64,000 nt of DNA from Pinctada imbricata. Taxonomy: Eukaryota. This document shows, in pieces, positions 1 through 64,000 of the stretch. The translations under genes were made by a program, and so were the position numbers. Position 1 is the stretch's first letter. Each line of letters opens with the position of its first letter. The stretch lies in the NCBI GenBank assembly GCA_033119305.1, contig VSWD01000008.1:62068347-62132346 (forward strand), given 5' to 3'. Under the pieces are notes generated by a model, which saw nothing but the letters and a program-made list of their open reading frames with translations, was not told the origin of the DNA and made no database searches.

Positions 1-127
1 TGTTCAAATATTACATCGCCAGTTTTGAACTTGTAAATCAACAATGCTAAAATGATGTCAACTGAAAAATAAACTACATAATTAGATAGTAATTTACTCA
101 AATTATAAGAAATGACTGTAATACTTT

Positions 128-238
128 TTTCTATCTGTCAGTATATAGACAAAAACCAATGCACAAACTATAATCCATGATTTTGTTTGTGCATCGGTTT
201 TTGTCTATAAATTTTGTACATCGATAGACAGAAACATA
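128..238. repeat. Palindromic hairpin: a ~25-bp near-perfect inverted repeat (tatagacaaaaaccaatgcacaaac / gtttgtgcatcggtttttgtctata) around a 16-bp loop
   Basis: Read directly; the second arm is the reverse complement of the first with one mismatch. Confidence 0.5.
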
Positions 239-299
239 GTGTAATCAAAGATTACGAAGCTCACCTCGTGGCAGCAAAGTTCAATTTAAACATATCTCT

Positions 300-840
300 A
301 AGTACATGTATATTAAGATAATCACTCAAGTGGAAAAAAGTAGGTCAAGGTCATTTCATGAAAGTTTGATCAAAGATACATCCAATATGCAAGTTTGGTA
401 CATGTAGCACTTATACTTTGCTCAATATTGGCCTTTAAAGGAAAATCACTCAAGCGGAAAAAGTAGGTCAAGGTCATTTTATGAAAGTTTGATCAAAGAT
501 ACATCCAATATGCAAGTTTGGTACATGTAGCACTTATACTTTGCTCAATATTGGCCATTAAAGGCAAAAATCACTCAAGTGGAAAAAGTAGGTCAAGGTC
601 ATTTTATGAAAATTTGATCAAAGATACATCCAATATGCAAGTTTGGTACATGTAGCACTTCTACTTTGCTCAAAATTAGCCTTTAAAGGCAAAATCACTC
701 AAGCGGAAAAAGTAGGTCAAGGTCATTTTATGAAAGTTTGATCAAAGATACATCCAATATGCAAGTTTGGTACATGTAGCACTTATACTTTGCTCAATAT
801 TGGCCTTATAAGGCAAAATCACTCAAGCGGAAAAAGTAGG
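300..840 (+). repeat. Satellite A: ~123-bp unit, ~4.4 copies (gtaggtcaaggtcattttatgaaagtttgatcaaagatacatccaatatgcaagtttggtacatgtagcac...)
   Basis: Periodicity read directly: gtaggtcaaggtc at ~340, 463, 587, 709, 833. Confidence 0.85.
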
Positions 841-1600
841 TCAGATGCTGCATCCGATGCATGGGTTCACCTCAGCCTCCCAAGATGAATCCCTTGTTCA
901 AGTTTGGTTACTGTAGCATCAGTACTTTGTCAGATATTGAACTACCCCAAAAACTTTAACCAGACATTGACAAAGTCATTCAACCAGAAAATGTAGGTCA
1001 GATGCTGCATCCAATGCATGGGTTCACCTCAGCATCCCAAGATGAATCACTTGTTCAAGTTTGGTTACTGTAGCATCAGTACTTTGTCATATACTGAACT
1101 ACCCCAAAAACTTTAACCAGACATTGACAAAGTCATTTAACCGGAAAATGTAGGTCAGATGCTGCATCCGATGCATGGGTTTACCTCAGCATCCCAAGAT
1201 GAATCACTTGTGCAAGTTTGGTTACTGTAGCATCAGTACTTTGTCATATACTGAACTACCCCAAAAACTTTAACCAGACATTGACAAAGTCATTCAACCG
1301 GAAAATGTAGGTCAGATGCTGCATCCGATGCATGGGTTTACCTCAGCATCCCAAGATGAATCACTTGTGCAAGTTTGGTTACTGTAGCATCAGTACTTTG
1401 TCAGATACTGAACTACCCCTAAAACTTTAACCAGACACTGACAAAGTCATTCAACCGGAAAATGTAGGTCAGATGCTGCATCCGATGCATGGGTTCACCT
1501 CAGCATCCCAAGATGAATCACTTGTGCAAGTTTGGTTACTGTAGCATCAGTACTTTGTCAGATACTGAGTTACCCCAAAAACTTTAACCGGACGCGGACG
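836..1600 (+). repeat. Satellite B: ~155-bp unit, ~5 copies. Related to satellite A (shared aaatgtaggtca and caagtttggt.a.tgtagca motifs) and directly abutting it
   Basis: gtaggtcagatgctgcatcc at ~836, 994, 1149, 1305, 1460. Confidence 0.85.
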
Positions 1601-1640
1601 GGGACGGGGACGGGGACGCGGACGCGGACGCCGGGGTTAT
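1598..1640 (+). repeat. Hexanucleotide microsatellite (GGGGAC/GCGGAC)n just before the F1 3' hairpin
   Basis: ggacgcggacggggacggggacggggacgcggacgcggacgcc. Confidence 0.9.
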
Positions 1641-2380
1641 AGCATAAGCTCATCTCAACTTCGTCGAGGTGAGCTAAAAATTATTAGTCATTTCTTAATG
1701 ACATGTCTGGTATTTCAATTTACCTATATCTGAATTGTTCGACAGTTTTTAGCGTAGCTTCGTCATCTGAGTCAGGGTCTTCATCCGGTGGGCGTCCAAT
1801 ATCCGTGGTGGGTAAGAACTTGCCCAGTAACCCAGTGTGAAGCTGTACCAAGCACGCTGTAGCTATAAATATCACCGACAGAGAAACCAACGCAAATACA
1901 GCTCCTGATTGAGAAAGAGAAGGAATTCATGATTAAGATGCTTCATGAAATCATATTACATCAATCTTTGACTTTTCCACAAGTCATAATCTGATTTTAA
2001 GAAGTTTCTTTCATAAGAAAAATCCTATAAGCTTTCAATGATTGAACTTACAGAACTTTTTTACTGATTATACACATGAATATCAATGCATTTTCATGAG
2101 CAAAGAAAATAGACCATTTTCCATTCTTGTAAGACGTCTAAGTCAACATCTTTTGGCATTGCTTTTCATTATGACATCAATGTTCCACAATTCCAAAAGT
2201 TCCTACTTTGGACATTTTTCTTCATTTTGTCAGCAATTATGAATTTCTGCAAGTGGTCTATTATGCAACTTCTCAAAATGGTGATTCTTTTTTTGTATGA
2301 ATATAAAGCTAAGGTTATCATTGAAAGGTTATGAAAGAAGGTAAACACTTATTCATTACTATATTTTTGTAACTTAAAAA

Positions 2381-3076
2381 AAAAATAGCAATCCAAGGTA
2401 TGCTTGTGTCGCCTGTGAAGCGGCTTATTTTTAAAAAGTGGATCAAATATGTAGGTTAAGGTCACTTGGTTCAAAATTATTGGTATCAGTAGGTAAGTCT
2501 TGTCAAAGGATATTCACATGTGAAATATCAGACCTCTTACTAGATATGGTGAATCTCAAATGTTCAACAAAGAAAGTCAATCATCCAGGTCAAGGTCACT
2601 AGGTAAAAAATTGTTGGTAACAATAGAAAGGTATCATCATAAGAAATACACATGTGGAATATTACAGTCCTACCTATCACTTACCAACAACCAGGTTAAA
2701 GTTTTGTCTACGGACAACGACAACGACGCTGCCGCCGAGGGTATGACATTAGCTCGTCGGACTTTCGTCCCGGCGAGCTAAAAATTATAATTTGTGTAGA
2801 AAGGTCTTGTCATAAGGAATACATGTGTGAAATACCATAGCCCTATCACTTACCAATAAAAAATATAGCCAATCTTGATTTTTTAAAGGTAGGTCAAATA
2901 TCTAGATCAAGGTCACTAGGTCAAAAATAATGGTATGTGTAGAAAGGGGTTGTCAAAAGGAATTCACATGTGAAATATCAAGCCCAATCACTTACCAATC
3001 AAAAGTTATGGGGTATGACACCCAAAGTGTGACAGACAGACGGACAACTTACAAAGTGCGCAGGCGACACAAAAAG
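2381..3076 (+). mobile_element. Family F2 satellite-bearing element, with an internal F1-type 3' module (GACAAC microsatellite + hairpin GCTCGtcGGACtttcGTCCcggCGAGC + taaaaattat at 2700-2789)
   Basis: The F2 5' terminus aaaatagcaatccaaggWatgctYgtgtcgcctgYgaagcggc matches those at 32186 and 43318. The F2 3' terminus aaagttatggggtRtgacacccaaagtgtgaca(GAC)n...gcgcaggcgacacaaaaa matches 33180-33302 and 44090-44190. Terminal inverted repeats gtgtcgcctgtgaagc / gcgcaggcgacac. Confidence 0.55.
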
Positions 3077-4417
3077 TGTTTAGTCACAAGTAAAAGTATT
3101 ACTCCTCACTCTAGGAAGAGGGCTTTATACAATGTTGGTAAAACTTGTTGCCCAATTCCTTTTTGTTTTATTGAAATAAAAATGCTTAAACTAAACTCCT
3201 CACTCTGCTAATACATGTTAGAGATAAGAAATAATCAATTAATATATTTACATTTAATTCAAACAAAATTATAAACTCAAATGCTACAGAAAACAAAATT
3301 AAATATACATGTTTCATACAAGTAAAAATGATAACAATTACTGGTAATCTCTTTAAACAAATACTGAATTCAAATTCTTCCTTCCTGTTCTTGAATTTAA
3401 CAGTATTTATAAGCTTAAAACCTTACTATAAAGACTGTAAGGAAGGACATATTAGTAATATAAGGTGATTATGATTATTCAAATTTAATATACCGGTAAG
3501 TACATGAAGAACAAGAAGTTTCTATTGACACTATAGCTCTACTGGTTTATCAAAAGTATATTTTGATATACCTCTGCTATGTTCCTTACATGTATATTAA
3601 AGGGTTTCTTAATAACACTGAGATCATTTTCAAAATGTGAAGATTAGATTAGAGATGGTAAGAAAATTCTTGTATGTTTGATATTAGCTGAGATGAGTAC
3701 ATGGTTCCCACAGGTGACCATATATAAACAAATGAAGAATTAGCAATCTACATACCTTTGGTTAAGACTAGGCTAGCAATATTGCACAACAACCATAAAA
3801 TCAAAGAAAAAATTGGATATTTCCATCTGGAAAGAAACAAAACAAATATAAGCAAGAGTTCCATAACTGCATGATTCATTTTGTTTTTAAATGAAGAAAG
3901 ATAATTCTCCTACACAAATTTTCAGCTTACATACATGTATACATGTATTACATGTACACGTAGAGTGAACGAAATACTAACGGAACTATGTGAAGTAACT
4001 GGTATAGTACATCCATGTTACATTGATAAATTGATATAAAAATTAAGGAGCTGCATGTAGTATAGTCTGTTCTTACCTTCGTATATCCTCTAGACAAGTA
4101 TATCAGGAAAGAAACTAGGCTCTATCAGGCGCGAAAATCTCTCTACTTCAAAGACAAAATCAGCGAGGTCCATGCGTCCATACTTGGAGTTCTTTTTACT
4201 ATCCACTTTACCATTAGTGAGATCATCAGTCTTTGTATCCTTGACAAAACAATACCATGATAAAATGATAATAAGCTATTATGTTAAAAGCAGTTCTATA
4301 ATGTACACTACAGATACTGTACGCTTCTCATGTACTGTAAATTCTAAAAGAATCTTAACAAGAGTATTACAAAAACTTAAAAGCATACTGATCACCAACA
4401 TGTATAACAATTACAAT

Positions 4418-4725
4418 AAAAACATTAACACAAATGCCCCCGTCGGCATCTTTGTCAGTAAAAATTCTAAAATGGTCAAACTCAAAGGTCAAGGGGTCAA
4501 ATATTTTGGCATCCATGGAAAGGTCTTGTTACAAGGAATACACATGTGAAATATCAAAGCCCTATCCCTTACCACTCATGGCCAAGGTAAAAGTATTTTG
4601 AAAGTATCCTTTACCATTCAAAAGTTATTAGCAAGGTTAAATTTTTTGCAGATAAACAGACAGACAAACCAACAGAGCAAAAACTACATGCCCCCGAATC
4701 TTTGAATACGGGTGCATATTAAAAA
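4418..4725 (+). mobile_element. Short family F3 element (~1.3 satellite units). 5' aacacaaatgcccccgtcggcatctttgtcagt, (CAGA)n, and 3' hairpin atgcccccgaatctttgaatacgggtgcat
   Basis: Both termini match the F3 copies at 6143, 24581, 34606, 49861 and 55639. Confidence 0.55.
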
Positions 4726-4845
4726 TAAACCCTAAACTACTACAGGCAATAAGGCCAAATCGAGACTTTGAGATGCGTCAGTTTTAGTTGAAGTTTACTT
4801 TATCTACCAGTATCTAAGGAATTATTACAATTTTAATTGTTTTGG

Positions 4846-5905
4846 AATGTAGGTCAAAGTTCAAGGTCAATGTCATGATCTAAAATGAAAGGTCTTGTAA
4901 CCTTGTAACTCTTTTCATAAAAATCAAATTCAAGGAATTGTGATCCCCAACTTTTGGGCGTTTGTCTTTCAAGAAATGCTTACAGGGCCCCCCAACCCCC
5001 ACCCCTATTCTTAGGTTTTCATAATATATCTAATGTATTATAAAAATTCTATGTATTATAAAAATTCTATGTATTGTAAAAATTCTAAATATCAAAAGAA
5101 AAGGTCAAAACTTTTGTTACCAAGGGTAAGGTCTGGTGAAAAGGGATGTACATGTGAAATAGGAAAGTCCTATCATTTACCATCCAAAAGTTATGGTCAA
5201 GGTTGAAGATTTTAAATGAGTATCAACCTCCAAGGATGAGGTCACTAAGTCGGAATGTCTTGTCACAAGGAATACACATGCGAAATATGAAAGCTGAACC
5301 ACCAACCATTCAAAAGTTATGGTCAATGTTAAATTTTCTGAAAAGTAGGTCACACTCCAAGGTCAAGGTCACAAAGTCATAACTTTTGGTATCCATGGAA
5401 AGGTCTTGTCACAATGAATACAAATGTGAAATATGAAAGCCCTATCACATACCACTCAAAAGTTACAGGTCAAGGTTAAAGTTTCTGAAAAGTAGGTCAA
5501 ACTCCAAGTCAAGGTCACCAGGTCAAAACTTTAGTATCCATGGAAAGGTCTTGTCACAAGGAATAAACATGTGAAATATAAAAGCCCTATCACTTCTCAT
5601 TCAAACGTTATGGACAAGGTTTAAGTTTTTGAAAAGTAGGTCAATCTCCAAGGTCAAGGTCACAAGGTCAAAATTTTTGGTATCCATTGAAAGGTCGTGT
5701 GAGAAGGAATACACATGTGAAATATGAAAGCCCTATCACTTACCATTCAAAAGTTAAAGACAAGGTTAAAGTTTTTTTCTATTTTTTATATCACTTGATA
5801 TAACATGTATGAAGGTTATCAAGAACAAGGTTTAAGTTTTTCTTACTGACTGACAGACACACAGACAGACAGATGGACCAGTTTTAATGTCCCCGCGCTT
5901 TCGTG
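4846..5905 (+). repeat. Array of ~140-bp AAAGTAGGTCA satellite units (~7, some degenerate). It ends with (GACA)n and a variant 3' hairpin gtccccgcgctttcgtgaaaacaggggac. An embedded 19-bp triplication lies at 5040-5095
   Basis: Units read directly (ggtcaaggtca...ggaatacacatgtgaaatatgaaagccctatcac); terminal hairpin stem GTCCCC/GGGGAC. Confidence 0.6.
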
Positions 5906-6142
5906 AAAACAGGGGACAAAAAATATTCATGTAAAATATGAAAGCTATACTGCTTATGGTTTAACTTCAAGAGATACATGTATGGTCAACTTTAAGTTTT
6001 TGAAAAGTATGCAAAATTTCAAGGTCAAGGCCATTAGGTCAAAGGTCAAGGTTTCACATGAAAGGCCGTGTCATAAGAAATCTTCAAGAAGATTAGGAAT
6101 AACAAAGCTGTATCCATTACTGCTGAAAGATATAAACAATAA

Positions 6143-6718
6143 AATCTGTGTTTGTGAAACACGATCCCCCGTTGGCATCTTTGTCAGTAAAACAGATGAA
6201 AAGAAGTTCACATTTGAGGTCCAGGTCACAAGGTCAAATTTAGTATCCTTGGAAACATCTTGCCACATGGAATTCATATGTAAAATATGAAAGCCCTATC
6301 ACTTACCATTCAAAAGTTAAGGCTAAAGTTTAAATTTTCGAAATTAGGTCAAATTCCAAGGTCAACATCACAAGGTCAAAAATTTTGGTATCCATGGAAA
6401 GGTCTTTTAACAAGGAATACAAATGTGAAATATGAAAGCCCTATCACTTACATGTACCAGTACCATTCGAAAGTTATGCCCAAGGTTAAAGTTTTTCAAA
6501 AGTAGGTCAAACTCCTAGGTCAATGTCACAAGGTCAAAAATTTTGGTATCCATGGAAAGATCTTGTCACAAGGAATACAAATGTGAAATAGGAAAGCCCT
6601 TTCACTTACCATTCAAAAGTTATTACCAAGGTTAAAGTTTTTGCAGGACAAACAGACAGACAGACGGAAAGACCAAAAACTATATGCCCCCGAATCTTCG
6701 ATAACAGGGGCATAAAAA
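6143..6718 (+). mobile_element. Family F3 element: 5' tctgtgtttgtgaaacacgatcccccgttggcatctttgtcagt, 4 satellite units, (ACAGAC)n and 3' hairpin atgcccccgaatcttcgataacaggggcat
   Basis: Termini match the other F3 copies; the internal ~142-bp units carry AGGTCA direct repeats. Confidence 0.65.
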
Positions 6719-6719
6719 G

Positions 6720-6990
6720 TTAATGTTATCGAAAAGTAGATCAAATGTCAAACTTCAAGGAAATGTCACTAATTCAAAAGTCAAGTACATGTACTCAAAT
6801 GAAGATTATGCCACAACGAATTCACACGTGAAATACAGAATCCCTGCCCCTTAAGGTTCAAGAGATTTACTGAAGGTTTTAAGATTTTTTAAAAGTAGGT
6901 CAAACTTCATGGTCAAAGTCACTAGTTCAAACTCAAAGGTTGAGGCAAAAATAATACGCTGAAAACACGTAGTATACCATACATGTAGGT
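6720..6990 (+). repeat. Degenerate copies of the same ~140-bp satellite
   Basis: aaaagtaggtcaaa...ggtcaaagtcact motifs, diverged. Confidence 0.45.
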
Positions 6991-7959
6991 GGGTGAATGG
7001 GTCTTTGTTCTGTTTGGGGGACCGGGACTACATGTATATAGGAAAAAACAAAATTTTAACGACTATTTTTCACTGATTTTTTTTCTGAATTAGGATTGTT
7101 CTACCGTTTTAAAGTTGTGTTTTGCTGATATTTTTGCAATCTCCTACACATGCGTACTGATTTCAGTTCCACTTTTCTTCACTTTGAAATCTACCTCTGC
7201 CGTCATCGCCTATTGTTTATCTGCATGATTCTTGCAGACTGGAACTGGGGCTTCATATTTGTAAATAAAATACTGCAAGTATATATCATCAGGTTTGACT
7301 ACATTCATGAGGTATACAGTGTACATGCAATGCTTTTTTTTCAATGAAATACGATGCATTATCAGGGATTCTTTCTTCATTTGTACGTTGCCAACACGAT
7401 CAGCTGAGCGAGAAGTCTCCGATAAAAATACAAATTCTGGCCATAAATCGAAACCTACCGTGATTCTTGTAAATTTTCCTACATCATGACAAGAATCTTT
7501 TCATTCATTGCCAATTTACTTGCCCCTAAACATTCAAATATGTGCCTCTACCTTTGAATCCTTTGCAATGTTTAGGTCAGAAGTCCGAATGACGTCACTG
7601 TGACGACATGCCGTACCTGCGTTGCCTCTCAGGTTTTATTATTGCGTGAAACGGCGTAGGAAAATAGCGATGACGGCAAGGTTATATTGCAAGCCTGTGC
7701 CGCCTATGATCTTGTTGCAAGTTGATATTTTTGTACTTGGAGATACAAATGTACCGGTACATAGGGTGAAACTTTAAGCGCACTCCTCAGAATAATCTCG
7801 TTTGAGATTTGTGCACACGTCTATTTCCTATGCTGTGTTTTACAACTACTGTATACTTGCTACAATTAAAACTGCATAGTAAAAAGAGGCGTGCACAAAT
7901 CTCCAACAAGATTATCCTTGGAGGTTCGTGTTGTTCTGACTAAAACAGTGTAGTGGTGA

Positions 7960-8540
7960 CCGGTAGTTGCAGGTATCGATTGTTCAGTACAAGCCATCTA
8001 TGAGCATTGCAACCCAACCATTACCCATAGACAACGAGGGCGTTTGTTTTTATCCTGTTTTTAATGAGAGCCTTCCCTGGCATGTTTTTAAACTCATGTG
8101 CGATAATGCCCCACAAGGAGCCCAGCACATTACCGGAAGAAGAAGAAGAAGAAGTTCTAAGACTGAGCTATTAGGATGTCCCTTTAGCTCACTCGGCAAT
8201 GAGTCTGAGACTCTGACTATCACGGCCAGGAATCGAGTCCCGGACCAGGCACCTGCAAACTACTTCATTAGCGATGAGGTGAAAAATTGGTGTGTGTGGG
8301 CCAGCTTGATCTGCAGGAGTGGAGGCAGAACCCTGCCAGGGGTTGGAGGGTGGCCACACAGCGGGGTACACCCACAGCCCTCAACAAAAGGGGGAAGGGT
8401 GTAGTGTTTTCAGGTAGTTGCAGGTACCGATATTTCAGTACAGGTACAAAGACTGAGCTATCGGGATTTCCCTTTAGCTCACTCAGCAACGAGTCTGACT
8501 ATCACCCGGACAGCCAGGGTTCGAGTCCTGAAAGTTACTT
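7960..8540 (+). repeat. Tandem duplication (~445-bp period) of a GC-richer unit with a tRNA-like A box (tagctcactcRgcaaYgagt) and B box (gGttcgagtcc). A candidate tRNA-derived SINE head
   Basis: The unit agactgagctatYRggat.tccctttagctcactc.gcaa.gagtctga...cgagtcc occurs at 8160-8250 and 8448-8530. Both copies are preceded by gtagttgcaggtaYcgat. Confidence 0.35.
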
Positions 8541-10181
8541 TGATTATTCTGTTTACATGATTCAAAATAAATTGTAAGGTGTCTGCGGGCTTTTTAAATT
8601 GTGCCCTGTTTGACGTCCACGATTCTTTAGCCCTCCTCTGATCAGAGGAAACTAGAACTATATTTATCTCACTCTAACGCTTACTGTCATTTTTGGAATG
8701 CCTGGCAGGTATGTATGTAATGATTATTTTAATAACGTTGGAATCACATCATTTAACGAAAAGAAAGTGTCAATTTTAATACATTGAGCCAGCCAGTTTG
8801 TTTATTTTTACCACTTCCGCTTTGGACAAGAGCAGACAACTCTATTTTTCTGCGAGGTTTTTTTTTTTGGGGGGGGTGTATGTGCTACAATAACTCAATT
8901 TCATTGAAATGAAATAAACGAAGATAGTGTAAAAGATCTCCAATGCTCATAGATGGTTCTTATCTTTATATTCATTAAAGCACTGATATGTCCCCCATCC
9001 CAAATAAAAATAAGTTTCTTTGGGAGGGAGGGGGGGCTTTTTATCCCATTTTTATATCTTTTTTTCGCTCGTCAGATTCATAAATTGTTGAAAGGAAATA
9101 TTCTGAATCTTGAACTCATTATATAAATGATAATCGGTCGGCTCTGTGTTGAACTTGACAGTAACAAAAATATCAACCCCCTCCCTCCATCGGAATAAAA
9201 TAATCGTCCCCGTGTTTAAATATTCAAGTTGACAACGCATATATTGTATAAAAACAAAGATATAAGAATTGAAAATCAAGGAAAGTCTTATGTAAATTTC
9301 TCTTCGTAACGTGCATACTCTTCCAATGTGTCACTGTTCACAACTTGAGTGAGAAAGTACAATCCAGGAACTCCGCTCTCCTTTTCCTTTTAATAGAAGA
9401 TACAAACTACATTTTTTAGGTTTACAAAGCGTAAACTTGTATAGTTTATTGTAACCTTGAGAACATACATCTCATTGGTACAGTACATGATAATTACATT
9501 AATCAATTGAATATACAAGTGAACGGGGACGAATACATCGTTCCCTTTCACACAATATAGAGGATGGTCAAGCATATAGAAATGGTGTATACAGCAATAT
9601 TTTCATACAAAACTTAAGAATGCAATTGCCTGTCTCTAAGAGTTTTACCCAGTATTTCAAAATTTTTTTTTTCTTTTTCTAACAATATGTAAATGCAATC
9701 TTCCCACTTATGATAACACAATTGACGTTCTCTTTTTAATATGCATATATACAAAGTTAGGTTTTTATTACTAATTAAATATTAATTACCTCTTTGTGGG
9801 AATAATCACCGATAAATTTTCTATTATCACGTGTTGTGTTTTCATATAATAAATAAACATGCGTCGCTTTGAATACATAATAAGAATATAATTGGATAAG
9901 ATTTAAATTAATGTGTTTTGACTTTACCCTATTCATTTAGAAATATTACTTCAAACCGGAGTATCAATATTAAACTTTTTCCCATATAAATAAGGGTCCT
10001 TCAAATCATTTCAATTCAGCATCGGCCTCTTAGTTCATATTATCTGGTCACATACCTTATATTGTTAAATATCACTCAAACCATATATTTTAGTTTAAAA
10101 TACTTAGATAAAGAAATAGAGAAGATAAAAAGTATACTGAAGATTTAATTTTTTCATAAGACTTCAAAATAAATTAAAGCT

Positions 10182-10656
10182 ATGTCTAAGATAAGTGAAC
10201 TGAAAGATCGTCTGAGAGAACAGGAAGCATATTACGCTTCCGCTTGTGTCCAGTTGTCCGCACTCAACATCCAGATGGAACAGCTGGCGAAGAGATTTGA
10301 AAGGGCTGAAGAAAAGGGACAAAAATCGTTCCGCTATTCTTTGCGCATGCGTATGGCTGTCTTGGAAGGAGTACGCAACATGTTCTATGAATTCGCCTCA
10401 CTCAAGGCCAACGTCATCAGCCGATTACGTCACGAAATTCTAATCGAACACGTCTTTTCTGAGGCTAATATGGCCGACTTGAATGACTCCTATCCCATAT
10501 TTGGAAGATACGGTTTGCCTCTCTTCATGGTAGGTAATAACAATGAAGACGAGGAAGAAGACGGAGAATTAGATGAAGAGGAGGAAGATGATTACTTGAC
10601 AGAAACAGACGAAGAATTGCCTAGAGAGCGGAGACGTGGAAATTACTACATCTTGA
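10182..10656 (+). CDS. Candidate first coding exon of an unidentified gene. The product is coiled-coil N-terminal (MSKISELKDRLREQEAYY...) with a poly-acidic stretch (NEDEEEDGELDEEEEDDY); the exon ends at a GA|GTGAGT donor at 10656
   Basis: 176-codon ORF in a locally GC-richer segment. Start context aaagctATGtct. Consensus donors at 10528 (G|GTAGGT) and 10656 (GTGAGT). No homologue recognised. Confidence 0.35.
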
Positions 10657-11618
10657 GTGAGTACTATTTGATTTTATATTCATTGCTCGAACTTGGTGTG
10701 TCAGATATTTAATGTAAAAAAAAATAGATTACAAGCGGAAGAAAGAAAAATCGGATTTCCAGAAAATTGTTAACAACTCAGCCATTATAATGGTTTCACA
10801 CATCTCCATTTCAGATTCTGCTTCACCATGATGTATACCAACAGTAGTAACTACCACACAAGGGAGTATACCATTCTATTTTAACAACAATGTGAGGGCT
10901 TGTCCCGTTGAAATGTTCTGACGGAAGAACCCATCATCCATTCATATTAATGTAAACCCCTTATCCGAGAAAAATGTTCTAGGAATATCCATCGAAAAAG
11001 TTATGCAATAAAAACAGAAAACCTCTTTCGAACGATATAAACAAGGGGGAGCGATGTACAAATCAACACAGGTATCAATTAAAAAAAAATATATATATCA
11101 AAAATTTACCATGGTTAACTTCAGTTTCAGATGCTCTTCTGACAACCATTATCCATCATCCAACGACAAAGGTCCTCAAAGAGAAGAGGAGTGTGCGACC
11201 GGTACCACATAAGAACTGAATGCTGTGTAATGGTTTCATTTTTATAAGACACTTCTTACGTTAAGATTGTGTTATGAGACGACAAGCCCAAGAGTCAACA
11301 TTGAAGTAAAATACATGAATACTGTGAGAATCTTACTAGTTTTGTTTATTCTGATCAAGCGTGAATAATTAAAGTTTTGTGAAAATATTTATTTGTTGAC
11401 AATCTTTTAATGGAAAATATGTCTGGAAGCTATAAATGCATGTACAAAGGTAAGAGGGTGATGCGAAATGAATACACATAAGTTTGTTTGAGAATGTGAT
11501 CGCATTTGCACTTTAAATGTTGGAATACACGAAACATTTGCTATTTCAAATCCTGTAATGAACAACAGCAAGGCAAAGATTTCGAACGAAAATTGTCACG
11601 CTGCTCAAGTATAATTTT

Positions 11619-11711
11619 CTACTTGACTTTGGTGGAGCTAGTCATGTAGTTTATCTTCAAGTCTTTGACCAGCGACAAGTGATCAAGACGACGTACTTTG
11701 GCTTCCAATGC
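11619..11711 (-). CDS. Terminal coding exon of SPEF1-like paralogue A: ALEAKVRRLDHLSLVKDLKINYMTSSTKVK*. It follows a tatttcag acceptor. The C-terminal coiled-coil motif is diverged
   Basis: Paralogous to the exons at 19762, 20004, 60640 and 61109. Human SPEF1 C-terminus ..VLQMKVRRLEHLLQLKNVRIEDL recalled from memory. Confidence 0.5.
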   Translation of the reverse strand, partial: ALEAKVRRLDHLSLVKDLKINYMTSSTKVK

Positions 11712-12005
11712 CTGAAATATAAGATAGATACATTATGGTGTGTCCCGGTTACTTTACGTATCACAGCAGTATATTCCTACTCCTTCCGGAAACCTTACTT
11801 TGGAAAGGTACGAGGAACTCTTATTAGCCGATACAGGAATGACTTCAGCTTTTCATGTCGCCCCGAATTAATAAAGTAACATTCGTTTTGTTAATAAATA
11901 TTCCTCTCCAAACATATTTTCCGCCTTCACTGCAGTGACTACTTATAAAGTAGTATTAAATACCTAAAGTCTCTAAGGGAAAGTCAACTTCTGAAAGAAA
12001 CTGAC

Positions 12006-12157
12006 CTCTATGACATCATCTTTGGATTCAGAACTCTGGACCATATTTTTGTACATGACCGCCTCTACATTGTCGCCGTTGTGTTGTTCCATGGGGTGTC
12101 CCCCGTTACCATGTGTATGGTATGACGGCAGTGCTCTGCTGCTGCTGCTGGAACCTG
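12006..12157 (-). CDS. Penultimate exon of paralogue A (..GSSSSSRALPSYHTHGNGGHPMEQHNGDNVEAVMYKNMVQSSESKDDVIE), ending at a GAG|GTCAGT donor at 12006. The acceptor position is uncertain
   Basis: The open frame joins in phase to the terminal exon (..KDDVIE|ALEAKV..). Parallels ..AKDDTIR|MLNAKI (62525) and ..KDETIK|ILEAKV (21885). Confidence 0.4.
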
Positions 12158-13020
12158 CTAGAGTTTTGCAAAACAAAGAGGCTCTCAAAATTAGCATGAT
12201 GATTATATGTGCGTTTCATATCACACCGGATTAACATCGTTTGAAATTCTTATACCAGATGAAAGTTTAAATCAAGTCTACGGGAAGAGTTATAACATGT
12301 ACCGTTCATTTCCTGGGAAAATGTTGCGAAAGATCACCCTTTATATTCTATTATGCAAATTGGTCAATTTGAAAGTTTTCAGCATAAATTATTTTTATTA
12401 ACAAAAAAATTAAGTTTTAGTTTACAAATATGTCTTCAGGAGATGCAATCTACTATTAATTAATTAAAATTTAACTCTATGCTAAGCTAAGAGAATATTA
12501 ATTCACCTCATGTTTCTGGTTTAGAAAACAACAAAACAAAACAAACATCAAACAGTCAAAAGAAAGAACTTATAAGTTCGCATTCTATATACATGTAATT
12601 TGTCGAAAAGCATATGAACCCCTTGAGTGAATCGTCTAGATCGCCTTTTATATCGCCATGACAAAACTCGAGACATGTGAATATGAAATAGACAATTACC
12701 AAGAAGTATGTGGTACCTAATCCAGCTTACTAGTACTATATCTCTATCTTTCCAGGTTATTTCCACAGGAGCTCGATGCCAACAACCCTCAATGACACCC
12801 CCTTTCCCATCTCTCTCTAGTCAAAGTTATATAAGGAAAAGTAGGGCGGATATTCTTGTGGATCATTGGCATCGAGCTCCTGAGACTATTTCAAATAAAG
12901 AGGAACTTTACAGTTTCTGGATCAGAACGCTCGATAAATACAGGAAGGAGCATAACTGATGGTACATGGTTTGTTGAAATGCGCAAATACATGTATGATG
13001 CACTATAAAATTTGTAATCT

Positions 13021-14270
13021 TTTGGTATCTGTGATAAAACTTTATCTCGGTGTTACTCGTACTTGCAAGATAGATCACAATGTGTGATGTGGAAAGGTGT
13101 TCTATCTGAGCAAAGAGAGGTTTCTATTGGAGTCCCGCAGGGCTCGATTTTAGGGCCTTTGTTTTTCATTTTATTTGTTAACGACTACCCCAATGTCTTC
13201 AACTCTTCCGTTACAATATATGCTGACGACACCACACAAGGTGTCACTGACAAATCATTAGATGTTATAGAATGTAAGTTAAAAGAAGATTTATTAAACA
13301 GTGTGAAATGGATGAGGGATAACAAACTTACAATGAATCTAAAGAAAACACAATGTCTTTTAATTGGAACATCACAGAAATTGTTAAAATGTAGAGAGTT
13401 ATGTGTTAAAGTTGGAGAAACTGTGATAGAAAATGTGAAATGTGCAAAACTTTTAGGTGTTTATATTGATGAATGTCTTACTTGGTCCTATCATACAGAT
13501 GTTTTATACAAGAAATTAAGCCAACAAATAGGTGTTTTAAAGAGGCTAAGTACTTTTATGTCCAAAACGGCATTACTCAGAATGTATAATTCTATAGTTT
13601 TTCCACATTTTAATTATTGTTGTACTGTGTGGCATAATGCAAAGAACAAGACACACATAGAAAAGCTTTTTAGATTGCAGAAGAGGGCAGCAAGAATCAT
13701 TTTAGATATAAAAATACCTAGGTCTGTGTCAACATCTAGTTTGTTTGAACATCTTAAATGGATGCCTCTGTCTGATTACTTTATTTATAGAGAGTCTATT
13801 CTTGTTTTTAAAGTTTTACATGGGCTCACACCTGAATATTTGAATGTTTTTAGCTTTGTAAATGAAATACATACAAGAAACACAAGACAGAGAGCAGTAA
13901 ATCTTATTTATGTCAAGAGAGCAAGAACAGAATATTTTAGAAGATCTTTTATCATTTCGGGTGCATCTTTATGGAACTCTTTGCCTGATTTTATTAGAAA
14001 CTCTACAACATTGTCATCTTTTAAAAACGGGTATCTGAAGCATTACTTTGACTCCTAAATTATTACATGGATATTGATGTTGTTTTACAGGTATGTATTT
14101 TTGTAAATGAACTGTGATATTTAGGTTTTATTTCATTAAGGTGATACAATGGACTTAATTTACTTAATATGTACATATTTTTAAGACAGGACCACATTGT
14201 AAACTAGTTCATTTTATAGCTAGATGTGCTATCCTGTATAAATAAAGGAAACAATTAAAAAAATAATAAT
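13021..14270 (+). mobile_element. 5'-truncated non-LTR retrotransposon (LINE), CR1/L2-like. It carries the RT C-terminal half plus the downstream conserved domain, a 3' UTR and an A-rich tail (aataaaggaaacaattaaaaaaataataat)
   Basis: RT motifs GVPQGSILGPLFF and YADDT. Downstream LRMYNSIVFPHFNYCCTVW...LQKRAARII is typical of CR1/L2/Jockey-group elements. Upstream frames are broken. Confidence 0.7.
13063..14058 (+). CDS. Reverse transcriptase ORF fragment (331 aa) of the LINE above
   Basis: Supplied ORF; the PQG..LGP and YADD boxes are read in the translation. Confidence 0.75.
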   Translation: MQDRSQCVMWKGVLSEQREVSIGVPQGSILGPLFFILFVNDYPNVFNSSVTIYADDTTQGVTDKSLDVIECKLKEDLLNSVKWMRDNKLTMNLKKTQCLLIGTSQKLLKCRELCVKVGETVIENVKCAKLLGVYIDECLTWSYHTDVLYKKLSQQIGVLKRLSTFMSKTALLRMYNSIVFPHFNYCCTVWHNAKNKTHIEKLFRLQKRAARIILDIKIPRSVSTSSLFEHLKWMPLSDYFIYRESILVFKVLHGLTPEYLNVFSFVNEIHTRNTRQRAVNLIYVKRARTEYFRRSFIISGASLWNSLPDFIRNSTTLSSFKNGYLKHYFDS

Positions 14271-14649
14271 TACGATAGAACATATATTTCAACATTGATT
14301 TTCAGCCACTACGGGCACTATTTTGGTATCTCGTTAGCCTCCGAAGATATCGTTCGCTTATAGTTTTACTGTTATGTGTATTTGCACTGACTTGAAATAT
14401 ACATGATTGTATCTGTCAATTTCCTGATACTTTTAAAATTGTTATCTTTCTGAAACTAAGACCATACCAAATTAATTAAAATTTAATGTTCTTTGGATTT
14501 TTGTCAAAATTCAAAAAATTACATGAAAATCTGTCCTTCTGAATCATCCCCCCCCCCAAATGCTACCGCACAAAAACAAAATAGAAAAGGAGAGTAGAGT
14601 TATTCATTTATTGAACTAAATTCTGTATGAATGGGTGTACTCTATTGAT

Positions 14650-15145
14650 ACCCCAAAACATATGCACTCACGCAGAAATTATAGGTCATGAACGTAGATT
14701 TGCGATCTACTCATAAAGACGCATCATCTGTGCAAATTTGACCCTCCTAGCACTTGTAATAGAGAAATAAAACTTCTTAACATTGATACCCAAATCTTCC
14801 TAACATGTTCACATCAAGCAGAAAATGTAGGTAATGACCTAAATTTGAACGTAGATTTGTGATCTACTCATACAGATTCATCATCTGTGCAAGTTTGGCC
14901 TTCCTAGCACTTGTCTTTTTCTGACTTTAAATTTTGAGAAATCTTCATGTTCTTTTCTCAAAATTTAAATAAAGGAATAAAACTTCTTAACATTGATACC
15001 AAAATCTTCCTACATGTACCCTAAAGTGGAAAATGTAGGTCATGACCTTTATTTGAATGTAGATTTGTGATCTACTCATAAAGACGCACATCACCTGTGC
15101 AAGTTTGACCTTCCTAGCACTTATAATAGAGAAATAAAACATATT
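14650..15145 (+). repeat. ~180-bp satellite, ~2.7 copies (aaatgtaggtcatgacc...gtagatttgtgatctactcataaagacgcatcatctgtgcaagtttgaccttcctagcactt). Related to satellites A/B of F1
   Basis: Three copies read directly; shares the aaatgtaggtca and tgcaagtttg..tagcac motifs. Confidence 0.7.
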
Positions 15146-17710
15146 AGGTTATGTTTACAATTTCGCTCTCCATATAATCACTACTTGGATTTCCATTCAG
15201 TCTCGAGAATCACTGATGATACATTTTTTATAGAATGCACATATGGTACATTAAATTACTACTATAGAATATACATATCAATATGATAAACTAATCTGAC
15301 AATGAGAACTCTTGTCTGGCGAAGAAAACACAATATACAAACTTCCTTCCGGTCAAAATCACAATTTTTCAATTTTGGTCGAGAAGTTCGAGTATTTGCT
15401 TCTTGAAAGGTTTGCTGAAATTTTGCTAACTGCAATAGCGTCGGTCAAGAAGAATCTGGTTTGATGGATATTGTAGCAGAAGTATCGGAGTACTTGTCTT
15501 CTGCAGATACGGGTAGTAAACTCTGGGCGGCCGTGAATGATTGTTAGAAAACTTAATTTGGGACATTAATTGTTGCTTGGACCCCTTGTGTTATGCTGTC
15601 TTGTTTGTATGGTCACTTTACACCACTATTGTGCGTTCTTCGAGACATATGGATAACTCGAAAAGTGGGAAGGTTGTGCACACGTAATCCGGATAACCTA
15701 CATCATTTGCTACCGGCGTAGCAGATGGCCATCCTAAGTCGGTACCGGTTGCACATTGGTCTCGATGGTTTATGTACAGAACATGCTTCAATAGTGCGAT
15801 CAACACAAACCACAGATTTGGGTATAAACAAGATACATAGGCCAATTATTCAGAATATATTTCTGGTCTGGTAGCATATAAGTACGAAGTGACTTCTGTA
15901 GCATATAAGTACGAAGTGACTTTCTGGGTTCCAAATTCTCAACTTTTTGTCTATGCATCGTGATATCATTTTAGGTTTGATATCATTAAGTGCAGTAGTT
16001 AAAAGGTAGCGGAAAACAAATGCTTGATTAATGTTTTGTGTTTGTTACCAAAAGAAATTTCAAGAGGAAAACAAATGAAAATTCAAAGCTTATTATTGAA
16101 CAGCTGTAAGTTATAGACATGAACGCACAAAGACAACCCCCATTTAGAATCACTAGACTACGTGTAAACCAATTACTGCTTGAAAAAAAAGTTGTCAAAA
16201 AAGCGAGTTCTAAAACAAGAAAATACAAAAGTGCAGCATCCCCTTGCATACCATTTGTATTCATATATGTAATAATACTCAATAAGCCTTCAACTTAAAA
16301 GCCAATATAATTTTCTAATGACCCTTTGACTCGTGACCTTCAAAATAGTGTTATTGTAGTGTTAAATACAAGTTCTGTTGGAAAATACACAAACTTGAGT
16401 GTATAATATGATCTTGGCAAATTCCAAACTCTAATGACCTAAAAAAATCCATAGGATTCTGCTTTTATATGAGAACCCATAACTATAAAAAGTTCAAAGA
16501 ATTTCATTCAATGTTCCGTCTAGGAGCATATTAAAGACTTCTCCTTGATAGGTTCTTATTGATGGCATTGACTTTTTTAGTCCACGATCTTGAATATCAA
16601 AGGTATTCTTTCTTGTACCATAATTGATTACATTTTTTATGAAATTTATAGAAAATGTGCCCTCTAGAATGTATACAAAGATTTTGATATGAAGTCCCAT
16701 CTTTGATGACCTTTACCCCCGTAACAATCAATAAAGTTCTGATGAAAAAATATGCCCTCAAGAGTGATTACCAGATTTTGAAAAATTCTAAATTATGACC
16801 TTGCCCGTTGACATTAGTTTTCCAATACATCATAACCATTTCTGACAAAGTTCTGATGATAAACATGCCTCCTCCAATGTATATACAAGGACTTTGACTA
16901 ATCACCATCATGGTCGACCAGTTTAATGAATGAAGTTCTATTGAAAATGTGACCTCCAGAATTTTGGTGAAGTCCATTCTGCGACCTTGCTCTATGACCT
17001 TGAAAAGCAAATTCCTTTCCAGGGTGGTTTCTCAGGTTCATATTAGTCTGAACAATTCTGATAATAAAAATTTCTCCCAAGACTGTCCAAAAGAAAGTGT
17101 AATACACACATCAACTCATGGCACACATCAAATTTCGTATGAACAATGGCTAAGTTACCATATTACCCTGTACATGTACATATATATTTTGCTATTATTT
17201 TCAAAATAGAAGATCCCTCTTGACCAGTCATTTAGTCTAAGCTTTTCCCATAGAGATTCACCAGTACATAACCTTGTTGTTTGGCCTTGAAAACTCAAGT
17301 GCTATTGTGATCCTTTGGACAATTCTGCTATACAAAGATTACATGAAGACAATAAGACTAACAGTGTCCTATTGTTAAATTGGTATATTCATACCAATAA
17401 TGATAAAAGCATATGCGTAAAAAAAAAATGTATATACAGTTGTATATAGAAAAAGGGGTAGGGCCACAAAGCCGGATACGTTGGCCCTATTTTTGAACAT
17501 TGTACTTCAGGAATATCTATTTGTGATTTGACACTTTTATACATTCTCTACTGAATATTGAATCTATATTTTGTAAACAATTTGTTTATCATTCGCATTT
17601 AGTCCTCTGAAAACACCAAAACCTGCAATATTCTGGAAATTGTTGAAAAATCTATTATTTTTCAATAAAATCAGCAGTGGTTGCATGCTTTAACTAACTT
17701 AAAACATAAG

Positions 17711-18531
17711 GTAATCAAAGATGACAGCGCTTACCTCGAAGGCATCATTGTCCCATGACCAGCATCTATACCTACATTGCACAAAGTATTTCCAGATGCA
17801 TCATCCACATAAGTTTGGTTGATAAAAAATTCAAAGAAGGCTGGAAATGAAGATTCTAATTTTACCATACCTGGCAAATCAAGTGTGAAATATTGGTCAG
17901 ATGCAGCATCTGTACAGTGCATTGCAGTAAGCATCCTCAGATACATCACCAACACAAGTTTTTTTTTATTGATCTAGGATTTAAAATAGGCTGGAAATGG
18001 ACCTGTCCCATTTTACTTAACCTGATTGCTCAAGCATGGAATGTGGACAAGTGCAGCATCTGTACCATGAATTGCATTAAGCATCCTCAGATGCATCATC
18101 AATGCAAATTTGGTTGATGTACTCGACTTATAGTAAGACTGGAATGGACCTGCCCCATTTTACCTAACCTGCTCACTCAAGCATGAAATGTAGGTCAGAT
18201 GCAGCCTCTGTACCACGCAGTGTTATAAGCATCCTCAGATGCATCATCCATGCAAGTTTGGTTGATGTAGGACTTATAGTAAGGCTGGAATGGACCTGTC
18301 AACTTTTACCTACCCTGCTCTCTCAAACATGAAATGTAGGTCAGATGCAGCCTCCGTACCATGCTTTGTTGTAAGCACCCTCAGATACATCATTCATGCA
18401 AGTTTGGTTGATGTAGGACCTATAGTTTGGCGGGAATGGACCTGTCCCGTTTTGCTTAACCTATGTTGCAGATGCCGACGACAGGCGATAGCATAAGCCT
18501 CCCTCTACTTTGCGAGGTGAGCTAAAATTAT
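17711..18531 (+). mobile_element. Family F1 element: 5' gtaatcaaagatgacagcgcttacctcg, ~6 copies of a 124-bp satellite (17760-18470), a short GACGAC microsatellite, a 3' hairpin and gagctaaaattat
   Basis: Termini match the element at 241-1684. The satellite is related to satellite B (aaatgtaggtcagatgcagc...catgcaagtttggttgatgtag). Confidence 0.65.
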
Positions 18532-19648
18532 ATGTAAAAGATTATCACTGTATCTTCTTGTTATAAAAGTTTTATCTTAACGCATGTGACCAAATCAAAT
18601 TCTTACTCAAAATGCAAATTTTCCAGCAATTTTTGCCACCTTTTGTCAATAACGTCACTTGATGATGTCATAATACTTCCAATCATGCTTAGTTGGGTGA
18701 TTTGTTCTTTTCATTAAAAGAGGGAAACATTCATGAATTTTCATGAGAGATACAATTATCAAGAATTTTTTATCATATTAAAGTTCAACGAAAATTGTAG
18801 GGCCGATTTAGGGGTCTTGTGACCCTACCCCTTTGTTATGCTCTTCTATGCATAAATCTAAAGAAACACAAAGCAGATTAATTGAATGATAAATTCCTTA
18901 TATTTTCTGAGTATATACAGAGACATGAAAACATAAATATAAAATTCTCAACAAGAAAATGAATAAAATGGTCCCTGCTCAATAAATAATTTCAATATAT
19001 ACAATATTTAAAAGGACGGAACACATCGGAACCAGCTCAGATTTAAACGGATACATTACATCTAATTCATTGTATACAATACTAATATGATAATTGTGAA
19101 AATAACAACCATGTAAAAGCCATTCAAATGAGGACAATGGACGGAAACATGATTCCTGCGACACTGAAAAATAATCTGTTTGTACAAATGTCAGGAAAAA
19201 GGGTAAGAATACCATTATAATATAACTAAAATTTGACAACACATAGTTTCTACTGAACCAGCAGATTTTTGTTTATCTTTACAAGAGTAAACAAGCAGAA
19301 GACTTGTAAATGAAACAAGATATACTTTAGTAATGCAGATAAATTAGGTGGAATGTTACAAGAATCTTTGGTGTAATGCTGAAAATGACAAAAAATATAT
19401 AAACAAAAATCATTGTTAAATCATGAAATTTGATTTTTTTTAAGTAAGCTTCAAAATTTCCAATATCATGTAGTAACAAAGCTGTGAATACACTGGCTCC
19501 TAGTGGAATATACTCTTATTGCAGTGAAGAGATATTAGTTAAGCTCAAAAACGGCTTAAAAATGTGCACTGTGTAATTGTCCAAGCACAGTCACAATATC
19601 TATACATCGATACTAGATACAGTACTAGAATAGACTCAGTGAGAATAA

Positions 19649-19762
19649 TTACTTCCTGTAACCAGTCGGCCTGTTATATTCCACTTGCTTTTGTAAATCA
19701 TCTATACGAAGGTCCTTTAAGTGTAGCAAATGTTCCAATCTGTTCACTTTGGCTTCTAAAAT
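19649..19762 (-). CDS. SPEF1: SPEF1-like gene B, downstream alternative terminal exon: ILEAKVNRLEHLLHLKDLRIDDLQKQVEYNRPTGYRK*. It follows an atttcag acceptor
   Basis: 38 codons. Matches the human SPEF1 C-terminal coiled coil (..QMKVRRLEHLLQLKNVRIEDLSRRLQ.., from memory). Tandem paralogue of 19891-20004. Confidence 0.55.
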   Translation of the reverse strand: MLEAKVNRLEHLLHLKDLRIDDLQKQVEYNRPTGYRK

Positions 19763-19890
19763 CTGAAATTATAAGCAAGGAAAACTTCTGTTTATCTTGA
19801 TTATCGCACCTTTCCTAATAGATCCTAACAATACAGAACTTTATGTCAGAAGTGCTGTAGGAATTTTGTCTAGTTAGCACAAACACTATT

Positions 19891-20004
19891 CTAACGTCGA
19901 AATCCCGTTGGTCGCATTTCTTCGACACGATTTTGTAGATCGTCTATCCTCATGTCTTTAAGATGAATAAGGTGCTCCAGTCGGTTACATTTTGCTTGTA
20001 AAAT
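19891..20004 (-). CDS. SPEF1: SPEF1-like gene B, upstream alternative terminal exon: ILQAKCNRLEHLIHLKDMRIDDLQNRVEEMRPTGFRR*. It follows a ctttcag acceptor
   Basis: 38 codons. In phase with exon 22011-21885 (..DETIK|ILQAKC..). Confidence 0.6.
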   Translation of the reverse strand: MLQAKCNRLEHLIHLKDMRIDDLQNRVEEMRPTGFRR

Positions 20005-20699
20005 CTGAAAGAAATGACAAGTTTGGAAGGAATGAAAGTATGTGATACTTGTTATTGAGGAAAAAAGAGTGACACTTTAAGTGTTATACATGTATTTGTA
20101 TATAAGATACTATATTCATTTTAAAGAAATATTATGCTTAGAATCCCTTCTCCAAAAGAATGTATCCAAATTGTCAGGAAAACAAGAGAAATTCTAACAC
20201 TGCCAGATGTGTCAATTAGGATTTATTTGTTACAACTTTAAACTAAGAATAATTACAAATTCCAGAAACGGAAAATTACTCAAAACTCATTGTTTATGTT
20301 CAAACATTTTTAAAGAAAATTAACAGTACAAAACCATGTGCCCCCAAATTTCTTATACAATATAAGTACATGTATATCTTATATTAAATGGGGGCATGAA
20401 AATATAATGTAACACCTTAAATGTGGGCATGAAAATATAACATAACACCTTCAATACATGTATAATATTGTATATTGCTTTAAATACAACAAACAAAAAT
20501 GTATCCTTTCACCTATCACTTACAACTTATACCAATGTGAGTATCAAAGTGAGAAAGTACATGAGGCCCTTTCCCCAAAAGCCTTTATGAAATAAATACT
20601 AGCCTCAAATTAGAAGATAAAGAAGCTCATTGAATTTTAATTTTCTGATTTAGTACAATTTTCTGTATCTTTAAAAATAAATCCTCTCGAAGTTTTCAA

Positions 20700-21240
20700 T
20701 ATTTAGTATGAGACCAAGGTCAAGGTAACAAAGTCAACAATCATGGTGCCAAATGAAAGCTATTGTCAAAAGGAATCCTGGTGGGAAAGATCAAAACTCT
20801 ATTCCCTTATGGTTCATATTAACCCAGATTATTTTATTTATAGAGTTGGCAAAGTCCAAGGTCAAAGGTCATGGTGTCAAACAAAAGCTCTTGTCACAAG
20901 AAACTTGTATGAAACATCAAAGCCCCGTCCCTTATATTTCAAGAGATATATAAAACATCAAAGCCCCCCCCCCTCCTCTAAATCATCCCGTCCCTTATAG
21001 TTCAAGAGATATACATACAGCTTGAGTTAAAGTTTCTAAAAGTATGTCAAAGGTCAAGGTCATTAGGTCAAATGTCATGAATTCAAATGAATTTTTGTGC
21101 CACAAGGATTTATGTGTAGAATATCACAGCAATATCTTCAATTTTCCCCAGTTATAGGTTTTGTCTATACATCCAATTCGTACTCTAGGGGTGATACTTA
21201 AAGTAAATTCTTTTTGGTGAGCTAAAAAGTTCAAGATAGT
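20700..21240 (+). repeat. Degenerate AGGTCA-satellite copies ending in an F1-type 3' end (ggtgagctaaaaagttc)
   Basis: Diverged units; the terminal motif matches GAGCTAAAAWTT. Confidence 0.4.
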
Positions 21241-21884
21241 GCATTGAAAATGTTAAACGAAACCAGTGAATCTAGAGGATAGATGAAAACAGAAAGCATT
21301 CAAAGGATTGTTGAAACTAGAAAGAGATGGACAAGGTGCTTAATCTTTGTGATATTATGTCTTATTATAGTGCTCTCAAATCACAGATTTAGAAATCTGA
21401 TCAAAAGTCAATGCTAACACACATCTAACAACATCCTGTTTATGGAAACATTATTGGAGTATCTGTCTTCCGTTTAGAACAGTATGTAAGCCGATAGCAT
21501 CTTCCATTATATTGACCCAGTGCACAAGCACATTCAAATAGTATATATAGCACTAGTCAGTCTATTTCTGGCACATACATATATCGATAAACTTGTCTTA
21601 AATGCAAAATTCTTAAAGACTTCTTTGAAATAACTTTACTAGGGCAATTTACTTCGATAATGGTAGATGTATAATATCAGAAACATTAGTATTCTACACT
21701 TTTTTCTCCCCTTGATTTTCTTATTATGAGAACAGTCCATTTGAATTCTTAATCTTGAAAATTAAGTGAAGTCCCAAATGGCAAACATTTTTAAAAGAAT
21801 TCATTTTTCTTCCTTAAGCTTAGAAATACTAAATGTACTTAGTCTATTTATATGATACATAGGAGTATATGGAATTTTACATAC

Positions 21885-22011
21885 TTTGATTGTTTCATCT
21901 TTTGCAAGGTTTTCCTGAGCTTTTTCCTCGAACACTAATCTGGGTACGACATCGGCCTCCATGGGATCTCTGATGGTTCTACCTTTGGTAGGCTCCTGCC
22001 ATAACTCCGGT
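21885..22011 (-). CDS. SPEF1: SPEF1-like gene B internal exon: (R)PELWQEPTKGRTIRDPMEADVVPRLVFEEKAQENLAKDETIK. Acceptor ttttattacttcag; donor AAA|GTATGT
   Basis: Both splice sites are consensus. Aligns to the human SPEF1 pre-coiled-coil segment DPSFVLQIAEKEQELLASQETVQ (memory). Phase 0 exit matches the terminal exons. Confidence 0.6.
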
Positions 22012-22387
22012 CTGAAGTAATAAAAATTCATCATTTACACTTAAAATTATCAAAATTTAAGAACTAATCATATAAGTGATAGTTTTCGAAAAAATTTAAA
22101 CTAAGAGCAATTTAACTCAATAATTTTAAAATCAACAAATAGACATGAAAGATTTTATGATACTCAAATGATTAATGTGCATAATACTGACTTGTGCCTT
22201 TGTGTTTGTTGCTAGTCACCAGAAACACACATGATTGAGCTATTATTCATAAAACACACAAGTTTGCTATATATAGCTTCAAGATAAAAGAACAGTGAAA
22301 AGGGGAATACAATTCATTATGCTTTAGGTTGAACGGGGGATAATGGGGAGAGATATATCATTACTCATATGGAAATGTCAAATGTAG

Positions 22388-22470
22388 ATTTAAGATTAAA
22401 CATGTTTTATTGCGAGAAATCCTTTTGCTTTTTTGCAATAAAACATGTTTAATCTTAAATCATACGGAAA
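22388..22470. repeat. Perfect 27-bp inverted repeat (gatttaagattaaacatgttttattgc ... gcaataaaacatgtttaatcttaaatc) with a 25-nt loop, followed by (ATGGC/ATGACATGGC) repeats
   Basis: Read directly. Confidence 0.6.
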
Positions 22471-24193
22471 TGACATGGCATGGCATGACATGGCAATCAC
22501 ATGACAAAGATCTGATAACAGAAAAGATGTGATGATAAATCCACTATTTGAATATAAATATTCAAATAATATAAAAGTCTATGGACAATTCACAAATGGG
22601 AAATGTGACGAATGGACAGGTGGGCTCTACTGAATGTGGGACTTTTTTTCTGTCTTCTATAATTCTATACACTTAAATGTTGACATACAGTCTGCCAGTT
22701 ATGCTGAATGAGTAAGATATTTCATAATGTATTTTATATAAGAATGTTATAGAACATGCAGTCATTTTTGAAAGAATATACATTTATGAGGAATATGATT
22801 CCGCGAGATTATTTCTTTTTTAGATCTAACATGCTGTATTCAGATCAACTTTATGATCTGTATTCCATGCAAATAATTCTTTTTTTTAATGGTTCGCTAC
22901 TGTACTAACAAGGAGATCAAATAAGCTTTTTCAGTTGAACTTCAGGACAAATCCAAATTTCATACGACTTTTAAAAGAGGAATTTCAGACCCTCTAAATT
23001 CGAACATTTATCAGATAAAAGATCAGTATTTCAAAGCAACAATTTGAAAAAAATAATCTTATACATCATTACTTGGCATACAAATGTATTTCTTGTAAAC
23101 CTTCAATGATGGTACATGTACCATCCAAAACAAGCAGACTTCCAACCTTGAAGCATGAATTATACAACTATTTTGGCATTACCTAAGCCACTGACATTGT
23201 TACCCCTTTTCAAAGCACCAAACAGACTGAGGAAGAAAGGTTTAAAAGTGAAAATGACAATTTTCAAAATCAGAGGACCTACAAAACTCAATTCTAAAAG
23301 CCAAATCCCAGAATACCAGATGAGTATCTAGCACTTCTGCTAAATAATGTTCCAAAGACTTCCTCAAAATATGGCCTAGTTCTGATTATTTGTATTAAGA
23401 CAAATTCATGCTTATGTCTACTAGAAAAGAGAGTAGGTTACAGGTAATGTAAAGGTTAATATAAACTGTAGGGAGGTCAAACAAGGACACAATATCCTGT
23501 CATACAGTAGTACCTTGGCAGATTATTGGTACCGATAATTTCCTTTTGGTTATCTACACCTTGACGGAAAGTTGCCCTGAAAATTGAATTTTCATTAATT
23601 TCAACCAAAAAAAAAAGGATTCATACTTCATGATTTTCAAAAAAATAAAAAGTAACACATGAGACATAATGTTCGCGGTCAAAATGCACAATGTCGTGTT
23701 ATTTTGTTTTGTATGTAAAATGATGCAGCAATGATGTGAATTGGCTTGCACTGAAATTCCATTAAGCTCTTTATTTTGACAGACCTGCAGCCTGTTTCAC
23801 AAAAATTCTCATGAAAAATCTCTGGAATTTTCGTAACTTTTGATTGCTTAGTTTTACTTTATAACTTAAGATTAAGCAAAGTTTTGTTTCTGAATGTATA
23901 TCTAGTATGTAGAAATGATATTCGAAAACATCATACAACATTAATAAACTTTAAAACTTTATTCAATGGAGAAAGTTACGAAAACTCCTGATTTTTTTGT
24001 AAGAACTTTTGTAAAACATGCTGATGCATTGCAACAGTCAAAAGAAGCTAGCAATAAAATCAATTTAGTTCCTAACTGACAATAGTTATGTTAATAGACT
24101 TTTTTTCTAAAACAAATTCTTTTCAACTCAAAATATAATACAGTGTTGTTTAAGATTAAGCACTGCTGGCTGCTTTAAGATTCTTTCTTTATC

Positions 24194-26191
24194 GGGTACC
24201 TGTAAAGTGCGAAACGAAACAAAAACGAAACGAAACGAAACGAAACAAATCGAAACAAATTGAAACGAAACGAAACGAAACGAAACAGATCGAAACGAAA
24301 CAAAACAGATCGAAACGAAACGAAACAGATCGAAACGAAACAAAACAAAACATAAAACTTAAAGAAAATGAGAAAAAGAGGAAAAATCGCCGAAAACGAA
24401 TATTTCAAGACAAGATCTTATTGAAGGGTCAGGGGGTACCACTCTCCTCCTGCCGCCTCCCCCCTCCCCGTGGGGGGAGGGGGTCTTGGGCGGTCAAGAC
24501 AAATGTTTAAACTTTAAAGTGTAAATTGGTGCAATAGTGAAGTTATTTGGGTTATTTCCTTTTTTAAACCTTGAATAAAGCCTGTGTTTGTGAAACACGA
24601 ATGCCCCCGGTGGCATCTTTGTTAGTATAAACGCCATTTTCTGTTAAGTACGTGAAAAGTCAAAGTCAAGGTGACGAGGACAAAACCTTTTGCTAACAAT
24701 GAAATGGTCTTCTCACAAGGAATACACATGTGAAATATGAAAGCCCTATCACTTACTATTCAAAAGTTATGCCCAATGTTAAAGTTTTTGAAAAGTAGGT
24801 CAAAGGTCAAGGTCAGGGGGTTAAAACTTTTGGTATCAATGGAAAGGTCTTGTCACAAGGAATACACATGTGAAATATGAAAGCCCTATCACTTACCATT
24901 CAAAAGTTATGCCCAATGTTAAAGTTTTTGAAAAGTAGGTCAAAGGTCAAGGTCAAGGTCACAAGGTCAAAAATTTTGGTATCAATGGAAAGGTCTTGTC
25001 ACAAGGAATACACATGTGAAATGTGAAAGCCCTAACATTTACCATTCAAAAGTTATGCCCAATGTTAAAGTTTTTAGTTCGGACAAACAGACAGACAGAC
25101 AAACAGACGGACAGGCCAAAAACTATATGCCCCCGAATCTGTGATTCCGAGGGCATAAAAAAGAAATAGACCTGTTTAGATGAAAAACTAAGGTGAGCGG
25201 AGCGAGCCTGAAGTATTTGAAAAATGAATTGAAAATTGTGGCGAGCGAAGCGATCGGGAAAAAATTTTAAGGTATATATAGATGAATTTCGTGGTAATTT
25301 TTAGAATTGAGATTATGTACATGAACGCATAAGAGCAAGATTATTTATATTAAGAGTAATTTTCTAATTTTTTTGGGTTACTGTTACCCTCCCAATCATC
25401 TGTCCCTCCTCTCGCCCCCTTTCCTCTCCTCCCGCCCCCTTTCTCTCCCCTCCCTTTGTCCCTGTCCACCCCCTCATTATTGCCTTCAACCGTTAGTTCT
25501 TGTGGCTGGAGGGTTTTTTAAAGAATCAAAGTTGACGATTAAAACATAATATATACGGTATATAGCACAATTGCATTTTAAAGGAGAGTGATTGGGATGA
25601 ATAACCTCGTCACAGACGGAAAAATATTATTTAGCAGGGAGGAGTCTAGCGCAGAGGAAACGGAACTGTTCCGTTATGTGTATTTGAAAATTTTATCAGA
25701 AAAATGAGAACAATTAAAAACTGGGGGGCAGATTTCGTTTAAAAAGGATAAGATTTTTTCCTGAAATATGCCCCCACCCCGTTTTATGATCTCATTACGG
25801 TGTCATAGCGTGGTTTTCTATCCCCTCCCTTTTATTCCACTTAAATACATGAATGGCATTTGACATTTACTTTTTTTAATTGTCAACTTTGACTCTTTCA
25901 AGAAACCCTCTCTGCACTAGTTACAAATGTAGAACTCTTGGATTAAGGCAATATTACATGCTGCTCTTGTCTTGAAATATTCGTTTTCGGCGATTTTTCC
26001 TCTTTTTCTCATTTTCTTTAAATTTTATGTTTTGTTTCGTTTCGTTTCGATCTGTTTCGTTTCGTTTTGTTTCGTTTCGATCTGTTTCGTTTTGTTTCAA
26101 TTTGTTTCGTTTCGTTTCGATTTGTTTCGTTTCGTTTCGATTTGTTTCGTTTCGTTTCGTTTTTGTTTCGTTTCGCACTTTACAGGGACCC
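24194..26191. mobile_element. Non-autonomous DNA transposon with ~235-bp terminal inverted repeats (GGGTMCCTGTAAAGTGCGAAAC...; each contains a (GAAAC/GTTTC)n array) and a perfect 9-bp TSD, TTCTTTATC. MULE/Merlin-like by TSD length. It carries a nested F3 element
   Basis: TSD at 24185-24193 and 26192-26200. Arm 24194-24425 is the reverse complement of 25965-26191 at ~95% identity. No ORF. Confidence 0.6.
24581..25162 (+). mobile_element. Family F3 element nested inside the long-TIR element
   Basis: 5' cctgtgtttgtgaaacacgaatgcccccggtggcatctttgttagt, 3 units, (ACAGAC)n, 3' atgcccccgaatctgtgattccgagggcat. Confidence 0.65.
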
Positions 26192-26374
26192 TTCTTTATC
26201 ACATTTTTTCTGATACAAAAATTTGGTTTTTATATATATGAGGGCTGATTGATGTGTTGTGAGCCTCGTATTTAAGGATTTGAATCTTATTAGACATTTT
26301 GAATTACTTTTCTACATAATCCCCTTTAGTATCTATGCAGTTTAAGGGCCTCAATACCACTTTTAAAGAACTCC

Positions 26375-26912
26375 TTATCTGGTCAGAAAGCCATCCACTG
26401 CAAGTATGACATCATCATTGGACTGAAAGTGGGTGCCAGAAATAGCTACTTTCAGTTTTGGGAATAGATGAAAGTCTGATGGAGCAAGATCAGGTGAATA
26501 AGGCGGATGCTCAATCAAATTAAAGCCACAATCATGTATGGCAGCCATGGCAGTGACAGACTTGTGAACACGAGCATTGTCCTGATGGAGCAACACACCA
26601 TTAACTGGTGAGCTTTCCGCTTAAGTTTAATATTTTCCCGTAACTGTGTCAGAAGTGACGCATAGTATGTGTCATTGATTGTTTGTCCTTTTTAGAGATA
26701 ATCTATTGGCAGAATACCTTCTGCAACCCAATAATCCAAGGCTCACAACAGATCAGCCCTTGTAGCAAAAGTTTCGAATGAATATTTCCAATACTGAAAC
26801 AGTACAAAGATGCAAATTTAATTCCTACTAGTTTTGACGATTGGAAAAAAACCCCAGACATATCTGTACTGATAAATTGTAAGCTTATGGCAAATATTAT
26901 CAGAGAAATCAT
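26375..26912 (-). pseudogene. Mariner-like (Tc1/mariner, DD34D) transposase remnant with a frameshift and an internal stop
   Basis: LLHQDNARVHKS...HPPYSPDLAPSDFHLFPKLK signature. An upstream frame gives INDTYYASLLTQLRENIKLKRKAHQL (stop and frameshift near 26600). A further frame gives ..LICCEPWIIGLQ. Confidence 0.7.
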
Positions 26913-27844
26913 TACTGGCTTAAAGATAAAAAAAATTTAAAAACTAAAATAAAAAAAAATCACACATCAAGAGATGATATCAAAAATACGAATATTTCCA
27001 ATTACCTAAATACTTACACTAAGACAAGTGGTCTTCTTCAATAAAAAAAAATTGATAAATTATAGTTTTGTACCAATGTAATTCTCACCCTAACTATCTA
27101 AACTTGACATTTAAAGAAAGATGAGGTAAAGCGTAGTATAAACCCCAGGATCACAGATTCAGAAACTAATATTACATTCAGCATTTCACCCAACATGATT
27201 TGGAGGGGGGGGGGGAGGAGGGCTGGCTAACTTGTTTTTAGGATCTTGAATCACTCTTGTGGCAACTATCAAAGGAGAATATTATCTTGACTCTAATTTG
27301 ACAAAGGAGTTATATTTCAGTAGTGTAAGATTTTCACCCTCAGTGGGTGGTGGTATAATTTCAAAGTAATGAGAGGATATATAGTAGGTAGTTGATATAG
27401 AACAATGTAATGGTCTGACAGTTCAATAAAAGGGATAATGAATAATTCTGAAAATTAATCCATTTTTTAGATTCATTTATTTCTCAATAAACCAACAGGC
27501 ATAAAAAAGGGAAATAATTTTGACTGTTGTTTTATAATACTTTTATTGCATGGTCTTGAAGTGTCCACATGAGTTGTCGCGTTTTCTAATTTGTGAAATC
27601 ACCATGAAGTTTTACTTAATATTGTGATGTCTGGCTTGTTTATTGGAAAGTTGGTAGGTAAGTTACAGGAGGAGTCTAAACTAGGACACCAACAAAGTCA
27701 TGAAAGGCCCAGTCAAGGATTTTTTTGTTTTAGTGGTGCTTTTTATGAATCAATCAATTGATATCTAGAAAGTTGAATGCTCAACAGAAAATTTGCTCAC
27801 ATCATATATGACTTTTATAAATAAATTTCACGGCTAAAGTTTAT

Positions 27845-28550
27845 TTTTACTTTTCACATGTAGGTCAAACTGCAAGGTCAAGGTCATGAGGTAAAAGTGT
27901 GGTATTCATAGAAAGGGTGTACAAAAGGAATTTGTTTTAGATTTTACATATTCTATTGATAATAATATCAAAGGGATCGGAAACAAGTTATCCAATTTAG
28001 AAGTATTCTTCTCCCAAAAGGAATACACATGTGAAATATTAAAGCCCTCTCATTTTCCTTTCAGAAGTTAATGCTAAGATAAGATTTTAGATTTTCAAAA
28101 TTAAATCAAACTGCAAGTTCGGGTCACAGGTCAAAACATTGGTAGTCATGGATACGTCTTGGTACAATGAATGCAAATGTGAAATAAAACAAAAATTGAA
28201 AGCCCTATCACTTACAGTTCTAAAGTCATGATCAAGATTAAAGTTCTTTTCAAAAGTAATACAATTTCAAAGTTAAAGAAAGACAACAAGGCCAAAAATA
28301 AGTTACAAAGAATACAAATGTCAAAATAAAATTTTATATCACTTGCCTTTCAAAAATTAAGACAGTCAAACTTCAAGATTAAAGTGAACAGTTTAAAACT
28401 TTTGTACCAAGAGAAAGGTCTTGCCACAAAGAACACTCACTAGAAATCCGAAATCTCTATCACTAATCATTCAAAAGTTATGCTGAAAGTTCAAGTTTTG
28501 GTCACTGATTGGAAGACAGACAGAGGGACAAGTCTCTTTTTGTGACCATG
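27845..28550 (+). repeat. Degenerate AGGTCA-type satellite copies ending in (GACA)n
   Basis: Recognisable ggtcaaggtca / cacatgtgaaata..aagccct.tca motifs, strongly diverged. Confidence 0.4.
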
Positions 28551-28856
28551 TGCTTTTGGAAAAGCAGGGATCAATTAAAGTGCATTGCAAGAATAGAAAT
28601 GCATGTATCATCCTTTTTCACTGGTGATACAAAATCATGATCAAAATCAATAATAGAGCACTGAACTAATCTTGATTTTTTTCACAGTATATCTTTTTAT
28701 CTCTATGATTGTATATTTACAAGTCAATGCATCCTCCATTGAAATACTAGTTCCTCTGAAGGAGTTAAAAAAATCAAAACACCACATGCATGTAAACAGG
28801 ACACAGATAAGGACATTTTTGTGTATATAACACAAAACATTGAAGAATATATGTCG

Positions 28857-28936
28857 TCAGACCCGTAATCTTGGTGAGGCTTGAACCAGCAACCTTATGG
28901 TCACTGACCTGATGCCTTAAGCACTAGACCAAGGCG
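28857..28936 (-). pseudogene. tRNA-like sequence (A box TGGTCTAGTG, B box GGTTCAAGCC, ~50 nt apart) without a pairing acceptor stem. A tRNA pseudogene or SINE head
   Basis: Minus-strand read: gtcggcgccttggtctagtgcttaaggcatcagg...ggttgctggttcaagcctcacc. No cloverleaf closure. Confidence 0.3.
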
Positions 28937-29338
28937 CCGACAGAAGGATTTATACAGGCAACGTTTTTGTGTTAACAACTAAATGACGTAGAGAGTATCA
29001 GGAAAATGCATGTTCACAACGTCTTTTACAATTTTTTGGATTATCTATAAAAGTAAAAAGAACAAAACTTCCAAAATGGCCTCTAATTAATCTAATACAC
29101 AAATTAAGTTATACATACCCTTTCGTGTGACCTTTAGTACCCTTTACTTGACCTTTGCTTCTGCCAGGAGTCCCTGAAAGACATACTCAATTAATGATGT
29201 TTACAGATAATTGACGTCGAACTTCCTGTTACACCAAAACAAGTTTAATTTTCAGATTTTTTTCTAAGTATCTAAGTTGTATGGTGGCATTCTTCTGCCT
29301 CCTACATGCGAGATATTTTCTGTAGATTATGTCGTCAT

Positions 29339-29450
29339 GAGACTTATTTGTGTCAACATACAAGATAATTATGTTGACATGCAAGATAATTATGTTGACA
29401 TACAAATTAATTATGTTGAAATGCAAGACAATTATGTTGCATGTTGACAA
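29339..29450 (+). repeat. Minisatellite with a ~22-bp unit (tgttgacatRcaagataattat), ~4.5 copies
   Basis: Read directly. Confidence 0.7.
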
Positions 29451-30819
29451 AATAAGTTGCATTTTATATATTGTACCCTTTATATTTGCGAACTTTATAT
29501 GTTGCATTTAGCTTTTTCAGTATACAAACATCACATAAACAAAATTCATAAAACAAATGAGACAAAAGTTAAGTATTCATATGAGTATAGCATATAAAAA
29601 TAAAGAGATAATATGAACAAGTTTGCTTTTTTTTAATGTACTCAGTCTTCACGAAAACTTAAACTCGCCCAACAGCTTGGGCTACCAGAAATTCTGCTGT
29701 ACTAGTATAATTTGTCTAACAAACTATACAATTTACCAGTAGGATTTGTAATCTGATTAAATCAGGCTGGTTGTTTTTAAAAATATTTTTGTGAAAACTG
29801 TTTAATAGTAAATATCTTACAACAAAAAATCTAGAATAAAGTTAATACATGTATTTTACAAATTATTTGATAGAATTCCCTTGTTGGCTTTAGGATATAT
29901 AAGGTTACACAGCCTGGTTCATGTTGAAATAGAACTAAAACACCCTGTATAATCCTCATATTTATTATGTCCTGCTTTCCTATGCAAAGAAAAGCTACAG
30001 TTTTTTCACTTTCTACCCAAGGTTAAAAAATGATTTCTTCTTGACATGAAAAGATGCAAACTTATTAGTGATTGTTCAAGAATAGTTAAATCAGAAATCA
30101 CACCAAATTATCCAAACAATAAATCTGAGACATAGCCTGTTAAATGGAATGTATATGTGTTAATGGACTCAGAGGGGGCATTAAGTCAAGACCTGAACGG
30201 ATATACTTATCATCAGTTACACCTTACCATCATAAGTGTAGGAACCTGCAAGCATAATTCACATCTTCTTTATCATCAAACTTACAGACTTACTTCATAA
30301 ACTTAGAAGTAAGCAACAAGTAGTTACAGATGGGGATATTCATGCCCTGAAAGTAGCATGCAATCAGACTGTGACTTTGTGAATATAACTGGCGATGTCA
30401 AGAATCAATAATCCCTCAACTAAGGCGTCAAATCAATGTTCTGATTGTGCAACCATTACCCTTACACGCAATCTGCTATTTGTAGTCCCATTTAAGGAAA
30501 GTATGCGTATTAGGAAAAACACGTCCTGCTTAAGATGGATCTGTTTAATCAACTTTCATTGATCAGTTTCAGCATTTGGACAAAGTTTGGATAATACCTA
30601 GATTCTAAATTGTAAATGGCAACCTTAATTCAAATAAAACAAATAAGAAAACGATGTGCACCCAGCTAGTAAGCCTTTTATTCTACATCTATTGGTGGCC
30701 CTTAACAAGACAACATTCATTAATAATGTTACTTCCATGTAGGAATCTATATCCTAAAGGCCAATCTACAAGAAAATAATCATACAAGTAAACAAAATGT
30801 TTTTCATAAAAAAAGATGT

Positions 30820-33800
30820 CTCCCCCCTCCCTCTAAGTTACTTTGACCTTAGGCCAAAATGCAAAATGATGTGAAACCTTTGAGTCATGGGCAACATCAT
30901 ACTAAAACATGAAAGTAATTCATTACATTGTTTGAGGTAAAGCCCAAACATGATTGGCATATATAATTTCATTATAAGCATATTTAAAGAAATTGACTTT
31001 GGTCACATGACCTTGGATATAGGTGATCTGAAATCTACACTCACTGACGAAGATTAAGTACCCGAAACATGCATGTCTGGTCCATGCTGAAAACTTATCT
31101 GTTTTTAAATGATGCTATTGAATTTGAAGACGTTTAGCATTGTATGGATCATGAGCATCAAAAAACTGAATTAGTGATTGGATACACAGTTCAAAATATA
31201 AAGCCTAAACGTTATTAGCATAGACAATTTCAGCCTGGACATGCTTAGCATATACAATTTCATTACCAAAGTAAGAAGCTACCTTAACCATGTGACCTTG
31301 GGACAATGTGATAAGAAACATTCAGTCCTTAGAAATAACATACTAAAATATGAAAACAATTGTAAGAAGGGTTCAGGAGATATAGCCCAGACAATATTAG
31401 TACGTACAATTTCATTAAAAAGAACTAAATGATCTTGACCTTGGGCACATGACCTTGGGTCAAGATGATAAGAAACCCTCCAATCCTGAGCAACAGCATA
31501 CTATAGTATAAGAGTGATCCAGTATACGATTCCACAGATATAGCCCAGACTCAATAGCATTTACAATTTCATTAAAAAATGTAATACTTGACCTTAGTCA
31601 TATGACCTTGGATCAAGAAGGTGTGAAACCTTTGGGTCATCAGCACCATCATACTAAAATATGACGTGATCTGATCACGGTTCAAAAGATTAAGCCTGGA
31701 CATAATACATGTAACAAATACAATTTCATTTAAAATATACTAATTGACCTTGACTTTGGTCACATGACCTTGAGTCAATGTGATGTGAAACCTTTACGTG
31801 ATAAGCAACAACATACTAAAATATGACGGTGATCTGATAAATAGTTCAAAGAGATACAGCCCCAATGGGATAGCATATACAATTTCATTTAAATGTACTT
31901 AGTAACTTTGACCTTAATCAAATGACCATGGGTCCAGGTGAAACCTTTTGGTCATGACTAAATACATTCTTAAACTTGAAAGCAATCCAGTATGCAGTCC
32001 AAGGGATAAAGCCTAAACAAGAATGTATCTACAATTTCATTAAAAATGTAGTAAGTGACCTTGGCCTTGGGTCAAGGTGATGTAAAACCTTCCGGTCATA
32101 AGCAAAAACATACTTAAATATGAAAGTGATCCGGCAAACGGTTCAAGAGATATAGCCCGGACAAGAATGTATGCACAATATCATTAAAAATAGCAATCCA
32201 AGGAATGCTCGTGTCGCCTGCGAAGCGGCTTGATTATTATTCTAGAAAGTGGATCAAAATTATTGGTAACAGTAGAAAAGTTTTGTCAAATGAAATTCAT
32301 TTGAAATATCAGACCTCATAATTACAAATTAAAAGATATGGTCATTCTCAAATTTTCAGAAAATAGTGTCAATCATCTAGGCAAAAGTCACTATGTAAAA
32401 ATTTGTAACGAAAAGGTCTCATCATAAGAAATATCAAAGACCTATCACTTACCAATTAAAAAATATACACAACCTTAATTTCTTAGAAAAGAAGGTCAAA
32501 CAGTTAGGTCAAGGTCAAACATTATGGTATGTGTAGAAATGCATTGTTACGAGGAAAATACATGTGAAATAGCAAAGCCCTATCACCTACCAATCAAAAG
32601 ATATAGCCAATTTGAATTCTCTTGAAAAGTAGGTCAAATATCTAGGTCAAGATCACAAGGTTAAATATTATGGTCTGTGTAGAAAGGTCATGTCACAAGG
32701 AATACACATGTGAAATATCAAAGCCCTATCACTTACATGTACCAATCAAAAGATATATACAATCTTAATACTTTTGAAAAGTGGGTCAAATATGTAGGTC
32801 AAGGTAAATAGGTCAGAAATTATGGTATGTGTAGAAAGGCGTTGTTACAAGGAATAAACATGTAAAATATCAAAGCCCTATCACTTACCATTAAAAAGAT
32901 ATAGTGAATCTTATCTTTTTTTCAAAAGTAGGTCAAATATCTAGGTCAAGGTCACAAGGTCAAAAATTATGGTGTGTGTAGAAAGGTCTTGCCACAAGGA
33001 TTGCATGTGTGAAATATCAAAGTCCTAACCCTTACCAATCAAAAGATATATCAATTCTTAACTTTTTTGAAAAGTAGGTCAAATATGTAGGTCAAGGTCA
33101 CTAGGTCAAAAGTTATGGCATGTGTAGAAAGGTCTTGTCACAAGGAATACACATGTGAAATATCAAAGCCCTATCACTTACCTTTCAAAAGTTATGGGCT
33201 GTGACACCCAAAGTGTGACAGACAGATGGACTGACTGACGGACGGACGGACAACGGACAAAGTGATCCCTAAGTGTCGCTATGCTTCGCAGGAGACACAA
33301 AAATGCACTAAGTGACCTTGACCTTGGTCACATGACCTTGGGTCAAGGTGATGTGAAACCTACGGGTCATAAGCAACAACATGCTAAAATATGAAAGTGA
33401 TCGGGCCAACGTTTCCAGAGATATAGCTTGACAGGAATGTATTCATAATTTCATTAAAAATGCACTAAGTGACCTTGACCTTGGTCACATGACCTTGGGT
33501 CATGGTGATGTGAAACATTTGGGTCATAAGCAACAACATACTAAAATATGAAAGTGATCGGGCGAACGGTTCAAGGGATATGGCACAGACTGGAAAGTAT
33601 GCACAGTTTCATTAAAAATGCACTAAGTGACCTTGACCTTGGTCACATGACCTTGGGTCAAGGTGATGTGAAACCTTCGGGTCATAAGCAACAACATACT
33701 AAAATATGAAAGTGATCCGGCATTCGTTCAAGAGATATAGCCCGGACAGGAATGTATACATAATTTCATTAAAAATGCACTAAGTGACCTTGACCTTGGT

Positions 33801-34150
33801 CACATGACCTTGGGTCAAGGTGATGTGAAACCTTCAGGTCATAAGCAACAACATACTAAAATATGAAAGTGATCCGGCAAATGGTTCAAGAGATATAGCC
33901 CGGACAGGAATGTATGCATAATTTCATTAAAAATGCACGAAGTGACCTTGAACTTGGTCACATGACCTTGGGTCAAGGTGATGTGAAACCTTCGGGTCAT
34001 AAGCAACAACATACTAAAATATGAAAGTGATCGGGCTAACGGTTCAGGCGATATAGCCCGGACACGATGTGTGACAGACGGACAGACAGACAGACAGACG
34101 GACGACGAAGGCAAAACCAATATGTCTCCTCTCTGTTGGGGGGGAGACAT
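30820..34150 (+). repeat. Family F5 array: a ~158-bp unit (gcactaagtgaccttgaccttggtcacatgaccttgggtcaaggtgatgtgaaacc...). There are ~9 diverged copies, then a nested F2 insertion, then 5 near-identical copies. It ends in (GACA/GACGGACA)n plus the hairpin atgtctcctctctgttgggggggagacat
   Basis: Periodicity and the terminal 8-bp-stem hairpin (ATGTCTCC/GGAGACAT) read directly. Confidence 0.75.
32186..33302 (+). mobile_element. Complete family F2 element (~8 x 120-bp units) inserted into the F5 array between aaaaat and gcactaag, with at most a 1-bp duplication
   Basis: F2 5' and 3' termini are present. Flanks are tcattaaaaat | element | tgcactaagtgacc. Uninterrupted F5 units read cattaaaaatgcactaagtgacc. 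Confidence 0.7.
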
Positions 34151-34270
34151 AAATACATGTATATAAACAATAAAATATGAAATATCCAACTGTAACTCTT
34201 CTAAATGTCTCCTTGACAATGTGTATGGAGGAAAACAAATACTTAAGCATAGAAAATATAGGATTCTTAC

Positions 34271-34479
34271 CGACATATTGGTCAGCCTCAGGTTTATCAC
34301 TTTCTGGCCTACCATGTTTCTTTTTTACAGGTGGTGGTTGTCGCTGCCGTTCCCATTCCGCTCTATTCAGTTTGATTCTCAGATATATAAGAAATTTTTC
34401 TATGAGACCAGGTTTACAGGCGACAATACCTTCGATCAAATCATTGTCAACCTCAAAATTGAATCTTTTGAAAACTTTC
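34271..34479 (-). CDS. SPEF1: SPEF1-like gene B exon 3 (end of the CH/DUF1042 domain): (R)KVFKRFNFEVDNDLIEGIVACKPGLIEKFLIYLRIKLNRAEWERQRQPPPVKKKHGRPESDKPEADQYV. Acceptor ttctgtatttcag; best donor G|GTAAGA at 34270 (alternative donors at 34329 and 34313)
   Basis: Aligns with human SPEF1 KVLKRLNFSVPDDVMRKIAQCAPGVVELVLIPLRQRLEERQRRRK (memory). Phase matches exon 2 (AG+G=R). Confidence 0.65.
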
Positions 34480-34605
34480 CTGAAATACAGAAAATTTTCT
34501 CAGTTAACTAAGCGATATTGCTCACAGAAAGGTAATGAACTAAATACTAGTATTGTGAAAGAAGAAAACACTATGGTGTGGTTGTGAAACACTGCATAAT
34601 AAAGC

Positions 34606-36100
34606 CAGTGTTTGTGAAACACAAATGCCCCCGGTGGCATCTTTGTTAGTATGAACACTAATTTCTGTTAAGTACATGTATGTGAGGTCACTGGGTTAAA
34701 AGGTCAAAGGTCAAGGTCACGAGGTCAAAAATTTTGGTATCAATATAAAGGTCTTGTCACAAGGAATACACATGTGAAATATGAAAGCCCTATCACTTCC
34801 CATTCAAAAGTTATGCCCAATGTTAAAGTTTTTGAAAAGTAGGTCAAAGTCCAAGGTCAAGGTCACAAGGTCAAAAATTTCGGTTTCCATGGAAAGGTCT
34901 TGTCACAAGGAATACACATGTGAAATATCAAAGCCCTATCACTTTCCATTCAAAAGTTATGGTCAAGGTTAAAGTTTTTAATAAGTAGGTCAAAGGTCAA
35001 GGTCAAGGTCACGAGGTCAAAAATTTTGGTATCAATGGAAAGGACTTGTCACAAGGAATACACATGTGAAATATGAAAGCCCTATCACTTCCCATCCAAA
35101 AGTTATGTCCAATGTTAAAGTTTTTGAAAAGTAGGTCAAAGGTCAAGGTCAAGGTCACGAAGTGAAAAATTTTGGTATCAATGGAAAGGTCTTGTCACAA
35201 GGAATACACATGTGAAATATGAAAGCCCTATCACTTCCCATCCAAAAGTTATGCCCAATGTTAAAGTTTTTGAAAAGTAGGTCAAAGGTCAAGGTCAAGG
35301 TCACGAGGTCAAAAATTTTGGTATCAATGGAAAGGTCTTGTCACAAGGAATACACATGTGAAATATGAAAGCCCTATCACTTCCCATTCAAAAGTTATGT
35401 CCAATGTTAAAGTTTTTGAAAAAGTAGGTCAAAGGTCAAGGTCACGAGGTCAAAAATTTTGGTATCAATGGAAAGGTCTTGTCACAAGGAATACACATGT
35501 GAAATATGAAAGCCCTATCACTTCCCATTCAAAAGTTATGCCCAATGTTAAAGTTTCTGAAAAGTAGGTCAAAGGTCAAGGTCAAGGTCACGAGGTCAAA
35601 AATTTTGGTATCAATGGAAAGGTCTTGTCACAAGGAATACACATGTGAAATATGAAAGCCCTATCATTTCCCATTCAAAAGTTATGCCCAATGTTAAAGT
35701 TTTTGAAAAGTAGGTCAAAGGTCAAGGTCAAGGTCACGAGGTCAAAAATTTTGAAATCAATGGAAAGGTCTTATCACAAGGAATACACATGTGAAATATG
35801 AAAGCCCTATCACTTCCCATCCAAAAAATATGCCCAATGTTAAAGTTTTTGAAAAGTAGGTCAAAGGTCAAGGTCAAGGTCACGAGGTCAAAAATTTTGG
35901 TATCAATGGAAAGGTCTTGTCACAAGGAATACCCATGTGAAATATGAAAGCCCTATCACTTCCCATTCAAAAGTTATGTCCAATGTTAAAGTTTTTCGGA
36001 CAAACAGACAGACAAACAGACAAACAGATAAACAGACAAACAGACGGACAGGCCAAAAACTATATGCCCCCGAATCTTTGATTCCGGGGGCATAAAAAAA
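34606..36100 (+). mobile_element. Family F3 element: ~10 x 142-bp units, a long (ACAGAC)n and the 3' hairpin atgcccccgaatctttgattccgggggcat
   Basis: Termini and units read directly. A partial duplicate of the 5' terminus (gttgtgaaacac) lies 25 bp upstream. Confidence 0.7.
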
Positions 36101-36944
36101 CCCCTTGTTTGTGTACAGATTTAAAAGACATATTGCAAGTAAGCATCAGACATACAGATTGACTGACAAACTGACAAACTTACTTATTGACTGACCAGAG
36201 TGTTCACACTAGGCAATTACAGGGTAGTGGTTAAGTAGTACATTTAGGCCCACATCATGATGATGTGGACCTTCAGCATTGTTCAAATGATTGATGTTTG
36301 TAATTTTAGTCTTTGCTCATTGGGCAGATCAAAGTACCAATAGTACTTATATGCTCTGGAGGTCAGGATTCTACCTATTCCTCCCATTCCCAGGTTCAGA
36401 TTCCAACTTTGTGAAACCCAGATGCACAGCTACAAGTCACACCCTAGCATACTGTATGATACCATAAAACGTTTTGTTACCCAACCTTTAAGGAAGAAAA
36501 GCCTACACAACATTTACGAACTAAACCCATATTTTCCCCAACTCAGGGGCCATACCTACACTTTGATACCCTGGTGCACCACTCACTAGAGTCACATCCT
36601 ACCACATCATCTTAAGTTTTGAAATATATCTGTTCAGAATTTTGAGTTGGTCAATTCTGTAACTGTGACTTTTGACCTAACCTAATATTGATAAGTAATA
36701 AATCCTAAACCACTAAAGACAGTAATTCTGGGTTGCAAAGCACTATTAAGTATTAGTTGATCAACTTGATGTTTACTTTATTAATTGAAGGTATTGTTAA
36801 AAGTAATCTATACATGTGAAATAGCAAGGCCCCACCCTTTATAGTTTAAGACACATTGTCAATTTCATTGGGGGGGGGGGGGTTAAAACTCAAGGTCAAG
36901 GTCAAAGTCCCAAATAAAGCCTAGGCAATGCATAGCATAGCATC

Positions 36945-38645
36945 CCCTCGCACTGCCCCCTCTAGGCTGTATAAAAAGATTTTGACCTTTTCCAATCTGT
37001 GACCTTGACCTTTGGCCTTTTAAAAATCAATAGGGTTCTTCCTCTTTTTAAAAGCTATCATTGTATGAAGTTTGGTTAAGGTCCAATCAAAACTGCGTCC
37101 TCTAGGCTGTATACAAGGATTTTGATCTTTTCCAATCTGTGACCTTGACCTTTGACCTAAAAAAGTCAATAGGGTACTTCCTCTTATAAACTATCAAGAG
37201 TATGAAGTTTGGTTAAGACCCAATCAAACCTGTACCCTCTAGGCTGTATACAGGGATTTTGACCTTTTCCAACCTGTGACCTTTGATCTTTGACCTAAAA
37301 AAATCAATAGGGTACTTCCTCTTATAAACTATCAAGTGTATGAAGTTTGGTTAAGACCCAATCAAACCTGCACCCTCTAGGCTGTATACAGAGATTTTGA
37401 CCTTTTCCAACCTGTGACCTTTGATCTTTGAGCTTGAAAATCAATAAGTTTCTTCCTCTTATAAACTATCAAGAGTATGAAGTTTGGTTAAGACCCAATC
37501 AAACCTGCACCCTCTAGGCTGTATACAGGGATTTTGACCTTTTCCAACCTGTGACCTTTGATCTTTGACCTAAAAAAATCAATAGGGTACTTCCTCTTAT
37601 AAACTATCAAGAGTATGAAGTTTGGTTAAGACCCAATCAAACCTGCACCCTCTAGGCTGTATACAGAGATTTTGACCTTTTCCAACCTGTGACCTTTGAT
37701 CTTTGAGCTTGAAATCAATAAGTTTCTTCCTCTTATCATAAACTATCAGTGTATGAAGTTTGGTTAAGGCCCAATCAAAACTGCACCCTCTAGACTGTAT
37801 CCAAGGATTTTGACCTTTTCCAATCTGTGACCATGACCTTTGACCTAAAAAAATCAATAGGGTACTTCCTCTTATAAACTATCAAGAGTATGAAGTTTGG
37901 TTAAGACCCAATCAAACCTGCACCCTCTAGGCTGTATACAGGGATTTTGACCTTTTCCAACCTGTGACCTTTGATCTTTGACCTAAAAAAATCAATAGGG
38001 TACTTCCTCTTATAAACTATCAAGAGTATGAAGTTTGGTTAAGACCCAATCAAACCTGCACCCTCTAGGCTGTATACAGGGATTTTGACCTTTTCCAACC
38101 TGTGACCTTTGATCTTTGACCTAAAAAAATCAATAGGGTACTTCCTCTTATAGAACTATCAAGTGTATGAAGTTTGGTTAAGACCCAATCAAACCTGCAC
38201 CCTCTAGGCTGTATACAGGGATTTTGACCTTTTCCAACATGTGACCTTTGATCTTTGACCTTGAAAATCAATAGGGTTCTTCCTCTTGTCATAAGCTATT
38301 AGTGTATGAAGTTTGGTTAAGGCCCAATCAAAACTGCACCCTCTAGACTGTATCCAAGGATTTTGACCTTTTCCAATCTGTGACCTTGACCTTTGACCTA
38401 AAAAAGTCAATAGGGTACTTCCTCTTATAAACTATCAAGAGTATGAAGTTTGGTTAAGACCCAATCAAACCTGCACCCTCTAGGCTGTATACAGGGATTT
38501 TGACCTTTTCCAATCTGTGACCTTGACCTTTGACCTACGACCTTGAAAATCAGTAGGGTTCTTCTTCTTGTCATAAGCTATCAGTGTATGAATTTTGGTT
38601 AAGATCCAATCAAAACTGCACCCTCTAGGCTGTATACAAGTATTT
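36945..38645 (-). repeat. Family F4 array: a ~120-bp unit, ~14 copies (ctctaggctgtatacagggattttgaccttttccaacctgtgacctttgatctttgacc...). It is the reverse-strand counterpart of the AGGTCA satellites, ending next to an imperfect palindrome atccccctgcaactatgttgcaaggggata
   Basis: Units contain tgaccttgacctttgacc, the reverse complement of ggtcaaaggtcaaggtca. Confidence 0.75.
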
Positions 38646-38699
38646 TGTGACACACACACTCACTTGCACACGAACGAGGGCGTTACTATATCCCCCTGC

Positions 38700-39100
38700 A
38701 ACTATGTTGCAAGGGGATAATGAAAGGCCATGTCACACAGAATCTTCATGTTTTTGGTTCAAGAGATATAGTCAAGCTTAAAGCTGTTGAAAAGTATGCC
38801 ATACTTCAAGGTCAAGACCACTAGGTCAAAGCCAAGGTTATAAGGAAACTACAAGTGAAATATGTAAGCTCTACCCATTACGATTCAAGAGAAATAGCCA
38901 AAGTTAATGTTTCTGAGGTTAAACTTCAAGGTCAAGGTCATTATGTAAAAAATAAAGGTATCAAATGAAAGGTCTTGTCAAAAGGAATTTACATGTGAAA
39001 TATGAAAGCCCTACCCCCTACTATTCAAGAGATTTTCCAAAGGTTGATTTTTTTTTTAAAGTTTGTCAAACTTCAAGTTAAAGGTAACAATTCAAAGGTC
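38700..39100 (+). repeat. Degenerate AGGTCA-type satellite copies
   Basis: Diverged ggtcaaggtca...catgtgaaatatgaaagccct units. Confidence 0.4.
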
Positions 39101-42100
39101 AAGTCAAAAATTTATTTATAACATCATAATCCATAGTTCATGTAAATTAACTTGTCAATACTACTCATAGTTTTCTCCCTATTGCCTTACACACAAGGAT
39201 CAAGTTCAAAATCAAAAGTTTTTGCTGTGTTGAATTCGCCTCATAATGGTCTTTCACCATGTAAAAGTTACAAGTAGCTACTCCAAATAGTTTTCTGCCA
39301 ACAAACTTAAATGCAAAAGCTTAACCAAAATGTTGACAGAGACAGAAAAAACAATGGACTGACGAATGGGCTGATGGACTGGACAAACTTTGCCATTTCC
39401 TTTAACTCATTTGGTCATAAGCAACAAGTGTGAAGTCCCTTTTATATTATATTCCAGTAAGCATGAGGAACAAACACATTCCTATATGATGTTGCTATTA
39501 ATAAGTATATCATTAGGGTATAAAAGTTCTTTTTGCTTATGAATGTAGAAGGAATTTTTTTAAACAGACAGGCAGTCAGGACAAAAGCAGTATGCTCCAT
39601 AATAAGATTATATAAATAAGGATGTCTTTCTCTACTAGGCCATAACTTTATATACATATATATACATTTACTACAATCAAAACATAAATTTCTACACTAA
39701 AGGATACGATATGTATACCTGAAATATCTAGGTCTAGCAACTATCCTATGCTTAATAAATAAAGCAGTTGTGGTTGCAAACATTTTTTCAGTGAAACAAT
39801 GTGAAGAAAAATATAGATAAGGCATATATATTTAGGTAATACAGTAGAAGATAAACAAGTATAACTGAACTTTTAAAAAAAGAAGGTTAATCAAAATTAG
39901 ACGGTAGAAATGAATATGCTGTGTACCAAATACATTTTCACTATTTGGCCAACACTATGATGTTTATATCAAGAGTGAAAAAAGAGGGTGAGTCAATGAT
40001 ATGTGTAGAGGTAAAGGATGTTAACTATTAATCAACCGTACAAAACTCTTGGTTTTCATGCCTCTGAGATGACAAATGATTACATGAACACAATCTTTAT
40101 AGTGATATTTAATCTATCTTCGATGATCTTATAATGTTCTCCTTTACAATCTTATCTTGAATTTAAATAGAAGGATAATATGTTTTTTATAAGAAAAATT
40201 CAAAGTCCCTTACGAAAAAGGGCGCTTTTTTATGCTTGATCTATTATAAATACAGATTTGGTTGCGGACTAAAACAATTTTCAAATTCATAAAAGAGTTT
40301 TCTCAAAATATTTCAAAATTTTTACCTTTCATGGTAGATTTTGTACCTTATCATAGTCGCTCCCTTTGATATCAGATATGACAACGGATGCTGGAAAGAC
40401 ACTTGGTCACTGCACTATGATAATGGCTCACTTGAGCCTTTAGCTCTAGTGAACTGACAAAAGGGGAATGCGCTCTAAGATAATAATTACCTGTTAAGTG
40501 TTCTCCAGTTATTTGTCTTTTTGTCCGCAGCACTACATGGAGAAAAATTATGCATTTCCACTGCTTGGGGGAAAACATTTTTTACAATTTCAGCGACAGG
40601 AACTGCAAAATGAAGTAATTTATTCAGCCATTGCCCTATTCAGATACTAACTCAGACCTAAAACAATCTAACTGCTGTGTCAAAGCTTTAGTCACAAAAA
40701 AAAATTATATTTAACATCAAATCTGTTCTGAATTCTTGACGATGTTTTTTATTTTGTGTTTTCAGAATACATTTGTGTCTTTTCAATGAAAAACATTGCA
40801 GAAAGAAGTTAACTCAGAAACGATATGTTGAATCAGGTCTGTACATATCATAGCCTTAGTACATGTATAGAAAAACTGACAGATAAAGGTCTATGTAATC
40901 CTTTACATATGTTCATACGCAGCACTTTTAACTAGCAATGTGTTACTTTAAAAAGTACTTGACGGCTATTATGCAGACAGGGGAATTTAGGGAAAGCATG
41001 CTCAATATTGGGATTGACATATTCCCAAACATCCCAAGGGGAAATGAACAAGAATTCTCTGAGGAGACTGAAGCTCTTCTGGTTGTTTGGATTAAAGTCA
41101 CCATAGTGAATGAAGTACTTATACCCTTTATATAGGGCTCTAGCTCCTCAATTGTGTTTTGCTGACATCTAAAGCTAACCTTTTAGTTAGAAATGGAAAA
41201 AAGAAATTCAGCATGGATTTTGTTGAACATCATGAAATAAGGCGTAACAGTCAATTTTAGGTAAAACTGCAGAAAAAAACTCGATTAATTCCTAAATATG
41301 ACTTAAATAACACAATATGCATTACAAAATATGTATGATATTAACCCAAATGGTCTAGCTTGTAACAATCAGGAAAGATGAGAAAAATATCAAAGCTTTG
41401 TCTCTTGCACATCTCTTTTGTGTCTTGAAAGAAATTTCAAGTAAAATTTTGAATTTTTGAAAGGTCAAACATCAAGACCATTAGGTTAAAAACCTTTGAT
41501 TGATGGACAAACAGACAAAAGTCACCAATCTTCATGTATACACAGGTAATAAGGTAATAAACTCTAGGCTTGAGTATTGTCAGGTACCCTACGATACCAT
41601 ATGGTATCACAATATGAGGTTGCGATATGATAGTAGCACGATACTTCCAACTTTATATTTCTTTCATTATTATTTTTTAGGCTAATGTAATTTGTTTGGG
41701 ATCTTTGTTCAGATAATATTGATTGTCTGATAAAGATGAAAGAATGATCTTAAATTTGGTGAAAGAAAAAAAAAAACATTGAATTTGATGCCTATTTCCA
41801 GGTTTTTACCTTTCAAATCTCAAATAATTTAAGGAAGGTGAAAAAAAGTCATTAAATGTTGTTTTGAAGTAGATATTAACCTTTCCAATTTGAATTAACC
41901 ATTGTTGCAATATTGTGATACCTGGGTCACAATACAATACGCGTATCGTACAACCTCGTGATCAATACTATCAATATATTGTTACAAGCCTAATAAACAC
42001 CAATGACCGTTAGTGACACTCAGGAGTAAAGAGGTAGTTTGTGAATTGTAACAATGAGAACGAAAATCAAATTAATGCAAAGTATATCATTAGAACGATA

Positions 42101-43317
42101 TAAATGAATTGAAAGAATTAAGATTCAGAAAAAACATAGATGTGCAACCTTTTTTGTAGATTTACTTTTTTTATTTATTTTTATCAAAATGATATCCTTA
42201 GTAGTTATTTGATTTTTAGAAAGAATTTCCTGAAATTTGGATGGGACTTGCACCATATATACTAGCTGCAGATCATATTATATATGATATTACTACAATG
42301 TATTTATATACATGTATTATTTATAAATCTTCCATATCATGCATTAAAATGAATAATTTCTCAAGAATTAAAAGGTTCATTAGCTGAATAAAAGCAGCTG
42401 GACAGTTGACTTTTATAGATTTTATTTTCATTTTTCAAACTTCCCTATACCCGGAGGTTAAAGTATGATTAAACGACTCACAGAAAGTGATTGCTTGTTA
42501 CAGAAAAATATTTTAAATGTTTGCAACCAACAAAACCACAATAAAACAACACAAACTGAATCAACCTCATTGTTTTGATCAGCTAATTAAACTTTGATTA
42601 GCTAATTAAACTATCTAGATCATGTAACATTATGACAATGAAATATCTATCATGCAACAAACACATCCACAAATTAATGGTGACAAAAATGTCATAAAAA
42701 GACAAAACTACGTACAATAACAACAGCAAATATCTTTGTTAGCTATCATATTAACTTTTTGTAGCTGTAAAAATGATGCGCAAATATGCAGAGCTTATGA
42801 AGTTTTTATGCATTTCAGTCATCCTTAATGTAGATATAAATTATAATCATAGTGAAATGTATCGAATCATTGGCATTATCGAGGTATAGTAATGAATGGT
42901 AATGTCCTTAAAGTTAACATAGCTAGATGAGTGGAATGAATTTAATGTCAGATTGTGTATGTATAGTAAATTCTCGTTAGCTTTACTCAAGATTAATAGG
43001 CAGTTGAAACCTGGCCAGAAATTAAATTCTTTTGTTGACAAGGTCACTTTGTTACCACAATAAAAACAAGTGATTTCATAAGCTCTGCATTTTAACACAC
43101 TTCAAGAGCTACAATGTCATCCTTAAATATTTACATATTTGCTGCAACCCCATTACATCTCAAGCAAGCTCTATGTTAATAAAACTTCCTTTTATAATTC
43201 TTTTTATTTTGCTGTTTTCTGAACAAGTTTTTCATTTCTTGAAATAGTTTTATGGACAATGAACCTATGTCACTAGATTCAAATTTTACTATTTGAAAAT
43301 TACTGCAGTTCAAACAT

Positions 43318-44190
43318 ACAAAAATAGCAATTCAAGGAATGCTTGTGTCACCTGCGAAGTGGCAATTTCTTCTTTTTTTTTTTTTAAAGTAGGTCAAATA
43401 TCTATTTCAAGGTCATTAGGTAAAAAATTATGGCATGTGTAGAAAGGTCTTGTCACAAAGCATACACATGTGAAATATCAAAGCCTTATCATTTACCAAT
43501 CTAAAGACATAGCTAATCTTAGTTTTTCAAGAAGTAAGCCAAATATCTAGGTCAAGGTCACTAGGTCAAACATTATGGTAAGTGTAGAAAGACCTTGTTA
43601 CAAGGCATACACATGTGAAATATCAAGGCCTTATCCCTTACCATTCAAAAGATAAAACCAATCTTAGCTTTTTTTAAAAGTAGGTCAAATATCTAGGTCA
43701 AGGTCACTAAGTCCAAAAAAAAATTGTAGGTGTAGAAAGGTCTTGTCACAAGGAATACACATGTGAAATATCAAAGCCCTATTCCTTACCATTCAAAAGA
43801 TAAAACCAATCTTAGCTTTTTTGAAAAGTAGGTCAAATATCTAGGTCAAGGTCACTAATTCCAAAAAAAAAAAAAAAATGGTAGGTGTAGAAAGGTCTTG
43901 TCACAAGGAATACACATGTGAAATATCAAAGCCCTATCACTTACCAATTAAAAGATATACAAGTAGTCAATCTTAGCTTTTTTGAAAAGTAGGTCAAGGT
44001 CACTAGGTCAAAAATGTTGGTTTGTGTAGAAATGTCTTGTCACAAGGAATAAGCATGTGAAATATCAAAGCCCTATCACTTACCAATCTAAAGTTATGGG
44101 GTGTGACACCCAAAGTGTGACAACAGACGGACAACGGACAATGAGATCCCTAAGTGTTGCTATGATTTGCAGGCTACACAAAAAGACAGC
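43318..44190 (+). mobile_element. Family F2 element (~6 units; poly-A slippage inside the units)
   Basis: 5' aaaaatagcaattcaaggaatgcttgtgtcacctgcgaagtggc; 3' aaagttatggggtgtgacacccaaagtgtgacaacagacggacaa...gcaggctacacaaaaa. Confidence 0.65.
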
Positions 44191-44260
44191 TTGTAGAGGC
44201 ATGAATACAATGTCTGTAACTGATTACAGCATGAGTAAACATTTATAAGGATGGCTGTAC

Positions 44261-44372
44261 CTGTTTAATTCATGCCAATTTTCCTTCTTTTGCTTCATGT
44301 TGTTTGCAGGAGGGTAGTTATGCATATGTATCAAATGTGGGAAGCGATCCTTAATCATTTCTGCCACCATTA
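44261..44372 (-). CDS. SPEF1: SPEF1-like gene B exon 2 (CH/DUF1042 domain): (V)MVAEMIKDRFPHLIHMHNYPPANNMKQKKENWHELN(R). Acceptor ttgtttttgatgtag; donor AG|GTACAG
   Basis: Aligns with human SPEF1 VLVAEVIKFYFPKMVEMHNYVPANSLQQKLSNWGHLNR (memory). Enters in phase 1 and exits in phase 2, consistent with exons 1 and 3. Confidence 0.7.
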
Positions 44373-46584
44373 CTACATCAAAAACAAGCAACATGCAGCA
44401 AATCGTTAAAAAGCAAAACCAAGGGACAAGATGCATGCATGTCAGTGTTAAACAAACCTGGGAATCAATATACAGTTCATTAAAATGTACATAAACATTT
44501 ATATTATTACCGAACAAATTACAGATACATTTTAATATTGGGAATGTTAGGGAGGATGAACAGATCAAGAGGTCTGGTCCCTGAACCTCCTTTGGGGTTT
44601 CTGATTATTTTTTCTTTAAATGTCAGAGATACAAATTTACATCATGGTCAAATAAGAAATATGCCTTACAGAAGCAAAATGCTACGTTGCAGTAGCCAGT
44701 AGATTCACGACTTTGACCTATGACCCAATTCTCAGCCCAGGGTTTCTTGGGATTGCACTATACCTCTGTCAATGCTACTTTATAGAAATACAGCAGACAA
44801 TTCTAAGCTTTTTACATATATGTAATTAAAAATTATCATATGAAACTATACTCATATACCCTGTACAATCAAAGTTAAATCAAACTTTTGTCTAGCAAAC
44901 AACTGCTCATTTTTTTTAAGGCAATCAACAGCAATTCTCTGTAAGAACCAAAGAATTTCAAGACATATTGGCACGGCATGTCATGGATTTTTGAAATTTT
45001 TGGTTTGGAAGTTCAATATGAAGCACTAGTATGTAAATCAACCCCAGTTTTTTCAAAAAGGTTGCCGTTGCCATGGTAACCATGTCTGAAGTTTCAAAAA
45101 TAGGGAAAATCTATAGGACGAGGCATATTTGTAGGCTTCGTTACCATGGAAACAGGTACTTTTTTAATCTGAAATTGCTTTGATTATTTTCTTTTAATCC
45201 TTATTATTATGCATATTTGTAAAGTTTTTTACATTCATCTCGGATGCCTTTTGTATACAAGATGAAAAATTGGGCCTAAAAAGGGTATCAAAAGGCTCTG
45301 TTTTGGGCACTTAAATACCCTTTTTTGCATGTTTTTACTGTTTTACAAGGTTGAAAATTTCATAAAAGCACCAATTTTTGAAGTCCAAATTCTAATTATC
45401 TAATTAGTATCATCTCTGAACTTTACATTAATATGAAAAATTAATTGGGCTAATTTGTCCTTTTATATGCAAAGCAGCATCAAATTTAGTTGCTATGGCA
45501 ACAACCGGCTGAAAGGTTTCCATACGATAGATTTAAACACAACCTCTATCAAACTATCTACACATGATATTGGAACAGAAGTTCATGTATACATCTATCA
45601 GAGGGGTTTTAATATAAAAATGACCTTGAAATTATTTCAAGGTCACCCGCTGAATTTCCAAGGTCGTTAAACTTTAAGTGACCAGATTTGACGAAAAATT
45701 CTGATTTTTCATAAAATTAAGGTGCCAATATTTTAGAAACCTTGAAATATTGAACTTAACAGTTATTTGCCATAAAATGATAAACGTATCACTTATTTCT
45801 TAGAACTATTGATAATGTTTCTTCACATCTTCGAATATCTAAATTCTTGGTGAGTATTTTGATAAAAAAGGGACGAAATCTGTATTTTCTTGTTTTTTTG
45901 ACGAAAAAAAATTTTCCCATTAAATTTCTCCAGTTCAATGAATTCTAAGATTTTTCTTTCTTATATTCATTTGCTTTCATAAAATATATGACCTATGAAA
46001 ATATTCAAATAAAAGATAATTAAAATCGGTAACAAAAACTTTAAAAAATCAATATTTTATGCAAAATTTGAGTCTCAAAGTATAAATGACCTTGAATATC
46101 AAGCCAATGACCTTGAACATTTTAATTGTTCTTATGTAAAAGATTTAAGTCATATCTATACATGCATACATTTTGACAATCTTATGTAATTCTAAAGAGG
46201 AATAAAATCAATTTCAAAGATAATATGAAACAAGCAAAAAGGTCTAATGTTGCCATGGCAACGGTCTTTGGCGACAGAATTTAGGTAAAACTCTTAAAAT
46301 ACCCACTCCAATTTTTTGTTCATTTTATTTGTCAATAAACATCTATTTCCTTTGATGAAAATCATTGGTCTCCTATTGGTGCCTTATGTGATATATAAGA
46401 TTGAAAATGGTCAAAAACACACTAAATTGGCCCTTATTTTCACCTCTTTTTTTCGCTTCATTTTGACTTATTTTGACTTAATACAATAAGCTTCCTGTAA
46501 TAAATATCACATTACTAAGTGTACTAAGTAAGAGTGGAAGTAAGGAAGAATAGATTATAAAATGTTATGATCGCTGAGCGATAT

Positions 46585-47600
46585 AGTCCCCTACCGGCGG
46601 CATATATTTATGTCCTGCAACTCTGGCTATGAATTACTCTTCAATTAAACATATACATGTATGAGTTTAAATTAAACTTACTGTCTGTGCAGCTCAGTTC
46701 TGAGGTTTTATCTGCTTTATCGATTCGAAAAAGAGGTCAAGTGTGACGAAAGTTGAACTTGTTCTGTAACTATCCAAGACTAAGCTGAGTATCAAATTTC
46801 ACCTGAATATCTCTGTTTGTTGCAGAAAAAAGTCTGGAAAACTGACAAAAACTGAATTTTCCAAGTCATAAAGGGGCATAACTCCTCGAAAAATAGGTCA
46901 AACGTGACATAAGTCGAACTTGCTCTGTAACTATCCTAGACCAAGCTGTGTATCAAATTTCATCTGAATATCTTCATCCGTTGCAGAAAAAAAGTACAGA
47001 AAACTGACAAAAACTTAATTTTCCAAGTTATAGAGGGGCATAACTCCTTGTAAAATAGATCAAGCCTGACAAAATTCAAACTTGCTCTGTAAGTATCCAA
47101 GACCAAGCTGTGTATCAAATTTCATCTGAATATCTCCATTCGTTGCAGGAAAAAGTCCGGAAAACAGACAAAAAGTGAATTTTCCAAGTCATCAAGGGGC
47201 ATAACTCCTCGAAAAATGGGTCAAACGTGATGAAGGTTAAACTTGCTCTGTAACTATCCAAGACAAAGCTGTGTATCAAATTTCATCTGAATATTTCCAT
47301 TCGTTGCAAAAAAAAGTCCGGAAAACTGACAAAAACTGGATTTTCCAAGTCATCAAGGGGCATAACTCCTCGAAAAATGGGTCAAGCGTGACGAAAGTCG
47401 AACTTGCTCTGTAACTATCCAAGACCAAGCTGTGTATCAAATTTCATCTGAATATCTCTATCCATTGCAGAAAAAAGTCCGGAAAACTGATATTCGGACA
47501 GACGGACAGACGGAGGGACAGACGGACGGACAGACAGACAGACGGACAGACAGACCGAGAGGAAACTAAGAGTCCCCTTCGGCGTTGCCGGTAGGGGACT
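46585..47600 (+). mobile_element. Family F6 element: 14-bp terminal inverted repeats AGTCCCCTACCGGC, an internal ~160-bp satellite x6 (46720-47490), (GACAGACGGACA)n, and the 3' hairpin agtccccttcggcgttgccggtaggggact
   Basis: 5' tagtcccctaccggcggcat (46587) against the reverse complement of 3' ...ccggtaggggacta (47586). Satellite units read directly. Confidence 0.6.
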
Positions 47601-49860
47601 AATAAAGATGAACAAGCTGTTACAGTGGTATCCATGGCAATGAAGTCTCCGGAGATGGCTTATTTCATAGTCCCAACAGTGCTATAAATAGAATGACCTC
47701 GTTACCATGGCAACAAGAGGTCACATTGGCCAAAAAGTGTCATTTTCATGGTCAGTACTTAATATATACCCATTATACCGAAATTCATCAAAATCCATGT
47801 CATGCCGTGCCGATCGATTTTGGTCCTTACAGAGAATTGCTATTAAATATTTGATAATACTGTAAACTGTTTTTTATTTGCGGCGTCTTATGTCCACGAA
47901 CACCAGTGAGGTGACTGCTTCGCGGTGTTTTATTTTCGCGACATCGTATGTACCTTACTTACTACATGTATATACATTTTAGGATATTTTCGCACCGTTT
48001 TATTGTCAGGAATTCAAGGATCTCGTGAATATTGCGAAAATTAAACGCGAATAAAAGACGGTTTATAGTATCACCAAATTTCGACACCATGGTATCATGT
48101 ATGCAGCTGCTGGTGTTACGTGTATAGTACCATTTCAGAATGACTCAACAAAATCCATGTGATATTCTGTTTTGCAGTAGATACGAAATGTTCTAAAATG
48201 TCATAGGATTAACTAAATTAAAAAAATTAAAGCCTAACCCATTCGTTTACATTTATGGTTTCTGTCACATTAGCTAAACAGACCCACTGTCATAAGAAAT
48301 TCTGACATGCATCACGATTAACAATTGTTGTCAAAGTGAACAATATGACTGTAATCTGCATTGAATTTTATCTCTTCTTGGAATACCTAACCTTTATCCT
48401 ATAGGAGTGTTCCTAAAAAAGGAGGGATTTAGTTACTGGTACTTCGTAGGAGTTTGACAACTGATTTCATTGGTTAATTGCAATGTGACGTCACAAACTG
48501 CCCCCTATTCAGATACACAACAAGTCTTAGAAGGGGCAGTTTGTAACATTGCAGTGCAATTTAACTACAAATTATCCTATGGTTACTGTATACATCATGT
48601 ACATTCATTCAAATGACAGCAGTCTGAAATTAAAATGGGAATATCCTGTAAATATTTTCATTTTTCTGTTTAGTGGATAGGGTGCATGAGTTGATGAAAA
48701 TTTTCAGTTTCATGTACGTTTTGAACAACCTACCGTAAGTTCAACCTACCAAGACATTTAAATTAATAGAAAAATTTAAAGTTAAGACAGCAGAATACAT
48801 CTTCAAAATATGGTGCTCTAGATTTATTGAATATACTTGCTTTTGGTATTCTAGAAGAGGGCTGTTCCATTACATGCATCTGCCATTGACTATTGCCTGT
48901 CACTAGATTGAGAAATTTGAGGGGCTGCGATAGTCAATGGCAACATTATGATTTAAAAATACAGTCCTATTACAGAATCTCAAAACTTGTAAAAAAGGAT
49001 TAATGTCCTCATGGCTCATATTGGAAACTGTAAAATCATGATTTTGTCCAAAGTTAATATAATTACATATACATGTATGTGGCTAGCCTTGTCAATTCTC
49101 GTTTAGTTGCAACTTTTTCTGGCATACATTTTCTATAGATAAAAATAACATACCAGATGGGGACATTTAACATGGAGCCTTAAGAAAACTTTGCAACATT
49201 AGAGGAAAAATTAACATTGAAAATGCTTCATCTTAACATATTTTTCTTATTTAACTTGATTGCGTGCTTCTTATAGTCCTATCACTAGAATGATCAGTTA
49301 TGACAAGACAAGATCTATTGGTCAGTATACTGGTGTTAGAACTGTTTCCAGACAGTAATAGTTTCTGGACAATCGTCCCTTTCAAGTATTTTGAAGAAAT
49401 TTTCTTCCAAAATTTTATGACAATTTTGTACTTCATTTTTAATTTAAATGGAGAATTCAAATTCAAATCATGAATATCATAACAAAATTTTGCATCTAAG
49501 TAACTTTACCACACAACCTTTTAACCCCTCTCTGTCCTGTTTGATATTGCACATCAGGAGAAATTGCAGAGAACCATCCATTTCCACTGAACCCTGATTT
49601 TTTTAAAACTATTATTTAAAGGTGCCTTTCAATTTGGGAAAAATCAGTGACATAATCAAGAAAATTAGGAATAGTTTAAACAGTTTATTATCAGTCCTTT
49701 GATCATGGTCACGTAAAATTATTTCAGGTTGAATCAAACTGTACTCTCAATTTTTGGGAATTTAGGCACATGTAACTTTTTTTGGAAAAATAGTAGTTAA
49801 TTCAGCATTGAGAAAGGGCCGAAATTCGGCCCCAAATTACAAGTATAATAAAATAAAAAA

Positions 49861-49914
49861 TGTGTTTGTGAAAAACAAATGCCCCCGTCGGCATCTATGT
49901 CAAATTGTATAATG

Positions 49915-49946
<32 letters not shown>

Positions 49947-50409
49947 ATATTTTGGTATCAATGGAAAGGTCTTGTCACAATGAATACACATGTGAAATAT
50001 CAAAGCCCTATCCCTTACCATTCAAAAGTTATGGCCAAGGTTAAAGTTTTTCAAAAGTAGGTCAAACTCTAAGGTCAAGGTAACAAATTTTGGTATCCAT
50101 GGAAAAATCTTGTCACAAGGAATACACATGTGAAATATCAAAGCCCTATCCCTTACCATTCAAAAGCTATAGCCTGCAAGGTTAAAGTTTTTCAAAAGTA
50201 GGTCAAACTCTAAGGTCAAGGTAACAAGGTTAAAAATTTTGGTATCCATGGAAAGATCTTGTCACAAGGAATAAACATGTGAAATATCAAAGCCCTATCT
50301 CTTAAATTTGTACCATTCAAAAGCTATGGCCAAGGTTAAAGTTTTTGCAGACAAACAGACAGGACAAATACTATATGTCCCCGAATCTTTGATTACCGGG
50401 GCATAAAAA
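49861..50409 (+). mobile_element. Family F3 element (3 units)
   Basis: 5' tgtgtttgtgaaaaacaaatgcccccgtcggcatc; 3' (ACAGAC)n...atatgtccccgaatctttgattaccggggcat. Confidence 0.65.
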
Positions 50410-50663
50410 TCACTGTTGAATGACAAAGGAGCTATCACAGAAAAACCTTTAAAATTGTCTGGAAACTGTTCCGACAACAGTAAATTGAATTCAAAGTTGC
50501 TCAAGTCAAGGTGGACAAATTTCATGTTTTGTGCAGTTCCCATAATTTGGGCACGACATTTTATTATGCTGTCGTTGACTGAGGTCCCTTACCCGAGGCT
50601 TGTCAGCAATTCATAAGTTAATTCCGGGAGTAGGCCCTGATCGAACTGCCCGCTTTGCGGGCT

Positions 50664-51070
50664 GCTGATGATTGTGACATAAATGCCATTGCATAGGTAG
50701 AAATTGGGTCATTCCCCGCTTCCTTAAATTACATATTTTTACTTCCATCTGTGACATTAATTGTTTAAAATCCCTCTTAAAACGGAGACATTACACAGTT
50801 TTCAATCCAAAGCCATCTACATTGTTGTTGTGACACACTGGAAAGACCGATGCTTGCGATTAGAGCGGAGACCATGTCACATCACAACAACCGATTTAGG
50901 TGGAATTTGAGTGATAGATATACAAGGTGATTGAAAACTATCATCTCACCATTTTTAAGAGAGACTTTAAGCCATGAATGTCGTAGATAGAAGTAAAAAT
51001 ATGTCAGAAAGCTGGGAATGACCTAATAATACCCATGCAATGCAATATGGTATTCATGTCACAATCATGA
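50664..51070. mobile_element. MITE-like element with ~100-bp imperfect terminal inverted repeats (ATGATTGTGACAT...GGTCATTCCC...). It has an internal palindrome and no ORF
   Basis: Left arm 50664-50780 against the reverse complement of 50945-51070. TSD not resolved. Confidence 0.35.
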
Positions 51071-51157
51071 CCACAATACGGGTAGTTCTATCGGCAGGCA
51101 GGTCCATCTCCCTAAATAAACTTATGAATTGCCGACAAAGGATTTTGGTAAGGGTAT

Positions 51158-51634
51158 CAGTCAATGTAGTCCGACTTGCAGACCTACGACGGTGTTATCT
51201 GTCTTTTCGTCTTCGGTCTGACTGCTATGCATAGGCAAAACTTGAGAATTTCGGTGCGAAATTAATTTCGGCAAGTCGTCCTTTTTTTTTTGGACAAATT
51301 CCAGTCTCTTCAACCAAAAAAGAAGTCACCCAGTCCTCCTGTCCCTAAAATGTCCCCTCCAAGCCTAGTTTCGCCTCTTCCTCTCTTCCGATTTTCCTCT
51401 GATCGACTACATTTTGTCATACGCACAGAGGTGAAACCAGGCCTAGAGGGAATTTTTTAGGGGCTGGAGGACTGGGTGACTTATTTTTTGGTTGAAGAGA
51501 CTGGAATTTGTCAAAAAAAGGACGACTTGCCGAAATTAATTTCGCACCGAAATTCTCAAGTTTTGCCTATAGATAGCAGTCAGACCGAAGACGAAAAAAC
51601 AGATAACACCGTCGTAGGTCTGCAAGTCGGACTA
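51158..51634. mobile_element. Foldback-type MITE. Its ~185-bp arms are ~97% identical (TAGTCCGACTTGCAGACCTACGACGG...). The loop is ~110 bp and the perfect 9-bp TSD is CAGTCAATG
   Basis: TSD at 51149-51157 and 51635-51643. The arms were read and compared base by base. Confidence 0.6.
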
Positions 51635-51963
51635 CAGTCAATGGCACATAATACATGTAAAACTGCCCTTGCTTGAATCGCAAGAAGGATTTCAGTTTCC
51701 AAAATGAGCTGCAGACTGTGGTGGATTTTTTATATGCAACATACATCATACTTTATGTGATAATTGACCCTTCCGATTGCGGAGAAAAAATGCAAAATTT
51801 TGTGTCGTCACAATACTTTTACCTCGGACAAACAAGCTTCGAACCTCGGTCAAACATCAAAAGTGCATTGTGACGTCATGGAATTTCTCAAATTTTTCCC
51901 GCGTTCGGAAGGGTCAATTGATTCTGCATGGAATGAAAATAAAAGTCTCAAAGTATCATATAC

Positions 51964-52105
51964 CCCCATCTGCAAAGTCTCTCGATAGATTTTTTTTAGG
52001 TCTTGTCAGTGGGAAAGTATCAATCCAACTGTATAACTCCTCCAGTTCTGCATCGTCATACTGATCATCGTTTTCTGAAACTGTAAGTTTGTCCAATGAT
52101 GCCAT
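51964..52105 (-). CDS. SPEF1: SPEF1-like gene B exon 1 (start codon at 52105): MASLDKLTVSENDDQYDDAELEELYSWIDTFPLTRPKKNLSRDFADG(G). Donor G|GTATAT
   Basis: Matches the human SPEF1 N-terminus MASSVDEEALHQLYLWVDNIPLSRPKRNLSRDFSDG (memory). Phase-1 exit is completed to Val by exon 2. Confidence 0.7.
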
Positions 52106-53936
52106 CTGAGTTGAAGTACTGTTTAAATTCGTTTCTTTCAGTACACACGAAAAATAAACAGCTAGGGCCCTTTCTTCTTTCCGCCGAGGAGTGTTGTTGT
52201 CGCAACGGGATCCCACAATGCACCGCAATTGTACTTTACCGGAAGTGCTTTTCCAAGTACAGTCGTAATAAATAAATTTCTTCAGGTGATATTATCATCT
52301 CTTTGTCACTCTCTCTTTCTTTTTCGACACGAAACCTATTATGTTTGTTTAATTCTTATTAAGACTGAAATCTCGGTGTGTTTTAATTAACCTGTAAGTA
52401 CAGTCATATCGCCACACTCTAGATGCCAGTTGAAATGTGGACCACGGCGCATTTGGCCTCCGTTAAAGTTTAAAACTTATAGTATGAAGTTCTTATGAAA
52501 ATACAATTCCTGTAGTTACTTTCAGCAAAATACATATATCTATAAGAACTCTTATTTCCTTCTAACCATTGTCCAGTGGAATAGACTCCCTTGCAGTGTT
52601 GTCTCACTTCCAAAAATGGAACAGTTCCATTTTGCGCCAGTCTGCTTTATTTTGCTTTTTGCTTGCATTCTATGCATTTTCTTTTAGCTTGTTGCATTTA
52701 TGTTGCTGCATGCTTTAGATGTAGTCTATTTTAGTTTGCTTGTTGGTGCATGCCTTTTAGTTAGAGCTTATGGCTTTTTTTTAAATTATTTGTGATATTT
52801 TCTATATGTCTGCTTTGTGTTTGTGTGCATGCTTTTTAGTCTGTTAATTGTTACTTTGTACAGTTTTATATATTTGTTTGTCGAAATACAAGCTCTTCTG
52901 AGCTTATGTTTGTAGTTAAAATATTCGACACAAAATAAAGATTCTGTATCTGTATCTGTTGGAAGTGAGCATGCTGTACCACCTTAGACCGCGGTTTAAC
53001 AACTTGCTTTTATCTTTTAATTGTGAATACTATTCCATCTGAACAGAACTTTAAACTCTTACTAATTTTTAAACCATGCTTTTGAATTCTTTTTTATACC
53101 TATCTGCTAAATCTGTTAACTTGCAGCGCACCCTGTAAAAATAATATGAATCAAGGCAAAGCCTTTTTGTGCGAGCGGAGAGAAAATAGATATGATTATA
53201 TAAAATAAAAAAAGATCTTTCTTTTTTATTTTGACTATGATAGTTTATCTTATCTTACAACACTTTCTGTTTGATGATTGCCAAAAAAGGTAGTATAAGG
53301 CGAGTGGAAACACGGAAGCATTTGTAAAATTGATCTAGACCAGCAGATGAACATTTTAAGGGGGGGGGGGGGGGGCTTAAAATATGGTTCTTTATAATTC
53401 ATTTTTATTTTGTAAGAATAATGTTTAGGCTAGCTGAAAATAAATTACTTAAGAACAAAAGAAAAAACAAATATATTCATACTTCTGACAGTACGAAACC
53501 GCCCGAGACGAGAAAAGCAATCAGAGCGAAACGTCTCGTTTAAAACCGGAAATGTCGGATTTCCCGTGGTTACGCCGTCTTGTTGGTGCTTTATCGTTAC
53601 CTGATTTACGAAAAATGTTTTCAATAAATTTAACTTATAAACAAAAATTGAGTATAACATATACGTCTACTTGGAGTCGAAAAAAAAATAAATTAAATCG
53701 AAATATCCAGCATCTCCGCAGCAACTCTGTCTGCGAGGGGACGAAAGTTTTTGAAAGCATAGTAGTACATTCTCATTCTTTGATTCAGCATATTTTCTCA
53801 ATAAGATATGTGTATACACGTTACCATAAGGGCGAGCTTCGCTCGCTACTAAGTCCAGATATTGTGATGTGAAAATTGGGTACTTGAAATACCCCATCAT
53901 TTCTGTAGTAAAACGTACAGGTCTACCTTTAATTTA

Positions 53937-54047
53937 ATTTCAATGGAAACTGAGCTCGAGGAGCTTCTTTAATTTTTGTCTAGCGCAACCTCAGGTTGCG
54001 CAAGACAAAAATTAAAGAAGCTCCTCAGTTTCCATTGAAATTACCTT
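53937..54047. repeat. Near-perfect palindrome of ~110 bp (caatggaaactgag(ctcgag)gagcttctttaatttttgtctWgcgcaacc mirrored around tcagg)
   Basis: Read directly; the arms differ by a 6-bp indel and one substitution. Confidence 0.55.
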
Positions 54048-55244
54048 TAATTATTCCGAGTTTACTTGTTTTATTCATACATAAAAGTTTCGAAATTAAA
54101 AACAGATTTCAAAATGGGTCATAGATAACATCAATTTCCTCCCAGTGTGTGAATTTGTCCTAAACGTATTTGAATTTTTCAAAAAAAGCCAGAGGAAAAC
54201 GTTGCATACATAAAAAAAGCAATGGAAATGGCGCCGACAACACCGGTGCGAAGGGACGTTACTCTGGGTGGAGAATGATGCTTGTTTGTGTAGTTGTTCG
54301 CATGATTTTACTGATATTTTTTATGCACGTGTGAGATTCGCTGTTTACATTAAGTCAGAAATATCCATGACATCCATTTATAGAATTTTAGATGCTTATA
54401 TTTATGTCGTTATTTACATTTTATCCATAAATACACAACTGAAATAAAGCGTGGTTCGTATTTTTCATATCACTGAAATGAAACATAAAGGAAAAAGTGA
54501 TGAAGATCCAGACCGTGCTACCTTTATATTGTCTTGAAGCGACACGAAAAAAAAGATAGTGATCGTTCTATTAAAAAAAAAAAAAAAAACTGTCGCACGT
54601 CAAATATATGATATACTTTTTACACTAAGAATTAAATAAAGCTAGGCTACAAAAAAGGTACGTATATATTTTATATACATTGCTGGTTCATAAAAGTTTT
54701 GAGGATTTTTTTTTTATTTCCACGAAACAATACTGCAATCCAAATATCAGCCCCCTTTCCATTCAAAGCTACAACAATTTCTCCCAGATTCACCGATTTT
54801 CTCCGTGCAGCATATTGAATCGGCGGGAAATCGTTGTACAGAGCTGATTGAATGGAAAGGGGTGAGGGTGCTGGGACTTTGCTTGCAGTATGATTTCATG
54901 CAAATAAAAATAAAGTCATTATCCTAGCAACCAGCCCCCTGTGGTACTTGCTAATTACGTGCAGCGGAGTTTGATCGGGTTGAAAATCCACAATTTTGGT
55001 TAAATGACCTATTAGTATTAATTCAGTATACTTTAAAACTCCGTTAAGAAATTGACAAGAGTACATGTAAGTGTACATGCAGTGCTTGTGGAGAAAGAAC
55101 AGAAATGAGTCAGAGCCAATTAGACCAGTCTGCGGTACAAGTTTGGCTCAAAACTTGCTCTCTGTGATATTGAAGTGAAATTCCGAGCGCATGTCGTAGA
55201 GATGTCAAAAATTTGTCAGACGGATCAGAGCGAAAAACACAACT

Positions 55245-55430
55245 AGGGAACCTTGAAAAAAAAACCCACTACTAAGGGACATTGAAAAACACAACTGTAG
55301 GGGGGACCTTGAAATACACAACTATAGGGGGACCTTGCAAAACACAACTACATGTATTGAGGGACCTTGAAAAACAGAATGGACCTTGAAAAACACAACT
55401 AAGGGACATTGAAAACACAACTATAGGGAG
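55245..55430 (+). repeat. Minisatellite with a ~27-bp unit (gggaccttgaaaaacacaactataggg), ~7 copies
   Basis: Read directly. Confidence 0.7.
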
Positions 55431-55638
55431 CATGCACTTGCTTCACATATACGAGTATTACATGAAATTTAGTGAAATGCTGTGTGACGTTTGCGGAAGA
55501 AAAGTCGAAAAATTTGCGACAGTCTTGCTTACCGAATCACCCCATAATTTTGGCGAAAGACATTGAGTAATTCATCGAAATTCCGTGCAGTGATTTAATG
55601 CGCAAGTCACTTGACGGATAGATCACTAAAAGAAAAAA

Positions 55639-56109
55639 TCTGTGTTTGTGAAACACGAATGCCCCCGTTGGCATCTTTGTCAGTAAAACAGATGAAAAGT
55701 AGTTTCACATTTGAGGTCAAGGTCACAAGGTCAAATTTAGTATTCATGGAAAAGTATTGCCACATGGAATTCATATGTGAAATATGAACGCCCTATATAT
55801 CACTTACCATTCAAAAGTTATGGCTAATGTTTAAATTTTCGACACCGTATTAGGTCAAACTCCAAGGTCAAAAATTTTGGTATCCATGGAAAGGTCTTGT
55901 CACAAGGAATACACATGTGAAGTATGAAAGCCCTATCACTTACCATTCAAAAGTTATGCCCAAGGTGAAAGATTTTCAAAAGTAGGTCAAACTCTAAGGT
56001 CAAGGTAACAAATTTTGGTATCTAAGGAAAGGTCTTGTCACAAGAAATGTGAAATATGAAAGCCCTATCCTTCACCATTTAAAAGTTACGCCCAATGTTA
56101 AAGTTTTTC

Positions 56110-56142
<33 letters not shown>

Positions 56143-56316
56143 ATGTCAAAAATTTTGGTATCCATGGAAAGGTCTTATCACAAGGAATACACATGTGAAA
56201 TATGAAAGCCCTATCACTTACCGTTCAAAAGTTATGGCCAAGGTTAAAGATTTTGCAGACAAACAGACAGACAGACCAAAAAGTATATGCCCGAATCTTT
56301 GATTACGGGGGCATAA
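55639..56316 (+). mobile_element. Family F3 element (4-5 units)
   Basis: 5' tctgtgtttgtgaaacacgaatgcccccgttggcatc; 3' (ACAGAC)n..tatatgcccgaatctttgattacgggggcat. Confidence 0.65.
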
Positions 56317-56614
56317 TAAAAATATTTGCTCAGATGAGGTCATTAAAGCAGGGACTTCGATTTCCTCACTTTACCGTCATTCAAAGGAAAACAAAGTAAA
56401 ATTGTCCCCGGCGGAAAACCGAGCCAAAAGTGGAAAACTGGATCAAACACACATCCAACAAAATTCCTTAGATGAATCCCCACTGGATGATATAAAACCA
56501 AACGCATTGTTTTTCTTACCGACAAAGATACGAACATACGTACACCGAGAACTATTCAGTTCCTTCTAAGCTCGCAGAAGAATCCAATAAGAAGTTTATC
56601 CTTGAAAATTACCT

Positions 56615-56810
56615 GATTTGATCAACCTCAGCATCTTTGATATTGATCAACCTCAGCATCTTTGATAGATTTGATCAACCTCAGTATCTTCGAAGGATTG
56701 ATCGACTTCAGCATCTTTGATAGATTTGATCAACTTCAAACCTTAGCATCTTTGATAGATTTGATCAACTTCAAACCTTAGCATTTCTTACATATTTGAT
56801 AAACTTGGGC
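56615..56810 (+). repeat. Minisatellite with a ~30-bp unit (gatttgatcaacctcagcatctttgata), ~7 copies
   Basis: Read directly. Confidence 0.7.
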
Positions 56811-59800
56811 ATTTTTGTAGCAAGATGACCGTGTGATGTTTCTTCCTGCAATAAGATCTTGTTCCATTCCATGCAGTGACTGTGTAAGAGAAACCGTTTA
56901 CAGACGACAGACGGGATGACTTTGACATTAACTTCAGGTAAGTAATGAATAACAAATCTGATTCTATAGGTCATATATTTAATTCAAAATGAGGTCAAAG
57001 GAAATGACAACAAAACTGGAAATTATAAGATGATATGTGGGCAGGTCGGTATAATGATTTTTGTTAAATTATAGAAGTCAGAGTTCATACAATTCTTTAC
57101 ATTTCAGTATTCAACAAAATAATAATCTATTACATGAGTACGTAAGTGCTAATGGAAATTATTCTTTTTCTAAACAGTTGTTGTTTATTGATCTACATCT
57201 AGGGCAGTGAGTAATGCTTTTTGATTTCCATTACTAGGGTCGGTCAATAAAATCTTAATCACATTTCAGACTGTAAGTTACAAAGCTGACACTCTAATCT
57301 TTAAATCACCCTCGCAACCCCGAGTGTTCCCTCTTAAAGAATGACACAGAGTTGGGTGGGTTGAATATCTTATAATAATAATAATGTTTATAATCTATGT
57401 TATGACTAGAAAAATAGGATTTAAATGAAAATAAATACATGTATGTTATAAGAGAAATGGTCAGTACAATGAGAGGAGATGACTGAACAAGGGAAAACGA
57501 GGGTTTTATTTTATAATTCAAAACATGTAAACCAATAACCAATAGTAACCAATGACATTAACAACGAGTTAATAACAGATAATATTGTATACATATACAA
57601 TTTTGGTAAAATATTTTTGAGAATGTTATAAAACAATATGAAATCCCCCATAACCAAGAGGAGAAAAAAATCCTCACTCAAATGATGTATACATTAACCA
57701 AAATTACATAAACATGGTTGTGCAGCAGCACATTGTGCTAAAAATTAGATCATCAGAGTTGTCAGTGATGATGTCAGTATCGATAGATATTGAAATTCGA
57801 TACATCGAAGTTCGATAGGATTTTCTTTAATAAATATTTGTTGTTTTTTAATAAACTTTTACTTGTCTTATTTCACATTGACACAAGTACTTTTTTCACT
57901 TCAAAGCGAGATTCAAGTTTCTGTACACACAGCACATGGATAAATAAATTAACATATCTCAAAAGTATCGAGGGAAAACTGTTCTTACTTCTGTTTCGTA
58001 TTCAGTTTGAATTTATGTACATTAAGCAAACTTATTTTAATACGTAAAATCATCAACAACTTCTTCTCACCATAAGAAGGCCGATGTATGAACATGATTT
58101 ACATCAGTGACAACTCTTCAACTTTACCACATTAATCAATATTACAACCTATGGATTCTATCATGCTTATGTTATAATTCGAAACATCCTTAACTTTGTA
58201 GGCCAAACTAATTAAGGAAAGACTATACTAATTCTTCCCAGTTAAAGAAATGTAGTAACTGAAACAATAAAGACTCAAATTTGAGTTTTCATGTTATTTT
58301 CTAGATATATAGCAAAACAGAAAGGTCAACAGGCTCCAAATAATATTCATTATCACTTATTTTACTTTTAATTAATGATTATAGGAATATTGAAATATTC
58401 AAAATAAATACATTCAAATGAAATGGAATAAGAGTATATGCGACAAAAAAATCCACAACTTGCATGTATAGATTTACGGACAATTCCTTTCAAACATTTG
58501 AAACAACCAATCATTCCCTGAGATTGATTTGGTGCAATATGCATAAAGTATTCTGAAGAAAAATATTTTCCGTTGTTTATAAAGACCCCGAATAATTCAT
58601 TTGTATATCTCCGTTTCTATGGTTAAATTTCTATTGCTGGTGTCAATCCTATTTTTTTCTTAAATACCATGTCATTCTCCGTATGTTCTTTATTAGTTGA
58701 TTTGTACATTTTAAAATACAGCATTTTAAAATAAATTCTTTAGCATCTATACAGCAACAAAGCATCGAAATGGACGATATAAAAACCCCTTCAGAAAATG
58801 AAGAGGAATAGTAACAAAGAGAGAAAAAAAAACCATAAATTCAATAGAAATTTCACAGAGTCCTTTCTTTCATTATAAATACAATATGTACAGTAACACG
58901 GAATTATTCGTTTATGTACAACATGTTGACACTTGTATTAATGAATATTAAAAGAACACATTTTTTTTAAATCTGACAACAAATAAATATATAATTTTGG
59001 CGTACTAATATACCTATACTAGTATTTCTCTCTTTTTAATACAATGCCATTCTTATTAGCAGTTTAGTAGGTAAGCTTGCCAAAAGACAAAACGAAAATC
59101 AAGCAAACCTGTTCAGAATGAATACCTGAAACATTAGACCGAAACAGGCCAACTTGATTTTTGGGGGGTGTAAAATCAAGTTGACCTGTTTTGGTGTACC
59201 GAAATATGTGCAAATTCAAGGAAGAATTCTCTTGCATGTAAGATTGAGCTTTTTATTGTTGACCCTCCCCCTTTTTAAGAGACATAATTACATGTACATT
59301 GTCCTTCCAGATTACAAAAAAAAAAAAAAAATCCAGATCTGCACATTTCAAAGAAAGAGAGCAACAAATGTTTATATATTTTAAAACATAAGATGCCTCA
59401 CTTTTTCGATTCCATCTTTACATAAACATTTGGCAATTCTATATTCATAGTACCATCAATGTCACACAATACTGATTCGTAAGATTTGTTCACATCTAGA
59501 ACACAATCGTCGTAAGACCTATTGAAGAAACTAAACTGATATTTCTACACGTGCAAAGTAACATCATACAGTGCTGTGCATCCACGATGTTTCATCTCTT
59601 ATAGAACAGCATAATTTTAGAATCACGAGGGCTTGCAAATACTGAAATATTACAAAAAATAGACTTTATTACTAATCCAAAAGAGAAATTAGCTTTGTAT
59701 TTTTGACTGATTCTGGTGTTTGATGTCATATTAAGGAGCTCATCCCCCCTATTTTGATTTGACTCAAAAATATTATGCTAATAATGAATTTCTATGACGA

Positions 59801-60505
59801 CGTTTATTCTCAGCGTGAATCCTCTTGTCCCCGTAGCCTCCACTTATGACTGCAAACAAAGTATAACACGCTTTATTAAGGTACATCGTTTATATATGTT
59901 TGTACAAGATACCTTCAAAGCAGATAGATCGACATGCATATATATACAAAATTGTGATTTAAGAGTAAGGACAAGTATTCGATGAGTATTATTAGCTACC
60001 ATGTGCAATGTGGTGACGAAAAATTGCACCATCACCGCTGAACTTGGGTCGATTCAATGAGAAAGATGCAAAGCACAGCTTTTTTTTTGTGATTCCTTGT
60101 AACAACTACTAGTATGAGTATTAAGGGACGATTCTGATGAAATTCTGACTCAAAATACATTGTTTTCTAGCTTTTCTAGTTTTTATATATCAAGAAGATC
60201 ATTTTAGCTGCAGCAACAAAGATTTGATTTCAGCTCCATGCATTTAAAACATCCGAAAAAGCCTGACAAAATAAAGCGTTCTAAGAGTTGAAGTATGAAT
60301 ACTTATTTCATTAAATGGATTCAAATTTGAATTTAACAGCGTCAAATTAAAATATGTGACCTCTGAACTCGCATCATCTTCGTTGAATTGATAATGATAT
60401 AAAAATCTCATCAAAATCCAACTATCTCCTATTACAGACAAAAACAGCGAATGAATAAAGCCTTTCTAATTTTAAAAACAGCGAATGAATAAAGCGTTTC
60501 TAATC

Positions 60506-60640
60506 TTATCTAAGATAGTGTCGTCTGGAAACCAAGCTCAACATGCCTTGTTCTCTGGCCATTTGGTGTTGTAGATCATTTATCCTGGTATCCTTCAGAT
60601 GTAACAGGTGTTCAAGTCGACGAATTTTTGAATTGAGCAT
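60506..60640 (-). CDS. SPEF1-like paralogue C, downstream alternative terminal exon: MLNSKIRRLEHLLHLKDTRINDLQHQMAREQGMLSLVSRRHYLR*. Acceptor tttatag. An AATAAA signal follows the stop
   Basis: 45 codons; paralogue of the exons at 19762, 20004 and 61109. Confidence 0.55.
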   Translation of the reverse strand: MLNSKIRRLEHLLHLKDTRINDLQHQMAREQGMLSLVSRRHYLR

Positions 60641-60968
60641 CTATAAATGACAGGAAAGGAAACAAGATCAAGAATCAATGAGAGTACACAAATCGGCTAA
60701 CTAGTAATGTTCAATTGATATTTCACATATAAGTGATTCACTATGTTCCCTCTAAGATTCTTCAGTTGAATATCACTTGAACAAAGTGAGCTCGCCAGGA
60801 GCTGCGAAATACGTTTCAAAAACTAAACCACTATAGGGAAAGATCGATAGCTTGAACCGTGGTTTAATCCGTCCTTCTCCAAAGGCAAGTAGCTTTCGTA
60901 AACTAATAGTACGACTTCTATATCTGAGATACGTTTTCTTTTTATTTCGGTCAGTACATTTGATCCCA

Positions 60969-61109
60969 CTAGTATCTAATAAAACGTTGTTTTCGTGGTC
61001 CTACATAGTAAAGACCATGTTCGCGCGCTAATTGTTCTTGAAGATCAACAAGTCTGTTGTCCTTAAGTTGCAATAACTGCTCGAGACGTCGAATTTTCGC
61101 ATTTAGCAT
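60969..61109 (-). CDS. SPEF1-like paralogue C, upstream alternative terminal exon: MLNAKIRRLEQLLQLKDNRLVDLQEQLAREHGLYYVGPRKQRFIRY*. Acceptor tttgtag
   Basis: 47 codons; in phase with exon 62657-62525. Confidence 0.55.
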   Translation of the reverse strand: MLNAKIRRLEQLLQLKDNRLVDLQEQLAREHGLYYVGPRKQRFIRY

Positions 61110-62524
61110 CTACAAACGAGAAGAAAAAAATATGTGAGAAAAGAAGGTGGTAGTGATGGGAACTGATCAGTCAAATCTTATCAACTTATTTTTATTCATT
61201 TATTTACTTATCTTCGCGTTAAACAAGCATTTTGTGTGTAGTATGTGCATTACAAAGAACCTCCTTCGGCAGTAAATTTTCTTAAGATGAACTCTTGAAA
61301 TATTTAAGACCAAGACGAGAGGAAACTAATGACCTCATTCGGTTGTAACAGTAGGGTACTAGAATCAGTAAGATGTGCTGATGATAACATTTGACTGATA
61401 AATTACACGAATGAAAAACAATTACTCGTGACATAATTTGTACAAAAACACAAATAAAGTGTTAGCATGAACAAAAATGTTAGATTTCAGAAACATGGCA
61501 GCTGGCGTTCACTATAGAAATTTTAGTACTAGGCCTATTTCAGAAACGGTAGTAATTCTCCACTTTATAAATGCCAGCATGCCATAGTCGGTACAAGGTC
61601 ATTTTTTTAGAAATAGCATTGAGTGTAAGCTTCATTTATGAATTTAATACTGAACTGTACGTCAAAGTCCAAACTAAAAATTTGAAAATGGTAGTGGATG
61701 CCCCCTTCAAAAACGACACTATACCAAAATCTTAAATTGAAAAGAATCCAACGCACGAAATATGTCAATACATTACATGTACTTTTGGAATGTAATCACA
61801 TGACAACTAATAGCATAAAGTCACCAATAAAGATGTCAAAACATCTTTATTTGCAGCCTACCCTTACCACACCCTATATTTCTTTGATGTTGTAGAATGG
61901 CAAGTCTGCAACATTCGGTAGATATGAAATAGTTATTTTGGTTACAGCAAACAGAAAATATAGGTGCATGTGCAAAATGGAAGGTAGTCGTATTTTTGAT
62001 ATACATTTAACAATCGACTCGCGATTGAGGAGAAAAGAACTTGCGGCGAACCATCTTCATAAATCGCGGGTCCGATACGTCCGTCGTCCTACGGAGAGTA
62101 GGACGACGGACGTATTGGACCTGCGATTTATGGAGATGGCGGCGAACATGATTCACGATAATCTAATATAGTCACGATGCAGATTTTCTCTGAGGACCTA
62201 CGCGATATAACATCGGGAGAATGTAGCTAGAGGTTGTTGCTGAAAATGTTGTCTATCATATTAGTTTCCTTCAACTAAACTGGAAGTTTTCATTGATTTG
62301 TACCGAAATTAGGCTTACTTCTTGACGTTTTTCATCCTTTTACGATTTTTTGGTGTTTTTGTAGCCGTATATTTCAGTGCAATGCTTTAAAATCGAAAAG
62401 TTTATTTGATATTTCAGACAGCCATACATTTGACCTCTTATCGAAATCTGAACCACTTGAAAAATTGGGCCTATTTTCCAGCTATCCGAACCTTCTCCTT
62501 TCCTAGATTCTGAATGTTACTTAC

Positions 62525-62657
62525 CCTTATAGTATCGTCCTTGGCCATGCACTCCATCTGTTTTTCTTCCAGGTAACTTCTTGGCACATTGTCTATATGA
62601 GGGTAGATGTACAGTGGTGGATTTTCTAAGTAGTTCTTCCCATCAAAATGGTACGAT
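62525..62657 (-). CDS. SPEF1-like paralogue C penultimate exon: (.)SYHFDGKNYLENPPLYIYPHIDNVPRSYLEEKQMECMAKDDTIR. Acceptor gattttgcag; donor AGG|GTAAGTAAC
   Basis: Consensus splice sites on both sides. Paralogous to 21885-22011 and 12006-12157. Confidence 0.55.
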
Positions 62658-64000
62658 CTGCAAAATCACATGAAAATATTTAGAAAATAAACAAAAACCC
62701 ACAAAATTAACAAAGAATAGATAAGACATTAAACTGACATCATCTAATTCTAATAGCTCAAGAATACACTAAGGGCTTTGATGGAATTATTTTTAACGTC
62801 TTTTTTGTCTCTTTCCCATTTCATGCTTGTAATATTCACCCATATTAAACAAAAAAATATGTAAACATAAATGTTGTCACTAGAATTGTGAAATGAAAAA
62901 CTGTTCGATGTGAAACTCCGGACATAAAGCACGACAACATTATTACACTGGCATATAGTCGTGTTAACTTCCACAAGTTATAAAAGGCTGAAAAGCTAAT
63001 GCAAACTTTCACTTCAAAGAAATCTACAACACATCGAAATGGCTATGTAAAATACCTGGTTTATGACGTGACAAATTAGAATGTATAAAGTAGTTTAATT
63101 CGTACGTTTGAAGAAGGGGTTATCAAAAGCTGTTATCGCCAGTAATGTTACTTTCAGACGTTATTGGAGCATTTGTCAAATTCTACAGTAATAACTTGTA
63201 ACGGCCGTGACGAAATGAAAAGGAACGAGTTGTAATATATTTTGTCTAAACAATGCGATTTTCTTACGTATTGGTGTTCTTTTATACTCATAAAACTCTC
63301 AAGGAACACATATTCCATTCGTTTCCCAATTTCTTTGTCACTTCGTTACAAAATCATTGGTCAAATTCAAGTCTATAAATTTATAATAAAACATGAACAG
63401 TAAATGTATTCGGTTGAATTCTTGTCAAGATAAAGATAACCATGGATTGTTCTATGACATCGGGGTTTTTCACCATGTTCTATGAGCATGCATGACCCTC
63501 CATTCACAATGTACGTACGGCGAATACTAGACGATGTCAACCAAACCAAAGGATTATAAGAGCCCACTTTCCTTCTTCGTGTATGTAAACTATTTTCGAC
63601 AAATCAAACCACTTATGCCCTTCAAATTTACCGATCGAGTGAACTTTGTTGAGATGGTTTAACCAACTAGGGAAGCCTGAAGATTGCTCGAAATGCCAGA
63701 ATCTAGCTAGTGTCGGATACCTTAAATACCATTTTATTTCGTCTGGGGTCAGATATAATAGTACTTTTCAATTGTCTTTTTCATACGAAATAGAAAAAAA
63801 AAAGTACACTAAGTACGTAAATGGAGATACCAAATAAAACCAACGGAGACTATACTAGTGTTTTACAGAATTCAATATTGGCATGGTCTTTCATTCAAAA
63901 TGAATAATACACGTGTATATTCATATTCATTACTGGTCAAACACACTTTATTTGTTCTACCAAAGGTTAAACATCGTTGAAAATGTCTTTCACGAGAAAT

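Follow-up and report, generated by a model that had tools for sequence, protein, structure and literature searches.

The analysis makes it likely that gene C, whose 3' part lies near the end of the window (the whole 64,000-nt stretch of Pinctada imbricata DNA that was analysed), is a type II SPEF1 (CLAMP) paralogue, and that its two tandem terminal modules, A and B, are spliced alternatively into isoforms that probably differ in dimerisation or bundling. This reading builds on direct observations of exon anatomy, gene identity, family membership, the conservation of both modules and the use of equivalent modules in oysters. By analogy with the latter, the Pinctada gene should make both an A and a B isoform, module B presumably being used as its oyster equivalents are.

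Exon anatomy of the 3' end

The features discussed here are collected in Table 1. The penultimate exon of gene C is bounded by the acceptor gattttgcag, before 62657, and by a donor after 62525 in which AGG is followed by gtaagtaac. The exon begins with the base that completes a split Ser codon, and the frame from 62656 is the sole open one, reading SYHFDGKNYLENPPLYIYPHIDNVPRSYLEEKQMECMAKDDTIR, with stops in the other two frames. The exon encodes the start of the SPEF1 coiled coil and is conserved in Magallana gigas and in L003, a contig of genomic DNA from a different bivalve. An earlier sequence-only reading of the window had described this exon correctly to the base, in its coordinates, acceptor, donor, phase and translation.

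Table 1. SPEF1-related features of the window, in window coordinates
Feature	Position	Strand	Remarks
Penultimate coding exon, gene C (FSP39_019559)	62525..62657	-	133 nt; residues 203-246 (SYHF...DDTIR)
Intron, penultimate exon to terminal exon A, gene C	61110..62524	-	no alignment to L003 or L011 (M. gigas)
Terminal coding module A, gene C, proximal 3' splice site	60969..61109	-	residues 247-292; the choice of the GenBank model
AATAAA, candidate proximal poly(A) site	60941..60946	-	begins 20 nt past module A stop; pattern match only
Terminal coding module B, gene C, distal 3' splice site	60506..60640	-	absent from GenBank model
Three AATAAA, starts 59877, 59808, 59670	59670..59877	-	~630-840 nt past module B stop; pattern match only
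Gene B (FSP39_001445 / KAK3094411.1, type I SPEF1)	19649..52105	-	exon by exon 100% identical to GenBank protein
SPEF1-like two-exon 3' fragment	12157-12006 + 11711-11619	-	152-nt exon with one open frame, then last exon ALEAKVRRLDHLSLVKDLKINYMTSSTKVK and stop

Both terminal modules are preceded by a pyrimidine tract and AG (tcgtttgtag for A, tcatttatag for B), and each starts at a codon boundary, so that either one continues the penultimate exon in phase. Module A reads MLNAKIRRLEQLLQLKDNRLVDLQEQLAREHGLYYVGPRKQRFIRY up to its stop codon (MLNAK at the start, GLYYVGPRKQRFIRY at the end); module B, whose phase equals that of A and whose reading frame is intact up to a stop of its own, reads MLNSKIRRLEHLLHLKDTRINDLQHQMAREQGMLSLVSRRHYLR (MLNSK to GMLSLVSRRHYLR). 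The exons, phases and translations of these two alternative continuations are as the sequence-only reading had given them. The modules lie 469 nt apart, start to start, and a third terminal module was looked for in gene C and not found. At the protein level A and B are 55-59% identical, and their DNA alignment is confined to the coding part, which points to an old duplication. Within the coiled coil, 8 of 27 positions differ; the hydrophobic ones are kept (L20I and L27M being conservative), and at three of the 27 positions Q, Q and E in A are replaced by H in B. The basic tails that follow, of ~17 residues each, are wholly unlike each other.

Because an AATAAA stands 20 nt after the stop of A and the next ones occur only after B, A may have its own poly(A) site. 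The distal trio, by analogy with the oyster transcripts, likely marks a shared distal 3' end. Two further elements were observed around the modules. At 62051-62139, the intron before exon A contains a hairpin (42-nt arms, 93% complementary; 5-nt loop) that may be part of a small transposable element, and a 34-nt unit is repeated in two tandem copies, 94% identical, at 60440-60507, beginning at the stop codon of module B.

Gene identity and the CH-domain half

The penultimate exon joined to exon A is 100% identical to residues 203-292 of KAK3095814.1 (P0193, FSP39_019559), an annotated Pinctada imbricata protein of 292 aa, a match that chance could not produce. The suggestion that a second SPEF1-like gene has its 3' end in the window is thereby borne out over the 90 C-terminal residues of this protein, which derives from the same 71.2-Mb P. 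imbricata sequence as the product of gene B, KAK3094411.1. [quoted passage not shown] The former was detected at residues 30-124 (DUF1042, PF06294; E 3.7e-31, 107 bits against a cutoff of 27), and KAK3095814.1 also matches the SPEF1 CH-domain structure 2ee7 with E 8e-34. Pfam holds no model for the coiled-coil part and gave noise matches only; residues 19-63 of the SPEF1 coiled coil 9IJX are matched by the penultimate exon followed by A or by B, with E 2.1e-6 and 1.8e-8, respectively.

Between 62658 and 64000, neither an exon for residues 1-202 of KAK3095814.1 nor any other coding exon of this family could be found. The distance from the penultimate exon to its upstream neighbour is 3.35 kb in L003, more than the 1.34 kb that the window covers on that side. 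The link to CH-domain exons beyond position 64000 is made by the GenBank model and by orthologous full-length oyster transcripts with the same layout, and the expectation that the 5' exons lie beyond that position agrees with the CH_2 domain of KAK3095814.1 and the result for 62658-64000. When the penultimate exon plus A served as query, a word-indexed protein search gave just three fragments and failed to list KAK3095814.1, despite its 100% match over 90 aa. The protein was recovered with a profile to which type II proteins of gastropods contributed, and negatives from the word index are to be read with care on account of this limited recall.

Conservation of both modules in another bivalve

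The order of the exons in L003 (penultimate exon, A, B) is that of the window. These three exons alone align between the two sequences, with 74-78% DNA identity, and the flanking DNA is unalignable. Module B shares 83% protein identity with its L003 equivalent. Expressed as pN/pS, the comparison gives 0.13/0.75 (penultimate exon), 0.16/0.56 (module A) and 0.12/0.86 (module B). Amino-acid change is low while synonymous sites approach saturation, which argues that both modules, including the unannotated B, are kept by selection. Gene C thus displays the features of a tandem-duplicated last exon, that is, homologous copies with their own acceptor, the same phase and their own stop, each under purifying selection.

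Use of equivalent modules in oysters

Molluscan type II proteins annotated as 'sperm flagellar protein 1-like' (isoforms X1-X19 of M. gigas / Crassostrea angulata: P0110, P0131, P0161, P0121; gastropod P0091, P0092, P0097) constitute the orthologous class. The M. gigas type II gene is 69% identical to gene C and shares with it the exon layout and the type of tandem terminal modules, which number three in oysters and two in Pinctada and the L003 species. They are found at positions 35796, 36253 and 36625 of the M. gigas sequence L011, in the order C', B', A'. One transcript (L006) enters the first acceptor and from there follows the genome without a break for 1975 nt, which takes it across the other two modules; a second (L004) enters the second acceptor and a third (L001) the third, both being collinear downstream of their entry. 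The oyster modules are nested alternative 3' splice sites within a single long last exon, and each entry point supplies a separate coding tail and stop. NCBI isoforms and Logan assemblies include all three tails, the full reading frames of A', B' and C' occurring in 46, 7 and 3 index blocks, respectively, and two tail types are also found in isoforms of Mytilus edulis. A literature search found no papers on SPEF1 splicing in molluscs.

The one-to-one relationships between individual modules are less simple. Pinctada B and oyster C' have the RRHYL tail in common and may be orthologous, but module order and DNA similarity disagree with this: oyster C' is proximal, unlike the distal Pinctada B, and at the DNA level the best match of Pinctada B is the coiled-coil part of oyster A'. 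A GLYYV tail is common to Pinctada A and oyster A'.

Two Crassostrea transcripts, L001 and L002, are not cases of intron retention; they start with an additional exon, which is joined to a penultimate exon lengthened at its 5' side. In M. gigas, the extra exon and the extended penultimate exon correspond to L011 25465-25608 and 33625-33963, and the upstream part is without a conserved open frame. This extra 5' exon may reflect an internal promoter or a non-coding variant.

Two ancient SPEF1 classes in the window

Gene B is the neighbour of gene C and belongs to the same family. Gene C ends 8.4 kb upstream of the start of gene B, and the two are arranged head-to-tail on the minus strand. They also share an equal penultimate-exon phase and the possession of two tandem terminal modules. 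Gene B differs from gene C in its RPTG..RR tail and in a mutually exclusive exon-2 pair, and the two proteins are only 35% identical. In a neighbour-joining tree of 30 full-length proteins (237 columns, 300 bootstraps), the type II class, comprising bivalves and gastropods, is monophyletic with 100% bootstrap, and gene C joins oyster type II with 94%; gene B groups with type I and an annelid with 90%. The RPTG..RR tail is conserved in type I of the molluscs sampled and of the annelid Owenia, and gene C lacks both type I motifs, PEADQ and RPTG. As type I and type II each span bivalves and gastropods, the split between genes B and C predates the divergence of these two groups. The view of the SPEF1-like copies as a local tandem gene family, insofar as it implies recent copying, is contradicted by this depth, as it is by the 35% identity of B and C.

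The orientation of the two genes varies between lineages. In M. gigas, the type II gene (L011 10001-36759, plus strand) and a type Ib gene (44379-46759, minus strand) lie tail-to-tail, in contrast to the head-to-tail arrangement of Pinctada C and B, and an inversion must therefore have occurred in one lineage.

The terminal modules of gene B, at 20004-19891 and 19762-19649 on the minus strand, have the RPTG endings ..FRR and ..YRK, and the first of them is included in the GenBank model. Both group inside type I. Since just one terminal exon is present in the type Ib neighbour of oysters, the duplication in gene B seems lineage-specific. Independent duplications would be the simplest reading of the terminal pairs of genes B and C, a reading that is no more than suggestive at ~40 residues per exon. 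What had been described as the same duplicated terminal exon pair in both genes thus holds insofar as the terminal exon is duplicated in each; the implied shared inheritance probably does not, given the type I character of the gene B exons and the single exon of oyster type Ib.

Alternative explanations

Of the competing explanations, the most serious is that module B is a dead duplicate, a pseudo-exon which splicing always skips, so that the gene makes the annotated A isoform alone. The GenBank model with A alone, the absence from the record of a Pinctada protein containing B and the AATAAA directly after the stop of A are what it would predict, but it sits badly with the retention of the acceptor, phase, frame and stop of B in two species whose introns cannot be aligned, with a pN of 0.12 against a saturated pS of 0.86, and with the use of equivalent extra modules in oyster transcripts. 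We consider a dead module B unlikely. The use of module A in Pinctada is supported by the annotation. The exact sequence of the predicted B isoform is not in a collection of 15 billion proteins, and the searches yielded neither a transcript nor a protein of Pinctada that contains module B.

Two further explanations concern the origin of the locus, and both are far less probable. It is very hard to maintain that a recent local tandem duplication gave rise to genes B and C and carried an already duplicated terminal pair along: their common strand, the 8.4 kb between them and the presence of a terminal pair in each fit such an event, whereas their low identity, their membership of separate classes that each span bivalves and gastropods, the RPTG tail of both gene B terminal exons and their position within type I, and the one terminal exon of the oyster type Ib neighbour do not. 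Orphan fragments produced by exon shuffling or pseudogene formation, unattached to any CH-domain gene, can practically be dismissed. No CH exon of gene C lies within the window, as such fragments would have it, yet the next exon upstream is 3.35 kb away in L003 against the 1.34 kb available here, and oyster full-length transcripts have the same architecture at 69% identity. The annotated 292-aa KAK3095814.1 begins with CH_2 and ends in exactly the 90 residues encoded in the window, which excludes the exon shuffle or pseudogene that the sequence-only reading had named as its own counter-scenario.

Predicted consequences of alternative terminal modules

In mammalian Spef1, the CH domain binds microtubules and the C-terminal coiled coil dimerises; the coil forms a parallel dimer in the crystal structure 9IJX, and phase separation needs dimerisation together with the surface charge pattern (bioRxiv 10.1101/2025.07.31.667833). 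The ciliary function of the mammalian protein also needs dimerisation, and it is for this protein only that microtubule binding and bundling and a localisation to cilia or flagella are known (bioRxiv 10.1101/2025.07.31.667833). Gene C resembles vertebrate SPEF1/CLAMP (2ee7, 9IJX) in its N-terminal CH_2 domain and its C-terminal dimerising coiled coil, and differs from it in a longer middle part, another tail after the coil and a duplicated last exon with alternative acceptors.

In the favoured reading, that of alternatively spliced modules, a constant N-terminal CH_2 domain would provide microtubule binding, and the coding sequence of the coiled coil is divided between the penultimate and the terminal exon. 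The spliceosome would join the penultimate exon either to the proximal acceptor, yielding A, or to the distal one, yielding B; with the proximal acceptor in use, module B would become 3' UTR or be removed by cleavage at the AATAAA at 60946. The two resulting isoforms would have the same CH domain and would differ in the last ~27 residues of the coiled coil and in the basic tail of ~17 residues. Since the hydrophobic positions are kept and eight coiled-coil residues and the tails differ, the isoforms are predicted to vary in the choice of dimer partner or in microtubule bundling, with microtubule binding unchanged.

Significance

The finding on gene C is real but ordinary, since GenBank already lists the gene and equivalent isoforms are annotated for its orthologues in oysters, and it changes little in biology at large. 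Its novelty is minor and consists in a conserved alternative last exon, 60640-60506, that the P. imbricata model does not contain, and in the resolution of the SPEF1 'family' of the window into two ancient paralogues and a fragment, with no recent expansion. A broader idea, which we put forward tentatively and regard as somewhat doubtful, is that the exon for the distal coiled coil has been duplicated independently in two ancient Pinctada SPEF1 paralogues, and two to three times in type II of oysters and mussels, under recurrent selection for alternative coiled coils, which might give a ciliary microtubule bundler a code for dimerisation or condensation that is specific to each isoform, in animals that rely on several kinds of motile cilia. 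The repeated duplication in bivalve SPEF1 of a coiled-coil exon tied structurally to dimerisation and phase separation also offers natural variants on which that model can be tested.

Other SPEF1-like features of the window

The splice sites of the 3' fragment at 12157-11619 are intact and its coiled coil is truncated; the stretch from there to gene B (12.2 to 19.6 kb) yielded no CH exons. The fragment may be a relic, or else an alternative 3' end that gene B has far downstream. The earlier count of at least three SPEF1-like copies stands to the extent that the terminal exons of gene B (20004, 19762) and the fragment at 11.6-12.2 kb are present; the third copy amounts to a two-exon 3' fragment with no CH exons nearby.

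Within the CH domain of gene B, exon 2 occurs in two homologous copies, at 44372-44261 and 40602-40491 on the minus strand, of which the GenBank model takes the second. As both are 112 nt long, they must be mutually exclusive, and the same two exon-2 variants are found among the annotated isoforms of oyster type I genes.
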